A stretch of DNA of 64,000 nt from Macrostomum lignano. Its lineage: Eukaryota. Shown here one piece after another: positions 1 to 64,000 of the stretch. The notes under the pieces were generated by a model. The model was not told where the DNA came from. It ran no database searches and saw only the letters and a program-made list of their open reading frames with translations. The stretch lies in the NCBI GenBank assembly GCA_002269645.1, contig NIVC01001504.1, forward strand, positions 1 through 64,000. Direction: 5' to 3'. The translations under genes and the position numbers were made by a program. Numbering within the stretch: position 1 is the stretch's first letter; each line of letters begins with the position of its first letter.

Positions 1-290
1 CATCTGGCAATGCGGGATGCAACAGTCGTGGTGCCATCTGGCACCGAGGTGCAGACAGCTCAGCAGCCTGCTGTTCCAATTGGAACTTGGCGGCAAAGAA
101 AGTAAAGTACACAAAGTTCTCTTGGCTAACAAGTTGATTTTAAACAGCCCAAGTGCGCTGAAAGTGCATGTACAAGCGCGCCGCGGCCGAGTTTATCTTA
201 CGAGTACGAGCGTTTAATTATTAAATGGGGAGTTTCGGGCACAGTTCTGGGAATAAACGCATCAGCTTTCCAACAGCTCCGCCAACTCCT

Positions 291-2250
291 TCAGTCCGAG
301 TTGCGGCTGGCGGAAGGCGAACCCGTGACCTCCACGGGCGGGCGTCCGGCAGCGCCGCCGCCTCCGCCGCGCCGCTTCGAAGATCTCGCCGCCGGCTTTC
401 TTGGTAGCTGCCGAGAGGCCTCAAGGCGCGCGCTCCAGTCGCCGCGCAGCGGGGCGTCGCTGTAGGCCGAGGGGGCCAAATCGCGTCCACAGCCCCCCCG
501 CTTGTCGCCGCCTCCTCCGTCCTCGCCGCCGCTGCCGCTGCCCGCCGAGCTGCGACGTCGCCGCCGATGGTGCCGCGCGCCATGTGTGGGCGATGGTGCG
601 CTCGCCGCCGCTGCTGGAGCCGCCGCTGCTGCTGCGGCTGCGGCTTCGCCGTTGCGCCTGCCGCCGGCGGTGCGTCGCGCCGCTGCCGCTGCCGATCGTC
701 CTCGGCTTCGTCGTCGCCGCGGGCGTAGCGGCGGAGGATGCGGCGGACGGCGTCGCCGGACTCCTGCTGGCGCGGCCCGGGCCCTCCAGCTCGCTGCCTT
801 GGCGGCCGCCTGGGCGGCCATGCGCTCGTCCTGGCGCTGCGGCGCTCCTCCAGGCGCAGCTTCTCCGCCGCCTCAGACAGCGACGTGCGCTAGTGGGGTG
901 GCCGGAGACAGCCAAGCAGGACCTGGGGGCAAACAGTCTCAGTATCAGACTCCAATAGAATCTTGATCCAGATCCATAAACTAAAGAATGGTCTGGCGAT
1001 ATGTTCTGGATGTCTATCTATCTATGTGATCGATTAGAGAAAAAATGCTCAACCGATTTTGTTCAAACTTCAGATCAAAATTTCAGATCTCAGATCTACT
1101 CTCGCTGTTCTCACTGAATATCATATCTACTCTCACTGAATACCATATCTACTCTCACTGAATGTCAGATCGACTGTCTCCGAATCTCAAATTTACTCTC
1201 ACAGAATCTCAGATCTAGTCTTACTGAATCTCAGATCTAGTCTCACTGAATCTCAGATCTACTCTCACTTAATCTCAGATCAACTCTCACCGGATCTCAG
1301 ATCAACTCTCCAAATCTCTTCAAATCTCAGACCTACTCTCACTGAATCTACTCCGAATCTACTCTACTGAATCTGAATCTACTGAATCTACTCTCCAAAC
1401 CTCAGATCTAGTCTCACTGAATCTCAGATCTACTCTCACTGAATCTCAGATCTACTCTCACTGAATCTCAGATCTACTCTCACTGAATCTCAGATTTACT
1501 CTTACTGAATCTCAGATCTATTCTCACTGAATCTCAGATCTACTCTCACTGAATCTCAGATCGCCTCTTAATTAATCTCAAAACTAGTCTGACAGAATTT
1601 CAGATCTAGTCTCACTAAATCTCAGATCCAGTCTCACAGAATCTCAGATCTAGTCTCACTGAACCTCAGACCCAGTTGCAACAGCTCCACTGGAACTGCG
1701 CCGGCCACTCACCTGCTCGTGGCGGCATTCCAGTAGTAGAAGCGGTTGGTGCGGGGTCGGCCACCTCGTACCAGTCAGGCGGCAGCGGGAAGCGCCGCAG
1801 CATGTGGTCGCGCTTGGCCAGCATGCGCTTGTCGGGGCTGAACTTCAGCCGGCCCAGCGCTTGAAGCAGAAGGCGCTGCAGTCGCTGCCACAGGATGTGC
1901 CGGTTCGGGCACTTCGCCGTCCGGTGCACCGTGAGCTCGTCATCGTCCTCGTCGTCAGTGTTCTCGTCATCAGTGGCGCCCGTGGATGCCGCTTTGCTCT
2001 TTGTGGAGGCGGCCGGCTGCTTCTTGCCGCCCGCTGCCGGCCGGGCCGCCTCCGGCTCCTCCTCATCATCGCGGTGCTCAGCGAACACCTCCTCCTCCTC
2101 CTGCTGCTCCTTGCTCTCAGCTCCGTCCTCAGCTGCGGCATCGGCGGGCCGCTCCTGGCTGGTGGCACCGCCGGCTCCTGCGCCATCGCCGCCGTCCTTG
2201 ACGATGCCACGTCGCTTGAGGCGGGCAAGCAGGGCTGGCGGCAGCGGCAT
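291..2250 (-). CDS. PQBP1: Polyglutamine-binding protein 1-like (WW domain), 2 exons, several 1-nt frame breaks; possibly a pseudogene or assembly errors
   Basis: N-terminus MPLPPALLARLKRRGI resembles PQBP1 MPLPVALQTRLAKRGI. WW domain LPPDWYEVADP..RFYYWNAAT (across a frame break) is split by intron 923-1712 (donor GTGAGT, acceptor GCCCCCAG) and continues W-L-S-P. The C-terminal PSAYSDAPLRGDWS matches PQBP1 PSSYSDAPRGTWS. Exons about 1713-2250 and 291-922; the stop position is uncertain because of indels. Confidence 0.8.
1080..1665. repeat. Intronic minisatellite, ~22-bp unit CTCAGATCTACTCTCACTGAAT
   Basis: Tandem copies read directly; fills most of the PQBP1 intron. Confidence 0.9.
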
Positions 2251-2359
2251 GGTGAGATGTTCAAATGCTCGCTGCTGCTGGGATCAGCGAAGCCGATTGG
2301 CGCATGAATATGAGTACCAGTATTAAAAAGGAAATCGGAAACTGAGATTTGTAATCCTT

Positions 2360-2870
2360 GGTTTGGGAGTGGGATCAGAGAGTGGTATTAGGGTGGGATG
2401 AGAGTGGGATCAGAGAGTGGGATCAGAGAGTGGGATCAGAGTGGGATCGGAGAGAGTGGGATTAGAGGGTGGGATCAGAGAGTAGGATTAGAGATTGGGA
2501 TCAGACTGGGATCGGAGAGTGGGATTAGAGGGTGGGATCAGAGAGTAGGATTAGAGATTGGGATCAGACTGGGATCAGAGAGTGGGATTAGAGGGTGGGA
2601 TCAGAGAGGGATCGGAGAGTGGGATCAGAGTGGGATTAGAGAGTGGGATCAGGGAGTGGGATCAGAGAGTGGGATTAGAGTATGGGATCAGAGTGGGATC
2701 AGGGAGTGGGATCAGAGAGTGGGATCAGAGTGGGATCAGAGGGTGGGATCAGAGAGTGGGATCAGAGAGTGGGATCAGAGAGTGGGATCAGAGAGTGGGA
2801 TCAGAGAGTGGGATCAGAGAGTGGGATCAGAGTGGGATCAGAGAGTGGATTAGAGGGATAGAGAACGGGT
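2360..2870. repeat. Minisatellite, ~13-bp unit GAGAGTGGGATCA
   Basis: Tandem copies between the PITRM1 stop and the PQBP1 start. Confidence 0.9.
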
Positions 2871-3272
2871 AAAGGAGACACAAAGAGCGTCAGTGTATTG
2901 ATAAATTCTGCTAAGAAATGCAGCAGACTTGCTGGATCTGCTGAACTCCAATTTATTTTAGCAAAAGTGGAACTGTAAATCAATTATAAAAGCGAGTAAG
3001 CACTGGCTGCTGATGGACAGTCTCCACTACAGAGCTTGGTGTTGAGCTGCAGACACACAGATGGCTGAATACTTGCTGCTGAGACACTGGATGTTAATTG
3101 CCGGGAACAAATGCTTATAGGAGAGCTGGGAAACAAGAGCTGGTCTAACAGAGTCAAAAACAGGATTTTCTAAGTAAACTTAAGAAGACTGGATATCGAA
3201 CTCAGGACTCAGGGACCGTGTTTCGAAGGCCAGCCAGGTAGACAGTCAGCCGGCCAATCAGAGGCCGGGCCG

Positions 3273-5026
3273 TCAGTCGATGGGCGAGCTGGTCCACTGC
3301 TTGAAGTCCAGCTCCAGGTTCCGGCAGCCGATGATCACCTTGTGCGTCTTCTGCTGCTGCCCGAGCGTCTCGGCGGCCGCCTGGCGCACCTCGGAGGTGT
3401 CCAGGTCGAATAGGCGGTCCCGCAGCTGCTGCCGCATGTCGTCGGTGACGCCGGTGAGGAAGAACTCCAGGCCACGCTTCTTGGGCGGCACCGGCATGTC
3501 GAGGGTCTTGAACACGGCCAGCTTGGCCTCCTCCAGGTCCGAGTCCGTCAGGCTGTCCACCCGGCCCGCCAGCCACTCGGCGCTGGCCGCGAAGGAGTCC
3601 AGGGTGGCCAGGAAGCGCGGGTCGCGGTAGGACATGAAGTAGAAGGCGCCGGGGGTGGCGCGGGCGCCGCTGCCGTAGGCGCCGCCGATCTCGCGGATCT
3701 CGCGGTGCAGGTAGCGGGAGGACAGGTGCGCTGCGGCCAGCATGAGGGCGGGAAAGCGCGGATGGGTGACGGCCGGGCAGGGGAAGGCCTGGGCGCAGAA
3801 GTTCACCCCCATGGAGCCGACTTCGAAGTGCTCGAAGAGGCCGCCGCTGGCGGTTCCGGTGGCGCCGCCGCCGAGGTCGAAGCGCGGCTGCGGCGGCCTG
3901 GCAGCGGCTGCGTGGGCTGCGGCGTCGGCGACATCAAAGCCGGCCAGGAAGGCCTCAACCTCCTTGGCGCCCGTCTCCGGCTGGGGATTGCGGGGTGACA
4001 TTGCGCTAATTAGCTCAGGTGCAGAGCGGCCAGGCACTCGGGAGGGGGACGTCAGGCACTCGGGTGATGGGAGGCCAGGCACTCGGAGGGGGACGTCAGG
4101 CACTCGGGTGATGGGAGGCCAGGCACTCGGGTGATGGGAGGCCAGGCACTCGGGTGACGGGAGGCCAGGCACTCGGGTGATGGGAGGCCAGGCACTCGGG
4201 TGATGGGAGGCCAGGCACTCGGGTGATGGGAGGCCAGGCACTCGGGTGATGGGAGGCCAGGCACTCGGGTGATGGGAGGCCAGGCACTCGGGTGATGGGA
4301 GGCCAGGCACTCGGGTGATGAGAGGCCAGACGCACCTTGGTGTTAGGAGCAATGGGATTTCACAATCACAGGTGCAAAGGCAAACCTGTTCCCCGGTAAG
4401 GCTGATGCAGAAGTTCTCCCGCCGGAAGGCAGTCCGGCACAGGTCGGCGAGGTCCTCAGCCAGCGCGTCGAAGCCCGCGGGTTCGGCGGCGGCGGCCAGC
4501 TTGATGGCGCGCAGGCTGTCCAGGCCGGTCAGCAGGTCGGCCACCCGGCTGGACTCGCTGAGGCGGGCGGCGGCCCGGCCGGCGGCGAAGGCGTGGCCCT
4601 GGCCGGTGAGGCGGCTGACGAGGTCGGCGGCCTCCATGCGCAGCAGGTTGGCGAGGCGGTCGCGGGCGGCCCAGTCGGGCTGGGCGCAGATCTCCTGCCA
4701 GAGCTGCAGCACGCGGGGCAGGTTGGGCGCCAGGCAGCAGGCAGAGAAGACCAGGCCCGACTCGCAGCTGCTGGCGGCCTCGTCCGGCCGGGCGGTGGCG
4801 TAAGGCGTGCAGGCAAAGCCGCCGCTGACGAGGTCGATGGCCTCGGCGAGCTGGCCGTAGGGGGTGCGGGCGGTGCCCAGCTTGGGCAGCAACAGGCTCA
4901 GCAGGGGCAGCAGCCGCGTCTGGTTGGTGGACAAGTCGGAGAGGCGGAGCTTTGCCCTGCGGGTGGGCGGTGAGACTGCGGCTGGGGTGGGCGGACAGAC
5001 GGACAGACAGGCAGACAGGCAGACAC

Positions 5027-5057
<31 letters not shown>

Positions 5058-5106
5058 GGCAGAAAGACAGACAGACAGAGACAGACAGACACTAAGACAG
5101 ACACTA

Positions 5107-5161
<55 letters not shown>

Positions 5162-5252
5162 AAGACAGACAGAGACAGACAGACACTAAGACAGACACTA
5201 AGACAGACAGACAGACAGACATACAGACGGGCAGACAGACAGACAGGCAGGC

Positions 5253-5301
<49 letters not shown>

Positions 5302-5304
5302 CTA

Positions 5305-5357
<53 letters not shown>

Positions 5358-5432
5358 TACAGACAGGCAGATAGACATACAGACAGGCAGACAGACAGGC
5401 AGGCAGACAGACAGGCAGGCAGACAGACAGGC

Positions 5433-5477
<45 letters not shown>

Positions 5478-5572
5478 GGCAGACAGACAGACAGACAGAC
5501 AGACAGACAGGCAGGCAGACAGACAGGCAGACAGACAGACATACAGACGGGCAGACAGACAGACAGGCAGGC

Positions 5573-5621
<49 letters not shown>

Positions 5622-5624
5622 CTA

Positions 5625-5661
<37 letters not shown>

Positions 5662-5736
5662 TACAGACAGGCAGATAGACATACAGACAGGCAGACAGAC
5701 AGGCAGGCAGACAGACAGGCAGGCAGACAGACAGGC

Positions 5737-5769
<33 letters not shown>

Positions 5770-5808
5770 GGCAGACAGACAGACAGACAGGCAGGCAGAC
5801 AGACAGGC

Positions 5809-5845
<37 letters not shown>

Positions 5846-8800
5846 GGAAGGCAGGCAGACAGACAGGCAGGCAGGCAGACTTACCGAAAGTAGACGAGGC
5901 CGTTGGTGGGCTGCGGGCACAGCAGCAGGCGGTCGGGCACGGCCCACTCGGTGCTCCAACGGGGCGCCTGTCGCGGCAGGTCGCCAAGCGCCAGCCGTGG
6001 CAGCGGCCCCGGGTCGGCCCGCGCTGTCTGCGCAGCCAGGAGCTCTTGGGCTTCGCGCCGGACAGCGGCGAGGTCGGCGTTGGCCGCTCGGGCAGTGGCG
6101 GCAGTTTTTTCAGCGGCCAGCAGGCGGTCAGCGTAACGGGCGGTCGGTGCAGCGAGAGCGACAGTCGGTGGGGATTCGAGCGCCAGTGCCGGTCCACCAG
6201 GCTCTGCAGGCAGTTGGGAGATTAATGAGTACCGGTATGAGTAGCAGTAACATGGTATGTAGCTAGTAGTAGTCGTGTAAGCAGTATCAGTAGTATAATA
6301 AGCATTATGAGTAGTATAGTAAGCAGTATTAATAGTATTGTATTTGCAGGTGGCAAATAAGTACCTGCAGATAGCGCGGCTGTTCGGCCAGTGTCCGGCG
6401 CAGGTCTTCCAGCAGATCCTCGGCTGCCAGCAGCTCGGCCAGGTCGGCGCCGTGGTTGGCCGGACCGGCCAGCGCCAGGATCTTCTCCAGGCCGAAGTTG
6501 GCGCCCTCGTCGCGGAGGCCGAGCTCGACCTGGTGCAGCAGGGAGTCCACGTTGACCTGGCGGAATCCGGACCGGACAGTCTCGGCCAGGATGTCGTCGA
6601 CACGCTGGCGGGCGGCGGCCACGGACTCGTCGGCGAGGCCCTTCAGGCCGATGTGGAAGGCCGTGTTGCGGCAGTCGGAGCTGAAGCCGTGCACGGGGGC
6701 GAAGGCGGTGCCGAGGCCGGACTCCAGCAGCCCCGAGTAGAAGGGCGACGTGTCACCTGGGAGCGGCGGGCCGGCGGCCTGAATTACCGAATTTTCTGCT
6801 GGATTCCCTGCTACTCGTCATCATAAATAGGGTCTGCTGCCTCTCAACCCCAATGCACACTTGCTTAAGAGGAAACTGCTGCGGGTCCCTCACCGGCTCT
6901 CCTGCCTGTCATGAGGGGATCCCAGGAGTCCCTCACCAGCTCTCCTGACTGGATCATGAGGGGATCCCAGGAGTCCCTCACCGGCTCTCCTGCCTGTGTC
7001 ATGAGGGGATCCCAGGAGTCCCTCACCAGCTCTCCTGACTGGATCATGAGGGGATCCCAGGAGTCCCTCACCAGCTCCCCTGACTGTCATGAGGGGATCC
7101 CAGGAGTCCCTCACCAGCTCCCCTGACTGTCATGAGGGGATCCCAGGAGTCCCTCACCAGGCCTCCTGACTGTCATGAGGGGATCCCAGGAGTCCCTCAC
7201 CAGCTCCCCTGACTGTCATGAGGGGATCCCAGGAGTCCCTCACCAGGCCTCCTGATTGGATCATGAGGGGATCCCAGGAGTCCCTCACCAGCTTCCCTGA
7301 TTGGATCATGAAGGGATTCCGATGAGTCCCCAGAAGTTGAGCAGGAATTCCAACTATTCCAAGATAAGCCAGATGAAAGCGGCAAATATGCAACAATCGG
7401 CCTTCAAAAGATCACTATAAGACACCCAGCCTCTCTCAGCATGCCGCACCTTCGCAGAGCAGGGAGGACACGAAGTGCAGGTGGAAGTTGTCCCTGACTT
7501 GGCAGACGTCGCCAAACAGGAAGCTCTCGGCCAGGGTGACCTGCCTGTCCGGCGGCAGGAAGGGGTTCAGCGGGCCGTCCACGCGGCCGGCGCGCGCGCT
7601 TGGACCAGCGCGGCTCCAGCGGCACGGCGGTGGCGGAGCAGTCGATGCGGCCGAAGCCGGCCAGGCACTCGCTGTCCAAGAAGCGGAGGTGCTCGGCCAG
7701 CGGCAGGCTGCCGTAGGTGAACACGGTGGCGTTGGACGGGTGGTAGTGGCGCCTGTGGAACTGGAGCAGCTGCTCGTGGCTGAGCTCCGGGATGGCGCCG
7801 GGGAAGCCGCCGAAGTTGTGCCGGTAGGGCCCGGCGGGCAGCAGGTTCTGGCGGACGGCGTTGGAGAACAGCTGGTCGGGGTCGGAGAAGACGCCCTTCA
7901 TCTCGTTGTACACCACGCCCTTGATGGTGATGGGAGACTGCGGCTCCTGCAGGTTGACGGGCTCGAGGCGCCAGCCCTCCTGGATAGGGAGGAGGTTCGA
8001 TTCCTATTATCATTATATCATTGGATGCAATCATCAAGTGCCCTAAAAACCTGGGAGGCCATCTGATCACAATTGTCATCATCAAAACCCCAACATGCCA
8101 ACAGTTCATAATCAGATGCTCTCTAAAATCCCAACAGTTCATAATCAGATGCTCTAAAATCCCAACAGCTCATAATCAGATGCTCTAAAATCCCAACAGT
8201 TCATAATCAGATGCTCTAAAATCCCAACAGTTCATAATCAGATGCTCTAAAATCCCAACAGTTCATAATCAGATGCTCTCTAAAATCCCAACAGTTCATA
8301 ATCAGATGCTCTAAAATCCCAACAGTTCATAATCAGATGCTCTCTAAAATCCCAACAGTTCATAATCAGATGCTCTCTAAAATCCCAACAGTTCATAATC
8401 AGATGCTCTAAAATCCCAACAGTTCATAATCAGATGCTCTAAAATCCCAACAGTTCATAATCAGATGCTCTCTAAAATCCCAACAGTTCATAATCAGATG
8501 CTCTAAAATCCCAACAGCTCATAATCAGATGCTCTAAAATCCCAACAGTTCATAATCAGATGCTCTAAAATCCCAACAGCTCATAATCAGATGCTCTAAA
8601 ATCCCAACAGTTCATAATCAGATGCTCTAAAATCCCAACAGTTCATAATCAGATGCTCTCTAAAATCCCAACAGTTCATAATCAGATGCTCTCTAAAATC
8701 CCAACAGTTCATAATCAGATGCTCTAAAATCCCAACAGTTCATAATCAGATGCTCTAAAATCCCAACAGTTCATAATCAGATGCTCTAAAATCCCAACAG

Positions 8801-9646
8801 CTCATAATCAGATGCTCTAAAATCCCAACAGTTCATAATCAGATGCTCTAAAATCCCAACAGCTCATAATCAGATGCTCTAAAATCCCAACAGTTCATAA
8901 TCAGATGCTCTAAAATCCCAACAGTTCATAATCAGATGCTCTAAAATCCCAACAGTTCATAATCAGATGCTCTAAAATCCCAACAGTTCATAATCAGATG
9001 CTCTAAAATCCCAACAGTTCATAATCAGATGCTCTAAAATCCCAACAGTTCATAATCAGATGCTCTAAAATCCCAACAGTTCATAATCAGATGCTCTAAA
9101 ATCCCAACAGTTCATAATCAGATGCTCTAAAATCCCAACAGCTCATAATCAGATCCCAAATCTCAAGCAGTTGAAATCCCTAAACCACGGGCAGCCAGCG
9201 CTCACCTGCAGAAAGTCCATCCTGCTGAGCAGCGGGTGAAACACGGCGTCCAGGTAAACAGAGAAGAGGTTGTAGAAGTCGGTGGGGTTCTGAGTAGAGC
9301 AGGGGTAGATGGTGAAGTCGGGCGCAGTCATGGCGTTCATGAAGGTGGCCTGGCTGCGGGTGAGCATCTTGAAGAACGGATCCCGCACCGGGTACTTGGC
9401 GGAGCCGCAGAGCACGCTGTGCTCAAGGATGTGCGGCGCCCCGGTGCTGTCAGTCGGGGTGGTCCGCAGCTGGATGGCGAAGGCGTTGTTGGCGTCCTGG
9501 CGAGCCAGGTGCACCAGGCGGCAGCCCGTGGCCTCGTGCACCAGCTCCTCCAGGGTCAGGCGGAAGGTGGGCACCTGGGCGGAGCGCACGTGCCGGAAGC
9601 CGTGCAGCCCGGCGCCCACCGAGGACTGGACGAGACGGACGGCCGA
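3273..9646 (-). CDS. PITRM1: Presequence protease (pitrilysin metallopeptidase 1, M16C family), at least 6 exons, two frame breaks
   Basis: Inverted zinc motif HILEH in TDSTGAPHILEHSVLCGSAKYPVRDPFFKML; also EGWRLE, KGVVYNEMKG, SPFYSGLLESGLG, QPTNGLVYFR, LHREIREIGGAYG and YRDP. Exons: 9206-9646 (alternative acceptor 9672), 7450-7979, 6365-6756, 5885-6203, 4386-4956, 3273-3980, all GT-AG. Exons 7450-7979 (530 nt) and 5885-6203 (319 nt) are each off-phase, with breaks near 7590 and 6150. The 5' exon is not established. Confidence 0.93.
4020..4330. repeat. Intronic minisatellite, 23-bp unit GGGAGGCCAGGCACTCGGGTGAT
   Basis: Near-identical tandem copies inside PITRM1 intron 3981-4385. Confidence 0.92.
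4992..5880. repeat. (GACA/GGCA)n compound microsatellite
   Basis: Fills PITRM1 intron 4957-5884 from about +5 after the donor; contains an internal duplication with 304-bp offset. Confidence 0.95.
6890..7320. repeat. Intronic minisatellite, ~43-46-bp unit (GAGGGGATCCCAGGAGTCCCTCACCAGCTCCCCTGACTGTCAT)
   Basis: Tandem copies in PITRM1 intron 6757-7449. Confidence 0.9.
8090..9150. repeat. Intronic minisatellite, 31/33-bp unit CTCTAAAATCCCAACAGTTCATAATCAGATG
   Basis: More than 30 near-identical copies in PITRM1 intron 7980-9205. Confidence 0.95.
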
Positions 9647-9784
9647 CTGCAGCGGAGGCGTGGGGGGGGGGTCTGACAGGCTGCGTCCGGGTTCAGAATG
9701 CTTGCGGGTTTGCGTGTAAGGCCCAGGAGTTGAGGTTTGAGAGCTGGGGGAGACTGGGTCAGATATGAGACTGTCAGGTGGGAC

Positions 9785-12012
9785 AGATGTGCAACAGACA
9801 GTGTGCAACAGACAGTGTGCAATAGACGGTGTATGCAATAGACAGTGTGCAACAGACAGTGTGCAATAGCCAGTGTGCAATATACTGCGCAATAGACAGT
9901 GTGCAATAGACGGTGTGCAATAGCCAGTGTGCAATAGCCAGTGTGCAATAGCCAGTGTGTGCAATAGCCAGTGTGCAATAGCCAGTGTGCAATAGACAGT
10001 GTGCAATAGCCAGTGTGCAATATACTGCGCAATAGACAGTGTGCAATAGACGGTGTGCAATAGCCAGTGTGCAATAGCCAGTGTGTGCAATAGGCAGTGT
10101 GCAATAGCCAGTGTGCAATATACTGCGCAATAGACAGTGTGCAATAGACGGTGTGCAATAGGCAGTGTCCAATAGCCAGTGTGCAATAGCCAGTGTGCAA
10201 TATACTGCGCAATAGACAGTGTGCAATAGCCAGTGTGCAATAGGCAGTGTGCAATAGCCAGTGTGCAATAGGCAGTGTGCAATAGCCAGTGTGCAATAGC
10301 CAGTGTGCAATAGCCAGTGTGCAATAGCCAGTGTGCAATAGCCAGTGTGCAATAGCCAGTGTGCAATAGGCAGTGTGCAATAGCCAGTGTGCAATAGACA
10401 GTGTGCAATAGACAGTGTGCAATAGCCAGTGTGTGCAATAGACAGTGTGCAATAGCCAGTGTGCAATAGCCAGTGTGCAATAGCCAGTTTGTGCAATAGC
10501 CAGTGTGCAATAGCCAGTTTGTGCAATAGCCAGTGTGCAATAGACAGTTTGTGCAATAGCCAGTGTGCAATAGCCAGTTTGTGCAATAGCCAGTGTGTGC
10601 AATAGCCAGTGTGCAATAGCCAGTTTGTGCAATAGCCAGTGTGTGCAATAGCCAGTGTGCAATAGCCAGTGTGTGCAATAGACAGTGTGCAATAGCCAGT
10701 GTGTGCAATAGACAGTGTGCAATAGCCAGTGTGTGCAATAGCCAGTGTGCAATAGCCAGTGTGCAATAGACAGTGTGCAATAGCCAGTGTGCAATAGACA
10801 GTGTGCAATAGACAGTGTGCAATAGCCAGTGTGCAATAGACAGTGTGTGCAATAGACAGTGTGCAATAGCCAGTGTGCAATAGACAGTGTGCAATAGCCA
10901 GTGTGTGCAATAGACAGTGTGCAATAGCCAGTGTGCAATAGACAGTGTGCAATAGCCAGTGTGTGCAATAGCCAGTGTGCAATAGCCAGTGTGTGCAATA
11001 GACAGTGTGCAATAGCCAGTGTGTGCAATAGACAGTGTGCAATAGCCAGTGTGTGCAATAGACAGTGTGCAATAGCCAGTGTGCAATAGCCAGTGTGTGC
11101 AATAGACAGTGTGCAATAGCCAGTGTGTGCAATAGACAGTGTGCAATAGCCAGTGTGTGCAATAGCCAGTGTGTGCAATAGCCAGTGTGTGCAATAGACA
11201 GTGTGCAATAGCCAGTGTGTGCAATAGCCAGTTTGTGCAATAGCCAGTGTGCAATAGACAGTTTGTGCAATAGCCAGTGTGCAATAGCCAGTTTGTGCAA
11301 TAGCCAGTGTGTGCAATAGCCAGTGTGCAATAGCCAGTTTGTGCAATAGCCAGTGTGTGCAATAGCCAGTGTGCAATAGCCAGTGTGTGCAATAGACAGT
11401 GTGCAATAGCCAGTGTGTGCAATAGACAGTGTGCAATAGCCAGTGTGTGCAATAGCCAGTGTGCAATAGCCAGTGTGCAATAGACAGTGTGCAATAGCCA
11501 GTGTGCAATAGACAGTGTGCAATAGCCAGTGTGCAATAGACAGTGTGTGCAATAGACAGTGTGCAATAGCCAGTGTGCAATAGACAGTGTGCAATAGCCA
11601 GTGTGTGCAATAGACAGTGTGCAATAGCCAGTGTGCAATAGACAGTGTGCAATAGCCAGTGTGTGCAATAGCCAGTGTGCAATAGCCAGTGTGTGCAATA
11701 GCCAGTGTGCAATAGCCAGTGTGTGCAATAGACAGTGTGCAATAGCCAGTGTGTGCAATAGACAGTGTGCAATAGCCAGTGTGTGCAATAGCCAGTGTGC
11801 AATAGCCAGTGTGTGCAATAGACAGTGTGCAATAGCCAGTGTGTGCAATAGCCAGTGTGCAATAGACAGTGTGTGCAATAGCCAGTGTGCAATAGCCAGT
11901 GTGCAATAGACAGTGAGTGCAATAGACAGTGTGTGCAATAGCCAGTGTGCAATAGACAGTGAGTGCAATAGCCAGTGTGCAATAGACAGTGTGTGCAATA
12001 GACGGTGTATGC
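9785..12012. repeat. Large minisatellite, 16/18-bp unit GTGCAATAGCCAGTGT(GT)
   Basis: About 2.2 kb of variant repeats upstream of the first recognisable PITRM1 exon; has a 714-bp higher-order duplication. Confidence 0.95.
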
Positions 12013-12624
12013 AATACAGGGTGCGGATGAGGCAAATGCTATAAAAGAGATTAGGCATAGCCGATGACTAATTCTGTGCCAATAAAAATCAGTAGAAGTG
12101 AAGCCAGTGCAGCCAATAAGCTTTCCACAAGCGGACGCTGAGTTTATAATTAGATGTTGCAGAAACAGTGGCGAGCGCATGAATGGCAGAGGCGAATTAC
12201 AGCAGGTGAATGGGCGCACAGTCAATACATTAATTATTAAAAAACGTGAATACAGCTTGGGCAGAGAATTCGAGTGGCAAATTGAAAATAACAACAGTAA
12301 AAAAGCAGCGGGCAAAACACGAGATCTCACCCTGAATTGAATTCGAATAAGCATTTTTGTTTACAAGAAAAAATGTGAATACAGGTTAGAGATTACTGAA
12401 AAGTACAGCAGAGGCACGAGACCAGGAGACAGACAGCTATACCGGTAATGCTAAAAAATCAACTATTTCAACTGAAATCTGCTAGACAAAGTTTCATTTA
12501 AAAAAAATTCTTTTTCAATTTCAAGGTCGCTAAATATTGCGATGTGAGGAGCACCTGAACACACGGGTGAACGTTTAAAACATAAATAGGCTTTGATACG
12601 GAATTTCTATTAACTTTTAACCGT

Positions 12625-13120
12625 GGCCGAGTCGGTCAGCTGCAGTTGCTGAGTCGGTCAGCTGCAGTTGCTGAGTCAGTCAGCTGCAGTTGCTGAGTCG
12701 GTCAGCTGCAGTTGCTGAGTCGGTCAGCTGCAGTTGCTGAGTCAGTCAGCTGCAGTTGCTGAGTCAGTCAGCTGCTGTTGCTGAGTCGGTCAGTTGCATG
12801 CAGTTGCTGAGTCAGTCAGCTGCAGTTGCTGAGTCAGTCAGCTGCTGTTGCTGAGTCGGTCAATTGCATGCAGTTGCTGAGTCAGTCAGCTGCAGTTGCT
12901 GAGTCAGTCAGCTGCAGTTGCTGAGTCAGTCAGCTGCAGTTGCTGAGTCAGTCAGCTGCAGTTGCTCAGTCAGTCAGCTGCAGTTGCTGAGTCAGTCAGC
13001 TGCTGTTGCTGAGTCGGTCAGTTGCATGCAGTTGCTGAGTCAGTCAGCTGCAGTTGCTGAGTGGGTCAGTTGCATGCAGTTGCTGAGTCGGTCAGCTGCA
13101 GTTGCTGTGTCGGTCAGCTG
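12625..13120. repeat. Minisatellite, 22/26-bp unit GCTGAGTCAGTCAGCTGCAGTT, contiguous with the kinase stop codon
   Basis: Tandem copies; the last unit overlaps the TGA at 13114-13116 (minus strand). Confidence 0.9.
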
Positions 13121-14759
13121 CAGGTGCTGTCGCTGTTAGACCGCAGCTCGGTGCCGGTCTCGGACAGCTGGGAGTCGCCCAGGCGGCTGGATGAGCAGCG
13201 GCTGGACGAGCCGGACTGGGAGGCGGCGCGCCGCGCCTCGGAGCTGCTGGAGGCCGAGCGCTGAGAGGCGGCCGTGGGGGCCGTCACCGCAGACGCTGCG
13301 GTCAGCCAGGCGCAGCGGCGGGCCTCAGCAGCGGCCGGTCGATCGGCGGGGTCTGGGCGGAGGCAGGCGGCCAGGAACTGCCGCGCCGGTTCGGACAGCG
13401 ACTGCGGCAACAACGGCGGCTGGCCGGGCCGGACAGGGGCGGATTTGCGGCCAGTCAGCATGGCAACGGTTACCATGCCAACGGCCCAGATGTCGGCCGG
13501 CTGGCCGCAGGGCCGCCCATCGACGCCTTCAGGAGTTTCGCTGGCGCTGCTGCCGGGGGGCGCCAGGGCCTCTGCGAATCGGAGGGCGGGTGTGGATGGG
13601 TTAGGCAGCTGTGGCAGTGGAATAAGGGGCAGACTGGTCATAGAATAGTCTTCCTGAACTAGAGTGGTCATAGCTTAGAATTGATCATAACTTGGAGTGG
13701 TCATATCCTAAAGTGGTCAAAAGCATAGTGTTGATAAGAATAGTGGTCATAAAACAGGGTGGTAGGAGAAAAGAGTAGTCATAGACTACTAGATTGGTCA
13801 TAGACTACTGGATTGGTCATAGACTACTGGGTTGGTCATAGACTACTGGATTGGTCATAGACTACTGGGTTGGTCATAGACTACTGGGTTGGTCATAGAC
13901 TACTGGAATGGTCATAGACTAATAGATTGGCCATAGAATAGATTGGTCATAGATAACTAGATTTGACAGGCTAGAGAGTTGCCCTGGACTAGATTGATCA
14001 TATACCAGATTGGCCATAGACTAGATTGGTCATCTCACCGCTATCAGGGGAGTCGGGCAGCAAAGCGCAGGCGAAGTCAATGATGAGGAGGCGGGAGTCT
14101 GGGCCCACATGGTAGAAAAGCAGGTTCTCTGTTCGGATGTTGCGGTGCGCGCAGCCGAAGCTGTGCAGGTGGGCGAGGCCGTCCAGCAGCTGGGCGGAGT
14201 AGACGGCGGCCTGGAGCTCCGGCAGGCGGCCGCGCTCGTTCAGCCGCTGCGACAGGCGGTCGCCGGTGGCCAGCTCGAGCACCAGGCACAGGAAGCGGGG
14301 AGTCTCGATGTGCGTCACGCAGCGGACGATGTTGGGATGCCGCGCCCGCCGGATGGCCGACAGCTCCGTGCGGAAGCGGCTGGCGCGGGCCGCCGGCACG
14401 AGCTTCAGCGCGAAGGGCTCGTGGGTGTCCCTGTGGACGGCCTTGAGCACCAGCGAGTTGGAGTGCTCAGTGCGGTGCAGGATGCTGCTCACATTGTACT
14501 TGACCCGGATTGCGCTGTCAATTTGAACTCGCCGAGTCCGGCCGGGATGAAGCTGCTGGTCAGCCTCCGGCTCCGGCTGCTGATTTGCCAGCGACTGCTT
14601 CTGCTGCTTCTCCGGCTTCTGCAGCTGCAGCGGCTGCTGGCTTTTCGGCTTCTTTGGCAAGTCTTCTTCATCGCTGTCCACCGCGTAGCCGTAGCGTTCC
14701 CGGTCCAGCTGGCGGCTCTTCCGCCTGGCCTGCCCGCTGCTGGACTGCGCGCAGCCCAT
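13114..14759 (-). CDS. PSKH (protein serine kinase H)-like CAMK-group protein, probable pseudokinase, 2 exons
   Basis: Start MGCAQS at 14759. Kinase fold: FALK, RTE, HPNIV, LELATG, HRNIRTENLLFYHVGPDSRLLIIDFA (PSKH1 has [26 protein letters not shown]), DIWAVG, LRPDPADRP. Exons 14039-14759 and 13114-13571 join in phase 1 (AGC G|AG GCC). Confidence 0.85.
13760..14032. repeat. Intronic minisatellite, 18-bp unit GATTGGTCATAGACTACT
   Basis: Starts about 6 nt after the kinase donor GTGAG. Confidence 0.85.
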
Positions 14760-14827
14760 CGAGCTAGCGGGAGGCGGCGCTTGGCGACTGGGGAGGCTGC
14801 GGGCCGGAGAGAGAAGCTTGCGTGACC

Positions 14828-14938
14828 ACCTGTCTGCCTGCCTGCCTGCCTGTCTGTCTGCCTGCCTGCCTGCCTGCCTGTCTGTCTGTCTGCCTGCCTG
14901 CCTGTCTGTCTGTCTGTCTGTCTGTCTGCCTGTCTGTC
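14828..14938. repeat. (CTGT/CTGC)n microsatellite
   Basis: Read directly; just upstream of the kinase 5' acceptor at 14797-14798. Confidence 0.85.
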
Positions 14939-15619
14939 CCTCCTTCACTTTTCCATAGCCCACACCACCATTCAAGTCTGCAGGCCAGCTCTGTCCAGTT
15001 ATTTATCAGGCTGCACAAGCAACAAACTGGAAATGCAGACGCAAGTTTGCCTACTGAACTTCCTGCCCCCCCCTCTTTCCTGCCGGGTGCGCTGCAGATA
15101 CAAACTGCCAAAACTGCATCTGAACTCAGGTGCATTGCGCGGCACTTCCTATGACTCCTAGTGACAGAACAAGCTACCGGCACTACTCAAACTGATAGAA
15201 ATCGATCACAACAAAGGAAATAACGCCAGCAGTCAGAGATAGCGTTCAAAGCAATATATTTCCATGAAACCGAACAGCAAACCAAACAATAGATCATTTC
15301 GGAAAACTCATGGCTGTCACCAGGGATAAAACAAAAAATGGATAAATGACAAGCATGGAAAATCAAGTAAGACGAGTAAAAAACACAAAAAATCCACGGC
15401 ACTAAAAGCACTGAGCACCTGCGATGCAAGAATTCCGGTCAGAAAGCGGCCTGCTAAATAATGAATCAATCATCCATAAGTGATGGAATTTGGGGAAAGT
15501 CGGATCAGGAAATCAAATACAAATGATTTATTATTGCATTATTGACAGAATAACCAACATACAGATATGCGACTACAGCAAGCTTTAACTAGGAGCAGAA
15601 ATTCACCGATTTATCCGGC

Positions 15620-16055
15620 TTTCAAGCAGTTGCTATGCGCTCTTTATGTTAGTGTGGTTTTTAAGCAGTTGCTATGCGGTTTTTGTTTGTGTGGTTTCTA
15701 GGCAGTTGGTATGCGGTTTTTTGTTTGTGGTTTCTAGGCAGTTGCTATGCGGTTTTTATGATAGTGTGGTTTCTAAGCATTTGCTATGCGGTTTTTATGT
15801 TAGTGTGGTTTCTAAGCAGTTGCTATGCGGTTTTTGTTTGTGTGGTTTCTAGGCAGTTGGTATGCGGTTTTTTGTTTGTGGTTTCTAGGCAGTTGCTATG
15901 CGGTTTTTATGATAGTGTGGTTTCTAAGCAGTTGCTATGCGGTTTTTATGATAGTGTGGTTTCTAAGCAGTTGCTATGCGGTTTTTATGTTAGTGTGGTT
16001 TCCAAGCAGTTGCTATGCGGTTTTTATGTTAGTGTGGTTTCTAAGCAGTTGCTAG
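15620..16055. repeat. Minisatellite, ~39-bp unit GTTGCTATGCGGTTTTTATGTTAGTGTGGTTTCTAAGCA
   Basis: Begins about 10 nt downstream of the ACY1 stop codon. Confidence 0.9.
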
Positions 16056-16063
16056 CCGGGCTC

Positions 16064-19000
16064 TCAGGCAGCGGGGCAGTCGGCAACGTCGGGAATGATG
16101 GCGGTGTACAGCTCCACGCCGCGCAGGAAGACCTCCCGGTTGAGGAACTCGTTGTGGTCGTGCAGCAGGACGGGGGTTCGATTCATCGGGGAGAAGCCGA
16201 TGGCGCTGATGCCCAGGGAGCGCAGGTAGCGGCTGTCGGTGGCGGCTGGGAAGATCTCGGGCTCGATGGTCATGCCGAGCCGCTGGCAGGAGCCGGCAAA
16301 GGCCGACCACCACGGGTTCCGCTCCGACGTGTCCGTCGGCTTGCCGGCGTCGAACTTCTGCATGAACTCCAGCGACACGCCCGGCCCGGCCTCCTCGCAC
16401 CAGCGGCGCAGCTCCGCCTCGAAGTGGACGAGATTGACGTCGGGAGCGATGCGGCAGTCCACGTCAAGACAGAGCTTCTCCGGCAGCACGTTGGTCTGCA
16501 CCCCGCCGTTCATCTGCGTCAGGTTCAGTGTGGTCACCTCGCCAAGGCGGATGCCGCGGCCGCGCTCCAGGCGCTCCACCTGGAGAGAACGCGATGCGAT
16601 TTGGTACTGCTCAAATGGCACTCAGTGAGCTACTCAAATGGCATTCAGTGAGCTACTCAAAGTGGCACTCAATAATGCTCAAAGTGGCACTCAATAATGC
16701 TCAAAGTGGCACTCAATAATGCTCAAAGTGGCACTCAATAATGCTCAATGTGGCACTCAATAATGCTCAAATTGGCACTCAATAATGCTCAAAGTGGCAC
16801 TCAATAATGCTCAAATTGGCACTCAATAATGCTCAAAGTGGCACTCAACAATGCTCAGTGGCTGTCGCACCTGACTGTCCCTGAAGCGGTAGAGCCGCTG
16901 GATCAGCTTGGCCGCCTTCTCCCCTGCCGTGTCCTCCATCAGCCGGGAGCCGTGCCCGGGCTGGCCGCGGATCTCGAAGCGAAGCCACCAGACGGAGCGC
17001 TCGCCATAGTAAACTGTGAAGGCCTCGGTGGGGTTGGCCAGGCCTTCGTCCATGGCGCAGCCGACGTTCAGGCTGCGGAACTTGTCGGACTGGCAGAACT
17101 TGCCCATGCCCAGCTTGCCGGTCACCTGGCGGGCAAGGCAAATGCAGGTGGGCTGGCGTGACTGGCGTGACACACGGAGTGACACTTGGAGATCGGGGCT
17201 TAATAACTGGTGTGACACACGGAGTGACACTTGGAGATCGGAGCTTAATAACTGGTGTGACACACAGAGTGACACTGGAGATGGGAGATTAATAACTGGT
17301 GTGACACACAGTGACACGGGAGATGGGAGCTTAATAACTGGTGTGACACACAGAGTGACACGGGAGATGGGAGCTTAATAACTGGTGTGACACACGGAGT
17401 GACACTTGGAGATCGGAGCTTAATAACTGGTGTGACACACGGAGTGTCACCTGGAGATCGGAGCTTAATAACTGGTGTGACACACGGAGTGACACTTGGA
17501 GATGGGGGCTTAATAACTGGTGTGACACATGGAGATGGGAGATTAATAACTGGTGTGACACATGGAGATGGGAGATTAATAACTGGTGTGACACACGGAG
17601 TGACACTTGGAGATGGGAGCTAAATAACTGGTGTGACACACGGAGTGTCACCTGGAGATCGGAGCTTAATAACTGGTGTGACACACGGAGTGTCACCTGG
17701 AGATTGGAGCTTAATAACTGGTGTGACACACGGAGTGTCACCTGGAGATCGGAGCTAAATAACTGGTGTGACACACGGAGTGTCACCTGGAGATCGGAGC
17801 TTAATAACTGGTGTGACACACGGAGTGACACTTGGAGATCGGAGCTTAATAACTGGTGTGACACACAGAGTGACACTGGAGATGGGAGATTAATAACTGG
17901 TGTGACACACAGTGACACGGGAGATGGGAGCTTAATAACTGGTGTGACACACAGAGTGACACGGGAGATGGGAGCTTAATAACTGGTGTGACACACGGAG
18001 TGACACTTGGAGATCGGAGCTTAATAACTGGTGTGACACACGGGAGTGTCACCTGGAGATCGGAGCTTAATAACTGGTGTGACACACGGAGTGACACTTG
18101 GAGATGGGGGCTTAATAACTGGTGTGACACATGGAGATGGGAGATTAATAACTGGTGTGACACATGGAGATGGGAGATTAATAACTGGTGTGACACACGG
18201 AGTGTCACCTGGAGATTGGAGCTTAATAACTAGTGTGACACACGGAGTGTCACCTGGAGATCGGAGCTAAATAACTGGTGTGACACACGGAGTGTCACCT
18301 GGAGATCGGAGCTTAATAACTGGTGTGACACACGGAGTGACACTTGGAGATCGGAGCTTAATAACTGGTGTGACACACGGAGTGTCACCTGGAGATCGGA
18401 GCTTAATAACTGGTGTGGCACACGGAGTGACACGTTAGATGCGAGCTTAATAACTACTGACACACGGAGTGATACTAAGAGATTGGAGCTTTATAACTTG
18501 TGTGACACACTGAGTGACACTTAGTCAGCCAGAATTCACAAAGCTGCCCCAATGCGAAGCCAGCATTCGACACCGAATCAGAGTTTCAGCCCCCCAGCTG
18601 CATGTCAGGCCAGTGCCGCAATAAACCAAGTTGATCTGCGCAGAAAACTGAAAGCAGAGCGGCCCGAGCTGAAGAGTGCAAAGCTGCCGACGCCGACAAA
18701 GTGCAGTGCAGTCCTGTGCCCACCCAGTGACTTTCAAGCTAACCGAGATTGAAACACTGAGACACAAAATGCCAACAGAAGACCCCATCAACCCACCTCT
18801 TCATCGGGCATGAAGCTGAGGTAGATATTTCTCTTAGGCTGGTAGTTGGCAGCCTTGAGCTTGCGCAGCGCCTCCAGGTACTGCACGGCCACGCACTTCA
18901 TGTCCTGGGCGCCACGGGCGTAGATGTTGCCCTGCTCGTCCATGTCAGCTGAGAACGGGTCGCAGCGCCAGTGCTTGGGGAACACCGGCACAACATCCAT

Positions 19001-19246
19001 GTGGCTGTTGAGCAGCAGGGAGGTCCGGTTCGGCTCGCTGCCAGGCCAGCGCATGATGAGTACGGGCTGGCCGGGGTGGCACTCGATGCACTCGGAGTCC
19101 AGACCGAGCTCGGCCGCCTGGCCCCGCAGCCAGGCCACTGCGGAGACGCAGTCCGGCCGCGGGTGCATCGTGTTGATGCGCAGGTAGGCCCGGAAATTCT
19201 CCACGGCCTGCTGCCGCTCCGGCTCGCTAAGCACCAGCGGGGACGC
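16064..19246 (-). CDS. ACY1: Aminoacylase-1 (M20A family), 3 visible exons, no genomic ATG at the 5' end
   Basis: Motifs LLLNSHMDVVP, YARGAQDMK, PDEE, DEGLANPT, GQPGHGSR, PAATDSRY and SPMNRTPVLLHDHNE. Exons 18797-19246, 16871-17125 and 16064-16579 join in phase 0 with GT-AG junctions and no frame breaks. Confidence 0.95.
16605..16857. repeat. Intronic minisatellite, 22-bp unit CTCAAAGTGGCACTCAATAATG
   Basis: Fills ACY1 intron 16580-16870 almost end to end. Confidence 0.9.
17165..18525. repeat. Intronic minisatellite, ~45-bp unit GTGACACACGGAGTGACACTTGGAGATCGGAGCTTAATAACTGGT
   Basis: Fills ACY1 intron 17126-18796; has a 601-bp higher-order duplication. Confidence 0.93.
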
Positions 19247-19304
19247 CTGTGGGAGTTCAGCATCTGGCCAATCTTCAATAATCTCAGTGCGCGGCAGCTT
19301 CCTT

Positions 19305-19490
19305 TCATAGCCTCATCACATTCCAGCCTCCTGGCATAGCCTCATCACATTCCAGCCTCCTGGCATAGCCTCATCACATTCTAGCCTCCTGGCATAGCCT
19401 CATCACATTCTAGCCTCCTGGCATAGCCTCATCACATTCTAGCCTCCTGGCATAGCCTCATCACATTCTAGCCTCCTGGTATAGCCTCAA
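19305..19490. repeat. Minisatellite, 29-bp unit GCCTCCTGGCATAGCCTCATCACATTCTA
   Basis: About 6 copies starting ~60 nt upstream of the ACY1 5' acceptor. Confidence 0.88.
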
Positions 19491-20992
19491 TATTTGTCTC
19501 CTATCATAACATCATCACATTTGTCTTTTTTAGTCTCATAACATTAGTCTTATACTCTAGAATAACCCATGGACAGCAAAATAAAATTTAATGACCAACC
19601 AGCAACAAGTTATCTTAAAATTGATTAACCAAAAAGGCAACCACTAGGCTACTTTGAAATTTCCTGCCCTAACTGGCAAAATATTAATTAAAAAATTAGA
19701 TTCACTATAACACCAAAATCAATTTAATATATTAAAAAAGAAATAATTTAATACATTAAACTAAATATTCTTATACTTCAAATATCTGTAAAATATACAA
19801 ATATACAATGCTAATAGACACTTAACTTTGCATTGCTTTTAGTTCACCTAAAAATAGGTGCTAGCATTAGCTGGGATAATTGTAGATATGTGTGACAACC
19901 CCTAATCCTTAGATAGAATAGCTTATATAGCTTTTAGATGTGCTATGCAATACTTGTAGATGCAGCTAAGCTATTGGTTGCATATCTGGCCCAATTAGGG
20001 CAGGTGTAATCAATTATTACTATTATTATATTAATAAGTTACATATATTATAATATATAAAAAAGACTATTATTGTACAATGCTATAAAAATTGTCATAT
20101 AAAAACCTTTATATAAAACTTCAAAATAGCAAATTGAGTTACTTGGTATATGTCTTCTGAGCTTTTTTCTTTCACTTTTCCTTTATCCTACTCTGTTTTC
20201 TTAGGCTTTTTTATCTTTTATCCTTTTTTTCAATTTATTTATTTATTTTTTTATGCTTTTTTCTTAGTATTTCTTTTACTTCTTTTTTTCTATTATTTTA
20301 TTATTTTCTATTCTTTAAAATTTCCTTTGATTTTTCAAAAAACATTTCATATATTTAATTTTAAATATTCTATTGCATTTTACTAATTTTGCATATTAGG
20401 CTTTTCACAAAGATCAGTTCTAGAACTAGGATTGTTAGGAAAATGAAGTGTCATTTTTTTCTATTTCTATTTAATCATATTATTTCTCAAAAGATAAATA
20501 TATTATTATCTAAAATGTGGCCTATACTTTTGAGTTTTAAATATTCATTTCAAATTCATCCTATTGTTTCCATAGAAATACAACAATAAATTAAGAAAAT
20601 TTCTTAAACCAAATTCTAGAATTGAATCATGGTTCTAGAACCAATTTTGAAAATGAAACAGACAATATAAAAAGCATTGAACTGATTCTGGTTTTGGAAT
20701 TGGTAATATGAAAAGCCTATGATCATCTTGCCTAAATACTTTTTATTAGACCCTAACATTTTCCCTATTATGCCCAATAATACCCAATGGCCATTTCTAC
20801 AGATAGCATTTAGTGCAGATTGGCCCTATCAATGCAAGAATAATCTGGCAGACTGATACAATATAGCATGAGAAAGGGAGGTATCTGGCATAGTTAAGTT
20901 TAGACCTTGATTGCAATAGGGATATTTTTATATAACTTTTTTTAATCTTACATTTACGAACATAAATTATAAATATTTATATAATTGTATAG

Positions 20993-21684
20993 TAGGGGTC
21001 CCAAATCCTAGACATTTTACAATCCCGGGATCCTAGGCCAATCCCAGGATTGAACAAACAAATTTATGAGAAGCTTTCCCATTGTCTACAAAACAATTTC
21101 TCAACCAATTTGAGTATCATTTGGGTTTCTACTTTCTATTTTCCAGCTTATACGAGTAGAACTATATTGATAAAATAGTTGAAGTTAGATGTAGTTGTTA
21201 GTTGTATATACATACTAAACTACACCCTCTCCCCTTAGATTAGGACTATATACACTGTGCTGGTGCCTCTCTCTGCCCCCAACACAGACTATCTCACACA
21301 CACATAGACTCAGACTCAGAACCCAGTCTGCACCCCACTCCCATTTTTCCCTTTCCCTTCTTTAGCTGCGCCTGCGTACTATGGCAGGCTCAGGCCAGTG
21401 GGCCCAGTGTCTAGGCTATCACCACTTAGACAGTTAGAGTCTAGACTAGAGTCAGACCCCTTAGTCTAGTGACTAGTAGGCCTAGTGCTTGATACAGTTG
21501 ATTAATAGTCCTACTGTCCTTCATTCTATAACTTCATTCTTAAGTTGCAAAAATTCTCTCAAAACTGCTAAGTGCTAACTGCAAGACAAAAAATATTCAC
21601 TTCTGCAAATGTAAATTCCAATCCCATGTTAACCAGGATCCCAAACACTAACAAAAAGCCGGGATCCCAAGATTGGGACCCTTA
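20993..21684. mobile_element. Non-autonomous hAT-like MITE (692 bp)
   Basis: Termini TAGGGGTCCCAA...TTGGGACCCTTA with subterminal GGGATCCC motifs; exact 8-bp TSD TTGTATAG at 20985-20992 and 21685-21692. An 8-bp TSD is typical of hAT elements. Confidence 0.8.
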
Positions 21685-22081
21685 TTGTATAGATATTAAT
21701 ATTAATATTTGTAATTTAAATTCAAGCTTATTATAAATATAACTTTTATAAGTTTCATAGTTTTTAAAAGGCCTTTATATGAAAAGATAACAGTTGATTA
21801 TCATCCTAATGAAAGTTTGATAAATAGGCCTATACTTAATAATTTTTTTATTCATCTGCAAAAAAACTACTTCTGACTAAAATTTGCTAGCAATGTCGTA
21901 GTTTTTACATTAAATCATTTTTATCCTTTTTTCTTTAACCATTTTCAACCACATGTTTATCAATCATTGCATAATTGCATACATACTTTTAACTTGATAA
22001 AATAAAAAAACATTTAATTTCATGTAATTTCAGTCATAGCCTTGCCTAAAGGCAATGCCAATGCCAATACAATACGTCAAT

Positions 22082-24794
22082 GGGTGATGGTCATTTCGTC
22101 AACTGGCGTTTCGTCAACTCGGTTGACGAAGTGACCAAAATGTTAAGGCGACTTTACTGGTGGTTGACGAAGTGACCAATGCCTAGGTCCTCCCCATTTG
22201 CTTGTTGACGAAGTGACCAAAATTGTCATTATATGAATGATATATGTATTTCATATAGCAGCGTAGCTTACAATAGTTGTTATATCGATGAGTTTGTTTT
22301 AATAATTATCTAGTTTTATTTGAAACGATAAAACTTTGCAATTTCGTTACAGCTAGTGTTCAGTATATATGTTAACTGCATGCCCATTATACATGTTTTC
22401 GATAGGTTAAATGTTCCGATGCGAATATACTAGATGCAAATGCGTCACCTATGCACACTCATACCCATATGCGTCCGGGCGTCAATGAATCTTAAGCATT
22501 TGTGTTTTATGCAATCTGCATACAGTACATGCGTCCACGTACATGGTGCATTCATACTATCAAAACGCATCAAGAGGACTGCTATAATAGTCCCCTGTGG
22601 AGTCGTGAAAATTGGTGGACTGCAGCGTGCACCTTCCCACCCTTCCACCCCGCTGTGCGCAGTCAACCGAAGCTGATCCCCCGCAGCGAATCTTGATATC
22701 CGGTAATGCTCTCGAAGCATATCATGCACGATTCACGCAAATCATGCCATATTGTAAGCCATTTTACTCCCTGTCATGCTTAACCCTAAAGTGCTAAGCC
22801 AGTGTTAAGTCCCTTACACCCCACCAGTTCTAAAGTCACCCCACCCTAACGATCCGAACTGCTATATAAATGGAAGTCCCGTCAAAATTTACCAGGACCA
22901 GCAGCTCCACCAGTCGCAAGGCTAGCACCAGCTACGGTCGCAGAGCCAGCATCAGCTCAGGTCGCACAGCCAGCACCAGCTCCAGTCGCAGATCCAGCAC
23001 CAGCTCTGGTCGCAGAGCCAGCACCAGCTCCAGTCGCAGAGCCAGCACCAGCTCCAGTCGCAGAGCCAGCACCAGATCAGGTCGCACAGCCAGCACCAGC
23101 TCCAGTCGCAGATCCAGCACCAGCTCTGGTCGCAGAGCCAGCAGAGGGGGATGAACAAGGTCTTTTGGAGAAATTGTATGCTGCCGATGCTGGTAAGTGC
23201 CTGATATGAGAGATATCAGAGAGATCCTTTCTCTCTCCTCTCTTCTCTCCCTCACTCAACTCACTCACTCACCTTCACATTGCTCTTCACACCACCCCCC
23301 ATCTCTCTCTGTTACACTCACATCCACAAAAAACATCCACAAAACATTGACTATAATATCTTGTCATCATCACATGCAGGGCCATTCGAAGAACCAGCTC
23401 GCGTGGCCGAGGTCTCGATGGAGGGTCCGGAGCCTCATGACCTGCCTGCAGTCGTTGTGGCGGAGGAGTTCGAGGTGCTGGATGCTGCCACGACAAAGCG
23501 CAAGCCCTTACTCATTCAACGACTGGGTGACCAAGAATACGTTTTGGGCCTCAATTTCGAAAAAAATAACAGACGCTATTGGCGTTGCACCCAGCGCAAT
23601 TCAAGGTTTAAGTGCCCAGCATCAGCCATCCAGGACAATCAAGGTATTCGGAGTGGCCAGGCTGCCCACATCTGCGAGCCACGAATTCGTGAGTCGGTGA
23701 AGCGTCGCGTTGTCGCTGTGGTCAAGGATGAAGCAAAGCGGCAGTGCTTTCGGTCAGCTGCTGCAATCGTGGAGTCGAAGCTGCTAGACCATAGCGTGAC
23801 TGACTTTGGCCAGGAGGTACCCGCTATTCGTCAACTGGTGCGGATCGCAAACAGAGCTCGGGAAGCTGAGCGTCCAGTGCCCCCATCTGACCTCCAGTTC
23901 GATCTGGCTATGGACCGTATTCCTCCAGATTTCGTTCGGGCTGACATCCGAGTTGAAGGAACTGGCAAGCGCCATTTGCTGCTTTTTACTACGAATCAAA
24001 TCGAGCTGCTGGCATCCCGTCGGCTATGGTTTCTAGACGGCACTTTTGCGCTTCGTACATGAACCATATGCTGTTGTAATGTAATGTAAAGTTTCCAAGA
24101 AGTCCTAATATTGCAATTTTCTTAAAATAATATATTTTTCTTTTGTCTGCGTTTAGTACCGTATTACCGCTTACCGTACAGAACTACATGTACTATTATA
24201 GGTTTTAAGTATAGTGTGTGCATATAATATATATTATTATATAAATTTTAATGCGTGATTGACATCGACATAACCATAAATGGAATGGTTAATTTGGAAT
24301 GCTTTATATATTTTTTTAAATACACCATGTAGAGTGGACCATTTGAAGCGTTATTATCTTTGGTCCAGTACTCATCAACTACTCCTTAATGAATTTCTAC
24401 ATGTACATCCAAAAATTTGTCATGCAAATGTGTAACATGGGATATCAACCGCGTCATACTGCACACGTTTCAAAACACATTGTTTGTTAATGTATAGTCA
24501 GAGACGCATCGATCGAAGCCGGCAGATGTTGCGCAGAAGGGTATCTATATATATTAATTAGCCTGTGGACTTAGTCATTTCAGGGTTCAGTTTTTGTTTT
24601 TTTGCGGCCGCGGGGGGTAGTTTATTGGCAGTTGACGAAGTGACCAATGTTGGGGAACTCCCCGTTGGTCAGTTGACGAAATGACCGAGGTTTGAGATCG
24701 CTTCATTGGCTAGTTGACGAAACGACCAATGCAAAAACTGAGTTGACGAAATGGCCAGTTGACGAAACGCCAGTTGACGAAATGACTAGGACCC
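22082..24794 (+). mobile_element. Mutator-like (MULE) DNA transposon, internally deleted derivative (2713 bp)
   Basis: TIRs GGGTGATGGTCATTTCGTCAACTGGCGTTTCGTCAACT and (reverse complement) GGGTCCTAGTCATTTCGTCAACTGGCGTTTCGTCAACT; repeated GTTGACGAA motifs at both ends; 8-bp TSD ACGTCAAT at 22074-22081 and 24795-24802; encodes a FLYWCH plus MULE fragment. Confidence 0.88.
22870..24062 (+). pseudogene. Truncated FLYWCH-type zinc finger / MULE transposase
   Basis: Exon 1 carries a PAPAPVAE (24-bp) repeat and needs a 1-nt correction near 22890 to be in frame with ATG 22870. Intron 23193-23379 (GTAAGT...CATGCAG) joins in phase 1. Exon 2 has YWRCTQRNSRFKCPAS...HIC, then WFLDGTF (first catalytic Asp), then a stop. 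Confidence 0.8.
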
Positions 24795-26601
24795 ACGTCA
24801 ATAGCCTATAGCATATTAAAATTCATCAAAATATTATACAAACATAAAAATAACAAAAAACAGTTCTGTTTATTACTCAGTTTCATACTTGCCAGATTTA
24901 ATAAAATAAAATGAATAACTTCTTTTTTAGACTGCAATTAGGCCTGTCCTATCTGAAACATACATATAAGATGCTGCATACCCAATTTCCCCACCAATAT
25001 TTCAAGTAGGCCTAATGAAATCTACTAAAAATAAAACGAAAATTTTAATGCACTTCTAGCTTTAGTGCAAGCCTTTCCCTGTCTGTATGTAGATGTCTGT
25101 AGTGAGGCTATGCTGTCTCTGCTCTGCTTTTACTAAAAGCAGAGCAACTAAAAGTTGCTCAACTAAAAGTTTATCTGTTTGTTCAAGATAAATCTTTACT
25201 TTCTATGTACCCTTGCCGCCAGACTGCGTATATTACATGCCCAATTAGTTAATCATTATTAAACCCCTACAGACTAAAGCTAGCCTAATAAAAGAGTAGT
25301 ATAACCAACCAACGCTGTGATGCTGCTACGCTAGCATTGACCCGCGCTAGGATACAATTTATTCCTAGAAAACTTATTCAATTATAAAGTTAAAACTAAC
25401 AGTCACAAAATAATGATCAATGATCAATGAGCTCATAGAAAAGAAAAATATCCTCTATAACAACAATATTTCATAGTTTAACTAAATCCTTCTACAATCA
25501 TTTTTGGTATTTTTACGAACTGCTTGACTATGATCTACTTATTTACCAGAGCTGAAAAACAAAAACCGTCTATCTTCGTCGTCACAGGGGCAGGTAAAAC
25601 CTGCCTCCTAAATTTTCAAGAAAAGTAGTTTCTCGTCCTATTTGAGTAGTTCTTGAGTGGATTTAAAGTACTCGCAGGCTTACAGGTACATCAAGTACAT
25701 GTACGAGCTACTGGTAATAGTATTAGTCTGCTGCACACATACAAAACATGTCTGTTCCAAAAATGTCGAAATCATCTAATTCATTTTTTGGGCTCCATTC
25801 GATTTTTTGCGAATCTTGACATATGCCAAGAATCTTGACATCTTGACTTGCAAATTTTGTCAAGTGATACTGCATGTACCCAGCGGGCAGTGTGTGTATG
25901 TAGTAAGAATATGCTTGTTAAGTTACGAGCTACAATGCCTTGCTGCGAAGGAAGATGGCACCATAGCACTATATACGCTTCCCATTACCTACTTACGATT
26001 CTGAATTTCGAATCAAAGTAGAATCAAACTCTGAACAGAACAGACTGGTACACAAAGTTTTACAGTAAACTTAACCTGCTTTATAACTTTCAGCAGCACC
26101 AACCAGACAACAGTAGCGCGGTTTATTAATTATCAATAACTTTCACGTAAAAACGTACATAAAAATGCACAATGGTTACTAGGCTACCCAACAAAGTTCG
26201 CCAATAACATAAACGTTTTCCACGCACGCAGAACACGACTGCCAAATAAGCTGAGATGGAGAGCAGTATTGAACACTCAGAAATGCCAATTAAGACGCAA
26301 ATGCATCAGGGGCCAGCGCTGTTTCTATCTGGCAGTGACAATGGCCACACAGTCAACGGTATTTTATTAAAGAATAATAATAAATTGAGAATCATAACTG
26401 AGCTTGAGCTGCCCAGACTGGCAAATAACACGCAGAACATTCAGGGGGGGAGTCCAACAGTCTCGAAAGGTTTACAACTGCTATAAAAAATGCAATCAAG
26501 ACCGAGTTTCAAGCGCTCTCAGTCCCAGTGAATCATATTTGCCAAAAAAGCAACACAAATGCAAAGATGGAAATCCAGGAGCACAGATATCATCAGGCAG
26601 C

Positions 26602-27616
26602 TCAGCGCGGCTTGTGCCAGTACCGGAAGTGAGTCCACAAGGAGCTGCAGCTGTAGAATCGCACAGCGCAGATGCGGCAGACAAATGGCTTTTCTCCGGT
26701 GTGCCGCCGCACGTGATCATTCAGTTGAGACAACCGCTTGAAGCCTCTCTGGCAGTGGCTGCATTTGTGAGGCCGCCCGGCTGTGGACTGGCCATGGCCG
26801 GGTGTGAATGCCTTGCTGCACTCACCCGTGTGCAGCTGGGAGCTGTCATCGTACTGGCTGCAGGCAGACTGCTTCTGCCCGTTGATCAGGTTGGCAGAGT
26901 CCTTCAAAGCCGAGCGGCTCTGGCCAAGCTGACAAGGCCGTCCAGCCGAGTGCAGTCGCCGCAGGTGCTCCGCCAGGGCGCTCGATTGAGTGAAACGCCG
27001 CTGGCACTGACCGCACTCGAACGGCCGCTCACCCGTGTGCACCACAAGGTGCCTCTTCAATTTGCTCTGGCAGTTGAACTGCTTCCCGCACTCTTCGCAC
27101 TGGAGCAGCCGCTCGCCCGTATGCACCACAAGGTGCCTTTTCAGATTGCTCTGGCGGTCAAACCGCTTCCCGCACTCTTCGCACTGGAACGGCCGCTCGC
27201 CCGTATGCACCACAAGGTGCCTCTTCAGTTTGCTCTGGCAGTTGAACCGCTTCCCGCACTCACCGCACTGGAACGGCCGCTCGCCCGTGTGCACCACAAG
27301 GTGCCTTTTCAGATTGCTCTGGCGGTCAAACCGCTTCCCGCACTCTTCGCACTCGAACGGCCGCTCGCCCGTGTGCATCACAAGGTGCCTCTTCAGTTTG
27401 CTCTGGCAGTTGAACCGCTTCCCGCACTGACCGCACCGGTGCCGCCTCTGTGCGCCATCCGAGTGAGTCAGAACGTGCTGCAGGTACCGGGCCGCCTGCC
27501 CATCGGAGAACGCCTTCTTGCACATCGGGCAGCTGGTGCCGCTGCTCTGCCGTGGCTCCGGCTGGCCCGCCATCTCTGCGCAGAGCTCTGCAACATCGGA
27601 TGCGAGTAGCGGGCAG
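26602..27616 (-). CDS. C2H2 zinc-finger protein, 9 fingers
   Basis: Tandem CxxC...HxxxH fingers with TGERPF/TGEKPF linkers; open frame to the stop at 26602. Acceptor at 27617-27618 (phase 2); first in-frame ATG at 27573. Confidence 0.9.
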
Positions 27617-28202
27617 CTGGTCAAGCAGTGAGAATAGGCAGACTAATCTCTAATCTTAATTAATCTCCAACGATCATGAGCCAGTTTTTGCTACAGGAGG
27701 GGGCTGTGCACCCTGGCGCACTTTAAGCAACAGTCACACAACCGGCGAGAGGCATTGCTGCCCATGAGCAGACACACAAGTGCACAAACACACTCACACA
27801 GGAGTGTACAGCGGTGACTAACTTTCTTTATCGTTTATGGGCATGTACTGTACACTTCCCCTGTGCCTTGGAGGTTGGCGTTCAAGGGCGTCAATTGCAC
27901 TAGCAGTTCCCTGTTCAAATTAATGTGACTGCACTTGGAATCGGCACATCAAAGCGTCGCGCCAGGCGACCATTATGTACCAATAGCAGACTAAATAAAT
28001 TAGACTAGCCTATGACAAATACTTAGGCATCTATTTCCGCCTAAGCAAAGTAAAATTGAAATGAAAAATTCCGATTGATTGAGCGAAGAAAAAAGCCATG
28101 TAGGGAGAGCATTTGCGTATTTATCCAATTAGTAAAAGGCGGGACTTTCAATAAGTAGCGCAAGATTCGGATCGCAGTGTAGGGGGCAGCGGGGAAGGCG
28201 GG

Positions 28203-29528
28203 TCAGTGCTTGAGCGGCAGGCGGGCAATGACGGCCTTGTGGAGGCCGGTGACCTGGTTGGCCAGCTTGTCCATGGTCTGGTATTGCTGCTGCACAGCGG
28301 CCCGCTCGATCACCAGCACCTGAGCCTGCTGGTCGATCTTGCCAACGATGAGGTTGTCCAGGATGCAGGACACGATGAGGGCCTCGACCTCGGCCTGGTC
28401 GATGTTGAGCTGCGCCGAGATGAAGGGGATGCGGATGCGAGTGTAGGGCTGAATGAGGCGGCACAGCACCTGCGTGCGGACGTTGCGCAGCAGCTCCTCG
28501 ATGTGCTCCCGGATGAAGGGGTCCTCCATGATGGCCGCCCGGTGCTGCCGGAGCAGCTGCTCAAAGCTGTGGATGTCGTTGGCATGGTAGGCGGCCACCA
28601 GGCTGGTCATGGCGGTGACCTCGGGGTCGTTGCGGTAGGGCTTGGCCTCCTGACTGTCCAGCGGGTTGATGCCCACCTGGCGCAGCATGCTGGCGAGCAC
28701 CAGGTACTTCAGGCACTGGATGCGGCGCGGGCTGCCGGACTCGTCGTAGTTTTTGAACGCCTCGAAGAAGTCGGTGTGCGCCTGCTCGAACTCGGCCTCG
28801 CGCAGGTGCATCTTGCCGCCGCACTCGCGAATGATGCCCATGATGAGCGGGTGCGGGATGGCCGACTTGATGTTCAGCGACTGGTTGTACAGGTCCTTCA
28901 GCTTCTTGTTGTTCTTCTGCAAGGTGTACATCTGGATCTCCAGGGCGAAGATCTCCAGCAGGTTGGTGCCCTTCTTGCTGTCCAGCTCGCCGTCCTCGGT
29001 CTCGCATGAGGCGCGCAGCTCCTTAATGATCCGCTGCAGCAGCGGCCACTCCGCATTGTCCAGGTACAGCTTGCCGAGCTTGAGGTTGGCCTTGAACCAC
29101 AGCCGGTCGTTCTTCGCCTCCTTGAGCGCGTTCAGCGTGGTGTGGTAGAAGTTGAGCAGCAGGTCGTTCTGCTTGGAGGTGCTCACATAGTCCAGGATGG
29201 AGTTAATGGACTTCTCAGAGTAGTTGCGGGTCACAGCCTTTTTGATGTACGTCAGCAGCTCCTTGTACAGCCTCATCATCTCGTCGAACCGGCCGAGCCG
29301 GAAGTTGATCTTCATCATCTGCTTGAGCGCCTTGAAGCCCCAGTCGCCCTTCTCTGCGCCCTCCAGGTCGAGCACCTTCTGGTACTCCTTGAGCGCCAGC
29401 TCAGGATTCTCGTCCTTCAGAGTCTTGGAGTTGTAGTACTGGTTCTCCAGCTCCACGTTGGTGTCCTCCGGGGACGAGTCGAAGTCCAGCTCGTCCATGT
29501 CGCTGAAGTCGTCATCGTCGCTGTCCAT
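28203..29528 (-). CDS. COPS2: COP9 signalosome subunit 2, single coding exon (441 aa)
   Basis: MDSDDDDF...[104 protein letters not shown]-terminal PCI domain; uninterrupted ORF. Confidence 0.97.
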
Positions 29529-29727
29529 GGCTCGGCGAGGACGCTCAGGAATACGGCATGGATCGGTGCTGGAGCAACTTGCAAATCCACAATTACAAAT
29601 GTGTGGAGATAAACAATAAGAAGCTTGCAACAATGCAAGATGTGAACTATGAAGATGTGAACTATCTATCAGGACACCCAGTATAGTTCATTGGCATGTA
29701 TATTTAGCATGCTTGAATCTTAAAAAG

Positions 29728-31545
29728 GGGTCTACGACAATTGACTGCCACAATTTGACTGCGGTCAATTTGACTGCGGACAATTTGACTGCCGACAAAA
29801 TGACTGCGAACAAAATGACTGCGAACAAAATGACTGTGGACAAAATGACTGCCGACAATTTGACTGCCGACAAAATGACTGCGAACAAAATGACTGCCGA
29901 CAAAATGACTGCGAAAATTTGACTGCCAACAAAATGACTGCGGCAATTTGACTGCCAACAAAATGACTGCGGCAATTTGACTGCCGACAATATGACTGCG
30001 AAAATTTGACTGCCAACAAAATGACTGCGGCAATTTGACTGCCAACAAAATGACTGCGGCAATTTGACTGCCGACAAAATGACTGCGGCAATTTGACTGC
30101 CGACAAAATGACTGCGGCAATTTGACTGCCGACAAAATGACTGCGGCAATTGACTGCCGACAATATAGAAAACAAGAGGCCACCCTCTCTCAATGGAGTT
30201 TTATGAGTTTGCTCGCCACCTAAACTTGTGGGCTCCACTGATCACCCTCTCTTTTATTATTTGACTCCAAACCCCAAAGTTGGCAACCCCAAACACCAAA
30301 ACCAAAAGCCTAGCCTAGTTGTGCACAGCTTTATATTGACGAATGAATTTGAAAAACTTGCTAGGCGCATTCTCGTTATGCAAAAGAGGAGAGAGAGATG
30401 AGAGATGAAGGCGGAGAGAGCAGAGTGCAGAGAGACGAGAGAAGTGAATAAAGTGGAGAGAGTATAGAAGAGGGAAAAGAAGAGGACTAAGGAAAGAGAG
30501 GAGTCAAAAGAGGGGAAAGAGAAGAGTACAGAGCAGAGAGGTGAGAGAACATACCAGCATAAGAGAGTAAAGATGACAGATGAGAGAGGGGAGATGAGAG
30601 AGCAGAGACGAGAGAGAAGAGACGAGAGAGAAGTGAGAAAACAGAAGAGAAGATAGAAGGTTCAAAGGATGCAAGGAACATAGGGATCGAGAGGCAGAAG
30701 TAGAGGCCAGAGTTTTTCTGACATTCTGCGCCGCACCCCAGCCAACAATATCAATAGTTTGCCTCCAATCCTAATTTTACACGAATGTAATCTATGTTAT
30801 GTTTAACTCTAATAATAAAAGTTTTTGCTTGAGTTTAACTTCAGATTTTAGAATATATGCAAAATAGTTCCTAAGATTGGAATTCCCATTTCCCACTGTT
30901 CAAAATCCGCGGGTTTCAACAGCTGTTACAGCTTGTTGTATAAAAGTTATGTGTTCTGTTCTGCATCATTCTAGCTTGTAAATACAATATTTCACTACAT
31001 GCATAGACTTAAAAGGATTGACAGAGTGCTAAACTTTAGGAGCATCATTTTTCTGGCAGTCATTTCGCTGGCAGTCAAATTGCTCGGCAGTCAAATTGCC
31101 GCAGTCATTTTGTCGGCAGTCAAATTGCCGCAGTCATATTGTCGGCAGTCAAATTGCTGCAGTCATATTGTCGGCAGTCAAATTGCCGCAGTCATTTTGT
31201 CGGCAGTCAAATTGCCGCAGTCATATTGTCGGCAGTCAAATTGCCGCAGTCATATTGTCGGCAGTCAAATTGCCGCAGTCATATTGTCGGCAGTCAAATT
31301 GCCGCAGTCATATTGTCGGCAGTCAAATTGCCGCAGTCATATTATCGGCAGTCAAATTTCCGCAGTCATTTTGTTGGCAGTCATTTTGTTGGCAGTCATT
31401 TTGTCGGCAGTCATTTTGTCGGCAGTCATTTTGTTGGCAGTCATTTTGTCGGCAGTCAAATTGTCGGCAGTCATTTTGTCCACAGTCAAATTGACCGCAG
31501 TCAAATTGTGGCAGTCAAATTGTGGCAGTCAATTGTCGTGCACCC
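29728..31545. mobile_element. Foldback-like non-autonomous element with long modular (tandem-repeat) TIRs, 1818 bp
   Basis: Ends GGGTCTACGACAATTGACTGCC and GGCAGTCAATTGTCGTGCACCC. Arrays of 14-15-bp GCAGTCA(A/T)(A/T)TTG units lie in opposite orientation at ~29740-30165 and ~31050-31545. Exact 9-bp TSD CTTAAAAAG at 29719-29727 and 31546-31554. Confidence 0.88.
30380..30700. repeat. GA-rich (polypurine) low-complexity tract inside the foldback element
   Basis: Almost pure A/G on the plus strand. Confidence 0.75.
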
Positions 31546-32204
31546 CTTAAAAAGTTGTATCTGAATAAAAGGGTGCTATACAATGATACTTGAAAATTGG
31601 TATAAGTACCTTTAGGTTTAGTAACAAAAGGCAGCATATTTTGATAAAAAGGGTAGCGGTTAAGAAGTGATATGAGAGTAAAAAAAATTTAATATGATTT
31701 AAAAGAATTTTTAAAGAATTTAAGTACCAGAATTTCATGTAATTGTTTTAAAGGAGTATCAGACAAAACACTTTTTTGTTATAATGTACATATATTATAA
31801 ATTGCAAACATAATATACAAACAATGATTGTTGTAATTTTTCTTCAGGTATACATGTAATGTTAACTATAATTTAAAAAACCTTTTCATGCCATTTTAAA
31901 TTTTAAAAAGCAAGTTTGTCATTGTGTTTCATCTTTTACATGTGAACTAAGAAGTTAATACAGTATAGACTGTGCTAGGTAAGATGCTTTGTGCATTGTA
32001 TGTGCACACACAGTGCACAAATCACAATAAATTTTCTTCTGCGCCATTTATGCTGTGTGCGCCAAAAAAACCCTCTGTGTATGCCGCAATTTTGCGTGAA
32101 ATCTACCACCACCTTGACTATGGTGGACACCTTCTTGACAATAGGGCTTATTATGTCATAACTGTTCATATGATATAATTGTTCATAATATGCCATACTT
32201 AGAG

Positions 32205-32520
32205 ACACAGTGACCGTGTCTATAATGCAAAAACTTATAGACACGGTGGCCATGTCTCTAATAGTGACTAGGTCTATACTTATAGACACGGCCACCATGT
32301 CTCTAAGTTTCTGCATTATAGACATGGCTACTGTGTCTATAAGTATAGACCTAGTCACTATTAGAGACATGGTTGCCATGTCAATAAAACTTGCATGGCA
32401 GCCATGTTATTAATATTCACTGGGTTCATACTTAGAGGCATGGTGGGTGGCCATGTTGTTATATTGACTGGGTTTACACTTAAGAGACACGGTGGGTGGC
32501 CATGTCTTTAATATTGGAGC
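32205..32520. repeat. Degenerate repeat cluster with interleaved inverted cassettes
   Basis: Perfect 39-bp inverted pair 32251-32289 / 32333-32371 and a 32-of-35 inverted pair 32217-32251 / 32290-32324. Confidence 0.75.
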
Positions 32521-32850
32521 TTAAAGGCATAGATGCCATGCCATGTATACAATCATTGATCAGATGAAAAAAGAGAAAAGTTGTCGGGGAGTTTTTTAAC
32601 TTGAAAGTTTTTAAAAATTAAATTAAATTTTTAAGAGTATCACGAAATCTTAAAAAAGTGCGGCCGCAATTATATATGAAAAAGAAATATTCTTTTGATA
32701 CATATCAGCCACACTTTAAGATTAAGTGTTACTTTTATTAAAAAAATTAATTTAATTTATTTTAATTTAATTTTTTACTTTATTTAAAAACTTGAAAAAA
32801 TTCAAGGCAAAAAAATTCTATTTCCTAAAAAATTTCAAATTAAAAAATCT

Positions 32851-32925
32851 CCAAGCCTTGGGGATTCAAACCCCTGCTACTCAAAATCACAAGGCAATTG
32901 ACATATTCACTGAGCCACCAATTGC
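32851..32925 (-). mobile_element. Degenerate tRNA-derived SINE head / tRNA pseudogene
   Basis: Minus strand reads GGTGGCTCAGTGAA...GCCTTGTGA...GCAGGGGTTTGAATCCCC, i.e. Pol III A-box-like and B-box-like motifs at tRNA-like spacing; no intact cloverleaf. Confidence 0.45.
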
Positions 32926-35900
32926 TTGAGAGAAAGCCCTATAGAACAGGCATTTTAAATCAATGATTATTGCCATGCCCATAAGCTCAAATATTATAGA
33001 CACAGTCGCCATGCCTATAAGTACTCCATTCATAATAACCTAAGCTATTGGCTATGAACTGACTTGGTAACTAATTAAATTAAAAATCTTTGATTTTCAA
33101 ATTAAAAACTCAAAAGTATATACTATATTTTAGGCCTACCAAAATTAAAAAAAAATTTATTGATATAATCTATATCATTTATTAAATAAACCATAGGCCT
33201 AGTACTATATTTATTATAAATAAGATTATTCGGCATAGTTCTAGTTTACATTGTTATATTCCAAACCCCTACCCTTGAATAGAGAGCGAAATAATTTAAC
33301 GCAGTGAACTAGAACTATGCCGATTATTCTAGTCTACTGCAATGCATAGAATTTTAAATTATACTCTAGTATATTTTTTACTCCAAGTCCAACCCTATTC
33401 AATATTTAATTACAACATTGTATAAAATTTAGGTATATATATTATATAGAAGATTTAAATACATTAAGACAAGTGGTTATTTTTTTGCTTTTTATTTGCC
33501 TAGTTAAAATCAAATTTTAATAGTTAAAATCACTAGACCTACTAGGCTAACAAACATCAATCAGTTGTCATTATTGGCAAACTGTGTTTGGGTATGTCAA
33601 AACAATTTGATGGTCTATGCATTTAGATGCTAATTCCTACCAGTGTTTTACACAAAATTATTGTAACTCAAATTCATGTTGGGAGGAACAATTAACTATA
33701 AAACGATTTAGTTTTTCGCAGCCACGCTTTTTAAAAAAGCCGATTTTATTAGAAGTAAAAAACGGCTATGCAACTTTAAATCCGTAAGATTTAAAGCTCG
33801 CCCAGAATGTTTTTCGAGGATTATTGCTTTCGGTTTCGGAGCTAACGCATAAAAAATGCACAACTTCCAGTCAAGTTAAAACTTGTATTTATATTATTCA
33901 TATGTATTTTCCATTGGCGCAGTTTCAAAAGTGAGAGGGGGCATATCGCCCCACGCCCCCCCCCTTTGTTCCTACGCCTATGGTGTATTCAGATCAAAGC
34001 AAAAGCATGAACTATTTCTATTTGGAAGGATTTCCGTTTTTACAACCAGGTCCGGCCAGCCCGGCCGCCCGTTCATTCCACTAATTTTTTGCTGAAAGAA
34101 CCTGCATGCCATCTGCAGTGTGTGCTTGAGTTCGTCCTTGGTGCTTGATTGATAAAAATGGTCTTAAAAAGTTGTAGATTCTCTTTATTTTACTTTTGCG
34201 AGTCACAGGTACAATCTTTTTATAACATGTGTACTGGTTGTGACTCGGCCTGCTGATCAAACTTGCTATAGCATGCAGAGACTCTCTTCAGCAGCGGACG
34301 AGCCTGATCGAGATATGATATCGCTTCAGTCCGCTGGCCGGACTGCATGACTTCAGTAAGTGAGCGTAAGGTCGAACACTCAACTGTTTTCTTTCTTCAG
34401 AGAACGGTGATTACAAACCACAGACATGAATCGAGGCAGAGCGGGCGGCCAGAGCTTTTGCAGTGCGTGTACTCGCAGTTGACTGAGTTGTCCAGACAAG
34501 TCTTAAAAGCTATAGGCGCACTCTCCGCTCATAGAAAAAAATTATTTACATGTATTTCATGGGACCCCGCACCCCAAACCTCTTTGGGTTTGAGATTAGG
34601 GCCACAAATGTTTTCCCGGCCCTTGTTGATTGGTCGCTACGAATCGCGCGTGGCGAGCGATAGGTATAGCGATAGCGAATCAAATCATAACTTGTGTAAT
34701 TGGAGGAACGCAGAGCAGGCAGTCCAGCCCAATCACAACAGAATAATGGGGGTGGGTCGGTCGCAGGGCTGGCGCGTAAACAACTTAGCATTTGGGGGTC
34801 ATCACGCATACATGCAATGCGGGGGGGTATATACAACAACAACAACAAACTACAGCAACCCTGGGCAAGCCAATTAAGTTGGGTTGCTGTCAAAATGCAC
34901 GCGCAAGCGCAGATTTGCGCAGAGTAGCGAGTCCGCGGGGTCGGAGATTTCAGCGTCTCTTAAAAGCAGGTTGACGAAACGCAGACTTCTCGCCTGACCA
35001 AGCCGCCGCGGCCCTTGAAGGGATAGCAGCAGCACGTCTTGAAGCGGCTCAGGGCAGTACTGCTCTGTCCGGATGACGTGGCCGGCCAGCTGTAGGCGCC
35101 GGATGCGCAGCAGCTGGCTGGGTCGGGGGGTACACGCATGTGAGGAAGGTGCAATGACGAGTGCACCCGCACTGAGGGCTGAGTAGATCGCTCAACAGTG
35201 CAAGCGCACACTAGCACACAACACATGCAAGGACCACACGTAAAACAGTTTTATACTGTGGTTATTTACTCTTATACTCGTATATTTATTTACACACGTA
35301 TATTTATGGTTGACATTTTTTGTGTTTGTCGATTGAAATATTTTTTGCATAAAATTGACCCTTAGATACATGTATGTATCTAGCCTGCAGGGTGATCGAT
35401 GATGTGCACACTGCAATGCCCCCTCCACCTGGCAGAGTGAGTTGTTGAGTGAGTTAAGGCCGGCAGCTTATATATGCGTGCAAGTTTTCGTTTGTGTCGC
35501 CGCTCGCGGTTGCGACCAGATTCTTTTACATGAAGCCACGCTTCTGCACGTACATTTGATATTTATATTGCTTTAACTTTACTACTTGCGAGTAGGCATG
35601 GGTGCATGAACTTCTTTAGAAAGTTTGTGGGGCCAGCACGCAGAGTTTACAGTCAATACGCTTTGAATAACGCGACGTCAACAACTGATTAGGCTTGACA
35701 AAAGGTATATTTTTTACTGCAGCGGCCCGGCCGCAATTGTCAGCAGTGAAAGAAGTTGAGCTCACTAGCGATCGGCTCTTACAAGCGTCGAAAGTCGTAC
35801 TAAGGCGAGCCCCAAATGTCCATTGACAATCCATAGACAATAGACAGTTCATTGTTTGCATACACTAACGGTATTATTGTACGACTGTAAAAAGCCGCAA

Positions 35901-36092
35901 CAATTTAGTACAGTTAATACATGTACTGTTTACAGTCTACAGTTTACATGTATAAAACATTTATTTCATGTATTAAAACAGTATTTATTGTTTTAAAGAT
36001 ACATGTAAAAAATAGAATCAATTATTCACACGGTTAATTCGAGGTCTCCCAGTACAAAACAAACCTGTTTAAATTGCAAGACAAAACTCAAT

Positions 36093-36140
36093 ATTATTTG
36101 CGACGCGTTTCGGCTAAAACTAGCCATCTTCAGGCACTAT
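36093..36140 (-). ncRNA. Minimal type I hammerhead ribozyme-like motif (Penelope-like element type), probably decayed
   Basis: Minus strand: TGC-CTGAAGA-T-GGCTA-GTTT-TAGCC-GAAA-CGCG-TC/GCA. Core CUGAnGA and GAAA, 5-bp stem II, palindromic ACGCGT helix III, GUC cleavage triplet at 36104-36102. Stem I has only 3 bp. Confidence 0.6.
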
Positions 36141-37854
36141 CGAACAGAATTTATTTCAACCTATTAAATACTGTGTAGACGACAAAATCAGGTATTGAAA
36201 AAGCTTGAAGTATTGAAAAAATTGTTTAAATTGCGTTTTAAAGCTCAATAGCCCGAGTCGGACTCAGCTATACTGTGCCTCTTCATCGCTAAAAAGTTCC
36301 CAGTTAACATGGCCGAGCCTTAAGCTGATGAAGCTGGGGCCTAATACCGAGCTGCAGCGGCCCCCTCCGGCAGCAACTCCTGCTGTGCGACTCGGGGGAC
36401 GCGGACTGCAGCGAAGTCCCCGCTGCTGCTAGCTGCTGCTGCACACGCCGACTTAAGTCAGTCACCGCAATGAATTTTTCATAGAGTTAATTACGCATTA
36501 TTGTCGGCTTATGCGCCGCGTGTAAGTCGCTTCGAATTACCGTCACCCCCGCTGCCCATCTCCGCTCGGACCGCCAGCCCCCGCCCCCGCCCGCTAAGCC
36601 GCGCGGAGGAGGCGAAGTAAATGAATAAATAAATCAATAAATTATATTAGCGGCCTAATTTCATTTTCACATCGCCGGATCATTCGATGCCTTGGGAGGC
36701 TGGCAGCCCCTGCCTCATCCACTCCCGTCCGCCTCATCTCGGCCCCATTGCGCCTCGCGTTGCCAAGGACGCCTCGCAAGGACTAAGGGGATCGAGAAGC
36801 AAGAGAGAAAAACTTCCCCTATGCCTGTTAAGTCGCCTAAGTCGCAGGGTCTGGGAGAAGTAATCCTATCGAGCAACTACCGAAGTGCTCAAGGTGGCCT
36901 AAAATTCAGTTGGCAAAAAAATTAAACAATGGGCAGTTTTTGCTCTCAATTGGGATCCGCCTCTTCACGTGCCAGGGGGTGATTGGCGCCCCCGTTCACC
37001 GTCTCACAATGGGAAACTGTGGTGGCAACTCAACCGAGACGAGCTCGAGCAAGCTCGGGAATCAGGGGGACCCTGCTCCCAATTAATTGTTGAGGTGGGC
37101 GGCCCCGCGACCCCGCGGCTCAGTCGAGGGTTTCTCCGCGCCGGTCCGTTCGTTAATTGGCCGCGCAGTGAAAGCCGCGGGGCCCGGAAATCCCCGGCTT
37201 GATTGGGGAAAAGTGATTTTCTACTCAAAACTATTTGCCCGCTAATCACTGTTTATTCCCGAGCCACGGTGAGTGACGCCTCGTCATTAATGCGTATTAA
37301 ACAGCAGCCCTTCATTAGCGATTGAGCTCAGACTCGCCAGGCTTTGTTTTGGGTTCCCCGCTGCTCCACTCAGCGCTGAGGGGAAGCTGGGAATGAGATG
37401 AAGCTAATGAGAAACAATTCATTCCATTCAATAAAGCTGCTCGCCTCTCAGGGGCGGCCGGTCACGGAAGCAGTTTTTGTGTTTTTAGCAATGAGGCCAT
37501 CGGTTGCAGCCCTGCTGAGCTTTCTCAACTCTTGAGTGCTCAAGGCGGCCACTTCACACCGAATAACTCGGGCCTCTTGGTGCAGCAATTAGTATTGCTT
37601 CTGCTTTTATTTCACAGGAAAAGCTGATTGAATAGAGTGGAGTGTACAGACTCAGGGGTCGAGGCCCCGCTAGCATGCCAGTTCACGGGTGCAGCGGGCT
37701 TACAGGTGAATTGCGCATAGGTGGGATGGGCCTGGCTGTCTATACAGTGCGTGCTGTGTGCGCAGGTGCGCAGCGCGGGTTGTGGATGCTCAGTTTCTGT
37801 CGGACACTCAAGTTGAGAGTCTGCTAGGCTGCGGTACAGCTGACTGCCAGACAG

Positions 37855-41272
<3,418 letters not shown>

Positions 41273-42281
41273 GTCGGCAGGCCTGCGGGAGCCGTGAAAT
41301 CACGCACAAAACACAGGATGTAAAAAGCAGCAAAAATAGACACAAAATCCCCATCAGCCGCTGAAATTCGATAGTGGAGAAACCCGATTTCTGCTGCCAG
41401 CACTGGGGACTCCAAAGCTGTTTGCATTTCCGAATCGAATTCGGAGGCATCAGCCAAGGCCTGTCAATCCGCGCTGTCCACCCACCTGTCCGGCGGAGGA
41501 AATCTTACACTTGGAAAGAAGAAGCTGGAAAGTCGGCGGTCGCGGGCCTGGATGAAGCTGGGGGTGCCTTGACTTGCTGACTCCCCGATGCCAAATCCCT
41601 CGGAGCACACAGGCGCAGACAGGCGCAGACAGGCGCAGACAGGCGATCTTCAACTCACCGGATTTCAAGTCAGAGATCGGAGAGTGCCGGGAGGATCTGC
41701 TGTTGGGGCAGCTCGAGGCGTCGAGTTTTTGGTCGGCCGCCTCCCCTGCCGCGCCTCCTGATTAAATTGGCGGCCGGGCCGGGCGGGCCGGCCAATCAGC
41801 CAATCCGAGGTGGGGGCCGATGAGCAAATTTGAGCAAATCAAGCGGCTGGGCGGGGCTGGCAAATCGCGATTAGCCGCAGATTTCCTGCCCGGCTTCCTA
41901 AACAAATCACCGCGTAGTCGCGTTAGGGGACCGGCCGGAGTCCAATCTCGGCCAGGCGGCGGCCCGTTAATCTGATGAGGCGGTGAACCGGGCCTGTAAT
42001 TGCATTCCTGCCGCACCGCCCGGCCAAAATTGGGAGGGGACGCCGGCGCCGATCGGATTTGAAACCAGGGCGCGAATTGCGGGCTGCCCGTGCAGGCGGC
42101 TCATGCGCGAATGTGATTTCTTGACGCCCCACAGAGCACCGGGCAGCAGGATGAGGCTCTGGAGGAGGCTGCGCCACCACTGGCAAGTAGACGTTGAGCC
42201 GCTCCTAACTCTGCACTCCTGTTTTAAAAGAAATTCAAGCATTTTTGTCTTTGACTTAACTGCTCCACTTTCCTATGATGA

Positions 42282-42850
42282 AGCTACTCCACTGCCTGTG
42301 AAGCTACTCCACTGCCTGTGAAGCTACTCCACTGCCTGTGAAGCTACTCCACTGCCTGTGAAGCTACTCCACTGCCTGTGAAGCTACTCCACTGCCTGTG
42401 AAGCTACTCCACTGCCTGTGAAGCTACTCCACTGCCTGTGAAGCTACTCCACTGCCTGTGAAGCTACTCCACTGCCTGTGAAGCTACTCCACTGCCTGTG
42501 AAGCTACTCCACTGCCTGTGAAGCTACTCCACTGCCTGTGAAGCTACTCCACTGCCTGTGAAGCTACTCCACTGGCTGTGAAGCTACTCCACTGCCTGTG
42601 AAGCTACTCCACTGCCTATTAAGCTACTCCACTGCCTATTAAGCTACTCCACTGCCTGTGAAGCTACTCCACTGCCTATTAAGCTACTCCACTGCCTATT
42701 AAGCTACTCCACTGCCTGTGAAGCTACTCCACTGCCTATGAAGCTACTCCACTGCCTGTGAAGCTACTCCACTGCCTGTGAAGCTACTCCACTCACTGCC
42801 TATTAAGCTACTCCACTGGCTATCAAGCTACTCCACTGCCTGTGAAGCTA
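42282..42850. repeat. Minisatellite, 20-bp unit TGAAGCTACTCCACTGCCTG
   Basis: About 28 near-perfect copies, followed by a 10-bp GCGGACAGAA-type repeat (~42870-42990). Confidence 0.95.
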
Positions 42851-43894
42851 CAGTGTTGACAAGCAGAGGAAGCCAGACACGGACAGAGGCAGACAGAAGC
42901 GGACAGAGGCGGACAGAAGCGGACAGAAGCGGACAAAAGTGGACAGAAGCGGACAGAGGCGGACAGAGGCAGATAGAGGAGAGCAGAGGCTGACAGAGGC
43001 CTGTATCCGCGTCCTCCTCAGGCAACCCCAACATTCTCAAATCCCAGGTGCTGTCCGAGTCCATCGATCCGAGCCGCTGAGCCGCTGGAGCACCGCAGCC
43101 GCGAACATTCACCGCCACCGCGGACCCGAGGCCGCTGCCGTGACTCAGCAGCGGGGGGGGATTGAAATCCCGGGGCGGGCGGGGCTCAGGGTGGGCAGAT
43201 TGGATGATGACATTTGCAAATCCCCTCTCAGGTAGAAAAGGCCTCGGGTCGCTGGGGATTTGGCCGGAGCTCCGAGCGGATTAGAAGGAAAACTTTATTA
43301 CTGTCCATTTAATGGCAGATTACGGGAGCGAGCAGCGAATCAGAGATCATCAATAAGATCAAATTAATTCACGTGCAGCCACGGGATGAAGCAGGGAGGC
43401 TGGCACAGCGAGAGGCTGTAGAGAGGATGAGACCTGAGCTCGAACTCATCTACTAAGGCGGATTTGGGAGCTGGGGCAGGTTGGAGAATGGGAAGATCTC
43501 CCCAGACTCAGGTGGTGATGGGCTGGGACACAATTAAGATTAAAGGCGAGAGCCAGGGGATTTTGGACCCGGCTGAGCCGGGGCTGGCGCCAAATTGAAC
43601 TGGGGGGGGGGGCGGTGTTTAGCGAAACTGTTCGACCAAGAAGTTTGCCAGCGAGCGGCGGCGGGGCCGGGCGCGGCCACGGGCAGATGAGTTTCTGATG
43701 AAATTGTCTATCTGCAGGGCGCAGCCGGCCTGGCCTTGGGGAATTCCGCCTGCCGCTGCTGAAGGCGAGCCTGAAAAATCGCGGCACCAAACTCGAAGCG
43801 GCGACTGACTCGATTTCCGAATTCAATCGGCGGCCGCTGATGCCGGGATGGCGCTGGGAGACATCTGCTGGCCACGGGTCGGCTGAGGGCAGAT

Positions 43895-44572
<678 letters not shown>

Positions 44573-45354
44573 TCAGTCAGACAGACCCCGCACGCGATCC
44601 CCTCCGCCCCGTCACGCCTCGGCGGTCAGCGACAATCGGGCACTCCTGCTCCCAGATTTCGCCGACTCGAGCCCTCGATTTGCTTTCTAGGAAAGCAGTC
44701 TGCGTTGACAACCGAGCTGATGGGGTTTCCCGGCTCCCAGGGGACAGGGGAGAATTCGAAAATGCAGTTATGTGGTGGAGTGGACATTTTTTTAAATAGA
44801 AAAGCAGAAGGCGGAGAAAGTGAAGGCTACAATCGAGTGAGCTCAAAATTCTCGAGAACTCAAAAGCAGATAATAATTTGAGGCTGGGATAGGCATGCTT
44901 GACAGGCGGGGGGGGGGGTCGCCGACTCCGGTTGCGTAACCTGTGAGCTGAAGGCGGCAATTTTCTCAGCTGCCAGCCCCGCCCTCCATCACCGCGAGCT
45001 CTATGACTCTGAGCTGTTGCACCCTCCACGGCTCTGTTGCTTTCGATATTGTTCGAGCTCGGAGTTGAAAAATCTGTTGAAGCGGGGTGGCGGGCTTCTT
45101 GTAACAGATTTAACTGCCATTAACGAGCTCGGCACGAGGGGCTTCTTAATGGAGAAACATTTAATTGCTGGGGGAGGCTCGAACTCAAACACGAGAGAAT
45201 TCTGACGACCCTTATAACCTTTTTGCTACAGTTCCATTATTATGCTGGAGATTATTGAGTAAAGCAGTTCAAAATTGTAAAACTTGAAAATTCTTGAAGT
45301 TGAAGTCAGGAACGGCTCGGTAGCACCTTTTGGCTGGTTTTTAAATCACCAAAC

Positions 45355-45505
45355 AGACACCTACTTGGCGCCAGACACCTACTTGGCGCCCAGACACCCA
45401 CTTGGCGCCAGACACCCATTTGGCGCCCAGACACCCACTTGGCGCCATACATCCATTTCGCGCCAGACACCCACTTGGCGCCATACATCCATTTCGCGCC
45501 AGACG
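45355..45505. repeat. ~18-19-bp repeat CTTGGCGCCAGACACCCA (possible transposon subterminal array)
   Basis: About 8 variant copies; no partner end identified. Confidence 0.7.
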
Positions 45506-47016
45506 CTTATTTGCCGCACTTCAAATCCAGTCCCCGAGTCTGACAGGCGGAGATGAATTTCCAATGCCAAAACGTTACACTTTTCTATACCCCATTTATC
45601 TAAATCTCAAAATCATAATTTTAGCATTGCGGACTCATTGAGGCGATTGGGGCTGGAATGTAATAATTGCAATCCCAGCTATAGGCCTGCTTGAGTACAG
45701 TGTATCCAAACTGCTGCGAACTCAGCTTATTAATCCCCAGGCTCAATACCGCCGCCATGCCTCTACAGGGAAGAGCAGCCATTGGCAAACAATCAAAACT
45801 GATTACCCGCCTCAACCGATTGCGACAATTGTCTCAAATTGACAGGTGAGGCCGTGCACTCATTAGAATGCGTGTCGGGGTGGATGGGGCTTGGGACTAT
45901 GCGATGGAGCTCCTCGCAGACTCCCGGATCCCTGAGGCGTTTTTGATGGCGCTTGGGGGTCCCGCAGCGCACGTGGCCGCCGCCACTTCAACTCGGGCGA
46001 GGTCTGTCGGGAGAAAGTTCCTCTCGGCCCCCCGTCAGCATTATTTTTATAAATTTATCAATCTTGTTGGGAAATTTCTCCCAATAAATGCCCCGAGGCT
46101 GGAGCAGTTGAATAGAGAGATGGGAAGCAGAGGAGCCACCCGCTGAACTCAGGCAAGTTTAGTGGCTAATTTGCCAAAAACAATCCGTTGAGTCGGACTC
46201 TTCCGTTTGATGAAGGATGCTGGGCGCAGTGAAACTCGTAGTGAAAAAATGAAAAAAAATGCTAAGCTGCATTTATCGCAGTCGGCTGCGCTCCCAGTTT
46301 GTTTGCTCCCGGCCCTCACTTGCACCACGGGATAGCTGGCAAAAAACTGCTCTTCTGAGCGCGATGAAGCCGCCAGCAGATCATGCGGAAGGAAATTCCA
46401 ATGCGCCCAAATTGATTGGCATCAGTGGGCGGGCGATCCCGGGATTCTATGGGCAAAAAGGGGATTTCGCACCGACTGAAGGCACAGCCTCCGGCCGAGA
46501 TCACAATCTTGATGGCGGAGCCTTTCTGGGCGTGGCCGCGTAAGAAAAAAAACAGGCATGCGATGAAGCGAGAAGCAGAATGTGTAACTTGATTTCCCCA
46601 TCAGTCGGTTTTGCTGCTCGAAGTGAGACGATCAGAAAATTGAGTGAAGCGAGTGCCTTAACGGCCTTGCAGTTCCTTATCGATTCAGCTGGGATTGAAT
46701 GAAATTGAGGCTCACATTAGCAAAAGCTGCAAAAGATGTAGAAGCGATTCAAATCAAATAGCCTGACGCCTGCAGTCTGCGGCACAATGGAGCAATAATG
46801 AGCGGCATTTCGAGCGGGCGTGGCATTTCAAACTGCTCGGAGTTATCCGTCAATTTTTGATTTTTTATCCCCACTTTGGGAGCTGCAATATTGACTTTAG
46901 AATTTTTGTGTCGCAAGTTGACACCGACAATTACTTCATCGTTTTGTCTTTTTGAAAGCTTTGCCCACTGACTCAGAAATCGAGACTTACTGCAGTCATT
47001 TCTTTTTTGCCACAGA

Positions 47017-47252
47017 CAGGGGCGTCGCCATAAATTTTATGGTGAGGGGGGGACAAAGCCAAGAATTCTACATGTACGTGTCCATGACTACATTCCTACA
47101 TGTACATTATTTTCAGAATCGGTGTTGTCAGCGCTCATCATTTTTAGCGCCGCAGTCACTCATTTTAGCGCCACAGTCACTCATTTTGGCGTCGCAGTCA
47201 CTCATTTTAGCGCCGCATTTAGTCCCTGTCCCCCCCCCGGTGGCGGCCCCTG
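47017..47252. mobile_element. Small hAT-like MITE
   Basis: Termini CAGGGGCGTCGCCA...TGGCGGCCCCTG; internal 20-bp repeats TTTAGCGCC(A/G)CAGTCACTCA; flanks GCCACAGA and CAAACAGA match at only 5 of 8 positions. Confidence 0.5.
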
Positions 47253-50200
47253 CAAACAGATATTTAGTTTACAGTTTGTTTTCAGGAGGCAAAGGCGGGG
47301 TTCAGCAAGCCCCGAGTAGTACAGTATGGAATTGAAGATCTAATATATATATAGCCAGTAATTATCAGTGCAGTGCAGTATACCAGCTAGCAGATACATA
47401 CAGCATGTATGCGGTCTGCAATACAAGGACCTGCAATACAGTGGTCCTTGCTGCAATACTGAAGGTCATCTGAAGGTAGCATCCTCTATTTTCCTTTGGC
47501 TTCAGCCGCAGTCTCCTGTCGTCCTGTCGTCAGTCATCCCGCATGACGATTCCTATACTGCAAAACCTTCAGGCTGCTGGACAACAGACTGGCAACAGCT
47601 AGCTGAAGACCTATTCAGGACAAATTATTTAGAGCTGATACATGTACATGTGCCTCCAATCCGGCAGGCTACACATGCAACATATCGAAGTAGTACATGT
47701 TAGCAAATGCAATGTCAAATCCACTCCTTAGTACTTTTTAAGAGTACGGAAGGAAATTGGCAATGCAAAGTGTAAAAAAGCATTGAAGCTTGAGGGAAAA
47801 TTTAAAAAGTTAAATATTGGTAAAGCATTGCTTTGCCCCATCTTGCAGTATTAGAATTTGTGACGCTAGCGTTAATTTTGGAAAAAAAGTATTCGTTTTT
47901 TACGATGTATTATTACTTTTTTAAATTAAGGAAATTTGGTTATTAAATGCAGTGGTGGAATTTTTCTAATACTAATAATTCTATTACTATTAATATATAA
48001 GGATTTTCTAATTGCTTTGACCATGTTTCCAAGTTGGGATTGCAAATTTTATACTACTTACTCACGCTGCAGTTAGGTGCGAATTCGAAATGCTTATACA
48101 TGTGTACATTGTATAACCTACAATACATTGAATAATGAATGCAATATACAATGCATGAATCATTAATCATTAATGCAAGTCAGCAAGGATGCCATAACTA
48201 TGTAAAAATAAAAAGTAATTTAGTCACAGATCAGGCCTTATACCCTAACTTCAGCCTAAGAAGCTTTGAAGAGATATAATCAAACAAAGTAGAATTAGGA
48301 TTATTATAATGGGCTATTCTGTATGAAAGATTCCTGTGTTGGGTTGAGTGGGATTGCTATAACTGTCTAGTCTCTAGACTAGAGTCTTGTCTAGACCTAT
48401 TTATTATATTAGGCCATAATTAAGCTAAACCTACACTTAAATACTTATTTTCTAAAGTCTAAATAATAAATTGAATAGTAAAAATAAAAAACATGCCATG
48501 TTTTAGTTACATTGTATTGGTTTAATAAAACATCAAACTAGGCTTGATGCATTAGTTAATTAAAACAATATTGCTAAAGTAGTATAGGCACCTTTAAAAA
48601 ATAGATGCAGACAACATAAAATGTAAGTGTAATATACTGAAATCTAGCAGTCTATTAAAATTTTTGAAATATATGTTTTCTGATTTTGAGCCTTTGATAT
48701 TTTATTTTCTTTGCCTTCTACTTCGATATTTGTATATATTTGTAATAAAAAGGGTGAGAATTGGTGAGACAGTCTCAAATTTGAACCAATTTTAAAATTT
48801 AATGTTTTTGTTATAATTTATAATAAATACAATCTACAATGTATAAATGATAAATGATAAATAGAAATGAAAAAAATATATATGAAAGATCTCAAGTTAT
48901 TTTTCTATGCATTATGATAATTTTATATAATTGTCTATTGTTTTTTAGTCAAGAATAACATTTATAATAAACGCTTTTAGAAGCTTTAAATTATAATTTA
49001 TAGAGCAAATATGATACAAATTATAGAATACAATTATATAAAGTATATTAGCTATCATAAAAATGTTGTCAACTACAATTGTGTAATGATAACTATGACA
49101 ACTATGATAACTATGATATCAACTATGATTATGATTATATAACTGGCTAGCTATCAGTCATTTCAACAAGAAGTCACTTCGCTGACAACAAGAATTGATA
49201 TATTCTAAATAATTCGGCTAAATAATTAATGGACTATATTACATAGACTTAGACCCAAACCAATATCCAATTTAAAACTTTTATTAATTTTAACACATTA
49301 AAGTTCAAGTTTGTTCAAAGTCCATAAAATATATATTCTGGTCTATAAATTAGAAAATATCAAAATGGCATTAGCCTGGGTCCAAGACTGAGTGTATAAA
49401 TTAACTATAACAGAGAATTTGCAGAAATGGCTTAACATTATTGCCAGAATGACTGTCACCAAAATGTCTTGTTACTGAAGTGTCCACTGCCAAAATGTCT
49501 TGTTGCCAAAGTGACTAGTAGCCAACATCAACACTGAATATTATACAATAAGCCAAAGAAGTAATTAAAATTAAGCACAAGTTATTCCAAAGATGTTGCT
49601 TGCTATTGATATAGTCAAGCTAGCCAAAACAAGTGTAATTTATGCTATCTATCCATTATACTAATTAGGCCCTAGTTAGAATATTTAAACAAGTGAAAAG
49701 CTAGCTTTAGTCTAGATTATAGATCATAGTTCAAATTTAACAGTTTGCAATGTCACTTTTTGGAATAATTTATAATGGTAGACTTGGTCACTTTCTTTTC
49801 TAACCTCTTCTAAAACTTTAATTGCCAACTCTCTTTCTTTTGCTAGCTTCATTTATCTCATTCTTTTCTTGCTGCTTATCCAAGTGTGGCTATCAAAGCT
49901 CTATGCCAAGCATAAAAGTCAATATTGATATACATGTCAAAAATGAAAATACAGCGCAGTCACTCATTGAGCGGCATATTGATTGTTATTTTTATAAGTC
50001 AATTGGTTGCTTTCAAAAAGGCTCAAGTAAGTAGATAACAATCAATATATAGATTTTTAGTTTTTTTTTCTTTGGAAAAAAGCCTATAAGATCAGAAAAG
50101 ACACACTATTTCTACATTGTTATACGATATTAAGAGAGCAATAAGTACTAATTTGTACAACCTATAATGCCCAAATGTACTTCTTTCCTCTAAAGTATTG

Positions 50201-51430
50201 TTTTTCTTTCCTACCTTTGCTTTTACCTTGTTTTATAGTCAAATAATTTTTTTAGAATATTACAACTTGTTAGCAATCTTTCTTATTTTCCTTACTTTGT
50301 CTATTTACATACTAACCACCTAGTTCAAAAGACTTACTTTACCTTATAATGATTGTGGACAATCAAAACTAGTTGCAAATGATCTGTTTCTCATTGTTTT
50401 TCCTTTTTAATCTTTTCAATTTCAATTTAAGGGAGCTGAAGTCCTTAGGATTGGAGAGGTAAACAACAGAGAGGTTTAGAAAGTTTGAATGCTATGTGCA
50501 CATTGTGGTTAGTTAATAATAGGTTCTAATGTCAATATGAATGTTTTCACTTTTAATTCAGGGGCTCTTAAATCCTTATAGATAGTTTATTAGTTCAGAT
50601 ACAAATGTGGATATGGAAAGGCTATGGGATAAATTTTAAGATATTGCTACACTTGATTAATAGCCATAATAATAGCTATAACAACTAGTTATTAATCTAA
50701 TATACTAAAAATGGTCTGTTTGTGTGTGCGTGTGTGTGTGTGTATGTGTGATCGATTTTAGCAAAAATAATAGCTATATTTATTATCAATAAAACTGTCC
50801 AATATCTAATATGCTATATAAATATTCTATTAATAGCAATTACACATTTGTGTTTGACATTTTTTTCTATAGTAATATTGTCTTAGAAAATGTCTTTAAT
50901 CTTGGCTTATCAAGATCTCATGATAGTTGTAAGTCATTTTTATTCATTAATTAAATCAACAATAAATTTGTAGCAAAGAAGTCTTTGTATAGTGCTTAAA
51001 AAAAGATAAATCTTAAAATCTTGTTTATATAAATAAATTTGGCTAATGCAAAAATCCTTAATGTAGAAATTGAAATTAAAAATTAAAGTCTGCTTTTCAG
51101 ATATGCCAATTAAATTGTTTAAGTCTTTTTCATTTTCAATATTACTTTTTCTGAAAATTATAAACTGGTGCCACAAAAGTCAGTGTCATCAATTACTAAC
51201 TCAAATATTTCAGGGCTAGGCTAGTTATTTTGATAAAATCAATATATTGCCATTAGCTTTTAGAGTTTTCACATGTCTGAAGATAGGAAAGCCAGGGTCG
51301 CTGTACACCTTGTGTACACGTGCGTGCTCAGTGATTAAGCGGAAAAACCATGGCCGCTTGCCTCCTCATTGGCTGTGGGTTGACTGTCTTCGTGAGTCCC
51401 TGAGCCCGCCATGCCGCCGACCCGTTGCAG

Positions 51431-53820
51431 GCGCTGACGCTCTCACCGCAGCTCGCTGCTGGCGGCCCCATTGAGGAGGACAGCCTGGCGCTGGCCTCCA
51501 ACAACAACAGCAGCAGCACCAACAATGACACGGTGAATGACAATGGCAATGGCACCCGGACTTCCCGCCAGGACCGGGGCGGCAGCGGCAGCAGCAGCAG
51601 CGGCGGCGGCAAGTCCTCGGCGGACGGCGCCATGACCAAGACGGTGGACCACACGATTCCCGACCGCTACGTGGGCCTGATGATCGGCAAGGGCGGGGAC
51701 TCGATCTCCCGGCTGCAGGATGACTCTGGGGCGAAGATCCAGATCAGCCCGGAGAGTGTGGGCGCTCAGCGGCCCGTCACCATCACGGGGACGCACATGC
51801 AGATCGAGCTGGCCAAGCAGCTCATGGACATCGTGATCCAGAATGCCGAGAAGAACACCATCGCTTTCAACCCGTCCGACCTGCCCAGGGGCCAGGACTA
51901 CCTGGAGATGGCCGTGCCCGGGCCCAAGGTCGGCCTGCTGATTGGCAAGAACGGCGAGACCATCAAGAGCCTGCAGGAGAAGGCCGGCGTCAGGATGTTC
52001 CTCATCCAGGACTCCAGCACCGCCACGCTACAGGAGAAGCCGTTGAGGATCACCGGTGAGGCATGAGCGGCTTTTCATTTTTCCAGTTAAATCCGGCCTG
52101 CCCTGAGCAGTTTGGCACCTCGGGTGCTGTGGGGAATCCGGCCTGCCCTGAGCAGTTTGGCACCTCGGGTGCTGTGGGGAATCCGGCCTGCCCTGAGCAG
52201 TTTGGCACCTCGGGTGCTGTGGGGAATCCGGCCTGCCCTGAGCAGTTTGGCACCTCGGGTGCTGTGGGGAATCCGGCCTGCCCTGAGCAGTTTGGCACCT
52301 CGGGTGCTGTGGGGAATCCGGCCTGCCCTGAGCAGTTTGGCACCTCGGGTGCTGTGGGGAATCCGGCCTGCCCTGAGCAGTTTGGCACCTCGGGTGCTGT
52401 GGGGAATCCGGCCTGCCCTGATCAATCGTTGGAATGTCTCATCAGCTTTTACTAAGAAGAGTGAAGCTTTAGCCAATACGAAATGAGTACGAAATTACAT
52501 AGATTAATAATATTTACTGATGTGGTTTCGGGAGCACTTATAGTACAACGTGCACTGTCAAGAAGGAAACTCCAACTTTATCTCTTCAAAAACATCGCGG
52601 CCCTGACCTGTCACCCAACAGGCCCATCTGACCGGCTGCAGTACGCCAAGGAGCTGGTGCTGGAGCTGCTCAACTCAAAGGACGCCAAGGAGTTTCCGCC
52701 CGGCCATCGGAGCGGAAACTATGGCGATTCGTTCCGCGAGATCTCTGTGCCCCGCCGCTGCGTCGGCGTGGTGATCGGCAAGGGCGGCGAAATGCTGCGC
52801 AAGATCAGCCAAGAGACGGGCGCCCGGGTGCAGTTCCGCCAGGAGGGCCCGCAGGACCACGACCTGCCCGAGCGGCTGCTGCAGGTGGGCGGCAGCGAGC
52901 AGGCGGTGGAGCAGGCCTTCGGCCGGGTGCAGCACCTCATCAACGCCGTGATGACCGGCGAGATCCCCGTGACCGACAGGCCGCGCGGCATGGAGAAGAA
53001 GACGGCGACGTACGCTGTGCCAGCGGAGAAGGCCGGCCTGGTCATCGGCAAGGGCGGCGACACCGTCAAGGAGATCAACAGAGTGTCCGGCGCCTACGTG
53101 TCCATCCAGCGCGACCAGCACGGCGCCAGCGAGACTGGCCTGAAGGTCTTCGACATCCAGGGCTCAGCCAGCCAGATCAGCGAAGCTGTGCGTCTCATCT
53201 GCGAGAAGGCCGGCCTGCCGCACGATCAGCACTTCTCCATCACAGCTGGCGGCGGCTCCTCGTCTTCGTCGTCCGCGGCTGCCGCAGCCGCTGCCGCAGC
53301 CGCCGCTGATCCGACGATGCCGGCGCCGCAGTTCAACAGCCAGACAGGGCAGCTGGACTACAGCTTGGCCTGGGCCGAGTACTACCGCCGCCAGGGCATG
53401 AACGAATACGCCGATGCCATCCTGCGCCAGTCTCAGCAGCAGCCACAGCAGCAGCCGGCCGGCGGAGCCGTTGCTAATGACAACCAATGGCAACAGTGGC
53501 AGTCGTGGCAGAACGGCCAGTCTCAGCAGCCACAGCAGCAGCAACAATCGCAGCAGCAGAACGCGGCCTGGGCCTGGGGCTCTTCAAGTCAAAGCGGCAG
53601 CGGTGGCGGAGGCGCTGGCGGGAGCAGCGGCGGCGGTGGCGGCGGCTGGGAGCAGTCCGCTGGTGGCGGCCAGGGCTGGGGCGGCGGCAGCGTCGGCCAG
53701 TGGAACAGCGGCGGCGGTGGCGGAGGTGAAGGCGGCGGCGGCCAAACGAGCAGCGGCTGGGGCGGCTCCCAGGACGGGCAGCAGGCGAACTGGTGGGACG
53801 CTACGCCCAGTGGGCGGTGA
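51431..53820 (+). CDS. Far-upstream-element-binding protein family (FUBP1/KHSRP/Psi-like), four KH domains, 2 visible exons; 5' end unresolved
   Basis: KH GxxG loops VGLMIGKGG, VGLLIGKNG, VGVVIGKGG and AGLVIGKGG; C-terminal DYSLAWAEYYRRQG (DUF1897-type). Intron 52056-52621 joins in phase 1 (ACC G|GC CCA). Confidence 0.9.
52090..52420. repeat. Intronic minisatellite, 45-bp unit AATCCGGCCTGCCCTGAGCAGTTTGGCACCTCGGGTGCTGTGGGG
   Basis: About 7 identical copies in the FUBP-like intron. Confidence 0.95.
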
Positions 53821-53986
53821 GGGATTTTGCTTGCGCTGGAAGCCGGCACTGCTTGCTGGCGAAGGAAACAGTATGGGCTCCGCTAGGAAGCAGTGCGGTT
53901 TCAAGTGCGTTTCATGTGCACAAAATCTAATAGCTTGAAGAGGAAACTCAAAATTTCATGAGTTTCCCACTTTACACGTAAGACTT

Positions 53987-54225
53987 ATCGGCCTCAATTT
54001 ACATCAGACTCCAGCTTCATCGGCCTCAATTTACATCAGACTCCAGCTTCATCGGCCTCAATTTACATCAGACTCCAGCTTCATCGGCCTCAATTTACAT
54101 CAGACTCCAGCTTCATCGGCCTCAATTTACATCAGACTCCAGCTTCATCGGCCTCAATTTACATCAGACTCCAGCTTCATCGGCCTCAATTTACATCAGA
54201 CTCCAGCTTCTTCGGCCTCAATTTC
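53987..54225. repeat. Minisatellite, 32-bp unit ATCGGCCTCAATTTACATCAGACTCCAGCTTC
   Basis: About 7 copies ~170 nt after the FUBP-like stop. Confidence 0.93.
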
Positions 54226-56371
54226 ATAATAATTAATTGTGACAACATTCGTACATCTTTAAATTAAAAATTAAATTAAAGTTAAAATGTCAGCAACTTC
54301 TACAACTCTGAGTAGCTCAGTACGATCCAAGTTCAACTCGACCCCTCAAATTTCAGGTAATGAGGAGGCCGGCCCGCCGCAGCTTCGCAAGCCGGTTCGC
54401 CGCTTTTTTCTTTGCCGTTTTTTTGTGTCGATTTTTTTTGCCTGACTGATTTTGCCGTTTCCTAGAAAGCGATTCACCCGTCTTGTTTTACGCGTCTGCC
54501 CCTTCCCCTCTTGCACTACTAGGCTTTAGCTGTCCTTTTCCCTCACTAATACTCCAGCGTCATATTCATGTATTATCTATTGATTATTGTGTTTTGTTTC
54601 TCTCTGCTTTGGTTTGGCCACAGATACCAAAACACTCGATGGGCCTCTCCTTAAAGGCAAAATCTGGCTTTCCACTGTCTATGGCCAAGACCGAGCCGAC
54701 AGCAGGTAGCGAAAGGCCTGCCTGCCTGCTGAGCATCAGTTGAAGTTCTTATATCTGTATGCAACTGGCCTTGGCGACAGAGTCTACATAATCATCATTA
54801 ATTGTGCGCGCCCAGTTTTTGCAAATTTGCAGCTCGTTTTACCTAATAATTGAGTTCTGTGTTAGTTTCCTTTGCGTCTGTTTTGTACTGCCCTTGCCTG
54901 TTGCTATAATAACTGCAGTCATTGCTGCTCCGGGTTCATTGTTCTCTTTTAAATGCTGCGCGTTGATTCCACCGTCAGGAGGTTTTGCTCACACTGTGGC
55001 CGCGAGCTCAGCTGTCTGCCTGTTAGTCTGGTTTATTGCTTGGTTTGCGTTTTTGTGTTTCTTTTCCTGCGATCCTGTCTGTTGTTTTTCCTTCTTTTTA
55101 TCAAATCCTGTTTATACGTAGCCGCGAGTGCAGAGCCTGTCTGGTGTGCATGCTCGGATGCCTACTATTTATGATTTTTGTTATTAATGTTAATTGTCTG
55201 CGAGTGAATCAACAGTCGTGTCCTGCAGCTATCAGTAATCCTGCATTGCCATATTTGCGTCAAGTATGGAGTTAATACTTAGTCTTAATAATAATTAATA
55301 ATATAGTGTTTAATTTTTTATTTAACTTTCCTTAATTGTTGCGCTTTGAGTCCTCGGATAGCTCTGCTTCTGTTTTGCTTTGTAAAATTATCTACTTATT
55401 AAATTATTCTAATAGTTTACCTGTGCGCTACTAAGAGTAGATCTATTGCGTTATTGGATAGCGATTTTGTCATTCTTTTTGCCTATCGAACTCTGCGCTA
55501 GCGGGAACTTACCTACAGTTACTACTGACCGAGGTGAGGTGCTTATTTAATCAATATTCAATAGTGCAAAGCTTCTCCGATCCTGTATAATTGCTTTATA
55601 TTTTCAGACTGCCATCTCACTGTTCCTTCTCTGCACTTTTGTTATGCTAGCTGCATTTGCGTCTAAGCTTATAATTACTATTAATTAATAATATAATAAC
55701 TGTTACTATTGTTATACGCCACTAATGTGCTTGTGTTGTGCCCGCTCGCCTTGACGGCGCAGCGGTTTGTACTGGTCATCTCTGTGATGAAGGAGCCGCT
55801 CTCTGTTTCTTAGTTGAGTATTTCTTGTCCCGCTCGAACAGAATGCTGGAACAGCTGCATCATAGCGTAGCCCCGATAATGCATAACAAATAACAAAGAC
55901 CGAATTTTAATGCGCAGAACAAAGACGAGTTCCCAGTTTGGGTGAATCAGAAAGAGGCCCTTCAAATAATGAGAAAAAGTTTATTCGCTTTGCTAAAATG
56001 TGCGAAATTGCGTCTGGGGCTTTGGATTGCACGCGCAGCTCGGGAAGCACATGCAGGCGAGTGAATGTGCATAGCAGATCCAATGGGATCGAACTCAAAA
56101 TGATGGCTACTAAATAGTAAAATGTAACAGGCGAGATGAGGGCCAGCAAGATGACTAAACACGAATAGCTAATGCCGAATAGGAATTTACAGAATTGAAA
56201 ATAAAACTTGTAGGAAATTTATTTAACAGGTAAAGCTCGCAACTGACAACTACTCATAGTAAGCGCTTAGTACATGATGTAATGTAACTGTCGGCAAGTT
56301 TTAATAAGTGACACAAAATTCTGCTTCTCTTGCACAAGATTAATAAAGTTATTGTAACCTGCTGATTGAGT

Positions 56372-56580
56372 ATCTGCTAGATCCTACCTACCCACACCGA
56401 TCTATCTGCTAGATCCTACCTACCCACACCGATCTATCTGCTAGATCCTACCTTCCCACACCGATCTATCTGCTAGCTCCTACCTACCCACACCTATCTA
56501 TCTGCTAGATCTTACCCACCCACAGTCCCACACCAATCTATCTGCTAGATCCTACCTACCCACACCGATCTACATCTACC
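56372..56580. repeat. Minisatellite, 32-bp unit TATCTGCTAGATCCTACCTACCCACACCGATC
   Basis: About 6 copies ~80 nt downstream of the AGPAT stop. Confidence 0.88.
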
Positions 56581-56661
56581 TGCCCAAGTATGTACCGCAC
56601 AGCTAGAGCAACAGCAAGACAGCCGTCTCTTCTACGAATTCGGCGTGCAGCCAGGTGGACT

Positions 56662-59600
56662 TCAGTCCGCCTTGCAGTCGCTGGCAGCGGACAGCCGGCT
56701 GTACTCAGCGCTCATGGCGTCCCGAACTCGCTTTGTCAGGTCGGCGACGTCCGCCTCGGTCAGGCCGGCGGTGGGCAGCGGCTCCAGCACTGTGGCCTCC
56801 ACTTCGCCCTGCTGGAACAGGCCCGACCGCTTCGAGTAGAAGGAAGAGTAGTTTGAGAACACGATGGGCACCACCGGCACCTGGCGATGGGGGCGGGAAT
56901 GACGGCGGGATTATCCCACAGTGACATCATGAAAATCCCAGAGTGACATAATGTTAATCCCAGAGTGACATCATGAAAATCCCAGAGTGACATCATGAAA
57001 ATCCCAGAGTGACGGCAGGATAATCCCAGAGTGACGGCAGGATAATCCCAGAGTGGCGGCATGATAATCTCAGAGTGACATGATAATCCCAGAGTGACAT
57101 CAGGATAATCCCAGAGTGACGGGCTGACGGCATGATAATTCCAGAGTGACGGCATGATAATCCCAGAGTGTGACGTCAGGATAATCCCAGAGTGACGGCA
57201 GGATAATCCCAGAGTGACAGCATGATAATCCCAGAGTGACATCAGGATAATCTCAGAGTGGCGGCATGATAATCCCAGAGTGACATCACGAAAATCCCAG
57301 AGTGACGGCAGGATAATCCTAAGCAACGTGAACCAAAATCTGCACTATATTAAGACACGCTTAAGGACGCAGTCACAGGGGCACAAAACACAAGGTCCAA
57401 AAGGCAGCACGGCGGCATACAATTTAGGTCAGGCAGCCTCATAGCTGCATGGAAGTCTAATTCCATGTTGTAAGGGCCCGAGCTGCAGGGCTCATGCCGC
57501 ACAGCCCAGCCCCAGCAGCAGCTCAGAGAACAGTTGCTCTCAAACGCCCCCGAGCTACTCGCAGATAACGTGCTGGGTGATATTGGCGCGCGAGCAAAGT
57601 TGAAAAAAAAGCAAATTTCTTATCGCTAGTGGGGCCGGCACGGCCTGCAGTTCAATGCCTGTTTTAACTGCTTTCTCAATGCAGTGCCAATGTCTTATAC
57701 AGGCCTCAGAAAATGAAAATAGGATTTTGAGTTCACGATGACCCATAAGCATCCGCGATGACCCAGAAGCATCTAGGATTACCCAGGGGAATTCAAGTTG
57801 ACCCAGATGAATCCACGATGACCCAGATGAGTTCACGATGACCCTAGTGAATCTACGATGACCCAGATGAGTTCACGATGACCGTTGTGAATCCACGATG
57901 ACCCAGATGAGTTCACGATGACCGTTGTGAATCCACGATGACCCAGATGAGTTCACGATGACCCTAGTGAATCCACGATGACCCAGATGAGTTCACGATG
58001 ACCGTTGTGAATCCACGACATACATGCGCAACCTTGGGAATCACCCGGCCGTTTCTATTGGCAACACACACATGTAAGTCGCTATTGGCTGAGAGCAGTC
58101 ACGTGACTACTATTCTGTCCAATAGCGACTTACGTGTGTGTGTGTTGCCAATAGAAACGGCCGGGTGAATCCCTAGGTTGCACCCAAGCATGATCCACGA
58201 TGACCCAGAAGCATCTAAAATAACACAGATGAATGAATCCACGATGACCCAGATGAATCCACGATGACCCAGATGAATCCACGATGACCCAGATGAATCC
58301 ACGATGACCCAGATGAATCCAAAAAAACCCAGATGAATCCAAAATGACCCAGATGAATCCACGATGACCCAGATGAATCCACGATGATCCAGATAAATTC
58401 ACGATGACCCAGATGAATCCACGATGACCCAGATGAATCCACGATGACCCAGATGAATCCACGATGACCCAGATGAGTTCACAATGACCCAGATGAATCC
58501 ACGATGACCCAGATAAGTTCACAATGACCCAGATGAATTCCGATGACTCAAACTAATCCACAAAGGCCTAAACGAATCCCGCGGTGCCGCACCTGCGCCT
58601 GCACAGCCAGATGGAAGGCGCCCTTCTTGAAGTCGCCCAGGTCGGCGCCGGAGACGCGGGTGCCCTCGGGGAAAATCCACACTCGCACGGTGTCGTCCTG
58701 CCGGGCCATGCGGGCGGCCAGGCGGCGCATCTCGGCCTGGGCGGACTGGCGGCCCCTGGAGACGAAGACGCAGCCGCAGAGCCAGGCGGCCAGGCCGAAC
58801 CAGCCGGCGAACATCAGCGACTTCTTGGCAACGATGGTGCACTGGTACGGCCACAGCAGGCCCACGCCCATGAGGTCGATGCTGGACTGGTGGTTGGAGA
58901 CCAGCACGTAGCTGCCCTGCAGCTGCCGGAGCCTCGCCAGGTTGTTAACCCGGTAGCGAAGGCCATACAGCCAGCGGGTGAAGGCCAGCGTGGCCATGGG
59001 GTACCTGTGAGGTATCAATTAGGGAAGAATTATTGAACTCATGGGAATCTTATGGCTTTAGGATTATTGTAATTTTATGTAAAATGGCCTGTGGTGAAAC
59101 CAAGTAGTCATGACACCTGATATTAGGTATAGAATTGATTTTCTCATAGTCTTAAAGGTATTCTTATTGCTTTCTTTATTGATTTTAAGGATCTAGAGAA
59201 GGCTACTTGTACTTTTATGACTAATAATAATGCGTATATTAAGTCAAAACAATGTTTTGAAGTGATTAATCTATTTATTTATTTACAGCTTTATATAAAA
59301 TAATGATAAATCATAACATAAATTTTGGTATCAACCCAGTCATTCAAATAAGCATGAGCAAGGGTTGAAAAACTCTGGCCCATGGGCCACATGCAGCCTA
59401 TAAAGCCTCTCTATTTGACCCTCATGTCCTTTGAAAATTTGTTCACAATAGCAATCCAGCCCACTCAATGTTTATATCTCTTCTCTTATCTCTCCTCTTC
59501 TCTCTACTCCTCTCTTCTCTCTTCTTTATTCTTTCTCTCTTCTAGCCTGCAGTCATTCTTTAGATTAAGGGTTGGCAAACTCCAGCCTGCAGGCCAAATC

Positions 59601-62236
59601 TGGCCCATGACACCTTCAAGCCTGGCCTGCAACACTCTTACTAACAATGTAAAAGTAGCCCATAAATCAATTTTGTGTTGAAACATTCAACTTTATAAGT
59701 AAAATTAGCTTTCACACCATCATTCCTATAGTTTTAACTGTAAAGTTGTTGGTTATAGCTTGTATTTGGTCTAATAATCTAAAATGGTCATTTATAGCCA
59801 CAATTTATGTATTTTTGCTAGCCCATTGCCTTAGCTCAGTCTTCCAAGCTGGCCTGGACTGAAAAGTCTACTAACCCTTGATTTAAAGAATATATATCTA
59901 ATAGCTATAAAATGGCAATAAAATCTATTGAGTTAAACATTAAACATTGAATGATATGTTATACTAATAAGTTAAATTTTCTTAACAATAACAAAAGAAT
60001 ATGAAGTTAGTGCAATTAGCACAGTTTAAGAGCTTTGATGCTATTATATGAATTAATGCATTGATATAATTATATATAATTCTTAATTCTTCCAATAAGC
60101 TTACAATCAATAACCAAAAAGCTTTTTTATATAAGCTAACTTTAGTCTTTGATAGCAAAAATATACTTTGATATATTTTATAACTTTATGCTTAATTTTC
60201 TATTATCAAAAAAGATTTTTTATATTGTTTTATTCAAACTAATCAGATTTACATAGGTTAAATAAAGGGAACAAAGTGATCTTTTTAAATAATATAATAA
60301 TTTGAAAAAAAAGTGATAATTAGTACCTTTTTTGAGTATCCTTAACAACAAGTGACATGCTTAACATTGGATATACTAACATTAGCTTTAGATATTTTGC
60401 AAGACTTAATATTGTATAGGTCTTGGGATTCTAGGAAAATATTATGATTTCTATTTGTTGTGGCAGTGGCATTAAATGTTAAACATTAAATGGCATTAAA
60501 TGTTAAACATTAAATGGCATTAAATGTTAAAGCATAAAATGCATATCTATTAAAACAATGATAAAAGTAAAGGAAATTGTAGTTAAACAGAAATACTATT
60601 AGTATTGAGTAATTAGAATTATTATTATGTTATTACAAATTGATAATATAATAAAAGGGCCATCATCACAAGTTGGGTTTCATTTTAGATTTTTTTGATA
60701 AAAACTGAGTCATTGAATAGTAACTGGTTGTTTCACCTATAAACCTATAAATTTTGCCCCAGACCATTTTGCCCACAGAACTGTTTTGCCCATAGACTGT
60801 TTTGGCCATGGACCATTTCTAAACTTTACAATTTTAAACTTTATACTTTGATTCTAAATTTTGGTGACAAATCATACTCTTTAAGTATTTCTGGCTTTAC
60901 CTTGCATGTAACCGAAACCTTTTCTCACCTTTTGATTGTTAAAATTGGCTTTAATTGTCACACTTTCAAAAGGAATGACTTTTTAAAAAAAACTCATAAT
61001 CATTAATTGTAATAAACAAAATTGCAATAATACAATTGTTGTAGTAACCATTTAGATAATATTTTATTACACATTAAAACTAAAAAATAGCATTAAAAAA
61101 GAAAATAAAGATACATGTATGGTTGTATCTCTAAATTATTTAATTACCATTTTGGCTGAAATGCCTGTAGCCAAACTGGTTTAAGGGCAAAATAGATAAT
61201 GGGCAAAATGGTCTGGGGACAAAATGCCCATTGCCAAAATGGTTTGAGGGCGAAAAGGTTGACGGTCATTTCGTCTGCCGCCAGTTCGTCTGCCACCCTT
61301 TCGTCTGCAAGAATACAATATAGTCGTTTCGTCTACCAACGAATAGTAAAGTTTTAATAAGTGTAAATATGTCAGTTGTTGTCATTAATTTGAGATTTGA
61401 GATATTTGAGATATATTTCTTAGTAATAATGACTTAAACGAGTAATTTCTGAATATTTTTGTTTATATTTAATAAACTACGCAATTGAATGAATTCAATG
61501 CATTTTTGTCATGATATGGCATGACGCCATACTATCTCTTAACCGTCTCAAAGCTTCAAAGCTCAAAAGCAATTAGTCGAGTTAGAATTATTTTACTTAT
61601 TATAAGTAAGTTACACGCGCAGAAATTATAAATCCCATTCACAGCTCACTACGTAGATTCAATTAAAGCTTATATACGAATAATTGTATTTCTTGGAAAC
61701 ATTGCGATAAGCAAAAATAAAATACAAAGACATCTAATTCTAAATCTAAAAATTACTAGTAAATTCTACTTATTAAAAATAAACTATAAATTAATTTCAG
61801 CCATTTATAAAACTTATTTTGCTACTTATTTTAAAAAGTCATTTCGTCTGCCGGCAGACGAAAAGGCAGCAGACGAAATGACCGCGCACCATTCATGGAA
61901 TTCATTTAAATTAGTAGAAGATTATAATTATGCTCTTCATCAAATAGGCAACAATCAAAATCATAAAACAGAAAAAATAATTCTAACTTGCTTGATTTCT
62001 ATGATTTGCTTATTAACATTTATATGAGCAATGTGTACATACTTATAGTTGCTTAATTGGCGAGGTGTAGCCAGCGCAAGAACGGTTGTGATAAATCCAT
62101 AAATAAGGAGCAGCATGTAGTAAACGGACATCTTTGTTCTGTATTGCCATGCATTTGGCAACATAGGGATGATAACAAAGAAAAAAGTAATAAAAATGAA
62201 AAGACAAGCTCCTAAATACTGCAGAATTATATACAT
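56662..62236 (-). CDS. 1-acyl-sn-glycerol-3-phosphate acyltransferase (AGPAT1/2-type LPAAT), 3 exons
   Basis: Acyltransferase motifs SNHQSSID, AKKSL, FVSR, VWIFPEGTR, FKKGAFHLAVQAQ|VPVVPIV. Exons 62043-62236 (ATG 62236), 58593-59004 and 56662-56880 join in phases 2 and 0. Exon 1 aligns to the AGPAT1 N-terminal TM segment (KM..Y...N.K). Confidence 0.93.
56905..57320. repeat. Intronic minisatellite, ~22-bp unit ATAATCCCAGAGTGACGGCAGG
   Basis: Starts ~25 nt from the acceptor of AGPAT intron 2. Confidence 0.88.
57735..58545. repeat. Intronic minisatellite, 20-bp unit GATGACCCAGATGAATCCAC, interrupted by a palindrome
   Basis: Two blocks, ~57735-58020 and ~58190-58545. Confidence 0.9.
58026..58183. 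other. Loop-less ~158-bp palindrome (hairpin MITE-like insert)
   Basis: Arms GCAACC.TGGGA.TCACCCGGCCGTTTCTATTGGCAACACACA...GTAAGTCGCTATTGG and its reverse complement, centred on AGTCAC|GTGACT at 58102/58103. Confidence 0.85.
60750..61255. mobile_element. Degenerate MITE-like element with CCATTTTGCCC / GGGCAAAATGG subterminal repeats
   Basis: The motif is in opposite orientation at the two ends; exact termini and TSD not found. Confidence 0.4.
61257..61890. mobile_element. MULE-related non-autonomous element (CGGTCATTTCGTCTGC TIRs)
   Basis: Left GACGGTCATTTCGTCTGCC with repeated TTCGTCTGC; right GCAGACGAAATGACCGCGCACC; shares GGTCATTTCGTC with the 22082-24794 MULE; no TSD found. Confidence 0.6.
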
Positions 62237-63594
62237 TACTGCACTCGGCAAGTTAAATGAGTCAAGAGACAGATGTTGCTCAAGCTTAAATGTAATACTA
62301 GAAAGAAAAAACAGCTCTCATCCAAAAAATAGGTTTTAAAAACTTTAAAAAATGACTGAGTTCACTGATGACTTTCATAGAAAATCAAGAATTTAAATAA
62401 TGTAACTAATATGTTTATCAATATAACAAACAATCCATACACTAAAGCTTAAGAATGTGAAGACTGTTAAATTAAGTAAACATAAATTTTTATGGTTAGT
62501 AAAGTTTTTAAATAATCAACTGTATTTATTTATTAGAATTTTATTTATTTATTTCTGTACTTTGGCTTAAATTAGTTACAATCTAAATGGCGGTTACATA
62601 TGACGGTGTACGTGCATCATTTGGTTACCTGAATTTCTTATATGGAAAGAATGGTTGCAATCAGGGGGGCTGGGGAGCGGGGGGTGGTCGCCCCCCCCCC
62701 TAGGCGCGGAGACCCAAAAAATCAAAGGGGGACCAAGCGAATTTTCGCCAAAAACAGAGCCACCCCTCCGCCCCCCCTCCCGGGACTTTACCCTCCAGAA
62801 TCCGCCCCCCCTTCAAAAAATTTCTGGTTGCAATTTTCCTAAGAGTATATTAAAAATTAAAAAATAGCAAAGTTGCTACTACCTACTCTTTGATTCGATT
62901 CAGTAAAAGGCAGCCAGAAATTTTCAGATGCAATTGCAGAACTAGCGCATTATATGTAGATTTTGCGTTCTTCTGTATCTGTATGAGTTAAATGTAGCTC
63001 TAAATGACTAAATCTAATGTAGCTATACATGTAATTACTGATCTTGACTGCACCATCGGGATACACCGATTTGTCTCTTAATTGCTGCTGTTTTTTAGTC
63101 TTAGTCACACTATGTTCACGTTGTCTATGGGCAGTCGATTGTTTAGTTAGAACACCGAACGGTAAACACTTTAGACGGAAGGAAGACGGGGACTTCCAAT
63201 CATTCTCCATAGCCACAACCACAATTCCCACCCCACTGGTATATTCTGTGCACAAACCCAGCAAGCATGGCAGTGAGCAGCTCTTTAGGAATTTGGGTGG
63301 GTGGGGCCATTTCCCTACTAGATCTCGTCCTCAATTCAAAGCGAGGCGCTCACCACACGCAAACGGAAAAGAAGCTTGTCTGACCCAAACCGGTCTGAAC
63401 CGGATCTGCCTTTCCCTCACCCCTTACTTTCAATCTTGCGCACTTCCATGATTCACGGCTAGGCGTGACTTGGGCAAATTGGCCCGCCCGAACTTGTACG
63501 CACAACCAATGTACAACTGTGTACATTCTTATCGGGCATTTCCCTTCCCCAACGCGCGTTGCCATAAACAACGGTGGAAAATTCTAGAATCGGC

Positions 63595-63746
63595 CTATAA
63601 ATTGGAGCCAACGCCCAGTGCGAGAGGCTCTGTATCGGCAAGCAGTGTCTCTTATAGACAGCTAACTGCTCTATTTGCAAAGTTTCAACTTTACTTTCTC
63701 TGCGATCTACTTCTACTAAGGCTATTTAGCAGCAAAAATGGTAAGT
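63595..63746 (+). promoter_or_regulatory. Possible divergent gene start: TATA-like box and ATG-only first coding exon
   Basis: TATAAA at 63595; AAAAATG|GTAAGT at 63734-63746 (ATG 63738-63740 followed by a perfect donor). The rest would lie beyond the window. Confidence 0.4.
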
Positions 63747-64000
63747 ACCGGCGTACTTAACTGGCACTGAGTGAGTGTAGCAAATTATATACAGTAGTGT
63801 AGTAAAAGTACATACGGGTCTTGTTTATTCACCAAGTGTTCGTTTTCAGTCTAGGCCTAAGTCTAAGAGTGCTCGTAGTCGTAGTATAAAAATAATATAG
63901 GCGGATAAAACCCATTACGAGTAGAGTTAGGATGGGATCCCGATCGAAGTTCGAAGTTCTCTACTTAGATCCCACGTAAAAAAGCTGCATTTGCAATTTT

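What the first reader, a model, noticed from the sequence alone, without database searches (positions are those of the whole stretch)
18797..19260. ACY1 lacks its own start codon but opens with a phase-0 acceptor: candidate spliced-leader-donated AUG
Seen: the first ACY1 exon begins after CCCACAG| at 19246 with GCG TCC CCG CTG GTG..., exactly in frame. The protein is already at its expected N-terminus, and the first in-frame ATG (INTM) lies inside the conserved FRxYLRIxT segment. No upstream coding exon is visible. Established: flatworm spliced leaders end in AUG, and in schistosomes that AUG can serve as the initiator. Inference: SL + GCG gives M-A-S-P-L-V-L-S-E..., so the start codon would come in trans.
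Basis: partly seen in the sequence, partly recalled or inferred. Interest (0 to 1): 0.7.

Follow-up and report, generated by a model that had tools for sequence, protein, structure and literature searches.

The report
Start codon supplied by spliced leader
The aminoacylase-1 gene of the flatworm Macrostomum lignano has no start codon of its own and almost certainly borrows the AUG at the end of the trans-spliced leader RNA, a mechanism already known in schistosomes, so it is a real but fairly ordinary case.

Summary
The window is Macrostomum lignano scaffold NIVC01001504.1, in the record's own coordinates. ACY1 lies on the minus strand in three coding exons. The first begins at 19246, right after ctcccacag. 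In frame upstream there are 22 ATG-free codons and then TGA TGA. The first in-frame genomic ATG is codon 27, inside the conserved FRxYLRIxT motif.

The GenBank CDS (PAA67140.1, "partial") starts at exactly 19246. A second, independent annotation (UniProt) also lacks a Met. Third-position GC is 92% in codons 1-26 and 45% in the 22 codons upstream, so codons 1-26 look translated. The published 35-nt M. lignano spliced leader ends in ATG, and I saw it on an RNA contig of a related Macrostomum. SL-ATG plus exon 1 gives MASPLV..., an N-terminus of normal ACY1 length.

I could see neither SL reads at 19246 nor any translation data, so initiation at the SL AUG is inferred (confidence about 0.8).

Flatworm SL AUGs are known initiators (Cheng et al. 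2006), so this is a new member of a known kind. PITRM1, and probably a KH-domain gene, in the same window show the same dependence, so it may be common in this species. Interest is low to moderate.

The parts
19247..19255 (-). 3' splice acceptor ctcccacag| used for SL trans-splicing (the AG is at 19248-19247)
   Evidence: Sequence. It matches 5 of 6 positions of the published M. lignano trans-acceptor motif [T/C]TNCAG. The CAG is conserved in both paralogous loci, which read cccGcag. The GenBank CDS begins at the next base.
18797..19246 (-). ACY1 coding exon 1 (150 codons, ASPLVLSEPERQQ...FMPDEE), phase 0 at both ends, donor GAG|gtgggt
   Evidence: Pfam Peptidase_M20/M28 hits. Of 14 differences from the paralogue, 12 are synonymous. 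Third-position GC is 92% in codons 1-26.
19166..19168 (-). First in-frame genomic ATG (Met27 of the annotated protein), context ACG ATG C; it lies inside the conserved FRxYLRIxT(V/M) motif
19313..19318 (-). Two in-frame stop codons (TGA TGA), 22 codons upstream of the acceptor; they close the reading frame in the outron
19306..19489 (.). 29-nt tandem repeat (6.3 copies) in the outron just upstream of the acceptor. Copy number differs among the three paralogous loci, so this stretch is not coding.
16871..17125 (-). ACY1 coding exon 2 (85 codons)
   Evidence: The resulting protein is identical to PAA67140.1.
16064..16579 (-). ACY1 coding exon 3 (171 codons plus the TGA stop at 16066-16064)
   Evidence: Pfam M20_dimer and M20 hits.

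Best explanation
The ACY1 pre-mRNA is transcribed from somewhere upstream of 19246. Its 5' outron is removed by spliced-leader trans-splicing at ctcccacag|G. The 35-nt M. lignano leader (...CAATTTATTGCATG) is joined directly to GCG TCC CCG.... The leader's 3'-terminal AUG, about 33 nt from the cap, is then in frame with the ACY1 reading frame and serves as the initiator. The product is a 407-residue enzyme, M-A-S-P-L-V-L-S-E-P-E-R-Q-Q-A-V-E-N-F-R-A-Y-L-R-I....

Shown here: the gene structure, the lack of a genomic start codon, the phase-0 acceptor, the coding signature that starts at the acceptor, the annotated transcript end at that base, and the existence and sequence of an AUG-terminated leader in Macrostomum.

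Inferred: that the leader is joined at this particular site, and that ribosomes start at its AUG.
For: (1) The window is NIVC01001504.1 of the Mlig_3_7 assembly. Its ACY1 CDS runs 16064..19246, is 5'-partial and begins ASPLV.

(2) That annotation pipeline cuts transcripts at peaks of SL-containing reads after trimming the leader (PMC5730564). A 5'-partial CDS that begins at the first base after an AG means the transcript model itself starts there.

(3) All five consecutive minus-strand genes (COPS2, a zinc-finger gene, ACY1, a kinase, PITRM1) have annotated CDS starts 0-2 nt after an AG. The background chance is 0.17 per gene, or 1.6e-4 for all five.

(4) The leader CGGTCTCTTACTGCGAAGACTCAATTTATTGCATG ends in ATG, and 30-39% of M. 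lignano genes receive it. A Logan RNA contig of a related Macrostomum COPS2 mRNA starts with the last 27 nt of this leader, ATG included.

(5) SL-ATG plus exon 1 is in frame.

(6) Third-position GC is 24/26 in codons 1-26, against 17/25 and 10/25 in the other two frames. It is 10/22 in the in-frame codons upstream of the acceptor (Fisher p = 5e-4) and 91% over the whole CDS. Both paralogue differences within codons 1-26 are synonymous. So codons 1-26 behave as translated sequence.

(7) With the SL Met there are 18 residues before the conserved Phe. The 99 orthologues have 8-32, with a mode of 15.

(8) No annotated gene or exon lies in the 7.3 kb upstream. A scan there for ATG...|GT[AG]AG mini-exons in phase found 3, against 4.1 +/- 2.3 expected by chance.

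(9) Precedent: the S. mansoni SL AUG is in frame in 28% of trans-spliced cDNAs, and more than 40 of them require it (Cheng et al. 2006, as summarised in PMC9851317). For Macrostomum, PMC10468722 notes that the leader likely contains the translation start ATG.
Against: I saw no SL-bearing read or cDNA for ACY1 itself. Two protein searches aimed at RNA-derived N-terminal fragments found none from Macrostomum.

The SL AUG has a weak -3 position (U). It must be bypassed in other mRNAs. It is out of frame in the kinase (an 11-codon uORF), in the zinc-finger gene (a 40-codon overlapping ORF) and in the related-species COPS2 mRNA (a 44-codon overlapping ORF). Leaky scanning to Met27, which has A at -3, could therefore yield some truncated protein.

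The acceptor matches only 5 of 6 positions of the published trans-acceptor motif.

The paralogous loci are more than 97% identical, even in non-coding DNA. They give almost no evolutionary test of the junction.
Confidence: 0.8

Rival explanations
1. The mRNA is trans-spliced at 19246, but translation starts mainly at the internal Met27 after leaky scanning past the weak SL AUG. The product would be an ACY1 that lacks its first 26 residues.
For: The SL AUG has U at -3, while Met27 has A at -3. In other Macrostomum mRNAs the SL AUG is out of frame and must be bypassed.
Against: Codons 1-26 have frame-specific GC3 of 92%, equal to the rest of the CDS, and only synonymous paralogue differences. 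Met27 sits inside the conserved FRxYLRIxT motif, so starting there would delete that motif. The human ACY1 crystal structure aligns from query residue 11 onward. At this position the orthologues mostly have Val, not a conserved Met.
Confidence: 0.08
2. A short upstream exon carrying an ATG, missed by the annotators, is cis-spliced to the acceptor at 19246.
For: The acceptor would serve equally well for cis-splicing. Parasitic flatworms share acceptors between cis- and trans-splicing (PMC12582326). Orthologue N-termini reach 32 residues before the conserved Phe, so up to about 14 more residues would be tolerable.
Against: Two independent RNA-supported annotations start at or 3 nt before the acceptor, without a Met. 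No annotated feature lies in the 7.3 kb upstream. The phase-compatible ATG...GT[AG]AG candidates number 3, against 4.1 expected by chance, and they have low GC3. Neighbouring genes show the same pattern of 5' ends at acceptors.
Confidence: 0.07
3. This copy is a decaying duplicate that has lost its start codon and is not translated into functional enzyme.
For: M. lignano is a recent polyploid with many redundant copies. Three ACY1 loci exist.
Against: All three copies have intact 406-codon frames, the same acceptor and no ATG. Exon 1 differences are 12 synonymous to 2 non-synonymous. GC3 is 91%. No ATG-bearing copy was found among the cluster members.
Confidence: 0.03

Closest known systems
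[quoted passage not shown]
   Same: An SL RNA whose exon ends ...UUGCAUG. Trans-splicing to a phase-0 acceptor at the very start of the coding region. A recipient mRNA with no usable AUG of its own. A predicted protein that starts with the SL-encoded Met.
   Different: The species and lineage differ: a free-living macrostomorph, not a parasitic trematode. For M. lignano no reporter or proteomic proof exists, and none of the M. lignano papers I searched describes SL-AUG use. The closest is one remark on Macrostomum generally, that the leader likely contains the start ATG. Here 2-3 genes in one 64-kb window seem to need it. In S. mansoni 'more than 40 cDNAs' were reported to need it.
slORFs: reading frames created by SL-borne start codons in nematodes, Oikopleura and trypanosomes (slORFfinder, PMC9851317)
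   Same: The start codon is provided in trans by the leader.
   Different: Those cases mostly use near-cognate NUG codons inside the leader, and often create alternative or overlapping frames. Here a canonical AUG at the leader's last three bases opens the gene's only full-length conserved frame.
Ordinary genes whose ATG lies in a short upstream cis-spliced exon
   Same: The first large coding exon begins at an acceptor and lacks an ATG.
   Different: No such exon is annotated or detectable here, and the organism has an AUG-terminated leader that fits in frame.

Membership tests
SL-donated initiator AUG (flatworm type) | The organism has an SL RNA whose leader exon ends in AUG, immediately followed by a GU donor | tested here: met
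   The published M. lignano leader ends ...TTGCATG and is followed by GTAAG (PMC8629364). A Logan RNA contig of a related Macrostomum starts with 27 nt of that leader, ATG included. No SL RNA gene lies in the window itself.
SL-donated initiator AUG (flatworm type) | The mRNA's 5' end is an SL trans-splice acceptor, shown by SL-bearing reads or cDNA at that base | not testable with these tools
   No read-level data are reachable. Indirect support: the GenBank transcript and CDS start at the first base after cag|, in an annotation whose boundaries come from SL-read peaks. Five neighbouring genes show the same pattern, p about 1.6e-4.
SL-donated initiator AUG (flatworm type) | The SL AUG is in frame with the main ORF, with no intervening stop | tested here: met
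   ATG + GCG TCC CCG... reads MASPLVLSEPERQQ... straight into the ACY1 frame.
SL-donated initiator AUG (flatworm type) | No genomic in-frame AUG is available upstream of the conserved N-terminal region, so the SL AUG is required and not merely in frame | tested here: met
   There are 22 ATG-free codons back to TGA TGA. The first in-frame ATG is codon 27, inside the conserved motif. GC3 shows that codons 1-26 are coding.
SL-donated initiator AUG (flatworm type) | Translation initiates at the SL AUG | not testable with these tools
   This needs ribosome profiling, N-terminal proteomics or a reporter assay.
Aminoacylase-1 (peptidase family M20A) | M20 catalytic domain plus M20 dimerisation domain, with full-length similarity to ACY1 | tested here: met
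   52-55% identity over 96-98% of the length to metazoan ACY1. Pfam PF01546 and PF07687 hits. Human ACY1 structure 1Q7L matches at E = 1e-66.
SL-resolved operon (polycistronic unit), by the criterion of Ustyantsev & Berezikov 2021 | Adjacent same-strand genes, the downstream one trans-spliced, with a repeat-adjusted spacer below 1 kb | tested here: met
   ACY1 to kinase is 1267 nt raw and 723 nt adjusted. Kinase to PITRM1 is 3467 nt raw and 776 nt adjusted. I did not observe a polycistronic precursor RNA.

The most novel reading that the evidence does not exclude
In Macrostomum lignano, handing the start codon over to the spliced leader may be pervasive rather than an occasional accident. In this one window ACY1, PITRM1 and probably a KH-domain gene, out of about six trans-spliced genes examined, have no usable genomic ATG. 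If that is typical, a large share of the thousands of GenBank 'partial' M. lignano proteins are really complete once the SL Met is added. The same weak SL AUG would then have to be used efficiently on some mRNAs and bypassed on others, which implies a selective initiation mechanism that has not been described.
Probability: 0.4. Interest if true: 0.5.

Novelty: new member of a known kind. Interest (0 to 1): 0.3.

Why it matters
For annotation: M. lignano proteins deposited as "partial" at trans-splice sites, including ACY1 (PAA67140.1, PAA93817.1, PAA59806.1), are probably full length once the leader's Met is added. Pipelines that trim the whole leader, ATG included, systematically lose start codons.

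For biology: M. lignano is the transgenic flatworm model. Constructs built from such genes need either the outron and acceptor or an artificial ATG.

For evolution: conserved housekeeping genes that depend on the SL AUG in a basal free-living flatworm would show that this use of the leader is old and widespread in the phylum, not a trematode peculiarity. The mechanism itself is not new.

Tried and rejected
(1) I searched the protein collection for RNA-derived (Logan or ENA) N-terminal fragments of Macrostomum ACY1 and PITRM1, hoping to read the leader on the transcript. The best hits were only 58-64% identical and came from other phyla. This was a dead end. The full-length search and the cluster listing also contain no Met-initiated version.

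(2) I used the paralogous loci L001 and L002 to look for a drop in conservation at the exon boundary. The copies are more than 97% identical even upstream, so the comparison says little beyond acceptor conservation and variable repeat number.

(3) I considered reading the '.g2' suffix of Mlig017827.g2 as 'second gene of an operon'. I rejected this. The suffix numbers copies within a cluster of similar transcripts, since paralogous ACY1 copies on different scaffolds are g2 and g3 of Mlig004050.

(4) I looked for the gene identifiers in the literature and in supplements. Nothing was found.

(5) I searched the window for an SL RNA gene. There is none.

(6) I tried to fetch the public annotation of the KH-domain gene with my spliced model.

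(7) Cheng et al. 2006 and Wasik et al. 2015 are not held in the library. Their content is cited only through papers that summarise them.

Full report
**What the window is.** The spliced ACY1 model I built from the window is identical to GenBank PAA67140.1, 'hypothetical protein BOX15_Mlig017827g2, partial [Macrostomum lignano]'. The look-up of that protein returned scaffold NIVC01001504.1 of assembly GCA_002269645.1, with the gene at record positions 16064-19246. These are the same numbers as in the window. So the window is the first 64 kb of that scaffold, in the record's own coordinates.

**The observation.** ACY1 is on the minus strand and has three coding exons:
- 19246-18797
- 17125-16871
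- 16579-16064 (includes the stop)

All junctions are canonical, GT...AG and phase 0. The protein has 406 residues and is 52-55% identical to ACY1 of molluscs, annelids and vertebrates over 96-98% of its length. It has the M20 and M20-dimer domains. It matches the human ACY1 structure 1Q7L at E = 1e-66.

Exon 1 starts ...gaactcccacag|GCG TCC CCG CTG GTG. Reading the same frame upstream gives 22 codons without ATG and then TGA TGA. The ATGs nearby are in another frame. The first in-frame ATG is codon 27. In an alignment with 99 full-length orthologues it falls on the last position of the conserved FRxYLRIxT(V) motif. The window has no assembly gaps.

**Are codons 1-26 translated?** M. lignano coding sequence has a very strong third-position GC bias. 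For ACY1 it is 369/407, or 91%.
- Codons 1-26 score 24/26 in the ACY1 frame, against 17/25 and 10/25 in the other two frames.
- The 22 in-frame codons just upstream of the acceptor score 10/22.
- The next 300 nt upstream score 44-52% in every frame.
- The contrast across the acceptor has Fisher p = 5e-4.

Against the two paralogous loci, exon 1 shows 12 synonymous and 2 non-synonymous differences. The two differences inside codons 1-26 are both synonymous. The coding signature therefore begins at 19246, not at Met27 and not further upstream. A start codon has to be supplied by splicing.

**Where the start codon comes from.** M. lignano has one 35-nt spliced leader, CGGTCTCTTACTGCGAAGACTCAATTTATTGCATG, followed in the SL RNA gene by GTAAG. 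Between 30 and 39% of its genes receive it (PMC8629364, PMC5730564).

I could confirm the leader on RNA. A Logan contig from run SRR30276812 encodes COPS2 of a related Macrostomum (89% nucleotide and 97% amino-acid identity to the window's COPS2). It begins with the last 27 nt of exactly this leader, ending ATG, joined to the 5' UTR.

Adding ATG to the exon gives MASPLVLSEPERQQAVENFRAYLRI... That leaves 18 residues before the conserved Phe, where the orthologues have 8-32 with a mode of 15.

**Is 19246 really a trans-splice site?** I could not see reads. The public annotation was made by a pipeline that trims the leader from SL-containing reads, maps them, and cuts transcript models at the resulting peaks.

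A CDS flagged 5'-partial that begins at the first base after an AG means that the transcript model begins there. If the model reached further upstream, the ORF caller would have met the TGA TGA and chosen Met27.

The same holds for all five consecutive minus-strand genes:
- COPS2 at 29543
- a C2H2 zinc-finger gene at 27585/27587
- ACY1 at 19246
- a protein kinase at 14795/14796
- PITRM1 at 9646

Each annotated CDS starts 0-2 nt after an AG. The chance expectation is 0.17 per gene, or 1.6e-4 for all five.

The older, independent annotation in UniProt starts one codon earlier (QASPLV...) and also has no Met. No gene or exon is annotated in the 7.3 kb between the zinc-finger gene and ACY1. My scan of that interval for an ATG-containing mini-exon that could splice in phase found 3 candidates against 4.1 +/- 2.3 expected by chance. 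None of them looked coding.

**Mechanism and its weak points.** The best explanation is SL trans-splicing at 19246, with the leader's terminal AUG as initiator (confidence 0.8). The steps that remain inferred are the physical SL junction at this gene and the use of the AUG by ribosomes.

One real caveat comes from the neighbours:
- In the kinase the SL AUG would open an 11-codon uORF that ends 4 nt before the gene's own MGCAQSS start.
- In the zinc-finger gene it opens a 40-codon out-of-frame ORF.
- In the related-species COPS2 mRNA it opens a 44-codon out-of-frame ORF that overlaps the real start.

So ribosomes must often pass the SL AUG, which has U at -3. On the ACY1 mRNA some of them may then start at Met27, which has A at -3. 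The composition and conservation of codons 1-26 argue that the full-length form is the one under selection.

**Comparison with what is known.** This is the mechanism described for Schistosoma mansoni by Cheng et al. (J Biol Chem 2006). As summarised in PMC9851317, the SL AUG is in frame in 28% of trans-spliced cDNAs and more than 40 require it. It is repeated as a general property of flatworm leaders in PMC12582326 and PMC5832876.

[quoted passage not shown] The dedicated M. lignano trans-splicing study does not discuss it.

The ACY1 case is thus a new member of a known kind. The gene meets every defining feature I could test. Two features could not be tested: SL reads at the site, and initiation at the SL AUG.

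**Seen in passing.**
- *PITRM1.* Its CDS starts at 9646 after ctgcag|TCG, in phase with the SL AUG. This gives MSAVRLVQSSVGAGLHGFRHVRSAQ..., which is basic, has no acidic residues, and looks like a short mitochondrial presequence. The next in-frame ATG lies beyond the HILEH zinc-binding motif. GC3 is 95/100 downstream and 28/50 upstream of the acceptor.
- *A KH-domain (FUBP-like) gene on the plus strand.* It has gttgcag|GCG at 51431 in phase, a TGA nine codons upstream, its first Met at residue 68, and GC3 of 59/68 against 29/50.
- *Operon spacing.* Repeat-adjusted spacers of 723 nt and 776 nt put ACY1, the kinase and PITRM1 within the published operon criterion.

Two or three genes in one window depending on the SL AUG suggests that the phenomenon is common in this species. 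That is the most novel reading the data allow.

**Verdict.** The finding is real and its interpretation is very probably right, but it is an instance of an established flatworm mechanism in a gene already deposited as 5'-partial at this base. Interest is 0.3.

Noticed in passing
window 9347-9655 (minus strand; acceptor ctgcag| with first exon base 9646): PITRM1 (presequence protease) also lacks a genomic start. Its annotated 5'-partial CDS begins at a phase-0 acceptor, and SL-ATG gives MSAVRLVQSSVGAGLHGFRHV.... The next in-frame ATG lies beyond the HILEH zinc motif. GC3 is 95/100 in the exon and 28/50 upstream. The upstream 'ORF' is just an open frame through a 2.2-kb tandem repeat.
   Followed up: partly
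window 51380-51640 (plus strand; acceptor gttgcag| with first exon base 51431): A KH-domain (FUBP-like) gene appears to start at a phase-0 acceptor that matches the TTNCAG trans-splice motif. There is an in-frame TGA nine codons upstream, and the first in-frame Met is at residue 68. GC3 is 59/68 against 29/50 upstream. This is a third candidate for an SL-donated start.
   Followed up: partly
window 14740-14800 (minus strand): In the kinase gene, SL trans-splicing at cgcag|C (first exon base 14796) would put the SL AUG out of frame. It would form an 11-codon uORF that ends 4 nt before the gene's own MGCAQSS start, a myristoylation-type N-terminus. The SL AUG must be bypassed, or the ribosome must reinitiate.
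   Followed up: partly
window 27540-27600 (minus strand) and L004 1-160: In the zinc-finger gene (ttgcag|AG, first exon base 27587) and in the related-species COPS2 mRNA contig, the SL AUG opens out-of-frame ORFs of 40 and 44 codons that overlap the real start codons. In the window's own COPS2 (first exon base 29543) it is in frame and would add MRPRRA before the genomic Met. So the frame of the SL AUG is not conserved where a genomic ATG exists.
   Followed up: partly
window 9646-19246 and 26602-29543 (minus strand): There are five tandem same-strand genes. The repeat-adjusted spacers are 723 nt (ACY1 to kinase), 776 nt (kinase to PITRM1) and 615 nt (COPS2 to zinc-finger gene). All are under the 1-kb operon criterion published for M. 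lignano, so there are candidate operons of three and two genes. The 7.3-kb spacer before ACY1 does not meet the criterion.
   Followed up: partly
window 23280-24062 (plus strand): An ORF with a FLYWCH zinc-finger domain (Pfam E = 2e-5), followed by a ...WFLDGTF... motif, lies in the spacer upstream of ACY1. It is probably a remnant of a MULE-type transposon on the opposite strand.
   Followed up: partly
whole window, e.g. 8098-9154, 9788-11993, 15620-16054, 16610-16857, 17161-18522, 19306-19489: Almost every intron and intergenic spacer is filled with tandem repeats of 14-45-nt units, up to 2.2 kb long. These create long spurious ORFs, and their copy number differs between paralogous loci.
   Followed up: no
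window 6753-9646 versus L001 19873-23161: In the window's scaffold the PITRM1 model is only 324 residues and ends at 6753. The paralogous locus carries a 986-residue model. The window copy is either split by the annotation or interrupted. PITRM1-like ORFs continue at 3273-6700.
   Followed up: no
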